A program made the translations under genes and the position numbers. A DNA stretch of 63,423 nt, the filler included, from Sphacelaria rigidula (Eukaryota): NCBI GenBank assembly GCA_964200075.2. It is 11 parts of 11 records of this genome, joined end to end, with 100 filler letters (N's around TTAATTAATTAA, not from the genome) between each part and the next. Parts side by side here need not be neighbours in the genome. Positions count along the whole stretch, not along the records: positions 46,201 to 51,875 come from CAXNAA020025357.1; 10 more parts are not named here. The stretch is one strand, 5' to 3'. Numbering within the stretch: position 1 is the stretch's first letter; each line of letters starts with the position of its first letter. Positions 1 through 63,423 of this stretch are shown here, piece after piece. The notes under the pieces were generated by a model. That model did no database searches. It was given only the letters and a program-made list of their open reading frames with translations, and was not told where the DNA came from.

Positions 1-872
1 CGGTGTTGGTAGTCGATCTGGACCACGCGTGTACTTTTTTCAAGTGAATATTGATGCCGATTCAGCAGGTGACCTACTCTCGCGGTCTGGCGGTCAAGTC
101 CTCCTGCGGAGTTTGGGGGGGGGAGGATACTTTCGCTCTGTGTTACTCTTTCGTATCTTCCCTGCAATAGAAAAATGCGACCTCAGCCCCATTTTAGTTT
201 TGAACCCCAAATTTTAAAACCGGCTGTTATTTTGGCCTCAAAATTACAGCAAATGATGCCAATTCAATGAAAAAAGAGCTAACGGGTTGCATCACGTCAA
301 CACTCCATATCCAAAAGTTGCAGCGAGATTTTTCGGTGAATAACGCTTCTACTCTGAGATAATACGATTCTGACCTCGTGGGTTTTCATTGCTCGTTTCC
401 ATCTTTCAAGCTGACATGTTGATCGCTTAACCCTTTGACCGCGAGGGTAAGTCACCAGCTTAATCGGCATCAATGTTCACTCGAAATACGTATGCATTTC
501 CAGATGAACTGCCCGCACCGCGGTCTGGGGGTTAACCGCGACTATACGCGACCTCAGACACGCACTAACATTTTCATCGAACTTGATACCCATTCAAACT
601 CGTGACGTACAAACCTCCGTGAACCGGCCAAGTCCTGCTCTTATCCTGGACCCGACCCGGTCATGTTTTCGACGTCAAGTCGTTCCGATTTGAAGTTCTC
701 TTGCGCAGAGTTGCGTATTCACCGTTATTTCCTCAAACAGATTTTACACGTGCACATCAACCGTCTCAACCCTCAGACGGCGAGAGTAAGTCATATGTTG
801 AATCGGCATCACTTTCAAGTGAAAATTCTATGCATGGCCCAGTTGGACTACTATCGCGGGCTAAGGATTATG
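1..872. mobile_element. Three dispersed copies of a ~105-bp TTAA-flanked piggyBac-like MITE (1-87 partial, 427-535, ~767-872)
   Basis: 427-535 reads TTAA-CCCTTTGACCGCG...CGCGGTCTGGGGG-TTAA; same unit as the array at 54893-55743. Confidence 0.75.
105..236 (+). repeat. Dispersed repeat end, possibly the left TIR of a large element
   Basis: 173-236 is an imperfect reverse complement of 5613-5675; 105-200 also matches ~62595-62700 on the minus strand. Confidence 0.6.
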
Positions 873-1379
873 TCCGGTTTCGGAACGACTCTACCCGTTC
901 GCCATCGAATGTAGGCACTGCGGTCATATTTTACTCTCGTCGGTACCAGCCTTGTCTTTCTTTCTTTCTTTCGACATGCCTCAGTGCAATCTTCAGCCTG
1001 CACGCTTGTTCACGTCTCTTCGTTCCTTTACCTTCCCCTTGTCTACCTTCTTTATACCGTGCTGCGTTCCAAAACCAGATGCGTTGATTCGCCGTGTTCT
1101 GGGTATGTTCTCTGGTGTTCGCGATAGCAGCGAGGTGGCTGGTGTGTTGTGTGTTGTCGGGAGGACGGTTACACGCTACACCTCACGCCTGTTGGCCAAT
1201 AGTATCTCCTATTGAAAGTCCAAATCGAGCGAAACGCAACCATCGGACGTTTTGGACTGACTTTGGACTTCGGGGGAATCACAAAGTCCAAGTCCTGACC
1301 CGAATTTGGTCCGCGCAAATACCGTATTGTCGCGGTTGGGGATTTTTATTCCATGTTTTCATTCATTCGATTGGTTGTG

Positions 1380-1846
1380 ATTTGATGCCATATTCTCCCA
1401 AAATCACTCTAACGAAAAATAATCTTCTGGGAATTAATGTTCGTGAGAGCGATGGACATTTGCGTGAGAATGCGAAGAGCAACGTCACATGGTTGCAAGG
1501 CGTGGGCTGTTGGGCTCTTCATAAGACAGATGGTTGGGTTCCCGTCACCAGCAGCTTTAGGGTCCGTTTTATCGAGTCCAAAAATGTGGGAACGCGACGT
1601 GATAGTGAAAGTGATTATGACGGGTGGGTATTTTTTTCCCCATGATTCCGATAGGATGTGAGTTGATGCCACATTCTCATCTCCCCCAAAATCACTCTCG
1701 CCAAATTTAATCTTTATGTATTCAATTTTCGTGAGAGCGGAGGAACGTTCGCGTGAGAATGCGAAGAAGAACATGACATGATTGGAAGGAGTGGGCTGTT
1801 GAGCTCTTCACGGGATAGACAGTTGGGATCCCGTCATTAGCAGTAG
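1380..1846. repeat. Direct duplication with ~280-bp period
   Basis: ttgatgcca..ttctc..cccaaaatcactct...cgtgagaatgcgaag...gggctgtt...cccgtca occurs at ~1382-1556 and ~1663-1846. Confidence 0.8.
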
Positions 1847-1861
1847 TCACGCTGGGTTCAC

Positions 1862-2635
1862 CCCATCACCAGCAGTAGCCACGCGTGGGAGACATATACA
1901 CTCCACGTGCACAGCTCCCCCAGAGAGATACGCACAGCTATTTCTCCCAGAACCTCGCCGAGTAAGCGAGAATGGACCCATCGACGGGTAGTACGTACCA
2001 GCGCTGTCCAGCATAGTGGCCATTACTCGTAAGGTGCGTGGGTGTTGTCGCACGGTCGAAACGCGGACCGTCTATGACAAAGAGCAGCAGCAGCAGCTGC
2101 AGCATCGGTACCAGCTGATTCAAAAGCACCCCCAGCCGTACACATTCACTGGCAATAAAGATGCTGCTGCTGCTACTGCTGCTTCTTCTTCTCGTGCGGA
2201 AGGTCGTCCGCGTTTCGACGTGCGACAATACCCATCCACCTGGCGCGTTATTTTCTCCTCCCCACTTGAGATCGATTATGATATGTTTGCGTGTTGTTGC
2301 CCTCATGTTGTATCAGTATACTGTAGCATTTCGGTACAAGTACATTTCACTTGTTTTCCCCTGTATTGGACGCTGGGTATATTCTTTCAACGCCATCACC
2401 AGCAGTAGCCACGCGTGCGAGACACACCCGATGTGTACACCTCGCACAGAGAGACGTACACAGCTGAATCTTCTAGCACTTAGCCTGGTGAGGAAGCATT
2501 GACTTATCAGCGGGCAGTACGGATCAGCGCTTTCCGGCATGGTGGCCATCACGCGCAAGGTGCGTGGGCGTTGTAGCACGATTGAAACACGCACCGTTTC
2601 TCGGATGAGGAAAAATGGCAGCAGCAGCAGCAGTC

Positions 2636-2678
<43 letters not shown>

Positions 2679-3650
2679 TCGGCCTCGACTGACTCAGACC
2701 CACCCCTAGCCGTACACATTTACTGGCAATAAAGATGCTGCTGCTGCTGCTGCTGCTGCTTGTGCGGGAGGCGGTCCGCGTTTCGACGTGCGACAGTACC
2801 CATGACCTGACGCGTTATTGCCCCCCTCCTACGGTATCATTTCAAGTAGACTACGATCTGTTTGCGTGTTGTTACCCCCATACAGAGGTAGCAATTTCAG
2901 TACGAGTACATATCACTTGTTTTCCCCTGTATTGGACGCTGGCTTCATTCCCATCACCAGCAGCAGCCACGCGTGCCAGACACACCCGACGTGCACAGCT
3001 CGCACACAGAGATGCGCGCAGCTATATCTCCCAGCACTTAGCCTAGTGAGCAAGCATAGACCCATCGACGGGTAGTACGGACCAGCGCTTTCCAGCACGG
3101 TGGCTATCACGTGAAGGTGCGTGGGCGTTACAGTGATAGCACGATCGAAACGCGGACCGTTTCTCTCACGAGTAAGAACGGCAGCAACAGCAGCAGCAGC
3201 AACAGTAACGGCACCGGCTTATTCAGACTCACCCCCAGCCGCGTACATCTACTGGCAATGACGATGCTGCTGATATTGCTGCTGTTGCTTCTTTTTCTCG
3301 TGCGGAAGGCGGTCCGCGTTTCGACCTGCGACAGTACCCACACCCCCTTGCGTGTGATTGCCGCCCTCCTTGAAGTTGCTGGTCTGTTTGCGTGATGTTT
3401 TACCGTCTCTGTATCACTTGTTTCCCACCCTAGCATATTCGATTAGAAAGGTGTGTGATTTCTCGTGATGATGAAATGGTGAACCGTCACTTCACTATCA
3501 CCATCACGAAATGATTATCATGTTCCTTGTTTGGTTCAAACACGACCTTTGCCATGCTTGCTTCAATTCCATCACCAGCAGTGGCCACACGTCGGGGACA
3601 CACTCCACGTGCACACCGCAGAACGTCGCATCCTTAGTATATCTCTGTCC
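1862..3650. repeat. Tandem repeat of ~530-620-bp units (three full, one partial), each containing a CAG/CTG-armed foldback
   Basis: Unit start ccatcaccagcag(t/c)(a/g)gccac at ~1863, 2393, 2951 and 3569; internal inverted repeat tcgaaacgcggac...gtccgcgtttcga. Confidence 0.85.
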
Positions 3651-4384
3651 TGCATTGATTTCGCGTTGTTCTATGCAGTTCGTCACATCATGAGAGCAGC
3701 CGTTGTATCGCAGCCAAGGTGTACGTAGATAGGATATGAACCTCCTCGCCAATCGCTATATTGCAACATCACATTTTTTTAAGATGTCCGTGTTGCAGCT
3801 ACAGCGTGGGTTTGCCCCAAGTGGCGCACGCAGGAGTGAATGGCCCCTTAGCTGTAATGGCTGCCTGTATCTTGGGCGAAGCTGTATGGTAACACAGCCG
3901 CGGCTGGTGCTCCCACATATACCGGAAGGTGGAGACCGGCGTCCACATTTATGGGACGACAACACACAGAGCACACTCGACGTTACGCGGTACACTTTTC
4001 ACATACATCGTGTTCGTACTGTCTGTAAAACTCTTTTGTCCACGCTTGGGTACATTTTCCACATATAATAGATCGCTCTGCTTCGCATCACACTTCCAAG
4101 TTTCCTATCCTTTGTCACATTGGAATGGAATGGAAACGAGACAGAAGAGACAGACGCCCTCAATGAAGAAAAGCAAGAACGGCATACAAGCAGAAGAAGC
4201 GACGGAAAGAAAGTAGGGGGCATAGATTGACGATGACAATTCTTTCGCGCATCGTACCAGGCAAATTCCAGACATTATCGGTCTAGTCCGAGTGACGTCC
4301 TTCCACGTGCGCAAGGGTACGCAGGAAGGCGGAGCTGAGACCGGAGTCGTCGCTCGGCAAGTTCCCGCTAGGTTATCTCAATTT

Positions 4385-4979
4385 ACTCCCTGGCCACTAC
4401 TTGTAGATCCGTCTTGACGTACACGTACAACACGCGTGTTCCGAAATGCCAATGGGCATCGAACGAGGCAAACGCGCTAGTGCCACCCCCAGTGGTTCAA
4501 TCGTACTTGAGCCATTTCCACTGAAAAGGGAACTGCGTGACGTAGTGGGCGCCCACCCAGATGAGTTACACAACCGAGATCAAGGAGTATTCTACGCCTC
4601 GAGAGAGAGTCTTGGATACGTCGGGAGGGACGCCAACGACTGCGTCGACGGCAGCAGGACTCGACAAAATAATCAGGCGGTCGGGGGCGTTGATAGCCGA
4701 GAAAGGCAGGAAATTCCAAAACCACATGTCCGATGGGATGATCACGCATGAAGGAAAAACTCCCGCCCCGGGGTAAGAAAAGTCAAGACAAGTACTTCCC
4801 AACAACGAATCAATCACGGCGGCCTGCAGAGTTCTACTATTTTTGTGAGGAACCATGAAGATAGCTGGGTCACACGAAGCCGCAGATTGCTCGGGCATTA
4901 TCGTCCGCAGGCTGTGGTCGTCTACGGAGTAAGTAACGTGGCGCCTCCACGAGATCCCTACAGATTCTCGCGTAAGCAA
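4385..4979 (-). pseudogene. Decayed coding region resembling the His-box of a ubiquitin-specific protease (peptidase C19)
   Basis: Reading ORF 4566-4979 through two stops gives VEYSLISVV*LIWVGAHYVTQFPFQWKWLKYD*...RVLYVYVK, similar to the USP pattern Y-x-L-x-x-V-V...G-H-Y...W-x-x-x-D-D...Y-x-L-x-Y. Confidence 0.35.
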
Positions 4980-6542
4980 ATCCAGTTGGAGGTTGCTGGC
5001 GCGTGTCCGGCCAGTTCGCTGGCACGTCGTGAGGCTTACATCCTTGGTAAATGGCTTCGAAGACGCTCGCCGTGTCGCCTATTTGATCACCGCTTCCGGG
5101 TAAACCACCGTCTGACACGACGAAGTCGCGCGCTTCCGCCAGCTTCACCTGGTGAAGGTTAGTGGGCATTTGGGAGAGTTAGACGATACAAGAGAACTAC
5201 GTAGCCGAATCAGTCCCAGGGTGGTTGGATCCAGGAAGTGCGATTTAGTGCAAAATCTACCCTGCCAGTCAGAAACGAAGGGTTGCTCCGGTCGGTCAGA
5301 ATAGAACCGCAGAATTGCATAAGGCCATCTGCAGAAGGCCTTCGGTGCAACTTTCCTAGCTCTGCTGCCTCTTTCGGGCCAAGCACCTTCGATCCATCGA
5401 CTCTTTGGGGCTCTGAGGGCGTGTCTTCGCACGTTCGTTTTCGATTGAAAAATTGATCTCATGGGCCCACCGCATTCACGTTCCTTGAAGGCTTCAACTC
5501 AAAATTTTAAACTAACGGCGCGCGGAGAAGAATGGAACGACGTATAAAACAATCGTTTGAGATTGAAAACATGCGGTCGAAAGGCACGAAGCGGCACTTG
5601 ACTCCTATCCTACAAATAACAGCCGATTTTATATTTTGGGGTTCAAACAAAGTATGGGGCTGAAGTGGCATATCTNNNNNNNNNNNNNNNNNNNNNNNNN
5701 NNNNNNNNNNNNNNNNNNNTTAATTAATTAANNNNNNNNNNNNNNNNNNNNNNNNNNNNNNNNNNNNNNNNNNNNCAATGGTCAAACGGCTAAGGCAAGC
5801 AACACATGAGAACGCCCCTTCCCCTTCCGGGCACTTACCTGTTCGTGACGTGATAGTTTAATTCTCATGTGCACATTGAAGTAATGGAGTGGCCACCTCC
5901 AGGGGGGGGAGGGTCTGGTTCTGCTTAGAAGTTATTCCACATCAACCCCAAGCCAGTATGATCTGATATCATCGAGACTCCGAAGTTCTTGAAATCAGCG
6001 GGGCAAATCCCACTCAGCAATATTCTGTATGTTTCCTTTGTCCAGATGTTGCGAGTATCAAGTCAAAGCCGGAACCCTGACCCAGTACAAAACTCGGTAA
6101 TGAACAATGTTTTTTACATGAGTCAAACCGACGAATGAGGCAAACATGTTTGTGGTCATATAAGATTCTCACAATATATACTACGTGTAGCATCAGATAT
6201 CTGCCGAATCCGTCAGCGAGAGTTGACGTTTTGATGTTTACGTGCTTGTTAGCCACGTGGAGAAAGAGCCATTCGTGCAGCTGAATCGAACAGTGAGGCG
6301 GTACACACATAATACTTGCATACAGATTTATGATTCATTGATATCCGGCCGTGACACTGATGCACAGCGGTTCCCCTGCAATACTGCACGAGACAGGCTT
6401 CATCTACTCTTGCCGTACGTTTCATATACATTTATTGTATCAAATGTATGTATATGTATATATATATACCATGATCGCATACTCGTATTCTCTTCCCATA
6501 ATGTCTTCACGACTTGCTCGCCCATGTTCGCTCTCATTTTAG

Positions 6543-9500
6543 TCCAAGACCAAAATCCACAACTTCCCGCGACGGGCACAATGGAAGACAGCGACACACC
6601 ATTCCTGAGATGCTTATGGTTATGGATCAGCCGAGAATAACTTTCCTGAGGAGCGAAGTGAACAAACGGGAGGGTGGACTTGACAAAGTGGACTTCATCG
6701 TCAGTATGGCAACGTAAGCGTTCATGAGCCTTCGTTCTTCCTGGCGGTATCCTTCCTGTAGAGGCACCTGTGGTCGGTCACTTGTACTCTACTCATCCGT
6801 GGATGCACCGTAAACCTCTGTGCCTGCCCCTCTCGTAATAGATAAGATACACTTTTCCGGGTGTTTAGTTTCGCCTAGACAGCATCTGTCTCATGCGTAC
6901 CACGTGCATTATTCGCATCACGATCGCATTGCTGGTCCACCTCAGCACGGACATCGGCAACATGAGAAGACAGAAGTCGGCTTCTCGTTCTACTCTCTTT
7001 TCCCTGACGAGAATCCAGGTGGAAATCCCTATTAAACCACACTGTTACATGTCCATGAAGTGGATGATGCTGCATATTAAGTTGCTATAGAACTCGTGCC
7101 TAGGTAAGTTGCTTCCGGGCCCAGCACGAATCATGCAAGGATTGCGCGTTGAGCCTTCACCCTCGGTGGCCATGACCTCAAGGGCGTTCACACAAATCCA
7201 TGATGCGCCTGCCGATGCACCTGCCGCCGCAGTTCGCAGCAGAGCAATATGAACCCTGTGCTGTGTTGTCTGTGCTTTCGCGCCAGGTGTATTTTGGGAG
7301 ATATATCCGAGCCGTTCGAGGACATTGAGGAGCTGGACTTGAGGACTGTGGCAGACCTCTGTGAGCTCTTCACTCAGGCAAGAAGCTTGGAGATTACCAT
7401 GACAAAATGCGTTAAATGGTGCACTATTGCCGCGATCTTTTACCATGTCACAGTAGACCTGAACACTAAGCAGGCGAACCCTTCCTATGCGGGTAAGGTA
7501 TGATGAAGAACTGTCATTGATAGCGTTCGACTACCGCTCTATACAACGACACGCGCACGTACATAATCTTTTCTGGGCCGGTATCTCTCTCTCACACACA
7601 CATACTTCCTGGGGAAAGCTCCATTGCTAACTTCCTTGTATATGGAAGACACCCTTGCCCTTGAAATGCTATAGTCGGCACGGTCCACATTCGTTCATTT
7701 TTTACATGAAAACAAGCACCAACAACTCCTCTCCCTTGTCACTGTACGGCGTCTATCTTTGCGCCATCCTACCTGCTACTGTCGAGTGCAGATGGACGTG
7801 AACAACGATGGAACAGTGGATTGGGAAGCGATATCACCATTCATGGTGGAGATGAGGATGAAGGGTTGGGCCAAGAGCGGCTTGGCCAAACCCACCTACT
7901 CTTACGCCGGACCCGTTGACGGCGCGCAACCTACCTCAGCCGCTGATCAGGTGTGTGAGTGTGCGTGCCGCGGCACATTGAGGCCCGTTAGAAGTTTTCT
8001 TCTCAAGAAATTACACCGAACACAGCACCCCGCAAGTAACTTCACGTCGACGCCGTACGCAGCGGCATTCGACTGAAGTATTCCCACCATACATAATCTT
8101 GAATAAGATGGCCATTGAGGCAACTGCAGGTACCCTTTCTCTTTTGTGCAACTGCCATGTCTGAAACACTTTTGCTCGTCCACCCCACTGGGTGTTGGAT
8201 ATGAGCTTGCAGATGAAGTATTTCTCCAGCAACGACACCGTCGCGATACTGGAGCCAAGCGCACCCTTCTTTCGCGTTTACAACGCCGAATCCATGCAGC
8301 TCAGACGACATTATGACATCAAAGTGAGCACTAGAAGTCCAACAGCATGCTTGTACGACGGTCTATCTATAGCGTATAAGGGCGCTGGTCATATTTCGCC
8401 ATGAGAGGGCCGGCTAGGATCAGAGCGTGGATTTTATGTGCATGTATGTGGGGTTCGCCAAAGCCAGTATATTGCCCAAGTGAACCCTGTAGCCGGTCGC
8501 CCCGGTGGCTCAGTTGGTAACCTCGAAACGTTCTGACGGTTGGGTCGTGGGTGCGAATCTCGGAGCGATCTGGGATTTTTCTCACACAGTGCCCAACAGT
8601 GGAGAGCGAATATGTCGCGGGTACACAAAATTCGACTGAACGGTCGACGAGGGAAAGGGGCAGCTGAACCCCTGTCGCGATAAAAAGTAAAGGCAAGTAC
8701 AGCAGAAGGGGGAGGAGGGGTAGAAGTAAAAACATACAAAAAAAAATCCCGTGTTGGCCTTTCTCCTGTGTGACCCCGGCTGGTGCGCCCTCAAATACCG
8801 AAAGGTGTAGACTGGTGTCCAGAATAGATGGAATGACAACACACACGCACACCCTGAAGGCGGAATATCTTGCGAAAAATCCCCATGAACACACAAACCA
8901 GGAAGTTTGTATTGTGTTCCTTCCCATCATGTGTGGGACGTATTTCGATTGGCCAATCAGAACTCTCCATGGCCGAGATATGAATCTGCGCTGGGAAATT
9001 TGTTCAGACTTCCTCTTCGGTAGGCTTTCTCGTACCGCAACTCAATTTCTCAACCACGTGTACTGTATGTTATGCAATGGTGCGATTGTTTACACGGCTG
9101 TAAACGCGTCAAACCGCAACAGAACGCCGGCGGCAGCGCACGGGCGTTGTGTTACAGCAGCGGTACCGGACACTATGTTCTCGCGACGTCGAGATCTCAA
9201 GTGTGCTTATACGAGGACAGCAGCGACCACGCATGGAAAACCTTCCGTTCGCCCAGCACTGCGGTAGGAAAACTTGTTTCTGAGATGGCTTTGGTCTGGT
9301 GATCGATATAGTACTTTCTTGAAATTCTTCGCGCGGATAGTGTCATCAAAGGGCGGACAGGCTTCAGGCTTTGCTAGTTTATTTCCCTCTTACTCTCCTA
9401 AGCAGCGCCTCTATTCACCCACGGCACGAGTGCTGCGGAAACAAACCATATTTACGGAATACCTGTGTTTCTAAGCCCTTTCCCCCTGCAGTCTTCCATC

Positions 9501-10202
9501 GATTTCTCATTGACGGCAAACAGCAAGAGATCGAATCAAGCGTAGGATGACGGCTCTGTTGCTATGCGCAACGCACGCCTATCTTCTCAACCGATTTCTG
9601 CAGGAGTGTGTGCGACCAAAGATTCCGCAGAAACTGGGAGCAATTTCACTTTCGATGTCCTCACCACAATTTCTTCTCTTGTGCTGTGTTTTGTCCATTC
9701 ATCCGGTGCTTCGGTCGTGTTCTCTGGTCCTACTGCCGTGGATCGGGGAAGATATGCATTGCTGCGGCCAAACATCACAACCTCCTCGTAGCCGGCGATG
9801 CGATGGGAAACGCTTTTTTGTGGAATATTGATGACATTCAGGGGGCCAACACCGATCATGGCGAGGTCCCTCCACACTCGGTCTTCGGTGGGATATTCCA
9901 TACCAAGAGGTGCGTGTAGCATCCGTGGTTGGGTCTGATTCGTCCATCATGTGGAAAGCGGTGCGTGGGAGAGGGATGGGTGCGTGAACGGAAGGTTGAA
10001 CGGACAAATGGAGAGCCCGCTCTTTCAAGACCAGAGGCAGCTGTGAGCGCGCGGGGTACAATGTATATTATCAATAGCATACACGTTGCATTATCTCTCA
10101 AAACGTGAGGTTCGTGCTGGGACCGGCCCAACGCACGCACAAGAGCTTCGGCGCGTAGCATGCATTGATTTTCACACGTACAAACGAGGAAACCACGATA
10201 CG

Positions 10203-10277
<75 letters not shown>

Positions 10278-11204
10278 GGACGGGCGGACGGACGGGCAGT
10301 ACGGTAGTAAAAAGCACGAGAGGTACGCACCGCGTCAATCGAATTTTTCTGCAATGCTCTCTTCTCTTTGCGCTCGTACACCATGCCTTTATATTTCCCC
10401 CGCCCCATTCCACGCTCTATACTCAATGGCTAAACCGTTCGCTGAGCCATGATGCTTCAGGCAGACCTGCATGGACACTGGAGACACGTCGCCGATCGTG
10501 GACGGTGGACACGCAGACTCGGTCTTGGCTATTCTTCCCCTGGCCGGTATGATAACAAAGTAACGGAAGGATCGTTACCGGCTGGTTCACAATCCACAAT
10601 CCACGAGAACTAGACTCGATGGAGAGGCGCGCGGGGAGGGAGGGGAGGGGCGGAGGGGGGGGGGAGGGGGGTACTGCATGGAAGCAGGATGTGGGAACCG
10701 AGTTGAGTACGTAGGTGATCTTCAGACTATTTCCTGCGGAATTTTCCCGTCAGGAAGAGCAAGTTCCTCTTACTGGGTGCCACACTGTACAATAACGCGC
10801 GTGATGGGACGCCTAGTTGGTAAGATGGGCGTTGAAGAGGACTAGTGACTCTGTGCCATTCTCAAACCCAGATAGTATTGGTCGCGGAGAGATTCATCAC
10901 CCTTCATGAGGTTGAATCACCCAGCTTGACCATCAAAGGCAAAACTACACCGAAGCGCAAGATTTGAACCATTGAAGTGCAGTGCAGCATCTTTGCTCGT
11001 GGCCGTGAAGAGGAGTGTCAACTGTCGACTGTTTTTTTTCCGACACCAACAAAATCGTGACACCAGCCAACAACAATCGCGCGACCCAAACCACCCACTT
11101 CCGCAGACACGGGTGTCGTGGCCTCTTGCGGGATGGACCGCACCATTAAGCTGTGGGATCTGTACACTCTGGAACTGAAGAACACCATGCTAGGGCACCC
11201 CAAA
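6543..11204 (+). CDS. Partial EF-hand + WD40 repeat protein (WDR49/WDR64/EFCAB8-like); exons 6543-6713, 7287-7377, 7792-7950, 8213-8323, 9123-9263, 9752-9909, 10461-10546, 11107-11204
   Basis: All intron phases are compatible. EF-hand LFTQ|MDVNNDGTVDWE; WD motifs LVAGDAMGNAFLWN and GHADSVLAILPLA|DTGVVASCGMDRTIKLWD...GHPK. The gene runs off the contig. Confidence 0.88.
8493..8850 (+). mobile_element. Full-length tRNA-derived SINE (~355 bp) in an intron
   Basis: A-box GTGGCTCAGTTGG, B-box-like GGTGCGAATC, conserved body and (AC)n tail; homologous to 53913-54268. Confidence 0.85.
10206..10277. repeat. (GACA)n microsatellite
   Basis: About 18 perfect units. Confidence 0.97.
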
Positions 11205-11380
11205 GTAATCTCTAAGCTTCGGAGTCTGGCGTAAGCACCTGGTGGAGCTTGTGCCACTGATGATGTACATGCAAGTTGCGTTTACTTGCCTGATACTTGG
11301 GCATCTACCGATGTCGATTGTCTGGGTGCAACGTCACTCATTCAAGGTTCCTGCTGTCGGTGGCTAATAGACTCATTCAC

Positions 11381-11450
11381 TGGGGAGGGGCGGGGGGTGT
11401 ACTCATGATCATGCTTGCCATAGTCATCAGACCATTGACCTCGCATCCCT
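11381..11450 (-). mobile_element. Poly(C)-tailed retroposon 3' end, family A (cut by contig end)
   Basis: G-run + TGTACTCATGATCATGCTTGCCATAGTCATCAGACCATTGACCTCGCATCCCT. Confidence 0.8.
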
Positions 11451-12120
11451 NNNNNNNNNNNNNNNNNNNNNNNNNNNNNNNNNNNNNNNNNNNNTTAATT
11501 AATTAANNNNNNNNNNNNNNNNNNNNNNNNNNNNNNNNNNNNNNNNNNNNAGTGACAGGCAAACCCCCTCCGGGCGAGAGGGTGGTGCGGATGAAGTCGA
11601 GCGGGTGCTGCAAGCAGAGCTCAAGTACTGTCCGGGAATCAACGGTGGGTCTTGGGGACCCAACCTAGACCGCACGGAACAGACCTGCTGATAGCGTCGC
11701 ACGAATCGAAGGGAATATGATAGAAGTCAAACTCCTTTCTACTGAAAACGAAACTCGGACGTCAGGCGAAATGCCATAGTCAGACCAGGGCAACACATGT
11801 CTCGTCGGCTTTGTTCGAACATATCCTAGAACAGGGTAGGCAGGGCAGGGGTGATGGAGGGGGTAGGAAATGCTGCAGCAAAGCGACTACAGGCATAACT
11901 CATCCGCAGGTTGCCCCCATATATTCGTCGGTGGCAGGTGAGGAAGGGGTTATAGTACCGGGGCATGTTTTTTTTTTGCAGTTTTGTTGTTTACTGTCCT
12001 CCCGAAAAACTGGGTTTCCCCCCACTTCTCCCAAGTAACGGTAGTTGAAAAAAACAAACTAGACGCTAGATTTTCGGAGTAACCTATGGTCAGCTTTGAG
12101 TTCATCATCTCCGGATCTGG

Positions 12121-12226
12121 TTGAGCCTTTGGCGGCGAGCATGGGTCGTCTGTTGAACCGGCACCACTTTCACTCGAAAAAGGTATTCATGACTCCCATG
12201 GAAGACCCTCGCGGGCAAGGGGTTGA
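12121..12226. mobile_element. Degenerate copy of the ~105-bp piggyBac-like MITE
   Basis: ttgagcctttggcggcgag...tttcactcgaaaaaggta...cgcgggcaaggggttga aligns to the array unit. Confidence 0.6.
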
Positions 12227-12728
12227 GAAACTTTGGAACCTTCTCTCACATTTTTCGGAAGTTTTTTCGCTGAGGCTCATTATTATCGACACCGCTTCTT
12301 CGGTGATATCGGAATGTTTCGGACTTTGAAACCAGAATATTGCGGGGGGGGGGGACCCCGTCAATAATGCTCCGAATTCGGCAGATGTAAGTGCTGTAAG
12401 CCCCTAATTCGAATCATCACTGCAGATTGTGTCGTACGAAATGGGTCTAAGGCCAGTGTTATCGACACTGTTTTTTCCCAGGGATATCAGATTTTTTCAG
12501 AGGTTTCGGACTCGGCGTCAAGACTTCTCCGAGAATGAAGCGGCTTGATTCCTTCTCCGAAGCTTTATTTTTGGACAAGGCCGACAAATTCGAACTGCAG
12601 CTCAGCCCTTCGGACAGCTGCCCTGCGAATACACCGTGGCACTCGCAAGCATTCGGGAGCCATCAGGTACCTTGCCAATCTCGACACTTTCGGACCTCTC
12701 CGAAAAAACAATCTCGACAATAATGAGC

Positions 12729-15044
12729 CTAACGCATGAACTCTCCGTACACGGAATTTGCGAATTGAAAACGCTTGCAATATACTCCGAACGACCAAAC
12801 GAGCTGAGCGAGACGTAATCCCGCTTGGGTAACACTTGGAAAACGTAGCCAAGTGGATGCACAAAACTTCTTGTGTTTCAAATATTCCATCGTGAGTCGT
12901 TGAAGCCCGTGGGTAAAATACTTCTCAATGGCACCCACCTCCTGGTCCATAGGTTGCTCTTCGCCGTCGCTTCTAGCATCAGCGAGGCCAGGCTTGAAGA
13001 CACCCTCACCAAAGTCGATATCACCGATCTTGCCTGTTTCCTCGCCCGTTTCGTCCTTGGCCGCGGTTTCTTCCACGAGATCCTCGAGCGATGCCGTCGA
13101 CTTCCAGTCACCATTCAAGTTGTCGCTACACGTGTGAGAGGGAGATCTAGCGTGGCCGATAGACCGGGGGGTCGCGTTGCTATCTCTGTTCCGGTCGGTA
13201 CTATCGCTGTCGTTTGCCGCTTCGACGTCGGTGGTGGGATCGGCGGCGTTGTTGCTGCCGCCGTACTCCGTACCCACACGCGGCGACGACTCGGAGTGGG
13301 GTGATAATGTGGTGGAGGAGCGAGATGCATTGATCGTAGTGGAAGTTCCGTCAGTGCTGTCATTGTCAGAGCTGTCGCCAGAGCCTTCGGGTGCTGCGTA
13401 TGCGTGGCAAACGAGCGAGGAGGTACAGTAGTGGAGGCAGGTACGGTGCGGCGGGTTAGACATCCACTTCGGGGGGTCGTCGTACTTGGTCTCTCTCTCG
13501 AGAGCATCAGACGCGTGATTCTGGAGACGTGAGTAACCGACATTTGTGCACAACACAGTGGCGGACGGTACCAGGAGCCCTAGCATGCATACCTGGATAG
13601 ACACAGACAAAGCAATGATCTTGCTTCTCAGACGCAATACTGGCTGTAGCTCGCACGTCCGACACTGATTATCCTGCTCTGTGCGCTCTGCTGTGCTGTG
13701 CTGTGCTGTTGTTCTTTACTGTTGTGCATCACCGCGCTTATGGTGGCCGGCGGCAATATTTTGGGAGCCAGGAAGAACTCGCCGCTCGATTAACCGATAG
13801 GCAGAGCTGACACTCGTATGGGTTTCTGTACATGCACACTACTCACTGTATACGAAAGCAAAGAGAGAATCTGAGGCACAAGATATAGGCAAGAGTAGGT
13901 CCAAACACGGAGACGGGGGATAACACCCCGGGTGTTACAAAATAGTCTACGCCATGATTCGCGAAAACGTAGCCATTTGTATGTAGAAACGCAGCCCGGA
14001 TTCGACGACATGAGGTTGCTATCTCCGAGATTTGTCGACAAGTGATGTGTTCAGAGAAAAAGTGCACCCCTCCCTCTCTGGACGGTTGGGTGAGAAGATC
14101 TCATCACGTGCGTTGTTGCAGTGCGTTCTGACCGCGGACCGCGGGGTAATAACGGCGGGGTAACCGCTGCAACTATATATAGGCAAGACCCAAGATCCAA
14201 GATATTTTGCTGCATGCCAGGTACCGCGACTCGCAAGATAATGAAAGACACGCGCGTGTTCCTATCGACACATGCAAAACAGAGAGCATCCTCTGGAGCC
14301 GAGTCCGGATCACACATATCACACTACTGTATCTGGTTGTTCAGATTCGACACACCCAACCGTGATTTGACACCAAGCAGCTGCATTACTGGTGAGCGCG
14401 ATACAGTGGGAACGTGTTTTTGACTCGCAAGCGGATGACGCCAGTGCCTGTGGGACACAACAAAAAGCGCATCATGGCTGCCTGAGCCGCTTGGGCTAGT
14501 AGCCAGCAGATCTGCAACTGATGTTTCATCAAGATTGCCACCGCTCGAAGTGCACAAGGCAATCGCTGCGCTGTACTGCACTGTACTGCCGCGTGTGCCG
14601 TCAACAGCATGAATACACCGGAGCAGCATACTGACTGTGCTGTTGGGCCGATCAACTTCGCTTACTGTACTTACCATGGGCGTTTGGCGCCTGTTTCCCT
14701 TCCGTCTCTCCCTCGATCTGCAGGCCGTCGTCGGCAACGGTGGTGCTGTGGTTGTCATCCGTTTCCTCGCTCGTCGCGCTCCCGTCCACCTCGGCCATGG
14801 AAGTCATGGTCATTTCTACCGCCAGGCGGGGTAGAAAGGGCGAGAACACTGCCTCATCGCTCGCCTTCCTGATGGCATCCTCGTCGATGCCTGACATGTC
14901 GAGTATCAAAGCCGGAGGTTCTTTCTCCTTGCTTTTCTCCTCCAAATACTTGTCCAAGTCATTCACAGACACAGTCGCACCCAGGGTAGTGACCGCGGTG
15001 GAGACCAGGACCAGCATGCCGTGCACGAGCAAAGGGATCTTCAT
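12729..15044 (-). CDS. Hypothetical protein, possibly secreted and acidic/Ser-Thr rich; first exon 15044-14675, probable further coding sequence in 13643-12729
   Basis: ATG with a hydrophobic signal-like N-terminus (MKIPLLVHGMLVLVSTAVTTLGA), GTAAGT donor at 14674, and a 302-aa downstream ORF. Exon joining was not resolved. Confidence 0.45.
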
Positions 15045-15619
15045 TGTCTTGTCGCTATAGTTGGTTGCGATTGTCGAAGGAGTATCGGCTGCTGATCTTT
15101 TTGTGGGGAACAGACAAGGTCAAAGCTGCTGAGTGTGTACGTGTGGTGATCTGCAGAGCACATGAAAATACCGACCGGTAAATAAATGTGGCCTTCTGCA
15201 AACATAGGGAGGCGTGACTACTGTTTTCATTTGGTTGGTAATCACTTTCGACTTTCGCGCAGCCCAGGACGCTGACATCTGAGCACGTCGTGAGATCATC
15301 ACCACTCCACTGCGGGCAGCGAAGCGGAAACGACCAAACGATAGTGTGATGAATGATTCCATTTTGCAGCAAGCAAGATGCAAATGGAGGTCGAGATTTG
15401 CTAGGGTAGAGATGACGTATTTGGACCCAGACTTTCTCGTCCAGGGCTCCTGAAGTGGGGATCCACACAAGAATACAGTACTGTATGGGTCAGGATACAA
15501 TATTCCTGTTTTCGAATTCATTCGAAATATCCCTGGCCCATGGGGACAATCCTGACCATGACGTGCTGAAATATATGTAAAAGTCTTCTCTCAGATGAAG
15601 AAACAATAAAATTGGGGGC

Positions 15620-15890
15620 TATTTCATTTGTATGTCCGGGGGTGTTTCGGTAGGTTGAAGCAAAAGTATGATGATCTTACTTACTTCATTCATCATGTTG
15701 TCTGTGTCCCGGCTACATTCTGGTTGGTCAAAGAAAGGGAAAAGTGGTCCGTTTTGTTATTATTTCATGTCTGTGTCCGGGCTGTGTTCCGGTAGGTCAA
15801 AGAGAGAATGTGGTTAGCTTTGTCATTTCATGTTTGTGTCCGGGCTGCATTCTGCTAGTTGGGAGAAGAAGTATGGTCTACTTTTTTCGC
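15620..15890. repeat. ~63-bp minisatellite (about 4 units); same family at ~17080-17142 and, inverted, at 28608-28775
   Basis: Repeated tttcatgt(c/t)tgtgtccgggctg..ttc.ggtaggt..aag....tggttagct. Confidence 0.8.
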
Positions 15891-16063
15891 TTTCTCATAC
15901 GTCCACTATGATAATAGGACAAAGAAAAAAATAGGGCTGTGAACCGGCTGCTCTTGCGAGTTAAGTTTGAAATGGCCGCAACAACGACCAGTATTATATC
16001 GATGTTTTCCCAGTTGATCGGCGAAGCCGAGCCGCAAACGCCCCCCCGCCCCACATTGGTCTT

Positions 16064-16120
16064 TTTTGACTATGGCATACATGATCATGAGTACACCCCC
16101 CCTCCCCCCCGCCCCCCCCG
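16064..16120 (+). mobile_element. Poly(C)-tailed retroposon, family A, extremely 5'-truncated
   Basis: ...GACTATGGCATACATGATCATGAGTACA-CCCCCCC; CCCCCCCGCCCC on both sides (possible TSD). Confidence 0.75.
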
Positions 16121-17325
16121 GCTGGTGAGGGAGCCTCGCTAGAGCGCCGCCGGAGGCGAGAAATATTGCGTTATTTGGCTTTTTTTTTCTGGAAAATGTA
16201 GAAAATTGTAGAAAATGTAACCCCCCACATTGAGGAGCTAAAGTCTCAGATGGCGTTCAAATCTCATTCAAAGTGGTGAGCGATTTGGAAATCATTTATT
16301 TGTAATAATACGCAGCAGCAGACTCTCCATGATGAGGAGAGGAGGATACAAACAAGCCAAGGCTCTTCATTTGTTATTGGGAAAGGTTCCACGGTTATTA
16401 GGACAAAAAATAATGATTCGTCAGGAAATTACTTGGTTTTAGTATAATAAGTTGACTCGTGATGAATGAATCCCCATGACTCATTTCAGCGTTACAACCC
16501 AGGTACACGCAGCCCAGACGCGTGGAATGGCGCAAAAGTTGCGTGGGACACCCCTTGGACCAGCGGTCAACTTTTGCCTCCCTCTCGGGCAATCAGGCAG
16601 AAGATATCGTGAATTTTGTGATTTTGAGTCGTGATGATTTGTCCTAACCATTGAAGGTTCTTGCGTTCTCGAAAAAAATGGTCGTTACCATACTAAAACG
16701 CCGTAAACCAGAGAAACATACATGTATATATGTATATATATTTCCACTTTTTTTGGTTCATTATTCCCTAGCGAGGTCCCGCACATTATTTCAATACACA
16801 AACATCAAACATGGGCCGGTAAGTGGTCTGCAAAGTACTGACAGGTGCACGCTTCAATTCTACTCTCATTTTTTGTTCGTAATAATGCAAGCATCTTTGT
16901 TATTAATTCATTATACTAAACTTGGTATAAACATAGCCGGTAACGGCAAACTCCAAATAAGCTGGATAAACTGGAGTCCTCATCACCAGTTCCAGTGAAA
17001 CTCCAGTTAGTTCCAGTTTCATCGCCAGTACAAACTGGTCCAGTTCACAGCCCAAAAAAGAAGTGGTTTGCGTCGTTGTTTCATATAATATTCATGTCCG
17101 GGCTGTCTTATTATGGTAGGTTGAAGAAAACAATGGTTAGCTCGAGAGTGACCAGAAAACCCCCTCCAAGAGACCCTATGTACCCCCCCCCCCCCCTAGC
17201 GTCCCGATTGTTTTTTTTTTTTTCTNNNNNNNNNNNNNNNNNNNNNNNNNNNNNNNNNNNNNNNNNNNNTTAATTAATTAANNNNNNNNNNNNNNNNNNN
17301 NNNNNNNNNNNNNNNNNNNNNNNNN

Positions 17326-17344
17326 ACTACTACTACTACTACTA

Positions 17345-17413
<69 letters not shown>

Positions 17414-17665
17414 ATGCTAATAATCATAATCATAATCATAATCATTATCATAATCATAATCATAATCATAATCATAACCATAATCATAATCATAATCATA
17501 ATAATAATCATAATAATAATGATATTGATAATGATGATAATGATGATGATAATGATAATGATGATAATGATGATGATAATGATGATGATAATAATCATAA
17601 TCATAATCATAATCATAATAATCAAAATCATAATCATAATCATAATGATCATAATCATAATGATA
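17326..17665. repeat. Compound (ACT)n + (ATC/ATA/ATG)n microsatellite
   Basis: Direct reading; it generates spurious poly-Ile/Met/Ser ORFs. Confidence 0.97.
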
Positions 17666-17954
17666 GAATATATGTTTTTTTCGAACAAACTAACAATAAC
17701 GCTAACCCTAACCCTAACCCCGACCCAAGGCGTACGGGCAAGGGGGGTGCATTGGTTCCCCTAGGCAAAGTGTGCGTTGGGGGACCTGACATCGACGCTG
17801 CAGGCGCCGATTTCGACAAACACACGTTCTGGACGAGCTGGGTCCACTGCTCACCTTCCCCAAACCATAATTTTTTCACATCTCTCTCGAGTCTGTCTAA
17901 AATCAAGTAGTCATGTTGTCAACCATAGATATACTACCAAAGCTTGAGGCCTAC

Positions 17955-18255
17955 TGATTTTTTTTCTCACATCGTGCCCAACAGACAGTGTAGAGCGACG
18001 ATATCGTGGTTACACAAAAAAAAAGCACTTCACGGTCGACGAGGGAAAAGGGACAGCTGAAGCCTTCTCGCGATAAAGAGAGAGGCGAGTACCACGGAAA
18101 GGAGGTGGAGTACCATGGCATGATGAAAAGTGAAGAAAAGATCCTGTGAATGTTGACATTCCTCCTGTGTGACCCCGACTGGTGTGCCCACGTTTACCGA
18201 ACGGTGTAAACTGGCACCCAGAATAGATGGGATGAACACAACACAGCACATCACA
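17955..18255 (+). mobile_element. 5'-truncated copy of the tRNA-derived SINE
   Basis: Matches ~8575-8850 (tttttctcacac...gtgcccaacag...ctcctgtgtgaccccg...acacac). Confidence 0.8.
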
Positions 18256-19372
18256 CATCCGTCTGAGTTTAGTTCTAGCGCTCACTTATTGAATTATGAC
18301 ACATGAATCGGGAGCACTTTCCGTGCTCCAGTGGGAAGGGGGCGGATGGGATTGGGAAGCACCTTCCTGTTGTTCCTGGCGTTCCGTAATTCTTGTCCCC
18401 TAGACAACGTCCACGAGATGTCACTCGTCATCTTGTCATCAAGGAAATACCCAATCTATTCGGCACTAGCGATCTCCGTGTTCCCCACACCACTACATTC
18501 GCGGACCTAGAATTCTACAACGAGGGCACTGACACGGTGCGTGCGATGGCCAGTCTTCTGTGGGGGCCTACTTGTAGTATTCCCACATGATCCGTTATTT
18601 TGGTCGGAATCTTCTCACTGGATTATGTTCAGGATGTCCTGGCTCCGTTTGGGGGATGGCAAGTGGGTAGGTACGGGAGCACGGTGAAAAAACGGGGTAT
18701 GATACACCCGAACGCCAACCCAGGGCATGCCCAGAATCCACCGGCGAGGGAGGGGTGGGTAAAACGAGTATCCCAGACAAGCTGTGCGTTTGCAGAGCTC
18801 GAAAGAGATTCGAGTGAGAACAGCGTCCTTGCACATGCTGGGCGACCAGTCGGAGTCATTCATCCCACCGGAGATCCGCATCTGGTAATCCGCCTTGAAA
18901 TAAATCGGACGAAAAACTCGCGCAAACTCTGCTTTGGCTTGAGGGATAAGTGAGGCTCACGGTTGGTACATACGGCTTCATTATGGCGGAGTTTTGAACA
19001 CGTGAAGAACGGTCTGTCCGATGTTTTCGGTCAGTGCTGTTTGTCCTTGTCTAACTGGATCCAGAGACCCTTCCACAGACGAAATTTTGCCTATGGTCTC
19101 GGCGATCGAAATCCGTGAACGGAACTTGTGTATGGGTGCACGAGTACTGTGCTTTTTTCTGCCGAATTCCCCTGTCCTCCTCCGTCTGTTTGTGTACGTT
19201 TTTTTTTTAGCTGTTAGAGGATTTGTCAGCAATCTATAATTCATGATTGTTGTTTATTGCAATTGCTATAATTCGTAGTTTTATGTTTACCCTTGGCCCT
19301 TGAACAGCGAGCGTCGCCTCGGAACAGTTTTACAGGCTGACAGTCCGGAGACATTCAGGGGTTTTAGAGGCC

Positions 19373-19420
19373 GGGGGGGGGGGTGTACTCATGATCATGC
19401 ATGCCGTAGTCATAAGACCA
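19373..19420 (-). mobile_element. Poly(C)-tailed retroposon, family A, 5'-truncated
   Basis: G11-TGTACTCATGATCATGCATGCCGTAGTCATAAGACCA flanked by CCGGGGGGGGG and CCGGGTGGGGG. Confidence 0.8.
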
Positions 19421-19974
19421 ACCGGGTGGGGGGCGGGAGGTGTCTGTCCACAGAGCAGCCGAAACGCTCACCAAGTCAACCATGTGTGTTTGGAAGATTC
19501 CCGCGGAGGATTCTAAACCAGGAATGAGGCCCGAGAGGCGCGGAATAACCGTTCTGAGCAATCACGGCCGTCAAAATGAGCACGTAGTTCCCCTACAGGT
19601 GGACTTCTTCGCTGTCTACTGGAATATCTCATCTTGGTCATCGCCGGTCAACCATAGATGTCATGGGTACAAATAACTTATTTGGTACTCTGCTCGAGGT
19701 CTGTGCCGCCTGTTTGACGCCTCCTGTGTTGCCAGCATAGCTTCACAGTCCTAAGTGTTGTTGTTGAACACTAAGCAGATGCATCAGCAGCATGCAGTGA
19801 ATTGTGTTCGGTGGAGAGCGATGGCGCACTGACTGTTTCTTGCCGTTGTATCCAGCGGAGACATACCGCACACATACTCTGTACGCTATTGACTACACGG
19901 TCAAAACCGGTCAGGGGTTCTCCGAAACTAATTTCTATACAGATGCCCAGGATCCACATGATGATGAAGAAACG

Positions 19975-20213
19975 TGTTGTGTGTGTTGTCCCTTCCATTC
20001 TGGACGCCGGTCTACACCTTTCGGTATATGTAGGCGCAGCAGCCGGGGTCACACAGGAGGAAGGTCAACACAGGAGCTTTTTGTTTTTTATTTGTCTTTA
20101 GTACCGCACCTTCCTTCTGCGGTGCTTGTGTAGCGAGAGGAAAGAGCTGTTCTGAACCCCGAATGTGGGATAATCCATCCCAGTCCACCTGCGGGGGGGT
20201 CGCTGTCTGAGGG
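19975..20213 (-). mobile_element. SINE-tail-bearing element with a different upstream body
   Basis: 19975-20128 is the 3' half of the tRNA SINE; 20131-20213 instead matches 36851-36928. Confidence 0.65.
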
Positions 20214-20303
20214 TTATTTTATTTTATTTTTTTGTGCAATTAAAAAGAAATCAGGTCTTGTTTGTTTCTTCTTGTTTTCTATTTTTGTATAATTTTGTAT
20301 ATA

Positions 20304-21199
20304 CAGTAGTCAGCGTCAGAAGTATGCAGAGTTCATTTCTTAGTTTCTCAAAGATTTTCCAAATTTGTTTCGCTTGCCACCGCTCATCACAGTGACTGTT
20401 GGATGCCAAAATATGCGCATCTAGAGATATTTCAATCCTCTTGACAAATATTGAAAGAGAAATACCTGCGATCAATATTGAGGGACTTACGGGCTTGACC
20501 GGTCTTCGGGGATCCTGCGAAAGTGCAACCGCAGGTTCTAGCTTTTCGGTATTTTCGGTGGACCGACTCGATCCCGATCATATAAGTGAAGACTCAAAAA
20601 AAATTATATATATTTTTTAATTCCTCCTATTCACTGCGCTTAAGCCGGAAAACTATGTTTTGTGGACCACTTACGGTCAATGACACCCTCCTGATAAACG
20701 GTGTCTTTACTCCGTATCCCCCCCACAACACCAACTTGATTCGAGCACGGTCTGCTTATTTCGCCGAAACTGTCGACGCTAGCACGTTCGAGTGCCCATG
20801 GAAAATATTATGCGAAAACCCCCCGAAAAGAGGCCATTCACAGGAAATGCTAGATTGAGGTCTGTGCACTATAGGAGGGAAACACGATCTCGATAGTTCT
20901 TGTGAAGAATTGCATACGTATTAATTTATCTCAAGATCTGCCGTTTCGTTGCGGAAAAGCCGGAAACCGGTTTTTATTGGGCCAAAAATGATCAAAAACA
21001 CCCTCCTAATAAACGGGGTATCTAGTCCGTATCGGCCCAAAAACACCATACTTAGGCACTGCAGTTTGAGTGTGGCTTACGCTTTCCCCCTAAATCTGCC
21101 GGCGCTAGCACTTTCAAGTAGTAATAAAGAATATTATTCGAGAAAAACTCAAAAACTACAACAAGTACGAATTCCGAAAACTTCTGATGCTGACTTTAT
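20304..21199. mobile_element. Tc1/mariner-type non-autonomous element with an internal ~310-bp-period duplication
   Basis: TA-CAGTAGTCAGCGTCAGAAGT ... ACTTCTGATGCTGACT imperfect TIRs; internal sequence similar to 48171-48719. Confidence 0.6.
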
Positions 21200-22196
21200 A
21201 TTTGATTGTCTTTCCCCTGTTCAAAAAATAAAACCAACCATCCATCCTCAAACAATCTTCAATTAATTAATTAATTAGTTAATTATATATTAATATATAT
21301 ATTATTATATATGGTTCTATTTTCAATCATATAATTTTCTTCATTTTATAGTTGCGAAGTATATATCTACCAACCCTCCGCGCCCCCGTTTTGTTTTTGG
21401 TTATCAATATCCGCCCCAACATGCGCGCTCGTACGCACACTCTCACAGAGTTTATCGGGATCAACGACCATCACACGCGATGCTCCGGGAGATGTCAGGC
21501 TGAGTATCGACGGCAGTCAAGATGAGGGAAAGGGGGAGTCGGCTGCCGTTGCTCAGGCTAGAACGCTGTTTGCTCAAGGGTTGATTTCGGCCGAGGAATT
21601 GGAGGCGGTTGTTCAGAAGGATCAGGTGCACCTTTCCTTTCATTTTTTTTTTTTTCTGTTGTGTTATAAAGTGAGAATTTCACACTCTCCCTCAGCCGTG
21701 ACGAATCCGCATCTTCAAGGAATGAGTAAACTACCTTACTGTCAATTGTCCGAATTGAAGTCGTTTTTTTTTTTGCGTGTGGTTTCCCGCATGTCTTCAT
21801 TTACTCACGTCGGAGTGCAAGATAAAAGCATGTGAATGCGTTGTTCTTTTGAAAAATTCGTTCCCATTTGTCTTATTTGTTACCATGTCAAACTATTCAT
21901 CAATTTGTTGGTCGCTTCTTGTATACATTTTTTTTTTTTGTCATTTTGACTCGTTTTATTTTTCATACGCACGAATGCACAAGACGAGCAAAAAATTATC
22001 ACATCCAGGCTTCTTCAATCAAGTGGTACAGCAGCAGCACATGTGTTTCCGGCTGAGCAACTTCGTATAGTACGTCTATTTTTGTTTTTTGCGTTTTTTT
22101 GGGGGGCGAGGGCGGGGGAGGGGACACTTTCAAAACCTTCCCTTCCTTGGGACTAGTCCGTGGTCTGAACGGTCTCATCAATTCCTCCCCCCGGTG

Positions 22197-22961
22197 AGGA
22201 AATTACGAAAGGGCGGGCTGGAATAAGGTGGGATAGAGGAGTCGAGAAAGTATGGAAAGATATAAGAGGAAGCCAAGACGAAATACTGCCCTTAGATAAA
22301 GGCGGGGGGCACAAAACAAAAGTAAGAGTCATGACAAGAAATAAGGGAGAAAGAAGCGCTACGACGCGAAGTAGACGAGGAAGAACACTTGGAGATATGC
22401 GGAGGGTTCAGAGAGGGGATGAGGATGAAGACATATTTGCGTGGCCCAATCTACGTGGCGAAAAAAATGAAACCGCGATTTCGGGTGGGGAACCTGGACC
22501 TCCCGGAAAGAATAAAGAGATATACCAGGAGTCGTAAGGAGGAAAAAGTAGACGCACAGAACTGCCCCTGTGGCGAAGCACCAGAAAGCAGAAGTTATAT
22601 AGTTGCAGAATGTGAACAATACAAGGAGGAACGGGACGTGCTAAAAGGGAAAATGTGGGACGTGGACGAAGGTGGGATGAAAACGTTTGATGCATTAGTT
22701 AGTAGGGAGAAAACAATGGTTATACTTGAAGATAGATGGTGGTCACAGACGGCGAAGCAGGACGGGGATAAGATATGTAAAAAGGTTTTTGCGTAATGTA
22801 TGGAAGAAACATAATGAGCGCCGGAATGTTGAAGGTGTCTCTGTGAGAAGTAGGAACGATGCTCCGTCTGGAAAGGGATACGTGGTCAATGGTCGAACGA
22901 CGAGGGCAAGCAATGAATGAGTACGCCACCCCCCCACCCCCCACCCCCCCCCCCCCCCCCC
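22197..22961 (+). mobile_element. 3' end of a LINE-like non-LTR retrotransposon (frameshifted ORF C-terminus) ending in poly(C); family B
   Basis: KGRAGIRW..V motif, RFRVGN..L, degenerate zinc knuckle CPCG-x3-ES-x2-Y-x4-C-x2-Y-x3-R and FLRNVW, as in LINE RT C-termini. Stop at 22918-22920 followed by GTACG and a ~36-nt C-rich run. Confidence 0.8.
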
Positions 22962-24705
22962 GGCCCGTACCCCACCCGCAGCCCTCGAGCTAGTGGTAGC
23001 NNNNNNNNNNNNNNNNNNNNNNNNNNNNNNNNNNNNNNNNNNNNTTAATTAATTAANNNNNNNNNNNNNNNNNNNNNNNNNNNNNNNNNNNNNNNNNNNN
23101 CTTTTGAAAAAAGGTTGTCATGTTCTAGGAACGGGATACCGAACATGCCCCGGATAGCAACCCCACCCACTAGGAGAAGCACCAATTTTTCCGGATATCC
23201 CCCCCCCCCCCCCCCCAGATCAATGGGATATCAACCCTAGGGACCCATCCCTATTTCACTTCAGGGATACCCTCGCGTGTGCTTGTCAAACGACTAACAC
23301 CCCGGGTTGAGGTTCCACCCGACACATTCAGAGTAAGACACTAACAAGTCCGTGCGGCCCCATGTGATTGGGCGATAAGTTCGTGCTGTTGATACGACGG
23401 ATTCATCCTTGAACGGCGAATTCGGCCATTATCTTCAGTTCGTCGAAGTTACGTTGTTTTTTCTTTTCAGCAATGGAAATGTCAAGGGTGATAGCAGACG
23501 TACTCGCCTTGAGTGACTTCATGACGTCTGCAAAATATCTAGAATATCAACCCGACAACGGGTTTTGCTGTAGGCTGATACGCTATCTGAATGAACGTTT
23601 TCCTTTTCCGAGGTCCTGAATCACTTGGAGCATCGGAGCTCAAACGTGGCTAAATGTAGGGGCTTTTGGGGACTCGGATTGTAGATACCTACGGTTCGAG
23701 CTCGTAGAACGTGATCGAATGATGTGCCTGTGTCTTTCGTGGCAGGTCGCCTGATATTTGACCGTAGGATCAACTCATCCATGCAAACAGTCGCCGTGAA
23801 GTATCGTGTTTCATATCTGCCGGACCCCGTAGGGTGATGGTCATTGGTTTCAAAAATGCTTACAACACCGCCCGGTTGGCGTCTGATAAATTTTGCGCTG
23901 CCATTTGATCTAGAATGACTGTTTACCCTGTCTCCCAGTGTGAGCGGGGTGTCCTCAGCGAAGGGGACGAAACAGTCTCTTCGAGGCGAACAGCACGAAC
24001 AACAGCCGAAATTGACAGCAACATGGGTCATATCATTTCCAAACTCACCCCGCTTAGCGCCGCGCTCTCCGATTGGTCACTCGGCCGCTTGCATTGTTTC
24101 ACACTATGAATATACATCAAGTACAGTGGGGCGGATGTAGAACGGTCTGCTTGCGGAACGTGTACAAAATATTGTCCAGAATGGCCACGCCCTTCCGGAA
24201 CGAAAGGAATCCTGGATTCGCTGCTCGAGTTTTGAGAGATAAAACCTGAATATTTCAGGAGAGGGGTACATCGATCGTTCAAAGGGCGCGACAAGCGTAC
24301 ATCCCTCATGAGCCAAACGCGAAAGGTTGTATTTTTATATACCAACAAAAACAAACTGCCCGGACGGTTTATTTCCAGGTCGTGGGTACCTGGTTTTTCG
24401 CTATTCGCTTTTGGAAAATATGAGCAGACAACGGTTGGTGTAAGTCAGTCGAATGGGTCACGATGCCTCTCAAGAGAAGGGAAATTCCGGTTATGAAGCC
24501 GTTCAAATGGGCAATTCCTTCGTCTTCCTAAATGTGCAGGTTCGTACTCTCGAACCTCAAGTACATGTCGCCGGAGAAAATTTCCAATCTTTTAACCCGG
24601 GATCAGGGCTTATGGCTTATTGGAGCGTAGAATGCAACCGGGGTTCGTGACATATTCAGGAGTTACGTTGACGCTGCCGGGTGTCTCTTCGTATTTTTGG
24701 CGCAG

Positions 24706-24865
24706 GTATCCCTGCCAAAATCAGGGAGCGCAGGGCGTACCCGCGGTTGGCCATTCCACAGAGGCGGGCAAAGTGCAGTTCAACGCGAATGGCAGCGTGC
24801 TGTTGTCTATCGGCACCGATAGTCGCGTTATCTTGCAGCACGCGATACTCCCGAGCTCATCCTGA
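24706..24865 (+). CDS. Terminal exon of an EML/EMAP-like WD40 protein
   Basis: cgcag acceptor then YPCQNQGAQGVPAVGHSTEAGKVQFNANGSVLLSIGTDSRVILQH...stop, resembling the EML C-terminal YPC...GHS..V..V.F......L.S.G..D pattern. Upstream exons were not resolved. Confidence 0.6.
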
Positions 24866-26166
24866 GACGGCCCACTGCCTCACTGTTGCGCGATTACTGT
24901 CAGATCCCCCATGCAAGTTGCAACAAGATACATCGATAGTTCATCCTTCGTCATTAATATCGTGATCGACTGAAAGACGTTTGCTTTGCTTTTGTGTCAG
25001 GTTTCACATGTCGCCACGTGAAGAATGCTAGCAGTTGCGATCATTTAGGTAGTAAATGCTCTGGTACGTTTCGGAATTGAGAACTTCTCGTTCACACGGT
25101 AGCGGTTTGATTGCGTCGAACCAAACGGGGAACTCAGCACGAGCAAGATAGGCCATGGAATGCCGTCCCTAGAATGTATTGTCCTTGGCACGTCTCACGC
25201 ATTTAGCACGGCGTATTCATGAAAATAGGCCAGGAAACCGAAATCCGTAAAGCTTCCACTCACTGTAAGTCGCATGTGAACGATCCTCAAGTACCGTAGA
25301 CTTGCCATCAGTTTGAGCTTGACTTCTGAATTTTAAGACGAGAAGATAGGTAAAGATGCTCGACGAATGAAACCCCACTCGAATCAAAGATGTGTACAGC
25401 GATATCCGCTTTTTAGCGGAAGTTTCCTTCACCACAGAAACATCGGTCGATAGCGACGGAAACCCGCTACCCAAACAAAATAACACATGCATAAGCATCA
25501 GAGCCAGGAGGTCATCACAACATTGAAGAGCAAAATGTTACCCTGCTCCGGTGGTCTGACTCGTTCAACTGTTGGTTCGGCTGGGGCGGAGAGTTGTGGC
25601 GTCACAAATTCAAACAGACATGTTTGCTGTCATCAAAACCAGCCTTTCATGCTCTTTAGCTTGAGAGCGCGAGTATCAAAAAAGAATCAACGAGAGTCGA
25701 CTTAGTGCGGATCGGAATATTCCTTGGCTAACGCACAGGATGATGGTTATACATCATTTATGGTAGAGCACCCAAGTAATACTGTAACTTGGGAGAGTGC
25801 TGAAGAAGAGGGAAGCTGATGAGAGAGTGGTCGGGTAGGCACAACGCGTGCACCCCGTTTTCCGTACTGCACCACATTTGCCCACACTTGATTGCCAGTA
25901 CTCGTACGTCACCCCGATCCCCTTTTCTACGGAGATCCAGCATTACTGAGTATCTGAATCTCCTTGAATACCCCCCTGATCGGATACCTCAGCACTCCAA
26001 GCTAAAACAAATAACGGAGGAAACTCTGCCTTGTGCTCAAAACCAAACAGCCTTTTTTCGCAGACGCCTAGGCCAGGGCACCTGCACTTGACAACGGGAA
26101 ACGCCCTACGAACCCACGCCCCACAAAGTAGCGTGAGCGGCTTCACCCGACATAAGTGCAGATGCA

Positions 26167-28560
26167 CTACGGAAAGCATGACCTAAAACATCTAGAGCTG
26201 ACAAAAGACACACACGAAAACATAATATGTGCCTTCTCGCTGTCCTCAATGTTCATCAAGACACGGTGATGCCTTTTGAACAGCGTGATCGGGAGCGGCT
26301 TTGTAATAATATCAGCGTGTTGCCACTCTGGATCCACATGTACGATCCATACTGCTCCCGTCCTAACCAAGTCCCTAATAAAGTGCCATCTTACATCAAT
26401 ATGCTTGCTACGACCCGAGCTAAGTGGGTTGTCGGCGAGAGCCTTAGCCCCCTCGTTGTCCTCATGAAGAACAATATCGTACTCCATTTGTCGTCCCAAC
26501 ACAACCCTTGGTCGTAGGAAAGAGAGTATCGACCTGACAAGCATACACTCCTTCGCCCCTTCGGCCATAGCTACATGCTCGGCCTCGGTGGTTGGTAGGG
26601 TGACGCAGTGTTTCGTTCGACTAGTACTCAATACTGCTATCCCTCCGCACATCACCGCTACCCCGAAAAATGATCGCCTGTTTGTCTCTTTCTTGGCTTA
26701 GTCAGCATCACAGAAGACTGAGAGCACACTTTCCCCTGAACTGAAAGTCAGACCGTAGTTTCTAGTCGTGTTCAGGTATACCAAGACTTTCAAACCCCTT
26801 GCCAGTGTCTTTCGCATGAGTCATGTGATTGACGGGCCAGGTCCCGGGCTGCATTTGCTATGTCAGGCCTGGTTACCCCAGCCAACCACATCAACCTCCC
26901 TACGGGACTTCGGTATGGTCTATTTATGACCTTGTCTCCTTGCTTCACCTGCCCTAGGTCTGCTGATACTGAGGGAGGAATATCAGAAAACCCATGGCTT
27001 CAAAACGCTTGAGCATGGTGTCGATAATATCGTCTGGTTTACATACATGGTACCTCTTCCCCAGTCCCTCTCTCTGGCACACCCCATGTACCACTGGACT
27101 TCACCTCGATTGTTCGTCGGAAATTTTGTTTTGAGGATGTCGCAGACTTTCTCTACTCTTTTTGCTTCACCCCCAATCAGGATATCGTCTACATGCACAA
27201 CTAGTATGACACATACACACCCCATTTCCTCCTCCTCGTATACACACAGGTCAGCTTCACTTTGTGACATTCGTGCATCGTCCATCAATATTTTGTTCAG
27301 GAGGAGGGACCATTGTCTCCCTGTTTGCTTGATGCCGTAAATGGATCTCTCAAGTCAAACTGTACTACCCGTCAAGGGGCCACACCCGTCTGGGAGCTTC
27401 ATGCAATCATACGTGTCCATTTTTCCTCATACAAAGGCCTGGGTAACGTCGAAACGATACAGTGGTAATCCTCTCCGCACTGCCACGACCATGACCAATT
27501 GTTCTGATGTCATGGTTGGGGTAGCTGCAAACTTCTCGAAATAGCCAAGAGCGACTATCTGGCCAAATCCAGTCTACCCTTCGTTTGGTGATTTCACCGT
27601 TTGCATCGGTTTTCCAACTGAACACCCATCTTGCCGTAATGATATTTACTCCTTTTTCGGGATTTCTTCTCTTGTGGATATACCTGCGGTTTCATGCCCA
27701 TTCAGTTCTGCACGCATGACACTCAGCCATATTTCCTTATATTCCGATTGTTCAATGTATCTTACTGTTACAGGGGTGGGGGGTTGGTATCTCTCACGTC
27801 GAGACCGACGGGGGAACGCGAACAAAAGCTGGGCTCTTCCTCTGTTCCGTTTTCGACCGAAAAACAAAATACTCCTACCACACAAAAGTCTCCTGGATCA
27901 GCAGGGCCGCCCTGCCTCCCACCTCTGGTCCGGCTTCTGCAGTGATCAGGTCCATCATCCCGCACCTATCCTCCGCTATTCCATAGAGTGCAGTTTCCGA
28001 TTGAGCCCTGGCTTGAGCCCTCGACAATCACGCGGGAAAACTATTCTTCTCTTTCCCACGCCCGTATTTCCTCCAGCTCCTCTACCGCCGATGCTAGCTG
28101 CCGCTCTTGTCGCACTGCGCGTGCGGCCGGCCATTCGCGAATGCAGAGACAACTCGTCGTCGAGTGCAAGACGGCGTAGCTCCGTCCTTGGGAGTTCGAG
28201 AGCTCCACTGCCCCCCCCATCGTTGCGCTCGGGGGTGGCGACGGTTGTCGGCGACGATGTTGGCTGAGTAGTTGTTAGTGATACCGCAGGTGAATGCGGT
28301 ACCGGCAATGCGGGTGGCTGTTCTGGTGTTCTTGCCGGCGGTGTCGGCGGTGTCGGCGGTGTCGGCGGCGATGTCGGCGCTGCGGCTGTCAGCGTTATCG
28401 GCGCCGTTGTCGGCGCCACGGCTGTCGGCGTCATGAGGGGTGTTGTCGGCGCCGAGCCCGGGTTATCGATGAGATGCTGAACTGGGCTTCGTAAGCCCCC
28501 CCCCCCTCCCGCCTCTACTGCCCACTCACCTCTAGACTCTTGGGTTGGCGTCGAGTGGCA
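26167..28560 (-). mobile_element. Decayed Ty1/copia LTR retrotransposon pol (RT + RNase H), with stops and frameshifts
   Basis: RNase H motifs TTEAEH, EDNEGA, RSKHIDVRWHFIRD, QHADIITKPL; RT motifs WVFSWKTD, ADLCVY, VHVDDILIG; Pro/Thr-rich linker upstream. Confidence 0.95.
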
Positions 28561-28925
28561 ACGGCGCTGTAAAACAAGCCACCAAAACCTAGACAAATGT
28601 ACTGTCACGAAATAGAAAAGCTAACCTCCTTCTCATTCAATCTACTATAACACTGCCCGGACATAGACAGGAAATAGATAAGCTAACCCTCCTTTGTATT
28701 TACCCTACTATAACACAGCCCGGACATAGACATGAAATAGAGAAGCTAACCCTCCTTTTTACTTACCCGACTATANNNNNNNNNNNNNNNNNNNNNNNNN
28801 NNNNNNNNNNNNNNNNNNNTTAATTAATTAANNNNNNNNNNNNNNNNNNNNNNNNNNNNNNNNNNNNNNNNNNNNCCTCCCCCCCCCCCCCCCCCCCCCT
28901 CCCCCCCCCCCCCCCCCACCCCCCG

Positions 28926-31900
28926 ATGCAATTCTCGCCTGCCACCCAGGGTGACAACAAATCCCAACCTCGACTTCCTCAACAAGCCAGCTCTTCTTCC
29001 CCTTCCCCATCCGCATGCGTCATTTCTGCCGGCCGCAAGAAACACGACAGGTAGTATCCTACCTAGGATGACGACCATCCGCAAATTCGACTGACCCATC
29101 AGCCAGCCCTCTCCCTTTCCCACCTACCCGCTCATGCCTACACTACCCATGGCAACATCAAATCTCAACTTCCTCACTACTGCCCCTTTCTGAGTGAACT
29201 CCGCCTGTCAAGGGGTATACCACACGTGATACACAGAGTATCCCACGGAGGTCAAAGCAAATCCAAAGTTTGACTACCGCTACAAGCACACTGTCCTATT
29301 TCTCCGCCCTCCCTCACATGCGTATGCCAACCACGCCACGACAAACATCAACGTCGACTCCCTATTCACGATCAAGTCCCCTCCCTTCCCCGAGCGCGTC
29401 TTTATTCCTACGCGTACACCACGGAGGCGACGAGAAATCTCGCGCGTGACTTCCTCAACACGCAAGGCCTTCCTCCCCCTTCCCCATCTGCATTCGTCAT
29501 TTCCGCCTGCTTCGAGACATGCGATAGTATTCACATCGAGGGCGACGACCATCCGCAACTTCTACATAACCATCAATCAGCCCTGTCCCTCCCCCACCTG
29601 CCCTCTCATGCCTACACTACCCAGGGCGACAACAAATCTCAACTCCCTCACTGCCCCTTTCTGAGCGAACTCCGCCTGTCGAAGGGTATACCATACGTGA
29701 TACACGGAGTATCCTACGCAGGCCAAAAGTAAATCCGAAGCTTGACGTTCGCTACAAGCAAGCCCTCCACCCCTTCCGCCCCCCCTCACATGCGTATACC
29801 AACCACGTCACGACAAACTTCGCGACCAGAGATCTCGAGCTTGACTTCCTCAACTGGCGAACCCTTTCCCCCACCTGCACGGACACCAACGACCAGCCCT
29901 CCCACCCCGCGACCTCTTGCTTCCCTCTGATGCAAATCTCGCCTGCCACCACGCATACAACATCTGACACATGGAGTCTACCACCCAGGGCGACAACAAA
30001 TCCCAAACTCTACTTACCCAACACGCAAAAGCTCTTCTTTCCCTTTCCCAGCCTCATACGCCAATTCTGCCGGCCGTAAGACATACGACAGGTAGTATCC
30101 CATCGAGGGAGACGACCATCCGCAACTTCGACATCTCCATCATCCAGCCCTCTCCCTTTCCCAGCTTCCCTCTCATGCCTACGCTACACAGGGCGACAAC
30201 AAATCTCAAATCCTTCACTGCCCCTTTTTAGGCGAACTCTGCTTGTCAAGGAGCAAGCCATATGTGATACATGGAGTATCCCTCGCAAGTCAAAAGCAAA
30301 TCCGAAGCTTGACTTCCGCTACAAGCACACTCTCCCGTCTCTCCGCTCTCCCTAACATGCGTATGCCAACCACGCCACGACAAACTTAAACGACAACTTC
30401 CTATTCACAATCAAGTCCTCTCCCTTTCCCACCCCTGTCTCCACTTCCGCGCGTACACCACCGAGGCGACGAGAAATCCCAACTTCGACTTCCTCAACAC
30501 GCAAGCCCTTCCTTCCCCTTTCCCATCCGCATAGTCATTTCCACCTGCCGCAAGACATGCGACAGGTAGTATCCCATCGAGGGCGACGACCATCCTCAAT
30601 TTCCACTTCTCCATCAGCCAGCTCTCCCCCTTTCCCACCTGCCCTCGCATACGTACGATACACAGGGCGACAACAAATCTCCCTTGCAACCCCTCCCGAT
30701 GCGAATCGTGCCTGCCACGAGGCAAACAATACCTGGTATACCAAGTATACCATCCGGGGCGACAACAACTTCCAAGCTCGACTTTTTCAACAAGCAAGCC
30801 CTCCACCCTTTCCGCCCACACTGCCACGTGTCTATCACTTGTGGCGACAACAACTACCGAGCTCGAATCCTCCACAAGCTAACCTCTTCCTTCCCGCCCC
30901 CCTGTCCATAAAGAATACCACAGGTGATACACGAAGTGTCCGGCGAAGGTCCACAGCAAACCTCAAACACGACTGACTCCCTGCGCGGGAAAGCTCTCCT
31001 ACTGCCCCGCGTCCACTTCCAGACGAATGCTACCCAGGTCGGCGAAAGATATCAAGCTTGTTCTTCTCCACAAGCAAGCCTTTTCTCCGCTGCCTACATT
31101 CTCACGCGTACGCCACGAGGGCCACATCAAACCCCCAGTTTGTCTTCCTCAACGAGTCACCTCCTCCCTCGGGCCATTCGACCTCCATTTTACGCATTTT
31201 CTGCCTGCCACGCGGCACACAATAGGGTCAAGATTTGCAGGCACACAGTGCAAATGTACACCCAGAGCTTAAACCTCTCCCGAGCGCGGCTTTTTCACCA
31301 AGCAAGCTCTCGTTCTCGTGCTCTGCCCGCATCCACATGGCACTTCTGCATGCCATACGGTTCACCATAGATGGGATGTGTTGCACACCACGGGGGGCGA
31401 AACGAATTTCCTACCTCGACCCCGTCGTCACAAGCAGATCCCCACCCTTGCCCGCTCCCCTCCCCTGCTCCTATGCAAATTCCGCCCCACGCGGGACTTA
31501 CCACACATGACCGATGTACTGTAGTATTCCACCCAAGGCGAAAATATTTGGCGAGCTCAACTTCCACAGACAAGCCCTCATCCTACAGCTCCCCGCACCT
31601 ACATGTCGATTCCCCCCGCCACGAGGCGTACCCAAGATAATATACGCCGTGTACCACACACGACAAAACAAATTCCCTACCTCGACCTCCTCTTCACGAG
31701 CAAACGCTTCCAACCTGTCCCCTCTCCCCCACCACGCGAATTCCGCCTTATACACGGCATACCATAGATGATTGATGTAGTTCATCACCCAGGGCAAAAA
31801 CATTCCCCGAGCTCGACTCCCTCCGCAAGAATATCACTGTCCCCCGCTCTTCTCCCCCACCCGCTAGTTCCGCCTGCCACGAGGCGTACCATGAGTGGTA

Positions 31901-32300
31901 TACGGAGTATACCATTTAGGGTAACAAATGTTCATGCTCGACTCTTTCCACAAGCAAGCCCTTCGCCCCTGTCCTCTATCCCCTTTTATTTGGTCTCTGC
32001 CAGCTGCGAGGCATATAAAATATAACGGAAATCACGAGCTCGGCCTTTTCCACGAGTCAGCCCTCCCATCTCCCCGCCTGCCCATCCTATGCGACTTTCG
32101 CCCGCCACGAGATGTACCGTAGTTGACATACGTAGTACATCACCCAGGGTGGAACAAATTTCCATGCTCGAATCTCTATACACTGAGGCCTTTTCCCCTG
32201 CGCCCACTGCTTCTCTTCCTACTCTCATTCCGCCTAACACGACGTCAACGATGGTCATCCAGGACTACAAGGAACCCCAAGTTCGATTACCTCACCGTGC
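28926..32300. repeat. C-rich degenerate satellite with ~95-100-bp monomers in a ~0.5/1.05-kb higher-order arrangement
   Basis: Recurrent ccagggcgacaacaaat..caac.tcgacttcctc motif; 28935-29480 is repeated at ~29985-30510, and 29100-29345 at ~29580-29820. Confidence 0.8.
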
Positions 32301-34350
32301 AAAGCGTCTCACTGCCAAAATATCCCATTTCAGCCACTGCATCGGCTCGTTCCCTTGTTGGCAGGTCAGCGATGTAAGGACCAGCTCACACAATACTACT
32401 CTGTCCACAAGACGGCACCTACATTTTCGTCAAAGCAACGTGTCCACGCTCGTGTGTGAGTGCGTCGTGTGGTGGGGCAAGGTCAAGCGTTGCTCTTGAC
32501 AACTAGTATGCTGTTGCCATAAAATGAACTAATACGACGGTCACCATCACATCATCACACAAACACGCTCGCGACTTCTTCGCCGGCTCGAAAGTCCAAC
32601 TCTAAAACTGCACCCTCGATGCATATATCGTTCATGAACAAATTAGCTCCAACGGCTTCTACTCTCCAGTTTCCTTTTCTACCATCATGTCACAAGCTGA
32701 CCCATATATCAAAGGCCATCCACCACCAATCGTCTTCATCAGAATCTCAGCTCCCCAACTAGGACGGTGAATGCCGCAGCTTGTAAAACGCACACGACCG
32801 CCTCAACGGCCAGCCCAACTGCCAGCATCACACCCCACACCGTAGGAGACAAGGCATCTGATGCGCGACCTCCACAACCGAGCTGAACATCAACCAACGA
32901 CAAAATAGGACGGCGGGGCGGGGAGGCATTTAGCTTGTTTGGGTTTCATATCCTTTCTCTTCCTTGTACGCCAATTTTGGCCCCTTGGCCGCGCAGGTGT
33001 GTCAATCTATTGATACAGTATCATCTTCACTAGAGAAATGAGAGTCATATTCATATTACAACCCTTGAGCGCCGGAAGGAGTAACCCCTCCGCCGTTTTT
33101 CCATGTACGCGTTCGTCGTCCCAAATCGAAGTCAATCACCTCACGAGGCACACGACCCTGAAACAACAACAATAAATGATTAAATAAATAAAGACAGATG
33201 AAAAGTAAATCGAGGGAAAACAATCACCTCTCGACACTCGCGGAGCCTCATGCCGTTTTTGGTTCCGGCCCCTTTCTCCTCCGCCTCCCTTCCCTCTCCG
33301 TCGAACACACCACTTTGTTCCTTACAATAACGACTTCATTGGTCAACCACAACGCCGAGGACGGCTGGGCAGCGCAAGAGGAGAGATACAGTAGAGAGGA
33401 GGAAGGAGGAAGAAAAAGGATGTTGACACATACGCTTCATATGTACACATATTGACACACATACACTTGTCGCCGATTGGATGATTGGTGCATGGGGGAT
33501 CGTCGCAAGGGGCAAGCGGTTGTGGATTAGTTTGTCATCGTTACGTATTTCGAAGGACGAGGAGGAATAGGAGGAAGAAGATGCGAAGGAGAAGGAGAAG
33601 AAGGAGCAGGAGCAGGAGATATGCTTGGCGAAGAGGGAGGGAAGTATACATGACAAGGCTTGGTACAGCGTACTGACACACCTCCCTCTGTTCCTTAGCA
33701 GCGAATGTTTCGTTGACCTTGCTTCTCGCGGCCGAGTCTGACCATCAAACGTCCTGGCGAACCTTGTGCCGGGTGCGGGCGGCGCCCCTTCCTCTCCGAC
33801 GCGCAATTTCCCTCCTAAATCTTGTGGGGTCCCGCCGCCCCTCCACCTTCCGCCGCCTCCAACGCCGGATGGCAAGGCCAACGTACGCTTCGTGTGGGCT
33901 GTTTTTGTGCAAGGACAGTTGTACGCGCAAACAGCGAATAATGAGACGAGCTGGTTGGTTTCTTCCATTTCACTGTATCCGACTTCGTTCAATTCACGCT
34001 ACCAGCTCCACCACCCTCAAGGCGCGGAGGTTACCGCCTAGCTGGTGGGTCGGGGAGGTGAATCATGAGACGAGATGTCTGTGTATGTGTGTGCGAGAGA
34101 TTATGGGGATAAGGATGAACTCGAGTGAGATGTGTGGACGGGTACAGCGCTGGTGCGCTGCGATCCAGCTCGGTGTCTGACGATACTCCGGTGACGGTAC
34201 GGACAGTGACTCAACGACCCGAGGGAAGACGTTTTATCCATCGCTTTCATGACGACATCTTAAAAAGGTTGTGGAGGGGACGATATCCCGTCGCGCGTGT
34301 GTGGGCGTGTTTAGGACAAGAGTATACCAATATATATATATATGTATATT

Positions 34351-34550
34351 GGGGGTGTACTCATTATCATGCATGCCATAGTCATCAGACCATCGACCTC
34401 GCATCCCTACACAGCCGGGACGGAGCACCCCGGGTTTTCGCCTCACCAGGCTTTCACTCAAACCACCAAGCGAGCAGCGCCGTGGTGTGTTCGGCGAGTC
34501 GCATAAAGGGTGAGCTGCATCCTACTAAGACTGTTCGACCCGAAGCTTAC
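34351..34550 (-). mobile_element. Longest family-A poly(C)-tailed retroposon copy (200 bp, cut by contig end)
   Basis: Shared 3' end plus an upstream body unrelated to the LINE ORF; a degenerate + strand copy lies at ~35316-35468. Confidence 0.8.
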
Positions 34551-34650
34551 NNNNNNNNNNNNNNNNNNNNNNNNNNNNNNNNNNNNNNNNNNNNTTAATT
34601 AATTAANNNNNNNNNNNNNNNNNNNNNNNNNNNNNNNNNNNNNNNNNNNN

Positions 34651-34716
34651 ATCGAACACCACAACTCAACCATCAGAAGGTTACGAGGTTACCAACTGAG
34701 CCACCGGGGCGACCGG
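34651..34716 (-). mobile_element. 5' head of the tRNA-derived SINE (cut by contig start)
   Basis: Reverse complement CCGGTCGCCCCGGTGGCTCAGTTGGTAACCTCG...TTCGAT. Confidence 0.8.
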
Positions 34717-36095
34717 CTCGAAAAAAAAAAACAGTTAATCGATCGGGCACGAACTATTCGAAGAAAACAAAAGACGGTTCATCACTACCAAACAGTCATC
34801 AGTCGTAGCTAGCCTGTGACCACGGAAGGCGTCCGCATCGGATGCCCAGTACGAATGTACCGCGCAGATATCGGAACGGTTTTTAATGTGCAAGACAACA
34901 ACAACAAATAAACGGTGAGAGAAAAATAGATAGACCTCAAGTCCGGTCAAACGGTCGAGGCGCGGATGAGAAAGAGAGAGAAATATGGAGAGAGCGACGT
35001 CTACACCATGAAGAATACCGCAGGTGATACCCTGATTATAGGACCCTTAGCAAGGCGATGAGAAATCCGAATTCGATTATTCCTCGTCAACTGCGGCAGC
35101 CACGCCACCGACAGATTCGTCTCTGCCGCAATGTCTCTTGGAAACCGTTCGGGAAAACTTTGTCTTGTAGCAATGCAAGTACGGCCTTGCGCATGGAGGA
35201 AATCGGGGTTGGGTTCCTTGCCACCCCACCAAACGAACTCGATCATCTCAAGGTACAGCATCCCTCCCCCCCCCTCCCCCGAGGCTGTCATCTATATGCA
35301 AGATAACTACAGTAGCAAGCTTCGGGCCGAACACACCACGGCGCTTCGCGCTCGGTGATTGACTGCGATACTGGTCCGGGAAAACCCGGCGTGCTCCGTG
35401 TCGGCTTCGTAGATATGCGACGTCAACAGTCTTACGACTACGACATGGAATGACAAGTAAACCGCACCACTTCATCATTCCTCCATCACACCGATTTCGT
35501 CTTGCCTCAACCGAAATGACTCCACAACGTGTGAAAAAGGTGATAGATCCTATACAGACACTCGTGGTACATTGCATACCAGTTGTGATGTACAGGGTAG
35601 TGCCTGCCATCGGTCGAAAAGCTGCTTGACCCTCGCACGGTGACGGCAGCCCACTTGAGTTCACATACGCCGATGCGGCGCTACTTCGTGTATGACATTA
35701 CGCGAAGGACTAGTCCTGGAGTAGTAAAGATTCCAAAGTTCTTCGCGGTCAAAGGCTTGACCGCTGGAGCGCTAGGAATCGTTTTGGGAACAACATCGCT
35801 GGGGGAGTCTCAATAACGGTCAACAAGTCCCACGCCATGGTGACGGAATAAATTCTTGGAACAAGAAAAAAGCGCCTTGTGCAAATGTTTCCAATTGGAA
35901 GGAAGGGAAAACAAAAATATAACTCCGTGATCTTTGTCCAATGTTTTGTCTTTGCGCTGAACCATTTCATGCGTGGGGGAAAAAAAGTAATTTCGTTCGG
36001 GCTCGAGAACAACAAAAAAAGACATCACTGGTGAGAGAAATCGAAGTGCAGATTTTGAGCTACACACAAAAGCTGTGCCCGGTCTGCAGCGCTGC

Positions 36096-36170
36096 GGGGG
36101 GGGGGCGTACTCATTTGTTGCTCGCCTTAGTCGTGTGACCATTGATCACGCATCCCTTTCGAGACGGAGC
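36096..36170 (-). mobile_element. Family-B poly(C)-tailed insertion with TSD
   Basis: AGCGCTGCGGGGGGG at 36088-36102 and 36168-36182. Confidence 0.85.
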
Positions 36171-38431
36171 GCTGCGGGGGGGATGAGTTGGGAACAGAGC
36201 GCGATAATTCGTGTGCACATCTTATCATAGGTTTTGCACGTGCGTTGGGCCACGATTCCACAGCAGAGGTTACGCTTTTATATATGTATATATAGACACA
36301 CACATGATACAGGGAAATTGAACGGTGACCACGCAAAACGAACAAATCGTTTTCTCTGGCTTCGCACAACGTGTGGACCAACCGACCAAGTACACATCTG
36401 CAGGAAAAGCGAAGTAGTAATCGCAAACTTCTTGCCGTTGTCGTTTTCGTCTGCTGTTTCTTCGGTAATGTCGAGAAAATAGAGGGGAAAAAAAACACAT
36501 TTATAATTGTTCCGAGATAGAATTAGTTTAACGTATTTCGGTGACCTTACACTTCTATTCACTACTGATTTTTTATCGTGATATTGATAGTCTAGGATAC
36601 GAATAAGAGTGAGAAGCGGCAAATTAGTGCATAAAATGGTGTCAGTTCCGAAATGCCCCTCCGGGCCTTGTACGAGGCCCGGCATGCTTCTGTGGTAGGT
36701 TGCTGCTGAAGCGGTTAAATCCCTGAGTAGGACATTAACGTGTAGCTATAAGCACAGAACGGCGTCACGGGCAAAGAAAAGTCCGGGACTATTTTCTATT
36801 CTCCACATAGATGCCAAACATCCACATTTTCACGAAAAAGGCGTTTTGTGTAGCGAGAAATGAGCTGTCCTGGAACCCGAATGTGGGATAGTCCATCTCA
36901 GTCCATCTGCGGGGGGGTCGCTAAGGGTCAACCGATCCGCGAACACAATAACTCGCTGGCCGCTGTGCCTTGAAGTGACCAAAACGACAAGATACATCTT
37001 TTCCCAGGCTACTATAGTGCCCTTGGCGATGTATGTATTGCACACCTTGCACAATATATGGTCAGCAGATGCGATAGACAAGAATTGTACTGGATCAAGT
37101 ATAGCCCTATTGCACCTATTCACACGTCGGATAGCTCATGAGCTACTTGAATCAACTATTCGAAGAAGACTCTGAGATCCCTTGTTCAATAACACAAAGT
37201 ACGTGACAGCAGGGTGCGAGGAGCCAAAGCGCCACCTTTGCACTTCGCCGCGAGCTCAGTGTCCAGTGCTTCAGGGAGAACTTTTGGAAAAAGAAAAAGA
37301 GCCTAGAGGAGCTATTACTGTAATAGCTCATGATCCGGATCAGCACACAAATAAGAAGTAATTTCAGGTAGCTCATGAGCTGTCCGACGTGTGCAAATAT
37401 TGACGCGCCGTCGTTAGTTGCAATAGGCCTATACTTTATCCAGTACACTTCTTGTCTACTGCATCTATTGACCATATATTTGTTGTCCAGGGTGTACAAT
37501 AGTAGTTGCACTAGGTCAATACTTCACACGGTACATTTTTTCAATTGCAACCCATTGTCCACATGTTGTCCAGGATGTGATGTGTTGCCATCTTACTCAT
37601 ACTACACTGACGGTACTTCACCTGCGCCCAATCTACGAACAAGCTCCAAAGTATCGCGTTTATGACCGTGCCCGACAAAAAAGCCTGAAAACTGAAAACT
37701 TGCAAGGTTTTGGAGGGGTGAACGGCATCCAACTGTACTGTTGTCCCTGTAGCAGTGTAGGGAGTGCCGTAACGCCACTCCCATTTCGGGACGAAAGCGT
37801 GGGTTTGACAGTTAGAGCCCTGAGTACCTTTGCTACATTTTCAAAGGTTCCGTTAAGCTGGCACCTGGAATATATCTGCAAACCTTCAGCTGCAGTACCG
37901 ACGAACTTACAACAAGTGCATAGGTGTGAATTGTGGATTTACACGCAGTCTGCCAAGAGCTTCGAGGACCGCACGAGGTACGTTATTTAAATGGGAGAAG
38001 GTATAGATACACGTGGGAGTCATCCCGTCAAGGATTTTGCTCTTTGATGGGTTGGACACCTACGGCACCCATAGCCAGAGTCCAAAATTAGGGCCAGCTA
38101 TTCACGACCTTCATTGCAATGAAGGCATGTTCGAATGCAGGCGACAAGGTCATCGCCGTTTTCATGGTCACGCACAGCCATTCAGCTACGTACGTCTGCA
38201 TTCTCAGGCACGTATGAACGGCAGACTACACGTGTTTTCCCATGACCACGGTGTGTTCAAATCCTGCGTTGGGAGCATACTGTATGATCAACACATACAT
38301 CATGTTTGTGAAGCTCTCTTGGCGAAGTCGAACCAACATAACAACAGAAAAAGCAGCGACCACAACAGCAACATCTATTATTGGAAGTTGGAAATTGATC
38401 CGTAATGATAAAAACAAAAACGAGGGCATAC

Positions 38432-38569
38432 CTCTTGTTGTAGCTTAGCTTTGACCCTCTCCAAGCGCGTTGGCGCATGCAGGTGCTTGGGCTCACAAGC
38501 GGGAAATCGCGGGGGGTCTGCCAGATGACTGCTCAGGACGTTATACGTTGCAACCCGGAATTCACTCAT
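38432..38569 (-). CDS. First exon of an EEP-superfamily nuclease/phosphatase (CCR4/nocturnin/ANGEL/PDE12-like)
   Basis: MSEFRVATYNVLSSHLA...TRLERVKAKLQQE followed by a GTATG donor; F-x-V-x-T-Y-N-V-L is the family's N-terminal motif. Later exons were not found. Confidence 0.75.
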
Positions 38570-39042
38570 GATGCGATGGGACACCAGGCAACTAGCCAAA
38601 CTTCAATTATTAAGTTTTCTCCGTGCTGACGCACAAGCACGGTCTTATTTACTTGCAGGTAGAAAGGCGTCAAGACATCCACGGAGTCGTGCGGTCAAAG
38701 GAGCACCGAGTTCATGGGTACGGGTCGTAGTATAATAATTAAACTGGAACTAGCAATCTTTTCGTTGTTTTCCATGATTCTTGAACGGACGCGAATCACA
38801 GTTTAATTGTAGCTGCCCCTCTGGGCCTGCGCTCCTGACGCAGGCCCAGATCAGCATGTCAGTGGGGATTGTCAAAGTATGCGGAATATGATGTGCAAGT
38901 GAGTGAAGACGATGTTATTGCGTGTTTCCGTTGGTTGGTTGCGATGACAAGCAGCTGGCGAACTATTTTACAAAAGAACGCCTCACGTGGACGATCCTGT
39001 TTCAGTACACCTGTTGAATGCTGCTGCCTTACAGTCCTGCGC

Positions 39043-39610
39043 GTGTCGATGACGATATAACCAGAGAGAGAAGCAACGACAGAGAGGAAACTCCTCGCCC
39101 GTGTCCTTTGTGTGTCCTCGCTCGGTGATTACCAATCGCTTGAGAAAATGGCATCATCGATGTTATTACACCAGCATGTGCCAGATTTTGCATGTGCCAG
39201 AACATCGACGTGCGGAGAGATTCCGTCGTCTCTTCTTGCCTGTCGCCAACGCCAAGATCGATTTCTCTCTGCCTCTCCTTTTTGACAGGACGCGCCTCTG
39301 TGTGCTGAAAAACATGCCGTTGAAAAAATTGGGCAATGTTCCCGTCACCGCCACTACTGTTCTCTGTCACACACATGCCAGCAAGGGCGGTGCTGCGGCA
39401 ATAACAAATAGATCCAATTTAAACTTAGGGGGTGTTATTCATCGTTGATTTGCGCCGACCTCCCCCAACCGGGTGACCGAGCAGAAGAGCGTGCCACACG
39501 CCAGTTGAGGGGGGTGTATGAGAGATCAAACACTTGTAGAAACCTTTTTAACATGCGGAGTGAGAAAAGATACCTATGGTGGTGACCTAATTGTTGCTAG
39601 CGTGGCGCAT
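39043..39610. repeat. ~560-bp dispersed repeat, second copy at ~62748-63310
   Basis: Colinear similarity along the whole length (gtgtcgatgacgatat...ctcctcgcccgtgtcctttgtgtgtcctcgctcgg...gatacctatg.tggtgacctaa). Confidence 0.9.
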
Positions 39611-39795
39611 AGGAAATCTGCAGCACACGCTGGTCGCGTGAACAGCTCGGTACAGTACGAGTAGCTTCCCATAAGTAATAATTATTCTGATGTTAGGAGG
39701 TCATGACCTATTGCAAGTTGGGAGGAGAGACGAGAGTGCTCTACGATCAACCGCATGTCGTTGCATTCGAGACCCACGCCATCAACCGCCGACAG

Positions 39796-40325
39796 CAAGG
39801 GTCTTGTGGCTTTCACGCGACGCTGTCGGCAGTACGGCTTCCCTGTCCCTCAGCCAGGCATTGATGAACGAGGAAATACTTTTTACAGGCGGATACAATA
39901 CAAACGGGGCCCCGGAGAAGTTTCTTTTCATCAACATCCGTGTTTTCTAACCTGCAAAGCGTTCCATGCGCATTGTTTTCTAATAAAAACGGTAACTTGT
40001 CGATTTCTGTTCCGTTCTTCAAGGACTGCCTGATGCCGATCCCAGAACAGTTTGGTATTACTGTTCGGTGGTATCTTCGGATGTTAACTGGAACCGAAGC
40101 GGCCACCTTCCCTCAGGTTTTGATAGCCGTTTGAATTGTGTGGATGCAGTTCATAAAAGTCAAATTCTCTAGCAGCTTTCACAGGTGTTGCGACTTCGGT
40201 GCAGTTTGTTACCGTGACCACCTCTGAGCAGACGGGAGTACGCGCGGTAGAGCAACGAAAGGTAGCTATGGTCCGGTTTGCCTGCCGTACTGCCGACAGC
40301 GTCGCGTGAAAGCCACAAGACCCTT
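39796..40325. mobile_element. ~530-bp MITE with perfect 42-bp TIRs (right end at the contig break)
   Basis: 39797-39838 AAGGGTCTTGTGGCTTTCACGCGACGCTGTCGGCAGTACGGC is the exact reverse complement of 40284-40325. Confidence 0.85.
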
Positions 40326-40425
40326 NNNNNNNNNNNNNNNNNNNNNNNNNNNNNNNNNNNNNNNNNNNNTTAATTAATTAANNNNNNNNNNNNNNNNNNN
40401 NNNNNNNNNNNNNNNNNNNNNNNNN

Positions 40426-40481
40426 AATGGTCTTATGACTATGGCATGCATGATCATGAGTACACCCCTCCCCCCCCTCCC
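40426..40481 (+). mobile_element. Family-A poly(C)-tailed 3' end at contig start
   Basis: AATGGTCTTATGACTATGGCATGCATGATCATGAGTACA-CCCCTCCCCCCCCTCCC. Confidence 0.85.
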
Positions 40482-41124
40482 GGAGGGCATTTTTTCGAAA
40501 ATTGTCATAATTTTTTCAAGTTTTTTTTGTGATTTGTTTTTTTGGGGGGGGTGTTGAAATTATCGAAAGAAATTGATCAACACTGACAAAACCGAAAGTC
40601 TGGCGGGTTTTGCAAGATTCGTACATTTGCTTCTACTCCTTGCCCGCTCTGCTCCGATGAACTCGGATGCCGGCAACTCTCCCACACATCTATGTACAAT
40701 CCACTAGCGCACGGTAGCGACAGCCGGTAGCCAAAGTAGCAACATTACCTCACGCTTCACCAAATTTGCCCAGACTACCAGTAGCTGTAGATAGTCGAGG
40801 CACACGACACGGAACATAAACCCATAAAAAATGTAATCATGGCAGGTGATGAGCTTGGAGGAGCGGTGCGTCCGTCATCTCAGCAGTCTCCAGGCCAAGA
40901 ATCTCTGTACACGGCAGCTGACCGCATCCGCCAACGCCTCGGCAATAAACTAGGGGGCAGTAGGCTGGGTGTCCCCCCCCGCCCCCCCTCGAAAACTCGA
41001 ATTTTCGATTTTGAGGCCTACGTGTCCCGAAATATATTCTTGACAGATCCTTGGCCCAACTCTCGAAATTGAGCCTAGATAAGGTTCGCAAACCACAAAC
41101 CCGCGTCTAGGCCGGCTCAGCTCG

Positions 41125-41510
41125 TAGTCTGGTCAGGTGAGTTATACAACATAACGCAGTGCACATTCTCGCTGGATGTGTTATACAAGACAACTTGGTG
41201 TCGTTTATTCTCGCCGCGTGAGCCATACGACATAATAACCCAGCGGTGCACATTCTGGCCGGGTGAGTTATACAGCATACTTCAGCGGTGCTTCTTCTGG
41301 CCGGGTGTGTTATACTTCGTACGACATAACTCATCGGGGCACATTCCGGCCGAGAGAGTTATACGGCATACTTCAGCGGTGCACATTCTAGCCGGGTGAA
41401 TTATACAGCATACTGCACCCCAGAGGTTCGTAATTTTGTCCGGGTGAGTTACACAGCATATTTTAGCGGTGCATATTCTCGGCCGGTGAGTTACAGAGAG
41501 CATACTGGGT
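41125..41510. repeat. ~40-bp minisatellite, about 9 units
   Basis: Repeated gcggtgcacattct.gccgggtgagttatacagcatact. Confidence 0.9.
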
Positions 41511-41825
41511 TAACTCGTAACTTGTCCCACGTGTTTGAAAAATTCCCAGCTGATAGATCAAGATAGGATTGGTGTCATCCATGTTCACGCCACTGATGAC
41601 GTTGAACTGACGACATCTATCAGATTAGAATTAATTTCTCCCACTTCGCTTTTTCGATCGAGCAAAAAGATGAAACACGCCCTCAGTGACTTTGAGCTGG
41701 CTGAATACCAGGATTGTGTGTACTCAAAACAGGGACCACCTGACCTGGGTACAATATGGTCGACAACCTCGATCGTCGATGACAGTGTCTCGTACCTGTA
41801 GTTACTCGATTTTAGAGTGAGATAA

Positions 41826-42751
41826 TTACGCGACCTTAATGCACCGTAGCATTGAAGACCGTTCGATTATTTTTCCCCTATACCATGAGTCCTCTCTGCT
41901 CCGTATCGTGCGTATACATGTACTTCCTCTGTCCCACAAGATGGGCCCGTTTAGAGGTTTTGCCGCATTTCTCGTGTGTATTTCCGGCTTTTCCCGAGCG
42001 TTTGTTGTGTTGCTCTCGTGAAGTTTTGGACCAGAACTCAAAACCGAGGCATTTGCCGAGCCCCCAATAGATAAGCAGCTACACTCACGGCGATCAGAGT
42101 ATGTCGGTCGTGCACAACCGGAATCTACCGGTTGACAGCCTTCCCATCGAATTTTGGAGAAACGGATCTTTTCATGGTTCCCGATGCGTTTCGGAGAACC
42201 GCCCGAAACCGTCATTTTACAATCTGCCGCCACCACAGCACTATTTGAGCACACCATATCGGATTCGGGGGTATACCCGCCCATCCCGGGGACAATATCA
42301 TGGTGTCCCCGGGTCTGGGGGGTCTTCTTGTCCTCACGCATGTCCCCAACACCTCGAAACACACTACCGTGAGTCTGAGCATCGAAAAAAAGCTTCTTCG
42401 TATCCCTCGTATCGGACTTTGAGCCAAAGTCCCGCCAAAACTCTGGCTCTCCTTCGGAAAATCTCACTACATAAGCCCACCTTGTGATTTTTTCACGCCG
42501 GGGATGATAACATGTGATCTCCTGGGGCTTGTTTTCCCTTTTTACATTATGGCAACGATATGTGGAAGACATGTTGGAGGTCCGTATGCCGAAAACAACT
42601 GTATTGGGTACATTATCGCAATATTTCACCACGGGCGTATCCAATGAGATTTTCCAAACGGGCTTATCTTGTGGGACAGAGGAAGTGCTGTATAGTACTC
42701 CCTGCACCTTGATTGATGTGCACTTTTGGCCCCTGGAAAGAGTGATACATT

Positions 42752-42782
<31 letters not shown>

Positions 42783-43043
42783 CATCACAACACATGCACT
42801 ATTGTCTGCCGGCCTACCCTCTCTTACACATTGAATTTGGTCACTGCTATCTGCAGCTCCATCACATGCGTTGTCTACATGGTCGACGCTATAATGATGG
42901 TGATGCGTATCGTATCCCAAATGCCGATACCATATCGTATCTCGTTTCCCGGGACATGTATGTGCTGATTCACGTGCGGAAACCAGACTCGACGTCTTGG
43001 GGAAGTTTAAAGCCGAACATCCTGATTTCGTACCCGATTTCAT
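41826..43043 (-). CDS. Hypothetical 405-aa ORF with a poly-Thr tract; no recognised domain
   Basis: Longest ORF in the window (1218 nt without a stop); no other support. Confidence 0.35.
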
Positions 43044-44221
43044 GGTATATCACGGGCTACCATAGACAGACATCTCACCGATATCGTTTTTTGACAGCAG
43101 ATACCGGATATATTGTGGTCCGCCAATTTTCTCCAGTCGCACCACTACGGCGGTTGCTCCACGACGTGCAATATCTACTTACTTGATATGTTTATTCGAA
43201 CACAACTACCTGCGTCAAAATGGTCGCTTCAGCGTTGGATACGCATCAAAGCTCGACGCAAGTTCCTAAATCTTACGCATGTATACGAGTATTTTCGCTT
43301 CAAGAAGAAACAGATATCATCCCCCTTCCTTCCTTCACGGCGTTTCGAGGTGTGCCTCATCAATTCCACCTCTAAGCACCTCCAACACAAGGAAGCTCAA
43401 GTAGCACACATACATCCTCACGGTGATGGCATGGTAGCAACGGACACCAACAGGCACAGCGCCAATAGGGACCAATAGGCGCATTACCGGTAGACAAAAG
43501 CACGCACAGCGGCGAGTGCCGGTGCCCATAGTATTGCAGCAGTGACTGCGGCTTTGATCTTCCCGCCGCTGTAATCGAGCGGTCAATCACCGGTCGTTAC
43601 ACCAATGACAGCACACCACCCGATGTAGACCAACATACCTGAACATGACCAACAACTTCTATGTGCTCCTCTTTTCCGGCTAGTACACCGGATAAAAACA
43701 CGCGATTAACACAACACACACACAACAGTCTGTCCTTCGCACACCAAACTGGATGAAAGGCAGCAGTTACACGCACGCGCGCACACACACACCTGTGCAA
43801 CAAACGCCGCCGCGATGTCACGGACTATGTTCCACAAGGGGGAAGCGGGGGTGGGGAAGGGGGGACGATACAACACTACGAGCACATGCGTATCCTACCA
43901 TATACAGGGGAACCTCTCTCGTAAATCTCCGTCGAGGTTGCATCACCTTTCACATTGTCAACAGAGATAACTCTGGTACGATTCATGACCGCAGAATGTC
44001 TGGGGGTCGAATCCCGGGTTCCATTAACACGTGACGAAGGAAAAAAAAAACGTTCTGCGGATAACCAAAAGTCGTAACATCGCTGGGGGGACCAGAGAAC
44101 TGACGGGTGACTAGCACGCAGAGTTCACATTTCACGGGGAAAGCTTTTGCGTAGATTACTGGCTTGGCGACCCCCTACACGCAATAGATACGTGACAAAA
44201 AAGGTGCACAAAGGTCCTCCG

Positions 44222-44651
44222 ACACGAGATTTTACAAATTGGGGATGGATTATTTGTTGGGGATGAGAACCCCGAGAATTAAAATCTTCGTATCCCCATC
44301 AAATCTTCGAAACATGGTTCCACTTCTTCATTTGCTGGTAGCTACTGACAACTACAACACGCCAAACAAACTTGGATTTCGACAATCGAAATGTCGGGGT
44401 TTCAGGTGAAAAACCAATTTTGGGGGATTTAGGTGATCCGATCGGACCCCAGGTTCGGCTTTTCACCTAGGACCCCGACATTTGGGTTATCGAGATCCGA
44501 ATTTTTATAGCGTGTAGTAGTTGTCAAAAGCTCCCAGCAAGTCAAGGAATGGAACCATACTTCGAAAATTTTGTGTGGATGCGAAGATTGATGTTGTCCG
44601 GGTTTTCATCCCCAATAAAATATCCATCCCCAATTTGTTAAAATCCCGTGT
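44222..44651. mobile_element. ~430-bp foldback element (almost wholly palindromic); half copy at ~57750-57960
   Basis: acacgagattttacaaattggggatggat...aatcttcg...catggttcca...gaaatgtcggggt pairs with accccgacattt...tggaaccat...cgaagatt...atccatccccaatttg...aaaatcccgtgt. Confidence 0.8.
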
Positions 44652-46019
44652 TTTCTACTAACCTCATTTCGTTCAAGACGCAACAATAGGAACCATGGCG
44701 GCTAATGTGCATACTGCCACATGAGGGGAAACAAATCCTCACGAGTATCCATCGAGGACCCATCACCGCTTCACACGTACACCCTTTCCCGGCGTGATTT
44801 TGCACCTGTATCGCGGATCACTAAAATTAATGCGGCACCGTACACTCATGAGGGAACACGCGCGCGTTTTGTCGGTGGTGGTCCCTTGTCTCCTTCCCCA
44901 AGCGAGGATTCTAACAACTCAGAGGAAGAATCCACCGCTGCCTCTGCCTCCGTGTGCTTGTCTTGCGCCCCGTCGATAGCTCCGAGGAAATCGAGCGTGT
45001 ACTGGTTTTCCTGTCAGACGCCAGCCAGCGCGCGATTCAATTGGTTGATTTTTGCTCGCTTGATTGGTTGATTGTCGCAGGTTGACATTGAGGCTCTGCC
45101 AACACAGTCATGGCCATAAACATACATGGACGGACCCGAGGTGAAATCAACGGAAACATTGATCCGCTCGTGGAAACTCGACAGGAAGCGTAGAGTTAAA
45201 ACGAAAAAAAGTAAGGAAGGAGACAGGCAGACAGACAGACAGGTGAAGGAGGAGAGGAAAGCAAACGGCGTAAACTGAACAAAACAGGGGGGAAAAAAAA
45301 GACGAAGAAGAAAAAAATTTAAAGATGAACTAATAACAACGGATGAAATGAAATAAAAAATAAAAAAAGGTATGGGAGAAAATATCAGCAACAAAAAGGC
45401 GCAAGGCAAACACGAGGTACAGTGCCGAGGGAGAGGGGCCTTTATCCCTCGAGACGACACGTGTTCCAATGGGGGAGGGGCGGGGGCGTCAGGCCTACGT
45501 CATCTCGCAGGCGACTATGACTTGGAGAATTTTGTGTGCATGAGCGAGTGGAAGATATGATATTGTCAGCACGTGTTCAGCACGTATTCAGCACGTGTTC
45601 AGGGCGGGAAAGTCGGCTGTGCACACAATGATATCTGTAGGATTGTTCACTCACAGGATAGGACGGGGATCTGTTCAAACTGAGAGCACATATATAAACT
45701 GGGGAAGAGTGACATGATGGTGAAGTATATGTTATCTCTCGTATACTGTTTGGTTTGTGTGTGTGAATGTTCCATGTGTTGGGATGCGTGCCGACCTTTT
45801 TGGGCGTAAAAATTTCTAAAGTACTACGAATACTACAAATACTACAACAGAACCATGTGAAATTTCGTGCTAGTAGTACCCACAGACCGTGACAGTACAC
45901 CGAACTTGAGCACGACTTCAACAACAGCCTGCGCCGGAGAGAATTCGCCCCCAACTGAGAATTAGGGGCTGGACTCTTCCTTACCCGCAGCTCCACCTGT
46001 CTTTTTGAAACTGATTGAC

Positions 46020-46100
46020 GGGGGGGGGGGGGGGTACTCATGATCCTGCATGCCATAGTCATAAGACCATTGACCCCGCATCCCTATATAGCCGGGGCGG
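46020..46100 (-). mobile_element. Family-A poly(C)-tailed 3' end at contig end
   Basis: G15-TACTCATGATCCTGCATGCCATAGTCATAAGACCATTGACCCCGCATCCCTATATAGCCGGGGCGG. Confidence 0.85.
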
Positions 46101-46230
46101 NNNNNNNNNNNNNNNNNNNNNNNNNNNNNNNNNNNNNNNNNNNNTTAATTAATTAANNNNNNNNNNNNNNNNNNNNNNNNNNNNNNNNNNNNNNNNNNNN
46201 TTTTATTTATCTTTTTCGCTAGTGTCTCTT

Positions 46231-47631
46231 CTACGGTCCGTGAAGGGCATTTGTGGGGGGGGTGGGTGGGGAAGAGATTTCATCAGACACTCTTGCCATC
46301 ACACCGTACAGCAAATCCTTCTCAATAACGGTACTCGTGGTCCTCACCCTCTCTGTGATGCAACAGCACAGTCGTGGCTTCTCCGGAAGGCGTACTTCCT
46401 CTGGTTCTACGCGCCATCGCATTTTTTGCACCTGGACACAAGGAGATAAGAAGAACGAGTGAACGCCCCAAGACGTGAAATCACGACGACAGGGACGACA
46501 GGGACGACAGGGATGACGACTACACGAAAAAGACGGCGGCAGGTGTGGCCAGTGACGGCATCAGCACCTTACTTCTTAGTCCAAATCCTACTGAAGTGAT
46601 TGGAAGAAACACTGGCAATACGTTGTCAGTTGACATGTTGAAAGGAGCTTTGAGTGTGCTGTTTCTCGACGTGGAACCGCAGTCGAACACTCACGAGCAC
46701 TAGAAGCCACGATCCTGACCACGACATGCAACTTCAAAACGCTAGAAATAGGTCCAACAGAGCTCCCGCGACGGTACCTCCAGCCGTGCGATAATAACCC
46801 GTCGACTTTAAGAAGCCACATGCTTGTCACGCCCAACAAGTGGAGAAAAGGCCGACGTAGGCGGCATGAGGGCTGGTTGCAAACGTCAAAAGGTACAAAA
46901 TTTGAAAAAAAAAACACCAACACCCACCCACACATACACACACAAGGGAGCAAAATCCCAGCCTGCCAGATTCCAAATTCGCACTATTGGCGTGTCAGCC
47001 GAAAAACAAAACGAGCGTCTTGGTTGAGAAGTGTTGATGATGCAGACAAGTAAAAGGGGTGTCTTTCCCTCAGACTGGCTTCTCACCTCAACCTGGGCTC
47101 TTCGTCGGGGCTCCTCGCAAATCTGATTCATGTACTTGAGGGGAACCTCCGCCTCGTATATGTCGATCACATATCTGGCGATACCCGATACCGATACAAA
47201 TGTGTGCGAGAAGGGGGCGAGTATCGTCAGTTGCTCGAGGCCGTAGTTTGATTGGTCGTTCGATTGATTGTCACCCGTCAACCGATCCAGTTGCGTGTTC
47301 TTCAAGCACTTGCAGTGTGGAGGGAGTTTGCACATCCGAACTTTTTCCTCATAGGGTACTTCTACGAACGAAGACCGGATGCGCACCAAGCAACCACATA
47401 TCTAGGTCCCTGTCTGCTCGAATTGAAAGGATCTCCGTGGCCAACATCCCCACAACACTCCTCATGACACACTTGACAGTCGCGTAGCCAAACACAACAT
47501 GAAGTCTCCACAAAGGAAGTTTGGAATGTACACAATTTGGAGTTCTGCTTCAGCGCAAGAGTATCTGTGGTTTCTGAATACCCACGATACCTGAGTGTGT
47601 AGCCCCTACCCTCACAACCTTCTGTGATTTC
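46231..47631 (-). CDS. Possible short exons of an unknown gene (~47631-47591, ~47174-47087, ~46431-46231)
   Basis: Short open frames bounded by AG/GT sites; no recognisable homology. Confidence 0.25.
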
Positions 47632-48170
47632 CTGCAGCAGTGGAGGAGACAATCCGGCGCTGCAACACACAAGTTCAATAATATCAGCCTTATTAGCCGA
47701 AAAATAATTACCGCTACTCCGCAAAAACAAATCCGATTCGTCGAACACAGTATGCAACGCTGCAGAACAAAGCTGCCGGTGTGCCCCACGCTCACACGAC
47801 GCACGGCAGCACAAAATGCACACTACGTGCTTTTTCTGCGGAGGCAAAAAGTAGCTGAAACTGCCCCGTCGATGCCCAATCCATCTGCCGCACGTCATGC
47901 CACTGAGATACATCAAAAAAGAACCGTGCTCGATTCGAACCTTGAGACAAATAGACCACCTACTTCAACAGGTTACATTTTCACCTGCAAATATCCTGAG
48001 CACTGTCCTTTCCGTACATCTCGAGATACAAGAACCATACTGCCGGGTTCACTCCGCGATAGTCCACTCTAGACACCAGCCCCTCTCGTGGCGTCTTCAA
48101 GTCATCTTCCACCAACGCTGTTTGTTCCATCCCCGATAAATGAAAAAACGAACGAGTGAGGGGGTGTTTA

Positions 48171-48719
48171 CAGTAGTGGGCGGTCTAACTATTCATTTTG
48201 TGGCATTTTGTGATTTTTTCGTAACAGGCGACTTTCTTGGGCCTTTTTCGCTTGCCACCCCTCATGACACCGGGGATCTAAAGATATTTCTATCTGCTCT
48301 ACATTCCAAGAAGAAAAATCATCTGTACTCAATATTGAGCGACTTACGGGCGGACCGGTCATCGGGGGTCCTGCCACGTTTTAACCCAGGTTCTTACTCT
48401 TCTGTATTTTCGGTCGATCGAGCCCGTCCCGATCATATTTTCGAAGAAATGTACAGTTTTATTTTTTGAAAGTATGCCTACTCAGTGCACTAGGGCCAAA
48501 AAACTGTGTTTCACGGTCAATAACACCCTCCTGATGAACGGGGTCTTTGCTCGTTGTGCCCGATAACGCCAGGTAACATTGACTTGGGCACTTTGTTTCG
48601 AAAATCATCTGTTTTTTTGTACTAAAATCTACCGATGCTAGCAATTTCGAGTTCTATCGAAGAGTAGTGCGCGAGTAAAACCCCAAAACACCCCTAAATA
48701 GTTAGACCGCCCACTACTG
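48171..48719. mobile_element. Tc1/mariner-type MITE, 549 bp
   Basis: Perfect 23-bp TIR CAGTAGTGGGCGGTCTAACTATT with TA on both sides (48169-48170 and 48720-48721). Confidence 0.92.
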
Positions 48720-50431
48720 TAGTTCGTCGAAATGTACCTCCACCGCGGCTTGTCAGGAGAAGGAGAGTGTTCAGACCAGAAAGGTAGTTAATCATGTTTT
48801 TCGCCTGCAACCGGTACTACTACTTCGCACCAGATGTACAGGATTGGATCAACTTGCTATAAACACCGTTTTCAATTGGAATTCTTCAGAGACGTCAACT
48901 GGGGATATGTGCCGCGCCCGTTCATTTGAAAAAGGAAAAGAAAAACTCGCCTTGTACGACGCACGCGCAAAACGGACCTTTTCGTCAAAATCCAACCTGT
49001 ACCCTCGCTAGACGGAAATTTCTGAGGTAATGCCGAATTTGGTGGGCTTTTTTTTTTTAATACCTTTTCGACATGGCCCTTCCGACCTTTTCTAGCCGAG
49101 TTGCCCGAGGATCTATCGGTCATCTCATGCAGTTGGCCCGCCTCCCCTAACCCAACCACCAGCAACAGCAACCATGACACCCGAAGGATCGATATTTTCG
49201 TCAGTTGATTTGCCGCTCACCAAACCAGAACGACCAAACCCCGGTGTGTTCTTTGATTGATTAATTTGATTTTTTTTTATTGTCGCACTTTAACCGACCC
49301 CCCAGGGGTCCAGCCGTGGTCTCATAAAAACCGAACGAACCCAAAAAAAACGAAACTGAAACACGCTCTCAGAAGAAAAAAAAAAAGGAACAGAAAAAAA
49401 AAACTTTGAGAAAATAAAATCAGAGGCTCTGCCCACAAACTACTCTCCTAACCCAGGCACTCCGACGGCGGTTTTGCCGCACACCGAAACACCCCGAACG
49501 AAAATTTCTCGCACACCGGAATCCGAGCGTAAGTCCCGACTATGGACACACAAGTTGTCCTCGTTTCTGGTAGAAACAACATGTTTTAATATTAATGCCG
49601 CTTCATTGGCCTGTTCGTCATCTCGCGAGAACCGTCCCACCAGCACGCCACACATGATATGTGGTCATGATGTGTGATCACCCACTCTCTGCGCACCAAG
49701 GCCCTCTCTAGAGAGAGACACGGAGAGCATACGTAGTATCTTCTTTCCATCAGGGTACATTTCGCGGTGTAACCACTTCGTTGAGGTCATGCATTATCGC
49801 AATCGGTACGCGCTCTCTGCTTATGCTTCCGTAGTGTTGACAGTTCTCGTGGCAGTGCTGTCATACCTCGAGCATGTTTTTCATCTTGCAACGCGGACTG
49901 ATGTCTGTGCTACTATAACATCCTGCCCGGGTTGCTCTCCTGTTCTGGCAAGCCTGGTACTGGTGTAGTTTCAAATGGTGACTGGGCTTTCTATATCTCA
50001 CAATAAACTCCATCGTTGCTGCGGGGACTCCATCATCTTGTAGTGTTGTAACGTTCGGTTTACTGTACCGTCTGTACTACGGCAGTTGTACCTGTACTTC
50101 ACGCTGTGGTGAATTGCTGGAAGACACGGTTCCCGCCAGACGACGAACAGGTCAATGAACCCAGAAACGAACCCAGACACATACAATAGTATCCGTCTGG
50201 AGCGCGGATAATTGGTATGTCTATATTCGGAACCGCCGCTCGGATTCTGGTGTGAGGGAAATCTTCGTTGGGGGGTGTTTGGTGTGCGGCAGAACCGCCG
50301 TCGGAGTGCTTGAGTGCGGAAAGTGAACACGTCGGGTTTACTCATTTCGATGGGATAAACGGCAAATCAACTGATGGAAAATCGACTCTTCGGGTGCCGT
50401 GGTTGCTGTTGCTGGCTGTTTGGCTAGAGGG

Positions 50432-50508
50432 AGGGGGGGGCGTACTCATTTGTTGCTTGCCTTTGTCGTTTGACCATTGACCACGCATCCCTTTCGATAC
50501 GGAGCACC
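50432..50508 (-). mobile_element. Family-B poly(C)-tailed insertion with a perfect 17-bp TSD
   Basis: GCTGTTTGGCTAGAGGG at 50415-50431 and 50509-50525. Confidence 0.9.
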
Positions 50509-51660
50509 GCTGTTTGGCTAGAGGGGGCACCGACTGCATGAGGTACATAAGGTCCTCGGGTAGTCCATGCCCGGCTACAAAATATCGAGAGGACCATCTA
50601 GAAAAGGCAACAACGCCTGTCCTTTCGAAGTGCTTCCACGCCCTGACTGCCGATACCTCCGTGTCACCCATATAACATTGTGCTATATACCACGACTTGA
50701 AGTTGTTGCCTACAGAGTACCGGAGAGAGGTGGGTTAATTCCTTGAGACCACGGGTTCATCTCAAGGAAGAGGAGGGGTTTAAAATGTGATAAATGAAAA
50801 GAAAAAGAGTCGTGTGGGAGATGTTGTTAGCGGCAAGGGCGATCGATGATAGTAACAAAAACATGCTACAGACATTGCACGGCTACGATCTGTAGTGGCA
50901 ATTTTATGTTTCTCTGCTGTAGTAATGCGTGGTTGGTCTATGACGACAGAGGGAAAAGGGGTGCGGCAGACCTCCCCGGAGGAAAAAAAGAAAAATAATC
51001 TTGTCGCCTTTATGAAACTTGAGCAATTTCCCCCCTCGTATTCTGTCAATGCATCCGCCCTGCACCGTACATGAGGCCTCCACTGACCCGCGTCACTCAG
51101 GAACGGTCGACATGCCACCCACTGCACACCCTATTTTGCCCGCTATCCTCATCACTCTCAGTAGCCCATGCCCCAGAGTGACTTAAGGCGATCCCCGATA
51201 CTATACAGCAGATCCGTAGACAGCAACGGCTGTGGAATTGCTGGAGAGTGAGCTGCCGCGAAAACGAAACATGTGTAAAGTATTGCGCTGCACCATACTG
51301 TAAACAGGTGGGCAGCCAAGAGTAGACAATACGCCCCATGTCCCCAGTTTGCTTTCGTCACTCTCATTAGCTCAGCACCTGCAGAAGCCAGAGCAGCATT
51401 CGTACTACGCAACACTGCTGGCTGCCGCATCATATGCGAAGTTGGAAGCTGTCAATACCACTTGCTTCAGTTCTTGTCGTTGAGAATTAGATCCACCTGG
51501 CTGACTTCCAAAGAAAGATCCGCCTCTAACTTCAAACAAATTCACATTTCAGGTCCAGACTTACAAATCTCGAGGGAAGAATCCGTCGCCGGAGTACATT
51601 CCAGAGAGCTTGGCAACCCTATTAAAGGTTACAGGGATTTCTCCGCAATGGACCACACCT

Positions 51661-51764
51661 GGTCTCTAGTGGAGTAGTAACGGTGCTCCGTCTCGAAAGG
51701 GGTGCGTGGTCAATGGTCAAACGACCAAGGCAAGCAACAAATGATTACGCCCACCCCGCCCCCC
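51661..51764 (+). mobile_element. Family-B poly(C)-tailed 3' fragment
   Basis: Aligns with 22835-22940 of the LINE fragment and ends ATGATTACG-CCCACCCCGCCCCCC. Confidence 0.8.
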
Positions 51765-51975
51765 GACCTCTGGTGAGACACCCATGAGGCAGTGTATAAG
51801 CCGTGGCTGTCTCTGCAAGTGGCGATACCAGAAAATAAAGCAACTCATTGTTGGCTATCATCCAAATGCAAGATGNNNNNNNNNNNNNNNNNNNNNNNNN
51901 NNNNNNNNNNNNNNNNNNNTTAATTAATTAANNNNNNNNNNNNNNNNNNNNNNNNNNNNNNNNNNNNNNNNNNNN

Positions 51976-51995
51976 TATTATTATTATCATTATTA

Positions 51996-52029
<34 letters not shown>

Positions 52030-52044
52030 TACTACTATTATTAC

Positions 52045-52080
<36 letters not shown>

Positions 52081-52751
52081 CATTATCATCATTCTTCTTC
52101 TTATTATTATTATTATTATTATTATGATCGTGATTATTAGTATCAGTATTAGTATTAGTATTATAATCACCATCATCATCATTATGATTTATGATTATTA
52201 TTATCATTTTGATTTATGACTATTATGATGATTATTATTATTGTTGTTAATATTATGATTATGGTTATTATATTGTCATTATTGTTATTACTATTTTCAT
52301 CAGTATTATGATTGTTATTATCACTCTAGACAGTAGATCTATTTCAGGGCTGGTCTCTGTTTCATGCGACAGTTTCGATTATCGGCTCACTCGCTGTCGC
52401 TACTTTGTGTATATACCAGTACGTGGCAAAGTAGTCGGAAAGGTCACACGCGGGACCTTTTTGATGTCAGTACGTCTCCTGTGGTTCAGTCGGTCTCATA
52501 CGGATCTTTCGTAGTGTAGGTGCCCTTTTTGGTGTAGATGTTTTGTTTCTTCCCTTCCTCTGCGGGCTGTTTGAGTTATGGGTATGGATGGTATGCTCCT
52601 CGCGTTCTGTGACCACAGGCTCGAGAGATCGAGCTAATGTGATGGATTTGATAATGCTAATAATGACAATAATAATCATAATGACAATAATAATCATAAC
52701 CATAATCATAATCATAATCATAATTATAATCATAATCATAAAAACAATAAC

Positions 52752-52838
<87 letters not shown>

Positions 52839-53070
52839 CATAGTTGTAATAATAATAGTAATAATAATAGTAATGATGATGATGATGATGATAATAAAAA
52901 TAATAATCATAATCATAATCATAATCATAATCATCATCATAATCATAGTCATAATCATAATAATAATAATCATAATAATCATAATAATCATAATCATAAT
53001 AATCATAATCATAACAATCATAATAAGAGCAACAATAATAATAATTATTATTAACATTATTATTATTATT
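51976..53070. repeat. Two AT-rich trinucleotide microsatellite blocks (51976-52320 and 52650-53070)
   Basis: (TTA/TCA/CTA)n and (ATA/ATC/ATG)n. Confidence 0.97.
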
Positions 53071-53719
53071 AGCCTAAATGATGCGCCGCTCGATACTGGA
53101 ATGAAGTAAGCGTGTGATTCCTCTCGGAACAGTAGTTTACACTTCCCTAACCTTTCATCACTGCCACAAAAAACGGCCTCTGCAAGTTGTCACAAAAAAG
53201 GGTACAACAGTATTTCACAAAAAACGGCCGAGGCTGTCACTGCATCGGAAAAACTTCTTCATCCGTCCTATTTTCGCAAGTTGATGGCAATCCGAGACCC
53301 TTTGACCGCAAGCTGCCCGGTTTTCTGGTCTGCTTTTTCTATTTTTGCACGCCCAAGTATGGTCAGTGCGTGACTGTTCCATCACTGCAAGTCGTCACAA
53401 GAAAGGGTGGAACAGTAATTCACAAAAAACGGCCGGGGTCGTCACTGCATCGGAAACATTTCTCCACTCATTACTTCCACTTGAAAAAGTACCAAAGTCC
53501 CAGCCAGCGACTGAAAACTACGTTGTCCTCTTTGGAATTATGTTACACTGTCTACTGTAGCACTTTCCCTTGAAAAAATAGTACCAAACCCCCAGCCAGC
53601 AACTAATCACTGCTATGTTCACTGTAGACTTCTGTTACACTGTCTACTATAGATTTATGTTATTGTCTACGGTACAATAATAATCCTGCACAAAACTGCC
53701 CACCGCTTTCATTGCTTGC

Positions 53720-53896
53720 ACGGGCGTCAATTTCACTCGAAAAAAGTGTGTGATCCAGATGGACTACCCGCATCGCGGTGTAAGGATTAGCCCTTTGACC
53801 TCGAAGGTAGGTCACCTGCTGAATCGGCATCAATTTCACTTGAAAACAGTGTGCGTGATCCAGATGGACTACCCGCATCGCGGTCTCAGGGTTAAT
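53720..53896. mobile_element. Tandem pair (one partial) of the piggyBac-like MITE
   Basis: Junction ggattag-ccctttgacc; ends cgcggtctcaggg-TTAA. Confidence 0.8.
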
Positions 53897-53912
53897 TACA
53901 TACACTGACACT

Positions 53913-54268
53913 ACCGGTCGCCCCGGTGGCTCAGTTGGTAACCTCGAAACCCTCTGACGGTCGGGTCGTGGGTTCGAATCTTCGAGCGACCTGGGATTTT
54001 TCTCACACAATGTCCAACGGTGGAGAGCAACTATGTCATGGGTACCCAAAAGCGACTGGATGGTCGACGACGGAAAGGGACTGCTGAACCCCTCTCACGA
54101 TAAAAAATAAAGGGAAGCACCGCAGTAGGAAGGTGGAGAATGAAAAACAAACCAAAAAGAAAAAAAACTCCTGTGTTGACCTCCCTCCTATGTGACCCCG
54201 GTTGGTGCGCCCACATATACCGGAAGGTGCAGACTGGCGTCCAGAAGAAATGGGACAACACACACACT
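53913..54268 (+). mobile_element. Full-length tRNA-derived SINE
   Basis: A-box GTGGCTCAGTTGG, B-box GGTTCGAATC, (AC)n tail. Confidence 0.88.
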
Positions 54269-54655
54269 GACTAGACAAACTACACAGGCCGTCAATCCAG
54301 CTCGTGGTGATTCGTCTCTGCGTGGTTGCTCTCACCGTACTGCTTCGCTCTATACTCCCTCGCAACACGCTCCCGGACGACGCAATTTTCTATTCGGCAT
54401 GGATGATGTTGGCCAAACACCAATGTTCGATTTTGATTTGATTGGCCATTTCTTTCTGTGCTTTGCTTGTGTTGAATTATTGTTACTTCTTTTTGTCACG
54501 ACTTAGTCTGCTATGTCGTTCTGTCCGACCCCTCTTTCTTTTCTTTTCTTTCTGTTCCTACTTTTTTCTGTTCCTACTTTTTTCTGTGCCTTCTTTTTTC
54601 TTCCTTCTTTTTCTTAGAGCGTGTTCGAATTTCGTTTTTCTCAGGTGCGCCTGTC

Positions 54656-54718
54656 ATGAGACCACGGCTGGACCCCTGGGGGGTCAGTTAAAATGCGACA
54701 ATCAATCAATCAATCAAT
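54656..54718 (+). repeat. Retroposon-like 3' end with a (CAAT)n tail; inverted copy at ~49253-49326
   Basis: atgagaccacggctggacccctggggggtc.gttaaa.tgcgacaat followed by (caat)n in both copies. Confidence 0.6.
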
Positions 54719-54892
54719 ACGTATACTTTCATGCGTTGTGTCAGGTTAGCCACAGGCAATCGTCGCTTCCCGAGTAACATATTCCATGCCGGCTCTGCTG
54801 TCCGTGGGTGGATTCAAAATGTAGTTCGTTGGACGAGCGAGTCTTTGCGCCAGTGTCGTGTGAAAATGGTTCTACTCTGACAGTAGGTCCTA

Positions 54893-55743
54893 TTAACCCT
54901 TGGACCGCGGTGCGGGTAGTCCAGCTGGATCACGCATACGCTTTTCAAGTGAAAATCGATGCCGATTCAGTAGATGACCTACCCTCCTCGCGGTCCAAGG
55001 ATTAACCCTAGAACCTTAGACGACGAGAGTAGGTCATCTGTTGAATCGGCATCCATTTCACTCGAAAAACGTAAGCGTGATCGAGATGGACTAGCCTCGC
55101 GGTACAAGGGTTCAACCGCGATGCTGGTGGTCCATCTGGATCACGCATACTTTTTCAAGTGAAAATGTATGCCGATTCAGCAGGTGACCTACCCTCGCGG
55201 TCAAAGGGTCAACTCTTGGACCGCGATGCGGGTAGTCAATCTGAATCACATATACGTCGTTCATGTGAAATTAATTCCGATTCAGCAAGTGGCCGACCCT
55301 CATCGCGGTCAAATGGTTAGCCCTTAGGTCGCGATGCGGGTAGTCCATCTGGATCACGCATACGCTTTTCAAGTGAATATCGATGCCGTTTCAGCGGGTG
55401 ACCTACCTCCTCGCGGTCCAAGAGTTAACCCTTAGACCGCGATGCTGGTGGTCCATCTGAATCACCCATACTTTTGCCAAGTGAATATCGATGCCGATTC
55501 AGCAGGTGACCTACCTTCGCGGTTAAAGGGTTGACCGTTAGACCGCGATGCTGGCGTCCCATCTGGATCACGGATATTTTTTTTATGTGACTACTGATGC
55601 CAATTCAGCAGGTGATATACACTCGCGGTCAAGATGTCAACCCTCTCACCGCAAGGGTAGGTCACCAGTGGGATCGTCATCAATTTCACTTGAAAAAGGT
55701 ATGCATGATCCAGATGGACTACCCGCATCACGGTCTAATGGTT
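54893..55743. mobile_element. Array of eight ~105-bp piggyBac-like MITE units in mixed orientation
   Basis: Units bounded by CCCTT(A/G)GACCGCG...CGCGGTC(A/C)AAGGG and joined through TTAA-like tetramers; orientation + - + + + + + -. Confidence 0.85.
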
Positions 55744-55759
55744 TTTCATGGGTACAGCC

Positions 55760-55885
55760 TCGCCCCGGTGGCTCAGTCGGTAACGTCGAAATCCTCTCAC
55801 GGTTGGGGTCGTGGGTTCGAATCTTGGAGCGGTCTGGGATTTTTCTCACACAATGCCTGACAGTGGAGAGCGAATATGTCGTGGG
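55760..55885 (+). mobile_element. 5' third of the tRNA-derived SINE
   Basis: TCGCCCCGGTGGCTCAGTCGGTAAC...GGTTCGAATC...GGAGAGCGAATATGTCG. Confidence 0.8.
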
Positions 55886-56717
55886 GGGTAGAACCGGTTG
55901 TTTCTCCACCTTGACTTCTCAAGCGAGGGAGAACACTCCGATGCGGAAGTGACGGTGGCGGGTGCAGCACTTACAGCACCGGTGACCGCGCCACTCATGG
56001 TGTAGAGTTGCGCGTAACCCTAAGCGTACTGCTTTACTGCTGTGCTGTGCGGCGTGCGGTCTGTTGTGTGTTGCTACTGCCATGTGTGGACAATGCTGTG
56101 TGTATCTGCTTTAGTCGTGTATCGTCGACTTGAGTAGGTCCACTTTTTGCTCCTGTACGCCACAGGCAAAAAGATGGCATTACACAACGAAAGCGCCTCA
56201 ATTATCTTCATAAACACAACATATCAACCCTTCCGTGATGGTGCGCAACCCTAATCTGGACAAAAAGGCTTCTCTATCAGACTGAATACTGGTCGTTGTT
56301 GGAGCAATCATTTACAAAAGTGATTTTTATCCATCATCGGTGTGTTGTAGCAAACGTGCGGAGCAGGAAAGATCCAATGCCGTTGATACCTGCAGCACTG
56401 CTGCCACGCGCGTCAGCCGTGGCTTATCACTAGTTGTTATTATTGTTATTATAATCGTTATCGTTATCATTATCATTATTTATTGATTATTTCGTTGAGA
56501 CTGAACGCATCACATGGGCAAGTCGCTCATCGACCGACGTAGAACGGCCAAAAAGCAGCGTGTATGGATGAGCTCTTGAGAGAGGAAAAGCGTCGACCCA
56601 CGTGATGCGTATTGATAGTCGAGTAAAACTACGGCAGGTGTGGCACATTTGGCCTTGAACCTTCCTCAATCAGGGGCTCTCCTGACACTTATTACGATAG
56701 CCCCCCCCAAAACCAGC

Positions 56718-56802
56718 TGCTCCGTCTCGAAAGGGATGCGTGGTCAATGGTCAAACGACTAAGGCAAGCAACAAATGAGTACGCCCCCCCCCCTCCCCCC
56801 CC
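56718..56802 (+). mobile_element. Family-B poly(C)-tailed insertion with TSD
   Basis: C8-A4-CCAGC at 56701-56717 and C8-A6-CCAGC at 56795-56813. Confidence 0.88.
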
Positions 56803-57476
56803 AAAAAACCAGCCCAAAAGTGTCACGAAAAATATGGACATACAGTGCCTGAGGTTGGGTTCAGGCTGCATGAAGCGCCTCATATGGGCGACATCGGCGA
56901 GAACGAGCCTAAGCTTGGGAATTCCCGCATGATCGTTGTACTCGGCCTTTTGCATCTCGAATTACGTCAAGATTTTGCCTTCCCAAACCAGGCTTTTTTT
57001 TAGGGGGAGGCTGTCGTAGAAAGTGTCTCCTAAATGTACAAGCTAGATAAGAACATGGGTCAAGACATTCCCGTTTTGAATGTCAATGGGGACATCCCGA
57101 GCCCATCTAGAACGCTAATCGTGGCGTGCTGCCACATACTTCAGAAGTCATGTTTAGATGAGATGGACGGCTATCAACAATTTGAACCTCAGAAAATAGT
57201 TGTGCTGTAGTTCCCTGAAGAGTGCCTTCACGCTGTATTTCGGCCAACGCGAAATGTTTCCGACTTTTTTTTTATCTTACTTTCATCTCCTCCCCCTCTT
57301 TGGGACGAGCCCTTAATGCCAAAGGATCGACCCGCCTCTCCAAGTACACGACTTATATTTCAAGCATCGCGGATTGCATCAACACTTCCGCACTGCGTCC
57401 ACCCACGTCAATATTTATTGTGTTGTACAGTACGCATACCCTCATGTTTGCATCTACGAAAATTGGATAACACTCG

Positions 57477-57560
57477 AAAAAAAGAAACGTCCCGCAGGAA
57501 TCGAACCCGGATTTTTTCCGACCTAAGGCGCGCCAGTTGTACTGGTTAAACCGCCCGTGC
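57477..57560 (-). pseudogene. tRNA-like relic or SINE head
   Basis: Minus strand ...CCGGGTTCGATTCCTGCGGGACG-TTTCTTTTTTT (T-arm/B-box and oligo-T); no complete cloverleaf. Confidence 0.35.
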
Positions 57561-57580
57561 ACGGTGGCAGCGGGGTTGCT

Positions 57581-57649
57581 GGGGGGGGCGCACTCATGAT
57601 CCTCCATGCCGTAGTCATGTGACCATTGACCTCGCATCCCTACAAAGCC
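57581..57649 (-). mobile_element. Family-A poly(C)-tailed 3' end at contig end
   Basis: G8-CGCACTCATGATCCTCCATGCCGTAGTCATGTGACCATTGACCTCGCATCCCTACAAAGCC. Confidence 0.8.
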
Positions 57650-60245
57650 NNNNNNNNNNNNNNNNNNNNNNNNNNNNNNNNNNNNNNNNNNNNTTAATTA
57701 ATTAANNNNNNNNNNNNNNNNNNNNNNNNNNNNNNNNNNNNNNNNNNNNATCACCTGAATTCCCCGAAATTGTTTCTTCATTTGGGATCCCAACATTTCG
57801 GTTATTGACATCCAAATTTTTAGGACATATAGCAGTTATAATTAGCCACCAGTAGGTAAAGGTTAACCATATTTCGAAGATTTAGTGTCGATACGAACAT
57901 TTTAATCCTCCGGGTTCTCATCCTCAATGGAAATCTCCATCCTCAACATAAATGATCCGCTGTTTATATGTGAACGTAATAAACACCATAGAATACACAT
58001 GTAAGACAAAAAATAGTCTCAGGAACGGGGTCCGCTAGTGACATACATGAGCGGACTCGAAACGTTCAAACCTGTGAAACTGAATCTTTGACAACCTAGG
58101 CAAACGGGATCTCCGGTACAAAGAGCCCAGAACAATAGGGCCACCGCATGAACCCTGGTTGAACGCCGCGGGTAATGCCGTACCGGTCCGTTCAGTTGTT
58201 CTTGTTGCCTGTGTTCGGCCCACGGCTTAATCCTTGCCTGAACATCCAAGAGAAACAATCACGCCTGAATTCGGAGATCCGTCGGCAGCAGGGCACGACA
58301 GCGTTCTTCTTCGGAACCCGTAACTGTACTGCCTCACCCCCTAGCGAGGTCTGGTTCGCACAGAAGTGTTTTACAGTCATTCTATGGCTGTCCATCCATA
58401 TTATCAGGCTTGTAGTTCTGCACTTCCAAATCCTGCTTATATTTTCGCCGAGACTGACAAGTTCAACCAAGAACAATAACGTTCTTTTTGGGCGTTGCTC
58501 TGAGTTTTGTGGGAGAGCCTGAGGATTTCTAGAGCTGTATAAAAAGCCGCACGTTCAGCAAAAAAGCCTCCAGGGTGTTTCTAAGCACTCTGACGAAGGG
58601 GGTGAGTGTTCGGTTCTTCCTACTGAAGTTGCTGTCGTGGAATACTGTAGTCCTGTTGCTGAAGGTAAAGCGAGGCGTATTCTCTCCCTCATACTACGTA
58701 GGCAAGGACTTGGCCGTGAGCCGTGTGGGGAGGCTAACGTTTACGTGATTCCGTGAGAGTGGTGGCTCTCTAGTAGTGAATTATTTGTGTTCATGCCATG
58801 CCGCACCGGATTACTTGGGGTACAGGAGATCCACCTGTGTGATGATACGTGCGAGTACTTCGGGGCCTCTTGACTCTTTCTGCAGGCGGAACAATATTAA
58901 TCTGTGAATTAGTCGTCTCTTCCCGCCCATGCATGAATATGTAAATGCAGGTGTTCAATCGGCGCGTCCATCGCATGCCTTTCACATCGCGGGTCGTATA
59001 CATACCCATATGTATGCCCTGGTGATCGATGGTCATGCGGAAACGACACTAAGATCAATCGTTCCTCTCCGCCATGGTCGTTGCGCTTTCAACTTGTTTC
59101 AGCAGCCAGTACGACAGGTAAATACATCAAGGCCCACCTACCTGCCTAGTCTTGAGCACGTGAGGCCGGCGGTGTAGCACTTACGCGTGATCAAGCAGTA
59201 ACGCGGGACTCCATTCGCGCCCGTCCCCCCCCTTCCCCCCACGAGTACGAGGGAGGGTTCCTGTGGGAAAACATGGGTACCGTGTACGTTCAAAAACCTT
59301 ACTCCGACGAGGATCCAAGGCCCTCTCTACACCACCCCAGGGTGGCGAAAAGGTATACATGGCAGGGTTCCGACAATCTTGTTGCCCTGATGAGTGTACG
59401 TATCGAGTCCACTGGTGGACATTTTTTTGCTTTTCAGCTACAGCCCTCTGTGAGCCCTACAGTAGCACCCTCTGGCGTAGCACCCTGGTGCTGAAACACA
59501 TTGTCCGCCGCAAACGTGTGGTGGTTCGTGAACCCTTGTGTTAAGCACCCGTTCAACAGTATTTCCGCTTATTGTTCCGTTTCAGCGACTGGAAGGAAAG
59601 CTTGCAACGGTATAGTAAAAGGGGCCTATCCAATGGTGCCGACAGGGTAAGTAAACTTGACACGTGCGCGTGACGAGCAAAAATAATCTGGGATTACGTC
59701 TGGGGAAATTCGCACCCTTTTGCCCACGAATAGAAAGGCGGACCCCAGATTTTTGTGGAAAGGGAGTTACTTCTGATTGACTCCGGTAGTACATCACCAT
59801 CCTGACCCTCCCTGTATGCGGTCGGCGTCCCTCCGGTCCATGTTTGCAGCCCTATTTCAGACATTTCGCTGAATGGCGTTGTGCTCGTTTCTGTTCGAGT
59901 ACATAACGGTGGTGGCTCCGCTAGACCGTACAATCACCAGCTCGATATGCAGACATGTTTCGAATGATGGCTTCTGCTCTGTGCGGCAAGGTAAAGCTCA
60001 CTCGGTAAACCGCCCTTATATACTGCTCGCGTCATTCAATCCCACAACACAATATTTTTGACCGAGATGGTCTCGTTAGGGATACGGGACCACCCCACAC
60101 GCCGCTGTTCCAGTCAGTGCCCCAACAACTGCAAAAACATTACAATACCCCCCCCCACCCCTCCCCCTAAAGACGAGCTATGGTACGAGACCAGATTGAA
60201 GTGAGATAATGCTGCTTCCCCTCACCACCATTAGACACCCCCCCA

Positions 60246-62380
60246 TCACACGTAAACCAGGGTAGGCCTCAAGGCCAAACAAGCAGCCGTAGTCAGCGCC
60301 GCCTTCTTCTCCCCCTCCTCCTCACCATCCTCTTTCCCCACCTTCCCACCGCTAGCCACTACCTGACAACGACTCAAATGCAATTCCTGAAGGGGTGGTG
60401 GATCCTGCATTTCCTTTCTAGCTTTGACAAGCCTAGTAAGCAGGTTCTGGATGGCTGCACCGACTCCGAGTTCTCGGTTGTCGCTCAAGTTGAGCGCTGC
60501 TAGGCTTTTACTACCGCCCGCTACGCATCTGCCGTCGTCGGTCGTGGTGACTTCGCTGAGTGGTATGCGAGTTTCCAGCTTCACATCACGCTTCTTTTTC
60601 ATGGCGTCCTGTGTACGTTTGACGACACGAATGTGAACAATGAACACCGCTGGGTTGAAAAAATACCCGGGAATCAACGTCGTCTGAACCGTATGAACAC
60701 GGGTTCTGTACGCAGCGGTACCACCAGCAAACCAAAATCAGATGATTTTTCCCAAGGACCAGAGGCGATCAGAGCATTAGAGTCCCTCGTGAGCTCACCT
60801 CCCTACGTGCACGTATATACCCGGGTTTCAGCTAATCGTGGTTCTCTGCACGTTTCGTATTGGCGACGTGCATTCTCGTGACTTAATGTTTTCGTGATCC
60901 TGACTATTTTACTCTCGCGAACGGAAAGCCTGCAGACAGTCAAACCAACGAACAACCTTCAAACAGGCTTGGTTTTCGTGATAAAGAGCTTGACCATGAA
61001 GGGCCAGCGTCTCACGTCCTGTGCGTGTGTTTGTGTGCGGTGATGCCAAGGACGAGGTACAAATGTAGTGAGTGTGTGCGATGATGATCACCATGATTGC
61101 ACGTCAGGTCAGAAGAGCGTGTTCTTTGCAACGAGGTTTTTGGTAGGCGTACTGCTGTACTTGCGTACATGTTCCTTTTCGTGGCGTGCTGTGTGTGTGC
61201 CTTCGCATGTGTTTGTACAATGGTGCCTTGAAGAGAAAGTAGATGTAGCGCACAGGCTTACTTCACGTCTGGAGCCCGGAAAAGTCGGGAGCATGCTTGA
61301 CACGCTAGCTGATGAGAATTTTTATCACCACCTACTACGGCGGCTACCTGGGCTATTTTATTCGAGGCCTGTATCCTCGCTTCTGCTGCCGATCGCTTTC
61401 CCATATCCTCAGGAGACACCTCGTAACCCCCCGCTAGCAGAAGGCCAAAATGTTCCGCCGAGACCGCCGTGAGATGATTTCTCGCTAGGGATAGCCCTCG
61501 CAAAACGGTATTCAGCTTCAAACTCTCAACTATTGCTTTGGCGCTGCTTCATGGGGTAACAAAGAAGAGCAGAAGTTTACAAACGGAAGCACGGCAGTAA
61601 GAAGACAATATTTCGATCATGACAAGAAAATTCATCGTCTTATTAATCCGCGCTACTTTGCAAAACAAGAGGTTGTTTGCCAAAGCCTAAAACGATGCTA
61701 TACAAGACGGATGTGAATGATTCCATCACAAGTCGGACTCTCGGCCACGATAGTTGTGCTGCTCCACGAAATAGAACACATATGAAAAAATAAGGGACGC
61801 AGCACGAAGAAATTTAGATCCGAGCCATAAAGGTACGCAAAGATAGAGGGTGGGGCTTTTGCTCAAAGCGCGCCCTCTAGATACACTTGAGCGGCACAAC
61901 CAAGTGCGCAGCCGTGTGTGGCTTCCGAATGCGCAGCCGATGAATACTTCGAGAAAAAATGGTCTATCTAATCACTTGGAATTGGTATAGATTCGTTGAG
62001 CGGCCACGACACAAGCACAGTAAAACACGTGGGCTCAGAGTGCATGTGTAAGAGTGTCGTACTTGGTCTACATTCTGCTGTTCTCACCCTTCGTCCGTGA
62101 TGGCGTTGTCGAACAAGCTCAAGGAGCATAGGGTCGTGTTGGGTTCAATCGCTTGAGCTAGCACCACTGCATCGCTATCACCTAGTCTGTTTCCCCTCAG
62201 TGATAAGGCCTTGAGCTTCGACCCTTCTCCGATCAGATCCGCCAGTAGCTCAGCGAAGGAGCGTGATGAGGGTGATGGTTTGTCGTCTTGTTTTTCTGTA
62301 TCCGACGCCGCGCTCTCCGTTGCCGTGCCTTCCGATTTGAATACGAGGCTTTCTGTTCGTTTCGGAGGAGCGTTTTGCAT
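60246..62380 (-). CDS. 3' part of a ribonuclease-inhibitor-type LRR protein, LRRC71-like; exons ~62352-62088, 61543-61348, 60608-60246
   Basis: LKALSLRGNRLGDSDA, LCSLSLFDNAITDEG|AKAIVESLKLNTVLRGLSLARNHLT, LAALNLSDN; GT-AG junctions with compatible phases; stop at 60248-60246. Confidence 0.85.
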
Positions 62381-63423
62381 TCAATGAGAACAAGCCACCC
62401 CCGGGTTCGTCGTGAAAGATCATACTTTTGAAATTCCTGCAGAGACAGAGACAGCGACAGGAGAGCCAGTGTACGCTATAACACATATTCATTCTCAGGA
62501 TGGTCTACCACCAGACTCTTTGCTAGGAAAAGCGAAGAGATCTGGTCAGCTCCCGATGTATTCATGATTCGAACACTAAATATACAGTGTAGCAGGGGAT
62601 CCTGAAAAATGGGGTTCAAGTGGCATTTCGTTTTTGCAGGGATGACGCGAAACTGTTACACAGAGCGGAACCATCTTCCCCCCCAAACTCAGCAACTGCG
62701 AATGATCAGTTGTGGCTAGGTACACCTAACGAATGCGGTGTACACACGTGTCGATGACGATATCACCAAAGAGCGAAGCAACGACAGGGAGGAAGCTCCT
62801 CGCCCGTGTCCTTTGTGTGTCCTCGCTCGGCGATTACCAATCACTCGAGAGACTGGCATCATCGATGTTACCAGCATGTACCCATTTTTTCATGTGCCAG
62901 AACATCGAGCTGCGGAGAGATTCGTCTGTTCTTGCCTGTGGACCTCACCAATGCGAAGATCGATTTCTGTCTGCCTCTCTTTTTGGACAGGACGCGCCTC
63001 TGTGCGCTGAAAAACATGTCGTTGAAAAACAGGGCAATGTTGCCGTCACCGCTACTACTGTTCTCTGTCACACACATGCCAGCAAGAGTAGTGCTGCGGC
63101 AATAAGAGCAGATTCAGTTGGAACTTGGGGGGTGTTATTCATCGTTGATTTTACCCGACCTGTGACTATTTAGGCGCCCAACCACAACAACGTGCCACAG
63201 GCCAGTTGGGGTGTGTGCGAGAGAGAGACCAAACGCTTGTGGAGACCTTCTTGACATGCGGAGTGAAAAAAGATACCTATGTTGGTGACCTAACTGTTTG
63301 AGCGTGGTGCAGAGGGGTGCGTCAATGCTGCAATCTGGAGCTTTCGTTGCTCTACTCTGCTGACTACCCTCTTCACAGACGTCGCCCACCGTAACAACAT
63401 GAAAGTACCGAAAATTGAAACAG

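What the first reader, a model, noticed from the sequence alone, without database searches (positions are those of the whole stretch)
22197..22961. LINE-like retrotransposon ending in poly(C) instead of poly(A), with almost no 3' UTR
Seen: a decayed ORF with LINE C-terminal features (GR..RW motif, CPCG zinc knuckle, FL..VW) runs to a TGA at 22918-22920, followed only by GTACG and a ~36-nt C-rich run. The same 3' end occurs at 5776, 36096(-), 50432(-), 51661 and 56718. These copies always stop at GAGTACG-like + C-run and vary in length at the 5' side. Established: 5' truncation with a fixed 3' end is the signature of target-primed reverse transcription, and such elements normally end in poly(A) or A-rich short repeats. 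Inference: this clade uses an oligo(C) RNA end. I do not know of a described poly(C)-tailed LINE, but I cannot search.
Basis: partly seen in the sequence, partly recalled or inferred. Interest (0 to 1): 0.9.

Follow-up and report, generated by a model that had tools for sequence, protein, structure and literature searches.

The report
Algal LINE retrotransposon with oligo(C) tail
This is a broken, front-truncated copy of an abundant algal jumping gene (a LINE) that ends in a run of C instead of the usual run of A and inserts at C-runs, a real but already catalogued trait of the RTE-X LINEs of brown algae.

Summary
Window 22196-22914 is a decayed, 5'-truncated copy of the last 240 codons of a LINE ORF. 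Its stop codon (22918-22920) is followed by GTACG and a C-rich run. A profile of the last ~70 nt finds 14 copies in the window, and 13 of them run straight into at least 5 C; none has an A-rich tail. Three loci from other assemblies end the same way. Full-length relatives encode one 1360-aa protein with an AP endonuclease and a reverse transcriptase. Six of 7 copies with both junctions visible have a C-run in the 30 nt upstream (background 3%). They are flanked by 8-19 bp target-site duplications that begin with C, and some tails hold more C than the target supplied. This fits target-primed reverse transcription from a G-run primer paired to an oligo(C) template end, like L1 with poly(A); the RNA end itself was not tested.

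The novelty claim fails. The curated Ectocarpus TE library (Genome Biol 2025;26:320, Supplementary Material 3) lists RTEX-1/RTEX-2 as "single EN-RT ORF; (C)n 3'", "TSD C-rich", with short non-autonomous derivatives sharing the 3' end. The closest named proteins here are from Ectocarpus. Verdict: a new member of a known kind, of modest interest.

The parts
22196..22925 (+). 5'-truncated, decayed copy of the LINE (A type). It covers the last ~240 codons of the single EN-RT ORF, with two frameshifts, stop TGA at 22918-22920, then GTACG.
   Evidence: tblastn with P0172, residues 1121-1359, about 60% identity in 3 frames. Translations. Loose-end consensus before 22200 in 38 and 34 contigs continues the ORF in other copies.
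22926..22961 (+). Oligo(C) tail (CCA C7 A C6 A C18). Its last Cs plus GG repeat the CCCCCCGG found just upstream of the copy (22188-22195), a putative 8-bp TSD.
22188..22195 (+). Upstream copy of the putative target-site duplication, CCCCCCGG.
5776..5824 (+). A-type 3' end, cut at its 5' side by the piece boundary. Tail is CCCCTTCCCCTTCC.
36096..36170 (-). 65-nt A-type copy plus C10. TSD CCCCCCCGCAGC(GC) lies on both sides (upstream copy 36171-36184).
50433..50509 (-). 69-nt A-type copy plus C8 T. The 16-17 bp TSD is CCCTCTAGCCAAACAG(C).
51673..51764 (+). 77-nt A-type copy plus CCCACCCCGCCCCCC. The TSD is only approximate.
56718..56802 (+). 66-nt A-type copy plus C10 T. The TSD is CCCCCCCCAAAA(AA)CCAGC, with the upstream copy at 56701-56717.
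16058..16119 (+). 38-nt B-type copy plus C7 T. The TSD is CCCCCCCGCCCC, with the upstream copy at 16041-16052.
19373..19421 (-). 38-nt B-type copy plus C11. The upstream flank is CCCGCCCCCCACCCGG.
34351..34550 (-). Longer B-type copy ending in C5. It is probably non-autonomous, because upstream of the shared ~70 nt it does not resemble the A-type coding sequence. Its 5' side is cut by the piece end.
35281..35470 (+). Old, decayed B-type copy with a degenerate tail CCGCACCAC. It is preceded by a C-run at 35262-35280.
11382..11450 (-). B-type 3' end plus C6GC4TC4, cut by the piece end.
40426..40480 (+). B-type 3' end plus CCCCTCCCCCCCCTCCC, cut by the piece start.
46020..46100 (-). B-type 3' end plus C15, cut by the piece end.
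57581..57649 (-). B-type 3' end plus C8, cut by the piece end.

Best explanation
Window 22196-22961 is a dead, 5'-truncated copy of a very high-copy non-LTR retrotransposon of an alga. The closest named proteins come from the brown alga Ectocarpus.

The active element encodes one long protein, with an AP-type endonuclease followed by a reverse transcriptase and a C-terminal Cys/His motif. The ORF runs almost to the end of the element: TGA, then GTACG, then a run of C.

The element most likely belongs to the RTE-X group. The Ectocarpus members of that group are curated as '(C)n 3'' with 'C-rich' TSDs.

Proposed mechanism:
1. The endonuclease nicks the target at the 3' edge of a G-run on the bottom strand, which is a C-run on the element's sense strand.
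2. [quoted passage not shown]
3. The RT, which probably recognises the conserved ~65-70 nt 3' module, primes cDNA synthesis there (target-primed reverse transcription).
4. A second nick 8-19 bp away yields target-site duplications that begin with C.
5. Early termination gives 5'-truncated copies.

This is L1's poly(A)/T-rich-primer logic with C/G in place of A/T. It is also the mononucleotide version of the simple-repeat tails of RTE and RTE-X LINEs.

Shown here: the copy anatomy, the C tails, the C-rich targets and TSDs, the protein domains in relatives, and the shared 3' module in a second, probably non-autonomous type.

Inferred: RTE-X membership, pairing of primer and tail, recognition of the 3' module, and that the C-run is transcribed from the donor copy rather than added.
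For: 1. LINE identity. P0002 (the window ORF) has 788 relatives at E<=0.001. The relative P0172 is 1360 aa, with Exo_endo_phos at 170-414 and RVT_1 at 740-989, and it aligns to window 22196-22914.

2. The same 3' end in intact elements. L001 and L002, from two other assemblies, have open 144-codon frames ending ...TKASNK, then TGA, GTACG and C8 or C10. P0172 ends with the same residues. L003, a distant decayed copy, ends in CCCGCCCC.

3. Tail. 13 of 14 window copies have at least 5 C directly after the conserved end, and none has an A-rich tail.

4. C-rich targets. 6 of 7 copies with both junctions in view have a run of at least 5 C within the 30 nt upstream, against 3.0% of random 30-mers (binomial 4.5e-9). 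The exact repeats shared between the two flanks are 8, 12, 16, 5, 12, 12 and 6 nt long and begin with C.

5. The tail is more than the TSD. There are extra C10T (56718), C7T (16096), C8T (50433) and C3 (36096) between the element and the downstream TSD, and about 28 nt extra at 22926-22953.

6. High copy number and truncation. 8897, 10290, 947 and 827 contig pieces from four runs lie on 22163-22927 and almost none on the flanks. Other copies continue 5' of 22200 with ORF sequence.

7. Shared 3' module. The B-type copies share only the last ~65-70 nt with the A type. This parallels RTEX-N1/N2_Ec32, noted as '60 bp 3' end 83% RTEX-1/RTEX-2'.

8. Published parallels. RTEX-1/2_Ec32 are curated as 'single EN-RT ORF; (C)n 3'', TSD 'C-rich', 5.5-5.9 kb. 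All 6 green-algal RTEX families tabulated end in simple repeats, not (A)n (PMC3747384, Table 3, passage seen).
Against: - No RNA evidence. All runs found are assembled contigs, none is on record as RNA, and the read-laying tool skipped 22922-23000 as a repeat.
- RTE-X membership was not tested against named RTE-X sequences. Repbase and the paper's FASTA supplements could not be read.
- Because the TSDs start with C, the boundary between tail and TSD is ambiguous in every copy. Homopolymer length is also error-prone in assemblies.
- The cross-pair control for shared repeats is inflated by C-runs (own mean 10.1 nt against 7.2 nt for mismatched flank pairs). TSD support therefore rests mainly on the non-C parts (GCAGC, TCTAGCCAAACAG, AAAACCAGC).
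- One copy (51673) has no clear C-run upstream and only an approximate TSD.
- No secondary structure is supported for the 3' module. The covariation term is -0.01 and single-sequence z-scores range from -1.8 to +3.2.
- The 5' ends of the short copies cluster (four A copies within 12 nt; two B copies at the same base). Simple random truncation does not predict this.
Confidence: 0.8

Rival explanations
1. The element RNA ends at ...TGAGTACG (or ...GTACA) with no C tail. All the Cs come from the target, because the endonuclease simply prefers C/G homopolymers.
For: Every TSD that can be read begins with a C-run, and 6 of 7 upstream flanks carry one. At least part of each downstream C tract is therefore target sequence. 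The copy at 34351 has only C5.
Against: In 4 short copies the downstream tract holds more C than the upstream TSD copy: C10T, C7T, C8T and C3 extra. At 22926-22961 the tract is 36 nt against a C6 target. Ectocarpus curators list '(C)n 3'' as part of the element consensus.
Confidence: 0.1
2. The C-run is not copied from a genomic (C)n. It is added enzymatically. Either the RNA is tailed with C after transcription, or the RT adds untemplated G to the nicked DNA end before copying the RNA.
For: Tail length varies widely, with C-rich tracts of 5-41 nt, and tails are interrupted by single A, T or G. In 3 copies a single T sits between tail and TSD, and in 2 of those 3 the number of Cs after the T equals the target's C-run exactly. 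This hints at events at the priming step.
Against: There is no evidence for such an activity here. Variable, imperfect tails are equally expected from slippage on a templated homopolymer. This is the accepted explanation (from general knowledge, not a call) for the simple-repeat tails of RTE, CR1 and I-type LINEs.
Confidence: 0.07
3. The C-runs are a sequencing or assembly artefact, for example poly-G read ends of two-colour chemistry, and not part of the genome.
For: Homopolymers of C/G are far over-represented in the window: 137 overlapping matches to C12 with up to 1 mismatch, against 0.17 expected. The finding lies near the end of a piece.
Against: The runs are internal, with unique sequence and matching TSDs on both sides. 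They follow one specific conserved sequence in 13 of 14 cases. The same junction occurs in three other assemblies and in the manually curated Ectocarpus library.
Confidence: 0.01

Closest known systems
RTEX-1_Ec32 / RTEX-2_Ec32 (RTE-X LINEs of Ectocarpus; Genome Biol 2025;26:320, Supplementary Material 3)
   Same: Both have a single EN-RT ORF, a (C)n 3' end and C-rich TSDs. Both are the most abundant LINE group of the genome and are accompanied by short non-autonomous derivatives that share 60-100 bp of the 3' end and can lie in tandem. Here, relatives have a 1360-aa APE+RT ORF, and the window shows C tails and C-rich TSDs, a B type sharing ~65-70 nt and a tail followed directly by another truncated copy (table 5c). 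Ectocarpus proteins are the closest named relatives.
   Different: The species is different. The window ORF is about 38% identical to the Ectocarpus protein P0177 but about 60-70% identical to unnamed ENA proteins. I could not see the Ectocarpus consensus sequences, so the homologous Ectocarpus proteins are not shown to be RTEX-1/2 themselves.
RTE and RTE-X LINEs with simple-repeat tails, e.g. Ectocarpus RTE (CAA)n and green-algal RTEX (CA)n, (CAA)n, (CCAT)n
   Same: Single ORF with APE then RT, a very short 3' UTR, a tail of a short tandem repeat rather than poly(A), and SINE-like partners that share the LINE's 3' end (PMC3747384 passages).
   Different: The repeat unit here is one base (C). 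The target sites themselves carry the same homopolymer, so that primer-tail pairing resembles L1.
Mammalian L1 (poly(A) tail, TTTT/A target)
   Same: A homopolymer tail, targets whose primer strand is complementary to the tail, TSDs of similar length that begin with the tail's base, frequent 5' truncation, and insertion into earlier tails. The L1 features are from general knowledge, not from a call.
   Different: C instead of A. There is no evidence that the tail is added by a polymerase as poly(A) is. The 3' ~70 nt are conserved and shared with a non-autonomous partner ('stringent' type), unlike L1. There is one ORF rather than two.

Membership tests
Non-LTR retrotransposon (LINE) with AP endonuclease | Reverse transcriptase (RVT_1) domain in the element's ORF | tested here: met
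   Not present in the window copy, which is truncated. The relative P0172, which aligns to window 22196-22914, has RVT_1 at 740-989, E 9.8e-31. P0174 and P0177 have it too.
Non-LTR retrotransposon (LINE) with AP endonuclease | AP-type endonuclease N-terminal to the RT | tested here: met
   P0172 has Exo_endo_phos at 170-392 (E 3.4e-12) and Exo_endo_phos_2 at 279-414. P0174 is alike.
Non-LTR retrotransposon (LINE) with AP endonuclease | Fixed 3' end, variable 5' truncation, TSDs of variable length, no terminal repeats | tested here: met
   There are 14 copies with the same 3' end, with lengths of 38, 65-77 and 729 nt. TSDs are 8-19 bp. Other copies continue 5' of 22200. Caveat: the 5' ends of the short copies cluster.
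RTE-X clade (as curated in Ectocarpus: RTEX-1/2_Ec32) | RT phylogeny or best match with named RTE-X elements (Repbase RTEX-*) | not testable with these tools
   No Repbase or Dfam is available. The paper's consensus FASTA files are not readable. The Atlas gives only generic APE+RT clusters.
RTE-X clade (as curated in Ectocarpus: RTEX-1/2_Ec32) | Single EN-RT ORF, about 5.5-5.9 kb | tested here: inconclusive
   P0172 is one 1360-aa ORF on a 4903-nt contig and P0174 is 1328 aa on a 5649-nt contig. This is consistent, but no complete element with both ends was seen.
RTE-X clade (as curated in Ectocarpus: RTEX-1/2_Ec32) | (C)n 3' terminus | tested here: met
   13 of 14 window copies and 3 of 3 outside loci.
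RTE-X clade (as curated in Ectocarpus: RTEX-1/2_Ec32) | C-rich TSD | tested here: met
   6 of 7 upstream flanks have a run of at least 5 C, against 3% background.
RTE-X clade (as curated in Ectocarpus: RTEX-1/2_Ec32) | Non-autonomous partners sharing 60-100 bp of the 3' end | tested here: met
   The B-type copies share the last ~65-70 nt only. Upstream they are unlike the A-type coding sequence.
L1 clade | Poly(A) tail; two ORFs | tested here: not met
   No A-rich tail in 14 of 14 copies. Relatives have a single long ORF.

The most novel reading that the evidence does not exclude
The oligo(C) is not simply transcribed from the donor copy. It is made at each round, either by C-tailing of the element RNA or by the RT extending the nicked G-run before it engages the template. 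A single T repeatedly sits exactly between tail and TSD (C10-T, C7-T, C8-T), and this could be a footprint of that step. That would be a homopolymer tailing or priming chemistry not described for LINEs. Its by-product, a fresh C-run at every insertion, would make the family create its own targets and could explain the genome's excess of C/G homopolymers.
Probability: 0.07. Interest if true: 0.75.

Novelty: new member of a known kind. Interest (0 to 1): 0.3.

Why it matters
It shows that the (C)n-tailed, C-run-targeting LINE noted for Ectocarpus is not peculiar to that species. The same 3' end appears in this alga and in three other assemblies.

The window also provides junction-level detail that the published table does not give:
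- TSDs of 8-19 bp that begin with the C-run.
- Tails longer than the target's C-run.
- Very short copies of 38-77 nt.

This makes the family a natural counterpart to L1 for asking whether pairing between the tail and the nicked target drives priming. For genome annotation, it explains about a third of the long C/G homopolymers in this window: 12 of 35 runs of at least 7 C are tails or TSDs of this family. As a discovery it is modest, because the trait is already in a curated library.

Tried and rejected
- Whole genome: none is held for this window, so copies could not be collected genome-wide and no full-length copy from this organism was seen.
- RNA 3' end: the look-up of sequencing runs listed no holder on record as RNA. 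Four runs are only guessed to be RNA, and all runs are kept as contigs. Read laying skipped 22922-23000 as a repeat, so the tail was not examined. Nothing can be said about expression or RNA ends.
- RNA structure of the 3' module: single-sequence folds gave z-scores from -1.8 to +3.2. The alignment fold had a covariation term of -0.01. A small hairpin, GGUC-N4-GAC, keeps its stem while the loop varies, but no structure is claimed.
- Pfam on 146 window ORFs: only a Copia RVT_2 fragment was found, and nothing for the LINE C-terminus.
- More DNA from other collections:
  - The metagenome pattern scan gave 2 loci.
  - The genome-contig scan gave 1 distant locus.
  - The viral-contig scan gave none.
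  - The records behind L001 and L002 could not be extended.
- Clade placement: the Atlas search gave only generic APE+RT clusters. Kapitonov et al. 2009 is not held.
- Literature: these searches found no paper on a C-tailed LINE: 'non-LTR retrotransposon' + 'poly C tail', 'LINE/retrotransposon/oligo C/3 end', and 'poly C' + 'target-primed reverse transcription'. The search tool cannot take 'poly(C)' with brackets, so such phrases may be missed. The main text of PMC12477816 does not discuss the tail ('C-rich' occurs 0 times); it is noted only in the supplement.
- Earlier findings of this scan: nothing was found by place, sequence or words.
- The match at 2137-2152(-) (3 mismatches) was not recovered by the profile search and is treated as chance.

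Full report
**What the window is**

The 63,423-nt window is not one contiguous stretch. It consists of eleven pieces of 5674-5675 nt joined by N44-TTAATTAATTAA-N44 spacers. No whole genome is held for it. The finding lies at the end of piece 4 (17326-23000), with only 39 nt of flank after the C-run. Repeats that recur in several pieces are therefore abundant in the source genome, and some copies are cut by piece edges rather than by biology.

**The observation**

- Two overlapping frames and a third short one carry a decayed ORF.
- It contains ...NCPCGEAPESRSYIVAECEQYKEERDVL... and ends ...NDAPSGKGYVVNGRTTRASNE, with TGA at 22918-22920.
- GTACG follows, then CCA C7 A C6 A C18 up to 22961.

The terminal 16-mer recurs. 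It gave 6 matches with up to 3 mismatches against 0.42 expected, and 0 of 100 shuffles reached 6.

In-window blastn shows that the other copies share only the last 75-92 nt with this one. A profile built from nine 3' ends finds 14 copies in the window.
- Six are of the finding's type (A): 5776, 22858, 36106, 50441, 51682 and 56716.
- Eight are of a second type (B): 11399, 16067, 19385, 34357, 35399, 40426, 46034 and 57590. These share only the last ~65-70 nt.
- Thirteen of the 14 have at least 5 C directly after ...GAGTAC(G/A), in C-rich tracts of 5-41 nt.
- The fourteenth (35399) is an old copy whose end has decayed to CCGCACCAC.
- None is followed by an A-rich tail.

**It is a LINE**

The ORF piece P0002 has 788 relatives at E<=0.001 among 1.84 billion representatives, mostly short unnamed fragments. 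The only named eukaryotic ones come from Ectocarpus sp. CCAP 1310/34, a brown alga.

Walking to longer proteins gave P0171 (340 aa, 69% identical). From there I reached P0172 (1360 aa) and P0174 (1328 aa), which carry Exo_endo_phos, Exo_endo_phos_2 and RVT_1 in that order.

tblastn of P0172 against the window gave the following.
- It covers 22196-22914, matching residues 1121-1359 at about 60% identity across three frames.
- The short copies match the last 17-23 codons.
- No RT or endonuclease segment of this family lies in the window.

Laying contigs of four public runs on 21500-23000 puts 8897, 10290, 947 and 827 pieces on 22163-22927 and almost none on the flank. A loose-end consensus before 22200, seen in 38 and 34 contigs with agreement 0.8, continues the ORF (...PAIVDRAVWKK, as in P0171). 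The family is therefore very abundant, and this copy is truncated at about 22196-22200.

**The same end elsewhere**

A pattern from the conserved 3' end found two outside loci.
- L001 is an ENA marine metagenome contig. L002 is JAAUYH010127814.1.
- Both have uninterrupted 144-codon frames ending ...NGAPSRK(G/R)CVVNGQ(M/T)TKASNK. TGA, GTACG and C8 or C10 follow, then unrelated sequence.
- P0172 ends with the same residues. This ties the 1360-aa APE+RT ORF to this 3' terminus.

A distant decayed relative on a contig filed under a bacterial MAG (L003, 33% identity) ends in CCCGCCCC.

The 3' UTR proper is five bases long.

**Target sites**

Seven copies have both junctions in view.
- Copy 36096: the 65-nt element is flanked by CCCCCCCGCAGC(GC).
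- Copy 50433: flanked by CCCTCTAGCCAAACAG(C).
- Copy 56718: flanked by CCCCCCCCAAAA(AA)CCAGC.
- Copy 16096: flanked by CCCCCCCGCCCC.
- Copy 19373: the flanks are CCCCCCaCCCGG and C11GG.
- The finding itself: flanked by CCCCCCGG.
- Copy 51673: only an approximate repeat.

Six of the seven upstream 30-mers contain a run of at least 5 C, against 3.0% of random 30-mers of the window (binomial 4.5e-9).

A mismatched-pair control for the longest shared string is inflated by the C-runs themselves (7.2 nt against 10.1 nt for true pairs). The non-C parts of the repeats therefore carry most of the weight.

The downstream C tract is longer than the upstream one in several copies. The excess is C10T at 56718, C7T at 16096, C8T at 50433, C3 at 36096, and about 28 nt at the finding. 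Cs are therefore inserted with the element and not only duplicated from the target.

**Mechanism**

The anatomy fits target-primed reverse transcription.
1. The endonuclease nicks at the 3' edge of a bottom-strand G-run.
2. The oligo(dG) end pairs with an oligo(C) at the template's 3' end.
3. A second nick 8-19 bp away gives TSDs that begin with C.

This is L1's arrangement with C/G in place of A/T (the L1 features are from general knowledge).

The A and B types share only the last ~65-70 nt. In the B type a 5-nt insertion shifts the frame and puts a TGATGA stop about 35 nt before the end (my reading of the alignment). This suggests that the 3' module acts as an RNA signal that a non-autonomous partner borrows, as in 'stringent' LINE/SINE pairs (PMC3747384, passages seen).

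I could not support a defined secondary structure, and I have no RNA data. The pairing, the module recognition and the templated origin of the tail are inferences.

**Comparison with what is known**

Genome Biol 2025;26:320 (PMC12477816) characterises the Ectocarpus mobilome. I read passages of its main text and part 1 of 3 of its Supplementary Material 3.

| Family | Curators' note |
|---|---|
| RTEX-1a_Ec32 | 'single EN-RT ORF; (C)n 3'', 5867 bp, TSD 'C-rich' |
| RTEX-2_Ec32 | '(C)n termini/TSD', 5582 bp |
| RTEX-N1 (604-607 bp) | non-autonomous; '60 bp 3' end 83% RTEX-1_Ec32/RTEX-2_Ec32'; 'can be present in tandem' |
| RTEX-N2 (188 bp) | non-autonomous; 'similar 3' tail' |
| Ectocarpus RTE | (CAA)n |
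| Ectocarpus CRE | (CA)n |
| Ectocarpus Chlamys PLE | (A)n |

- RTE-X is the largest LINE group there, with 16,418 copies and 3.41% of the genome.
- The main text does not discuss the C tail ('C-rich' occurs 0 times).
- Ohshima 2013 (PMC3747384, Table 3, seen) lists six green-algal RTEX families. All end in simple repeats and none in (A)n.
- Every curated feature of the Ectocarpus RTE-X elements that I could test is met here.
- The one defining test I could not run is the RT phylogeny, or a comparison with named RTE-X sequences.

**Verdict**

The feature is already catalogued for brown-alga RTE-X elements, so this is a new member of a known kind.

Two things remain open: how the C-run is made and used at the RNA level, and some junction details. 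A T lies exactly at the tail/TSD boundary in three copies, and the 5' ends of the very short copies cluster. Three literature searches found no paper on this mechanism, within the limits of a search tool that cannot take 'poly(C)' with brackets.

Noticed in passing
window 5676-5775, 11451-11550, ... 57650-57749 (ten spacers): The window is a composite of 11 pieces of 5674-5675 nt, joined by N44 + TTAATTAATTAA + N44. Features at piece edges are cut artificially, and adjacency between pieces means nothing.
   Followed up: yes
window 56784-56802, 16096-16119, 50429-50440(-): A single T sits between the inserted C tail and the downstream TSD in three copies (C10-T, C7-T, C8-T). In two of them the number of Cs after the T equals the target's C-run exactly. 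This may be a footprint of the priming step; it is unexplained.
   Followed up: partly
window 36170, 50509, 56718, 51673 (A type); 16058, 19421 (B type): The 5' ends of the very short copies cluster. Four A copies start within about 12 nt of each other (lengths 65-77 nt), and both 38-nt B copies start at the same base. This suggests an RT stop site or discrete mini-elements rather than random truncation.
   Followed up: partly
window 34351-34550(-), 35281-35470(+): The B-type element has about 100 nt of its own sequence (...CCGAACACACCACGGCGCT...) upstream of the shared 3' module. It is probably a SINE-like non-autonomous partner. The origin of its 5' part is unknown.
   Followed up: partly
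window 17183-17196, 23199-23216, 12344-12354(-), 28879-28924, 40973-40988, 60148-60167: Further long C-runs are not preceded by the A/B 3' module (e.g. ...GACCCTATGTA-C14...CCGGATAT-C18). They may be tails of other C-tailed families or plain targets. Of 35 runs of at least 7 C in the window, 12 are tails or TSDs of the A/B family.
   Followed up: no
window 26986-27354(-): A Ty1/Copia reverse-transcriptase fragment (RVT_2, E 1.9e-11). It is the only Pfam hit above its curated threshold among the 146 ORFs of at least 100 aa.
   Followed up: no
window 55115-55644; also 36-100, 54941-55005, 771-869, 12126-12224, 53792-53890: A satellite of 108/214-nt units (about 5 copies), with dispersed related copies in other pieces.
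   Followed up: no
window 20193-20199(-) and 36911-36917(-); 115-123(-) and 62678-62684(+): Two further dispersed repeat families, each with an internal C7-C9 run in a conserved context (...GCGACCCCCCCGCAG(A/G)TGGACTG(A/G)GATGGA...; ...ACACAGAGCG.A...ATC.TCCCCCCCAAACTC...).
   Followed up: no
window 17326-17665, 51976-52321, 52658-53045: Long AT-rich microsatellites, (ACT)n, (ATAATC)n, (TAT)n and (TAATAA)n, give the low-GC dips in the composition profile.
   Followed up: no
P0005; L003: Fragments of this eukaryotic LINE are filed under bacterial records: a 330-nt contig of Hyphomonas oceanitis SCH89 and a 29-kb contig of a Verrucomicrobiales MAG. This is most likely algal DNA contaminating those assemblies.
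   Followed up: no

Follow-up and report, generated by a model that had tools for sequence, protein, structure and literature searches.

A C-tailed LINE 3' end with target-site duplications that begin in C-runs in the brown alga Sphacelaria rigidula

The window analysed here is a 63,423-nucleotide stretch of the Sphacelaria rigidula assembly, composed of 11 unrelated contigs (5675 or 5674 bp) that are joined through N44-TTAATTAATTAA-N44 spacers and do not form one locus. BLAST comparisons within the window identified 13 copies of a short C-tailed sequence, falling into two subfamilies referred to here as A and B (Table 1). Six of these copies are cut by contig ends, and the window contigs break at these copies. 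The sequence is a true repeat, with a 35-mer matching five copies at no more than three mismatches compared with none expected from 100 shuffles. The focal copy, between positions 50415 and 50525, lies on the minus strand; read on that (element) strand, it consists of a 68-bp body ending in ...AACAAATGAGTACG, followed by C8 T, for a total of 77 bp between its target-site duplications (TSDs).

Table 1. Copies of the C-tailed repeat and their flanking duplications, in coordinates of the whole window.
Feature	Position	Strand	Details
Tail-side (3') copy of the 17-bp TSD, focal copy	50415..50431	-	Element-strand sequence CCCTCTAGCCAAACAGC
Focal-copy tail (element strand: C8, then T)	50432..50440	-	C8-T-CCC common to 170-271 contigs per run (X1, X2, X4)
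68-bp body, subfamily A: last LINE ORF codons, TGA stop, GTACG	50441..50508	-	95.7% identical to the L061 LINE 3' end
5'-side copy of the 17-bp TSD	50509..50525	-	Two further C's precede, giving a target run of C5
Second clean insertion	36088..36182	-	TSD C7GCAGCGCT (36168-36182, 36088-36102); body 36106-36167; tail CCC 36103-36105
Third insertion	56701..56813	+	TSDs 56701-56717 and 56795-56813; 66-bp body 56718-56783; tail C10 T 56784-56794
731-bp 5'-truncated copy (22195-22925)	22187..22963	+	Tail CCAC7AC6AC12; C6GG on either side
88-bp subfamily-A copy (51662-51749) with tail CCCACCCCGCCCCCC	51662..51764	+	TSD not recognised; 5' limit uncertain
Subfamily-A copy cut at contig start, tail CCCCTTCCCCTTCC	5776..5828	+	
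Subfamily-B copy (...GATCATGAGTAC and C-rich tail), cut at contig end	11382..11450	-	
Subfamily-B copy, C15 tail, cut at contig end	46020..46100	-	
Subfamily-B copy, C8 tail, cut at contig end	57581..57649	-	
Longest subfamily-B copy, 195 bp to contig end, C5 tail then AT-rich DNA	34351..34550	-	
Subfamily-B copy cut at contig start, tail C4TC8TC3	40426..40481	+	
37-bp subfamily-B copy (19384-19420), C11 tail	19373..19435	-	Upstream C6AC3GG, downstream ...C10GG
Subfamily-B copy of ~40 bp, tail C7TC7GC8	16041..16121	+	Upstream C7GC4 recurs inside the tail tract

The 77-bp unit does not stand alone as an element; it represents the very 3' end of an autonomous LINE with an ORF of ~1360 aa. Its sequence runs from the last 19 codons through the stop codon and GTACG into the (C)n of a single-ORF LINE that encodes an APE endonuclease and a reverse transcriptase. 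The ORF ends in ...APSRKGCVVNGQ[T/M]TKASNK-stop and is followed by GTACG and then by (C)n, thus stopping 5 nt before the tail; window positions 56719-56778 translate to APSRKGCVVNGQTTKASNK, then a stop. The window itself carries only the C-terminal 153 aa of this ORF (a decayed part with a CPCG...C motif at 22335-22796, within the 731-bp copy), and the reverse transcriptase and endonuclease were read from a metagenome copy and from full-length relatives. The metagenome locus L061 has an open ORF of 678 aa from the reverse transcriptase to the C-terminus that matches RVT_1 (E = 2.8e-33) and reaches its end within the unit, GTACG and C8 coming next. The 1360-aa protein P0003 is a full-length relative (90% identical) with Exo_endo_phos at 170-392, Exo_endo_phos_2 at 279-414 and RVT_1 at 740-989; P0004 is 76% identical, and both have the same last residues and an APE endonuclease N-terminal to the reverse transcriptase in a single ORF. 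The protein atlas assigns neither taxa nor a family to P0001, a shorter relative of P0003. Measured along the LINE reference, five subfamily-A copies have their 5' ends at positions 1318, 1954, 1974, 1977 and 1978, and share an end at 2042. A scan with an 18-nt IUPAC pattern, with all 260 loci checked by BLAST, found a true copy in 1 of 119 metagenome loci (L061), in 0 of 120 genome-contig stretches and in 0 of 21 viral-contig loci. The clade is probably RTE-X, an assignment that follows from the match to Ectocarpus annotation rather than from a tree.

Other identities for the unit were also considered. A tRNA-derived SINE was ruled out, as the sequence is coding LINE, and a DNA transposon or MITE is ruled out by the varying length of the TSDs. 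The unit is not among the known small RNAs, Rfam having given no match anywhere in the window at gathering thresholds, and ten long window ORFs had no meaningful match in Pfam. The folding stability of the unit is not above that of shuffled sequences (z -0.1 to +1.1). A hammerhead-like motif was rejected because its core is mismatched, as judged by eye. A small GGUC-loop-GACU hairpin keeps its stem while its loop differs between the subfamilies; the region is coding.

Three copies are flanked by clean TSDs, all of which had been described in an earlier note on this DNA and are borne out here. At the focal copy, GCTGTTTGGCTAGAGGG occurs at 50415-50431 and again at 50509-50525 (17/17 identical, coordinates re-read). 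The copy at 36096 lies between two occurrences of AGCGCTGCGGGGGGG (36088-36102 and 36168-36182, 15/15 identical), which surround a 62-bp body and CCC, and GCT microhomology is present at its 5' junction. At 56718, C8A4CCAGC and C8A6CCAGC flank a 66-bp body with C10 T. As the note had also stated, each clean TSD begins with a C-run on the element strand (3/3), and the tail is longer than the run of the other TSD copy in every case: C10 against C7 at 36096, C10TC8 against C8 at 56718, and C8TC3 against C5 at 50415, where the three C's lie inside the TSD. These run lengths come from a short-read assembly, in which homopolymer lengths are unreliable. Had the duplications been part of the element consensus, they would be expected to agree; instead TCTAGCCAAACAGC, GCAGCGCT and AAAACCAGC follow the C-run, three different sequences, and the TSDs are therefore locus-specific and lie outside the element. 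The bodies between the clean TSDs (n=3) are 62-68 bp, in addition to their C-tails.

Including the 731-bp copy, TSD lengths are 17, 15, 17/19 and 8 bp (copies at 50415, 36096, 56718 and 22195), with differing sequences, and the TSDs start with C3-5, C7, C8 and C6, besides two cases that consist entirely of C; the sample is tiny, at three clean and three C-only TSDs. The copies at 16064 and 19373, previously listed as weaker cases, are real copies of the element; their supposed duplications (C7GC4, and C6AC3GG vs C10GG) are almost all C and are indistinguishable from tail. The insertion at 50415 is present in runs X1 (a divergent strain), X2 and X4, and no empty allele was found among the assembled contigs of four runs aligned to contig 46201-51875, contigs being prone to drop rare variants. 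These observations support the copies as retroposed and 5'-truncated, with TSDs that are specific to each locus and vary from 8 to 19 bp.

The association with C-runs was assessed for the seven copies that have their 5' end inside a contig. In the 25 nt preceding the 5' junction, five of them have a C-run of at least 6 (binomial P = 4.7e-9 against a null of 0.0118 per random 25-mer), and six have a run of at least 5 (null 0.0246, P = 1.5e-9). The sole miss, the copy at 51662-51749, has neither a C-run nor a recognisable TSD; a different, very abundant repeat begins immediately downstream of it, near 51771. The first-strand nick falls in or at a C-run of the element strand, so that the bottom strand, once nicked, has a G-run at its 3' end, as the earlier note had claimed. 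We are highly confident that the unit belongs to a LINE, that the TSDs are genuine and that a C-run marks the nick site.

That this G-run primes reverse transcription on an oligo(C) in the element RNA is plausible. Under such a model, target-primed reverse transcription would make the copies, most of them heavily 5'-truncated. The endonuclease would nick the bottom strand inside a G-run or at its 3' edge, corresponding to the element-strand C-run that starts the TSD, and the exposed 3' G-run would most likely pair with C's of the C-rich 3' tract of the RNA and prime cDNA synthesis. A second nick in the top strand, offset by 8-19 bp, would then give rise to the TSD. The 3' tract of the RNA, whose form is deduced from DNA copies only, is probably C(8-10)-U-C(n). 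A T separates the C-tail from the TSD C-run in two of the three clean cases (C8-T-CCC... and C10-T-C8...), with the TSD run directly abutting it in both, whereas the copy at 36096 has an unbroken C10 across the junction. This T with the run directly abutting is not predicted by random-register pairing on a long C(n) and speaks against pairing of that kind; the interrupted junction is compatible with pairing only for an RNA tail of the form C(8-10)-U-C(n). Such a tail is supported by assembled contigs in which ...GTACG-C8-T-CCC continues into more C's, numbering 170-271 per run in X1, X2 and X4 and 33 in X5. As C8-10 followed by T is common to two window copies and to those 170-271 contigs, the tail is inherited rather than random. 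Against the model stand the copy at 51662, with neither C-run nor TSD, and the subfamily-B copy at 34351, which has only C5 before AT-rich DNA. Taken as a whole, from an RTE-X-like LINE 3' end, target-primed reverse transcription and a nick at a C-run through to pairing of the G-run with the RNA C tract, the reading seems to us modestly better than even.

The most serious competitor, which we regard as fairly unlikely, is that endonuclease specificity alone accounts for the pattern: the APE domain would cut beside G-runs, and reverse transcription would start at the very 3' end of an RNA ending in ...C8-10-U, without pairing. The junction T with the TSD run abutting it in two of the three clean cases is what would be expected if synthesis began end to end on an RNA with a ...C(n)U terminus. 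Furthermore, the first base past the C tract is a purine at 13 of 14 3' junctions (G 9, A 4, T 1, counted by eye), suggesting a sequence preference beyond the run. However, the uninterrupted C10 at 36096 does not fit such a start, and many contigs run from C8-T into long C-runs, as would be the case for an RNA with C's past the U. Specificity without pairing yields the same TSDs as pairing, sequence data do not separate the two, and they are not mutually exclusive.

Two further alternatives bear on the C-runs themselves. It is very improbable that the flanking repeats are element consensus, chance matches or short-read homopolymer artefacts. Some sequencing chemistries give poly-G artefacts, one contig begins with C21TC17, and run lengths are uncertain. 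This explanation is nevertheless refuted for the three clean cases, in which the bases outside the C-run differ from one TSD to the next and match perfectly within each pair over 14, 8 and 9 bases. In addition, contigs of X1 and X2, from two studies, span 50415-50454, from the TSD across the tail into the first part of the element, with 0-1 differences, and the flank consensus across copies has a low agreement of 0.3-0.5. Nested or tandem insertion, in which the target C-runs would have been left by older insertions from the same superfamily, as their tails or TSD runs, and the preference would be one for the family's own debris, appears improbable to us, less so than artefact. A junction of A-type body, C8 and the head of the 51771 repeat occurs in 20, 19 and 6 distinct contigs (X1, X2 and X4, respectively), C-runs edge several other repeat pairs, and in Ectocarpus a table entry notes that RTEX-N1 'can be present in tandem' (PMC12477816). 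Yet a recognisable A- or B-type 3' end precedes none of the six target runs, and nesting would be a special case of C-run targeting rather than a separate mechanism.

The suggestion that such insertions seed the poly(G/C) tracts of this genome holds in part. Of 39 G/C runs of at least 7 in the window, 16 are tails or TSD runs of copies, but 21 adjoin no recognisable copy, and the remaining 2 lie at a contig start. A/T runs of this length are as over-represented as G/C runs, with 48 observed vs 6.8 expected, compared with 39 vs 6.5 for G/C (62 kb). The repeat itself is very abundant: summed contig depth at 50464 reaches 5.5 million in X1 vs ~24-32 in the flanks, with similar ratios in X2, X4 and X5. 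This ratio is not a copy number; the summed depth suggests an abundance of the order of 1e5 genome equivalents.

A close mechanistic parallel is mammalian L1, in which the endonuclease reportedly nicks at 5'-TTTT/AA-3' and the resulting T-run primer pairs with the poly(A) tail. The Sphacelaria element resembles human and other mammalian L1 in its APE-type endonuclease, variable TSDs and 5' truncation, and in a TSD that starts with the tail's homopolymer while the nicked strand ends in its complement. It differs in that the homopolymer is C/G instead of A/T, the tails contain interruptions, C(8-10)-T-C(n) being a recurrent form, and there is almost no 3' UTR, the ORF ending 5 nt before the tail. 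Moreover, the C tract cannot arise by polyadenylation and must be encoded by the element and transcribed. Waldo, Mino, Kibi, Koshi and Dong are said to be R1-clade elements that target microsatellites and carry a tail repeat corresponding to the target. In SART1Bm, a telomere-specific LINE, the tail repeat likewise matches the target repeat (PMC7265360). As in these elements, a simple repeat is the target, and the starting point of reverse transcription is probably influenced by the RNA 3' end; whereas they are strictly specific for one repeat, the insertions described here are dispersed and share only a short homopolymer at the nick.

The novelty implied by the earlier note was overstated, as C tails and C-rich TSDs are already catalogued for Ectocarpus RTE-X LINEs. 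The entries for RTEX-1_Ec32, RTEX-2_Ec32 and RTEX-N1/N2_Ec32 read '(C)n 3'' and '(C)n termini/TSD', with TSDs described as 'C-rich'; these are table notes only, and the main text, in the portion available, contains neither 'C-rich' nor a mechanism (PMC12477816). Short non-autonomous RTEX families in Ectocarpus share their last 60-100 bp and are listed there as the most abundant TE families (PMC12477816). An Ectocarpus 'unnamed protein product', in a record not labelled RTE-X, is 71% identical to the ORF and has the same C-terminus, ending ...NGAPSRKGRVANGQMTTASNK. The Sphacelaria element resembles the annotated Ectocarpus RTE-X LINEs in its single EN-RT ORF, (C)n 3' terminus and C-rich TSDs; it differs in its host organism and in a protein identity of only 71%, and ~62-68-bp bodies dominate in the window. 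The Sphacelaria C-tailed LINE is real, and its pattern belongs to this catalogued brown-algal kind. A literature search of titles and abstracts found no paper on a poly(C)-tailed retrotransposon or on C- or G-rich TSDs with reverse transcription, the available poly-C passages of papers that mention non-LTR elements concern no C-tailed LINE, and the available passages of a paper on bivalve RTE-X do not mention tails.

It is possible, by our estimate a little short of even, that a brown-algal RTE-X lineage has swapped the A/T logic of L1 for G/C. The endonuclease would expose a 3' G-run able to pair with an encoded C(8-10)-U-C(n) tract located 5 nt after the stop codon and probably carried within a longer read-through RNA; this pairing would set where reverse transcription begins. 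The family, with copies of the order of 1e5, and a non-autonomous partner of roughly 300 nt would then make and re-use C/G runs, giving tandem arrays and self-reinforcing targets. In practical terms, the element bears on the assembly and annotation of brown-algal genomes, with contigs breaking at its copies and a summed unit depth ~1e5x that of the single-copy flanks. G/C homopolymers are rare in most genomes; if the pairing of G-run and C tract is real, it would help to explain why they are as common as A/T homopolymers here (39 vs 48 runs of at least 7 in 62 kb). It would also offer a tractable system in which the effects of endonuclease specificity and of primer-template pairing could be told apart, and would constitute a second natural case of homopolymer-guided target-primed reverse transcription beside the T-run and poly(A) of L1, with a tail that does not come from polyadenylation.

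The 77-bp unit of the copy at 50415-50525 (the focal copy) was compared with LINE sequences from the window, a metagenome and public assemblies. The 731-bp copy in the window carries an ORF that stops 64 bases short of the unit. In the metagenome LINE locus L061, the sole true match among 260 pattern-fetched loci, an uninterrupted ORF of 678 aa with an RVT_1 domain (E = 2.8e-33) enters the unit, its stop being the TGA of AAATGAGTACG, 5 nt ahead of C8. Two full-length relatives drawn from public assemblies, P0003 (1360 aa, 90% identical) and P0004 (1328 aa, 76%), share the terminal residues ...NGAPSRKG.VVNGQMTKASNK, and P0003 has an APE-type endonuclease (170-392) and an RT domain (740-989). 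Translation of window positions 56719-56778 gives APSRKGCVVNGQTTKASNK, then a stop. An ORF that runs into the unit, together with the matching C-termini of its relatives, indicates that the 77-bp unit is a LINE 3′ end, consisting of the last ~19 codons, the stop, GTACG and the C-tail of a single-ORF APE-RT LINE. Extreme 5′ truncation produced the short copies.

Since the ORF of L061 reaches to 5 nt from the C-tail, hardly any 3′ UTR is left. Across L061, P0003, P0004 and the Ectocarpus protein P0005, the last ~20 residues are kept between relatives only 71-76% identical overall, a C-terminal conservation that could stem from a constraint on the 3′ end at the RNA level.

The 63,423 bases are several loci, not a single locus, since ten N44-TTAATTAATTAA-N44 spacers split them into 11 separate pieces of 5675 or 5674 bp. 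Piece edges in the window often lie in C-runs, ACT/ATT microsatellites or the LINE tail unit, and the pieces look like consecutive, length-sorted contigs from a fragmented short-read assembly. The sequence is eukaryotic and contains a copia-like pol remnant as well as the LINE ORF; a Pfam search with the copia-like ORF gave no match at E ≤ 0.1.

Features of the window and of locus L061 (window positions unless stated)
Feature	Position	Strand	Remarks
Spacers	5676-5775, 11451-11550, ... 57650-57749
Microsatellite arrays, ACT/ATT-type	17326-17760; 51976-53200		long, at contig starts
731-bp LINE copy	22195-22925		153-aa ORF at 22335-22796, CPCG...C motif
Copia-like ORF	26167-26697	-	end resembling Ty1/copia RNase H/pol, identified by eye
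Longest subfamily-B copy	34356-34550	-
TSD of 36096 copy	36088-36102 and 36168-36182		AGCGCTGCGGGGGGG; encloses 62-bp body + CCC
TSD of 50415 copy	50415-50431 and 50509-50525		GCTGTTTGGCTAGAGGG, plus-strand reading
Second very abundant repeat	~51771 to contig end 51875	+	directly after C-tail of A-type copy
TSD of 56718 copy	56701-56717 and 56795-56813		C8A4CCAGC and C8A6CCAGC; encloses 66-bp body + C10T
L061 LINE ORF	694-2730 (on L061)	-

BLAST within the window recovered 13 copies, six of them cut by contig ends, in two subfamilies: A ends in ...AACAAATGAGTACG-(C)n and B in ...GATCATGAGTAC(A)-(C)n. A motif scan of the window yielded no additional copies. C-rich tracts that follow ...AGTAC or ...TGTAC at 10647-10672 (-) and 17183-17196 (+) could be copies cut to a few body bases, too short to assign. 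The duplications described in the earlier note were found in place when the three clean cases (copies at 50415, 36096 and 56718) were re-read. On the minus strand, the 77 bp enclosed in the focal copy comprise a 68-bp body ending ...AACAAATGAGTACG, then C8 and T. Because the duplicated sequences are unlike in the three cases, they are target-site duplications (TSDs) and not element ends.

Subfamily-A copies start at positions 1318, 1954, 1974, 1977 and 1978 of the LINE reference and all end at 2042. Three of these five starts (50505-50508, 56718-56720 and 36165-36170) lie within 5 nt, reference 1974-1978, where a small hairpin, ACGG-UGCU-CCGU, is predicted to have its loop. The clustering could mark a preferred stop of the reverse transcriptase, or be chance.

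The earlier note's claim that the TSDs lie at C-runs holds, with solid statistical backing. In each of the three clean cases the run occupies precisely the TSD end nearest the tail. For the seven copies with a 5′ end inside a contig, the longest C-runs in the 25 nt upstream of that end were 5, 7, 8, 2, 6, 6 and 7. Runs of at least 6 thus occurred in 5/7 copies and of at least 5 in 6/7, as against 1.18% and 2.46% of random 25-mers from the window (binomial tails 4.7e-9 and 1.5e-9). Three more copies have near-all-C duplications inseparable from the tail (22187-22194, C6GG; 19421-19435; 16041-16052), and the copy at 51662-51749, whose 5′ limit is uncertain, has no recognisable TSD or C-run. Ahead of the six target runs, no 3′ end of subfamily A or B could be recognised. 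As the C-run begins the TSD, the first nick, on the bottom strand, leaves G's at its 3′ end.

In their anatomy the insertions match target-primed reverse transcription in which the nick lies at a homopolymer complementary to the tail. L1 has the same geometry, with a TTTT/AA nick and a poly(A) tail; here too the nick homopolymer is complementary to the element's own tail. This likeness makes the earlier model, in which a G-run primes on oligo(C) of the RNA, a reasonable one. A C tract cannot arise by polyadenylation and must therefore be encoded and transcribed, as other LINEs with simple-repeat tails encode and transcribe theirs. The DNA copies point to a putative oligo(C) at the RNA priming site.

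Priming as a G/C mirror image of L1 is a candidate mechanism and a sensible extension, complicated by a T between the tail and the C-run of the TSD in two of the three clean cases (C8-T-CCC..., C10-T-C8...); in both, the run abuts this junction T directly. Contigs with ...GTACG-C8-T-CCC followed by more C's numbered 261, 271, 170 and 33 in the public sequencing runs X1, X2, X4 and X5, and past the tail of the focal copy the contig consensus is a long plus-strand G-run. Since C8-T-CCC is common to many contigs, the junction T is not random and the tail is inherited, its form probably being C(8-10)-U-C(n). The G-run at the nick would then pair with the C's beyond the U, a reading towards which we lean. 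The same tail and junction T would fit equally well an endonuclease that merely prefers G-runs, with reverse transcription starting end to end on an RNA whose last bases are ...C(n)U, which we consider rather unlikely; special cases take up the remaining probability.

Contigs of the four runs were also set against 46201-51875 to gauge abundance; the runs containing this contig bear the label "algae metagenome" or an organism code. Depth of the single-copy flank was about 24-32 (X1), 67-76 (X2), 9-13 (X4) and about 4.6 (X5), and summed depth inside the unit at 50464 was 5.5, 10.2, 2.1 and 0.42 million, respectively. This corresponds loosely to ~1e5 genome equivalents, as an order only, summed contig depth not being copy number; that order agrees with 13 copies in 62 kb, a count biased by contig ends. 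In X1, X2 and X4, 71-100 contigs per run extend past the focal 5′ end, and their consensus matches the LINE upstream of the unit as it stands in L061 and at window 22830-22860.

The window holds 39 G/C runs of at least 7, against 6.5 ± 2.5 in 500 shuffles; A/T runs of that length are equally enriched (48 against 6.8 expected by shuffling, 7-fold). The proposal that the element seeds the poly(G/C) tracts accounts for a considerable share of the 39 G/C runs (12 tails and 4 TSD runs) but not demonstrably for all: 2 lie at a contig start and 21 adjoin no recognisable copy, part of these 21 being at edges of other repeat pairs. In two other repeat pairs (115-123 (-) with 62678-62684 (+); 20193-20199 (-) with 36911-36917 (-)) both members have a C-run at a matching position, internal or at the edge, flanked on one side or both by similar sequence; they may represent heads or tails of additional families associated with C-runs.

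The closest record is a curated Ectocarpus TE library (PMC12477816), in which the most abundant LINEs are RTE-X families. Its entries give RTEX-1a_Ec32 as "single EN-RT ORF; (C)n 3'" with a "C-rich" TSD and RTEX-2_Ec32 as "(C)n termini/TSD". RTEX-N1 (607 bp, C-rich TSD) "can be present in tandem", its 60-bp 3′ end being 83% identical to autonomous elements, and RTEX-N2 (188 bp) has a C-rich TSD too. The term "C-rich" is absent from the main text, and the parts of it considered here give no mechanism. Part of the Saccharina genome paper reports an RTEX-1 family with copies over 95% similar. Our literature search for a C-tailed LINE or G-primed reverse transcription returned nothing besides brown-alga RTE-X records. 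P0005 shows 71% identity across 455 residues and has the C-terminus ...NGAPSRKGRVANGQMTTASNK, so the window LINE is very probably the counterpart of the catalogued Ectocarpus RTE-X families, which would place it in the RTE-X clade. RTE-X LINEs that end in (C)n tails and have C-rich TSDs are thus already catalogued from brown algae; what is new is this further element.

The LINE may also have a partner. In X1, depth reached 4.4 million in the bin 51711-51875, which includes the end of the subfamily-A copy, and the junction of A-type body, C8 and 51771 was found in 20 (X1), 19 (X2) and 6 (X4) distinct contigs. The consensus after 51875 (46-99 contigs per run in X1, X2 and X4; 29 in X5) resembles the longest subfamily-B copy at its start, 34526-34550. 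This resemblance is a lead that subfamily B may be the 3′ part of a ~300-nt non-autonomous partner with its head near 51771. The C-run before partner heads would then be a target, which would explain tandem arrays.

Follow-up and report, generated by a model that had tools for sequence, protein, structure and literature searches.

Recognition tails shared by LINEs and SINEs are well known as a kind. In mammalian L1 and Alu elements, a homopolymer tail anneals to the nicked target and new copies often land in older tails; recognition by L1 is relaxed and uses the poly(A) added by the cell. The HDV-like ribozymes of R2 and other LINEs are structured RNAs of ~70 nt that cut at their own 5' edge and set the 5' end of the RNA. 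The stringent type of recognition has been shown experimentally for UnaL2 and ZfL2 (PMC1636434, PMC4176376, PMC3747384), as far as the available portions of these reports go. According to the same portions, a tail of ~60 nt together with the terminal repeat is the sole cis requirement of UnaL2, with slippage occurring at the repeat (PMC1636434), and the stem-loop is bound by the region of ORF2 between EN and RT (PMC4176376). In ZfL2 the loops carry the specificity, and the model proposed combines general recognition of the stem with specific recognition of the loop (PMC4176376).

Here we describe a module of ~68 nt that precedes a run of C residues in DNA of Sphacelaria rigidula and is carried by two otherwise dissimilar families of elements. 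The window, i.e. the whole stretch of DNA analysed (63,423 nt in total), consists of 11 pieces of 5,675 nt (5,674 nt for the last two) that are joined by linkers of the form N44-TTAATTAATTAA-N44. Residues in the module are numbered 1-68, where GGTGCTC marks the start and GAGTACG the end.

Module copies and the elements that carry them

Using BLAST together with a covariance model, 14 copies of the module and its C run were located in 8 of the 11 pieces (Table 1). The covariance model alone returned 12 matches at E<=1, in which full copies scored E-values of 1e-16 to 6e-23, and a 13-base seed matched the window nine times as compared to 2.5 matches expected, a count exceeded in none of 100 shuffles. 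Six copies belong to family B (at 56716, 50508, 36173, 51682, 22858 and 5776, the last cut by a piece end) and seven to family A (34429, 46100, 11450, 57649, 40426, 19421 and 16066), and one diverged A-like copy is present at 35390. Five copies end exactly at piece ends, which are possibly contig ends. The sequence at 56718-56783(+) is as the preliminary description gave it, and its consensuses for the two families were reproduced by computed ones. The tails are C runs of variable length (5 to about 36 bases), some of them interrupted. Large internal tandem or dispersed repeats of 71-85% identity, unrelated to the module, also occur in the window (1849-3399, 28939-30817 and 53723-55885).

Table 1. 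Module copies, tails and target site duplications (TSDs) in the window.
Feature	Position	Strand	Remarks
Family-B module, tail-only 'mini' copy (positions 3-68)	56718..56783	+	82.1 bits, E 1.9e-21
C tail of 56718 copy	56784..56794	+	10 C + T
Left TSD of 56718 copy, CCCCCCCCAAAACCAGC	56701..56717	+	starts with 8 C, ends CCAGC
Right TSD of 56718 copy, CCCCCCCCAAAAAACCAGC	56795..56813	+	17/19-nt duplication
Family-B mini copy (positions 1-68)	50441..50508	-	BLAST, covariance model; tail 50432-50440
TSD of 50441-50508 mini copy, CCCTCTAGCCAAACAGC	50509-50525 and 50415-50431
Family-B mini copy, start at position 4-7	36106..36170	-	GCT microhomology at start; tail 36096-36105
TSD of 36106-36170 mini copy, (C run +) GCAGCGCT	36168-36182 and 36088-36095
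Family-B copy, start ~21-24 nt upstream of module	51660..51764	+	module 51682-51749, tail 51750-51764
LINE-B fragment, 5'-truncated, frameshifted, C-terminal part of ORF	22191..22961	+	module 22858-22925, C-rich tail 22926-22961; flanked on either side by CCCCCCGG
Family-B module, 3' part only	5776..5813	+	cut by piece start
Family-A copy	34351..34550	-	body 34430-34550 non-coding (cut by piece end), module 34356-34429, 87.2 bits
5-C tail of 34351-34550 copy	34351-34355	-
Family-A module	46033..46100	-	cut by piece end, C run after
Family-A module	11398-11450	-	cut by piece end, C run after
Family-A module	57589-57649	-	cut by piece end, C run after
Family-A module	40426-40462	+	cut by piece end, C run after
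Family-A copy truncated within module, start near position 28-33	19385..19421	-
Family-A copy truncated within module, same start as 19385-19421 copy	16066-16094	+
Old diverged A-like copy	35281..35461	+	begins directly behind C run; 66 bits; 3' end decayed, without C tail

Family B corresponds to the 3' terminus of a LINE of the APE+RT type. At a locus outside the window (L100, on a contig of 5,259 nt from a MAG with a bacterial label), a single open frame of 1382 aa contains the Pfam domains Exo_endo_phos (8e-11) and RVT_1 (7e-32), and its RT resembles the solved L1 ORF2p and R2 structures (~1e-21). The module lies directly before the terminal repeat (L100:108-175(-), then 13 C); the frame ends ...NGAPSRKGCVVNGQMTKASNK, with the TGA stop at module positions 61-63 followed by ACG and the 13 C. 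Two other intact outside copies, L013 and L021, likewise stay open into the module as far as a TGA at positions 61-63, and three protein clusters end ...ASNK in the same manner. Since the stop lies inside the module in all three loci, there is essentially no 3' UTR and the earlier claim that the ORF overlaps the structure is right, although it is the outside copies that establish it and the window does not present a clean case: its sole ORF-bearing B copy (22191-22925) is frameshifted, as is the outside copy L059. Among named organisms, Ectocarpus sp. CCAP 1310/34 has the proteins closest to that of the LINE (58-71% identity); together with the label of one public run that contains the element (algae metagenome), this makes a brown alga or a close relative the probable host.

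Several further features of these loci were recorded. In L100, about 120 N-terminal residues that have no Pfam match precede the endonuclease (L100:3900-4261(-)) and by eye resemble a small RNA-binding-type domain; a separate ORF1 of at least 120 aa was not found on the element's strand of this contig. Comparison of 117 window ORFs of at least 110 aa with Pfam detected no LINE RT, the only match above cut-off being a Copia-type RT fragment (26986-27354(-), RVT_2, E 1.9e-11). The ORF at 51279-51674 that adjoins the 51682 copy was considered as a LINE ORF and rejected, as it is flank. P0002, the ORF that precedes the 22858 copy, encodes a C-terminal Cys knuckle and has 69% identity to a 340-aa ENA protein; neither it nor P0003 matches a Pfam family. 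Brown-alga-like eukaryotic retrotransposon contigs (G001:C43, G002:C325 and other small G002 contigs) occur in two MAGs that are filed as bacterial, one of them under the label Sulfitobacter sp., and these bins are therefore contaminated.

Pattern scans yielded five outside copies, three from 85 metagenome loci (L013, L021 and L059) and two from 11 genome-contig loci (L092 and L093), and gave no match in viral contigs. The other 82 metagenome loci were rejected as chance matches to bacterial ispG codons for MGCVVNGPGE. The 20-base core GGGATGCGTGGTCAATGGTC (module positions 18-37) is the usual spelling of this ispG peptide and contaminates word-based searches for the module.

SINE-like and non-autonomous, family A lacks coding capacity and measures at least ~290 nt. 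Its head is unclassified, and among the window copies its similarity to family B is confined to the module. A dozen older A-type copies are present in the eukaryote-like contigs of G002; those examined have a non-coding body of 120-220 nt in common, a few reach ~400 nt, and none has an RT upstream. No consistent reading frame runs through the A copies, and stops occur upstream in two of the three frames. When seven family-A loci were compared with Rfam, the only match was an unrelated hairpin in L132, and the head matched no family; a tRNA-like end or tRNA-derived SINE was likewise not found, as ARAGORN reported 0 genes in the window and the A copies gave no Rfam match of this kind. An extra hairpin is predicted directly 5' of the A module (GTCGG-TGAAAAC-CCGAC, in L116, L101 and others of G002), with a counterpart in the window that is shifted in register (CCGGG-AAAA-CCCGG, 35371-35389). 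Family A probably uses the enzyme of LINE family B. However, loop 1 contains 9 nt in family A as compared to 4 nt in family B, and because the loops differ, the enzyme of family B may not be the partner of family A.

Nucleotide conservation and predicted fold of the module

Differences between the families are distributed unevenly over the module. In the lineage consensuses B, A1 (window) and A2 (G002), 1 of 40 paired columns differs as compared to 24 of 36 unpaired columns (p=6e-10), with helices taken from the MFE fold of a single B sequence; the sole differing paired column is a change from U-G to C-G that keeps the pair. For the consensuses, the observation that stems are kept while most differences fall in loops thus holds. 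This contrast is partly circular, and the conserved blocks can equally well be protein-contact sequence. Among B lineages, the module contains 2-4 times fewer differences than the 383 nt upstream (e.g. 3/68 vs 57/381, p=0.0096, and 2/68 vs 44/383, p=0.018). We also analysed contigs from four public runs (three samples from two studies, with one run labelled algae metagenome). In the 36,736-94,804 contigs per run, variants that reach 5% are confined, within the module, to five positions: 38, 39 and 41, all in loop 2, and 45 and 46, where the change keeps the pair (G-U to G-C and U-A to U-G, respectively). Common variants in the contigs affect 5 of 68 places in the module and 8 of 61 places just upstream, i.e. 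they are not significantly rarer in the module. We conclude that the nucleotide sequence of the module is genuinely conserved.

The MFE fold of one isolated B module is a three-way junction with conserved joining bases. It is predicted to contain helix P1 (residues 2-7 paired with 62-67), helix P2 (8/9-13 with 18-22/23) that is closed by a GAAA loop, and a bipartite helix P3 (28-30 with 48-50, and 33-37 with 42-46). In almost every context tried, P2 and P3 pair with probabilities of 0.55-1.0. The probability of P1 in the isolated module is 0.99 for B, 0.94 for A1 and 0.04 for A2, and it falls to 0.00-0.01 when 100 nt of upstream sequence are included; RNAalifold keeps P2 and P3 and does not predict P1. 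Fold stability is weak by z-score (-2.06 for the B module by itself, -0.32 for B with its tail and -0.58 for A). In A2, the outer part of P3 has one extra G on the 5' strand and one extra C on the 3' strand, which would add a G-C pair, and in the old copy at 35281-35461 the P2 hairpin is kept despite changes at two pairs. In the long joining strand, 7 of 12 columns differ among lineages. Hairpins P2 and P3 are probably real, and closing stem P1 is doubtful outside a tail-only RNA. Of the stems in the preliminary description, P2 and P3 are predicted from single sequences and by RNAalifold, whereas the closing stem is the weakest and is lost from the prediction with upstream sequence; the GAAA tetraloop is present in B and is specific to it. 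Near-copies of both P1 strands (GGTGTCTC .. GGAGTAG) are located within the 24 nt upstream of the B module (L100:176-200(-)) and are an alternative partner for residues 2-7 in a 141-nt fold. The window copy at 51660 (51660-51681) starts at such a P1-like word.

Alignments of the module gave no covariation above shuffles, a check that had been proposed for the stems. For 13 sequences the covariation score was 0.122 vs 0.113 in shuffles (128/500), with pairing in 90.3% of cells vs 90.1% (234/500), and for 25 sequences fitted to the model the score was 0.113 vs 0.111 (186/500). Most copies were dead on arrival and their changes are neutral decay, so they cannot show covariation and inform little either way; the informative material here amounts to a handful of source lineages.

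Copy 5' ends, target sites and alternative readings

The 5' ends of seven B copies could be dated by comparison with L100. Three of these start at positions 1, 3 and 4-7, respectively, and all three are flanked by TSDs, which agrees with the earlier observation that three such copies begin at the edge of the stem. One other copy is full length, and the remaining three start ~660-690 nt, 270 nt and 21 nt upstream. Under a uniform model over ~5.1 kb, the chance that two more of six starts fall in the same 7-nt window is ~3e-5, a value that overstates the case because real truncation is 3'-biased. In each of the four public runs, 250-291 contigs lose the match at place 173 (module position 3), beyond which they read T and a run of C, and this is the best-supported upstream loose end among those listed; it is a mode and not a distribution, as a further 1,750 loose ends and 322 joints lie beyond those listed. 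The loose end that follows it, at place 206, reflects a difference between subfamilies. In both data sets, the 5' ends cluster at the module edge. In addition, up to 38 contigs per run, among the joints listed, lead from places 169-176 back to places 95-101 ('goes back 73-81'), and these joints indicate head-to-tail units of module plus tail. Contig depth bins for X1 reach ~10 million in the module, with 4.9, 1.8 and 0.29 million in the bins that follow, figures that are no measure of copy number. Truncated A copies begin elsewhere, two of them at positions 28-33 and others near -10 and -37.

The TSDs of the three mini copies are 15-19 nt in length and begin with a C run, as does the TSD of the 22191 copy, and both the old copy at 35281 and one G002 copy start directly behind C runs. 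Moreover, 5'-truncated LINE fragments lie directly behind the C tails of A copies in L127 (762-1190(+)) and L132 (1189-1460(-)). Both fragments are from the endonuclease region (aa ~303-458 of the L100 ORF) and are expected if C tails serve as targets. The data fit priming by a bottom-strand G run that anneals to the C tail, with older tails among the targets. The TSDs at 56701-56717, 50509-50525 and 36168-36182 end in CAGC (CAGCGCT in one case), which may reflect a preference in top-strand cleavage or chance.

Taken as a whole, the sequences argue that the module is probably the cis-acting 3' recognition tail of a stringent-type LINE, followed by a (C)n tail to which the primer anneals. It is located at the extreme 3' end of an EN+RT LINE, an otherwise unrelated non-autonomous element carries it as well, copies are truncated and flanked by TSDs, and the terminal repeat varies. 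A position at the 3' end of a LINE, a non-coding partner, divergence that spares the helices and clustering of 5' ends constitute the signature of a stringent-type LINE/SINE tail. The conservation could instead result from selection on the C-terminal peptide of the LINE (..GAPSRKGCVVNG..), with RNA folds that are incidental. LINE proteins that are ~40% identical to the B ORF (P0009, P0010, P0012, P0019, P0020 and others) end in ..SAH..GCVVNG..AMAAx, the only conserved island in their long, otherwise variable C-terminal tails; this motif is thus old, and the lack of covariation above shuffles is compatible with a peptide origin. However, family A retains the same nucleotide blocks without an ORF and, as its loop 1 is longer by 5 nt, in another frame, tail-only copies that lack the ORF were inserted, and the changes within the module among B lineages are mostly non-synonymous (in loop 2, Q to L, M to T and T to A). 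The constraint therefore acts at least partly on the nucleic acid, and selection on the peptide with incidental folds appears quite improbable. Another account of the short copies is satellite-like tandem amplification of the module plus tail unit at the DNA level, with later scattering. The head-to-tail joints with a period of 73-81 nt in all four runs would be its product, but the three mini copies in the window are solitary, sit in unrelated flanks and each have their own TSD, and other joints connect tails to places 412 and 574, a pattern that insertion into C tails would produce. We regard tandem amplification as highly improbable.

The narrow placement of the 5' ends raises the question of cleavage. 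It is rather unlikely that site-specific cleavage produces a defined RNA end at the module's 5' edge and that the freed RNA of ~70 nt, consisting of module and C tail, is itself a retroposon; the cutter could then be a ribozyme of an undescribed class, or a nuclease that acts on a 3' end loaded with protein or ribosomes. The starts of the three mini copies at positions 1-7, the loose end at place 173 in every run, the narrow band of joint starts (places 169-176) and the three-way junction predicted for the isolated module all speak for such a site. They are offset by 5' ends that are scattered over ~8 nt, by truncated A copies that lack this start, by the variable columns of the long joining strand, and by the nature of contigs, which cannot show RNA ends. 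Ribozyme families of Rfam gave no match at gathering score in the window and none at E<=10 around B, A and L100, where the three stretches returned only chance lncRNA, miRNA and sRNA rows; the comparison with Rfam that had been suggested earlier thus assigns the module to no known family. When the module was threaded by eye onto an HDV-like double pseudoknot, the attempt appeared to fail because nothing precedes position 1 that could form the P1 of that fold. Threading onto a hammerhead was rejected, as CUGAUGA is found in one A copy but neither in B nor in the A consensus. A specific cleavage site at this edge therefore seems unlikely, whether the cut were made by a self-cleaving ribozyme of a new type or by a nuclease (host or ribosome-linked), with subsequent reverse transcription of the freed RNA. 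Nothing in the sequence appears to point to the catalytic activity that the preliminary description had considered possible. Were cleavage to occur, the module would be the shortest known retroposon, multiplying via C runs that include older tails, and its signal would lie in the last codons of the LINE ORF and be kept across a whole stramenopile LINE clade.

Proposed mechanism and comparison with known systems

If the module is a recognition tail, the protein from the single ORF would finish its translation on the module and bind P2 (8-23), bipartite P3 (28-50) and the conserved words GTGCTC and GAGTAC. The endonuclease would nick beside a bottom-strand G run, which would anneal to the C tail of the RNA and prime reverse transcription, with slippage altering the length of the tail. 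A tail of C cannot come from polyadenylation and must be templated. Family A would be mobilised in trans via the common tail. In cis, the module and tail may suffice, in which case an RNA or cDNA terminating at the module's 5' edge would give a tail-only copy of ~75-80 nt; such copies would also insert into older C tails and yield head-to-tail pairs. The preliminary description had proposed a module for RT recognition or 3' processing, and the signature of a recognition tail supports this reading in part; covariation, fold z-scores and the closing stem do not add to it.

Four features appear to be new here: a homopolymer C tail with C-run targets, a signal embedded in the last 21 codons, an apparent conservation across a LINE clade of stramenopile type, and many tail-only copies of ~75 nt. 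A search of the openly accessible journal literature, RepBase excluded, found no C-tailed LINE or SINE. The module would add a stramenopile (brown-alga-type) case to the rule that LINEs and SINEs share their tails, and annealing of the C tail to G runs at the nick would offer a simple, testable account of target choice. Because the signal extends over the final 21 codons as well as the stop, the end of translation and the recognition of the tail would take place on the same ~70 nt, which would be a natural system for studies of cis preference. With their fixed 5' limit, tail-only copies may reveal directly from genomic data the smallest unit that can be mobilised. In annotation, the ~75-nt C-tailed units and family A break assemblies and are best masked as retroposon tails and not as RNA genes.

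The HDV-like ribozymes of LINEs are situated at the 5' end of the element, whereas the module is at the 3' end and has no match in Rfam. L1 and Alu have in common with the elements described here a homopolymer tail that is complementary to a base run at the nick. Eel UnaL2 and its partners UnaSINE1 and UnaSINE2 (L2 clade) are similar in that, in the available accounts, the LINE and its non-autonomous partners share only the 3' tail, and that a structured part is followed by a terminal repeat. However, the UnaL2 repeat is (UGUAA)n and its structured part is one stem-loop in the 3' UTR, whereas here the repeat is a homopolymer (C)n and the structured part comprises two predicted hairpins, perhaps a three-way junction, within the last 21 codons of the ORF. 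The hosts also differ, as the element described here probably belongs to a brown alga. The zebrafish elements ZfL2-1 and ZfL2-2, as described in the same accounts, combine a conserved stem with a lineage-specific loop, as do families A and B with their differing loops 1 and 2; the ZfL2 ORF2 has a tail-binding region, and the likeness here is confined to the pattern of stem and loop. In Chlamydomonas, SINEX-3_CR and L1-1_CR are an algal SINE/LINE pair with ~80 nt of common 3' end, reported along with the stringent 3' ends of plant L1 elements in the accessible part of the source (PMC3747384). That pair has a poly(A) end and resides in a green alga, whereas the elements described here have a C tail and are found in a stramenopile (PMC3747384 for the former).
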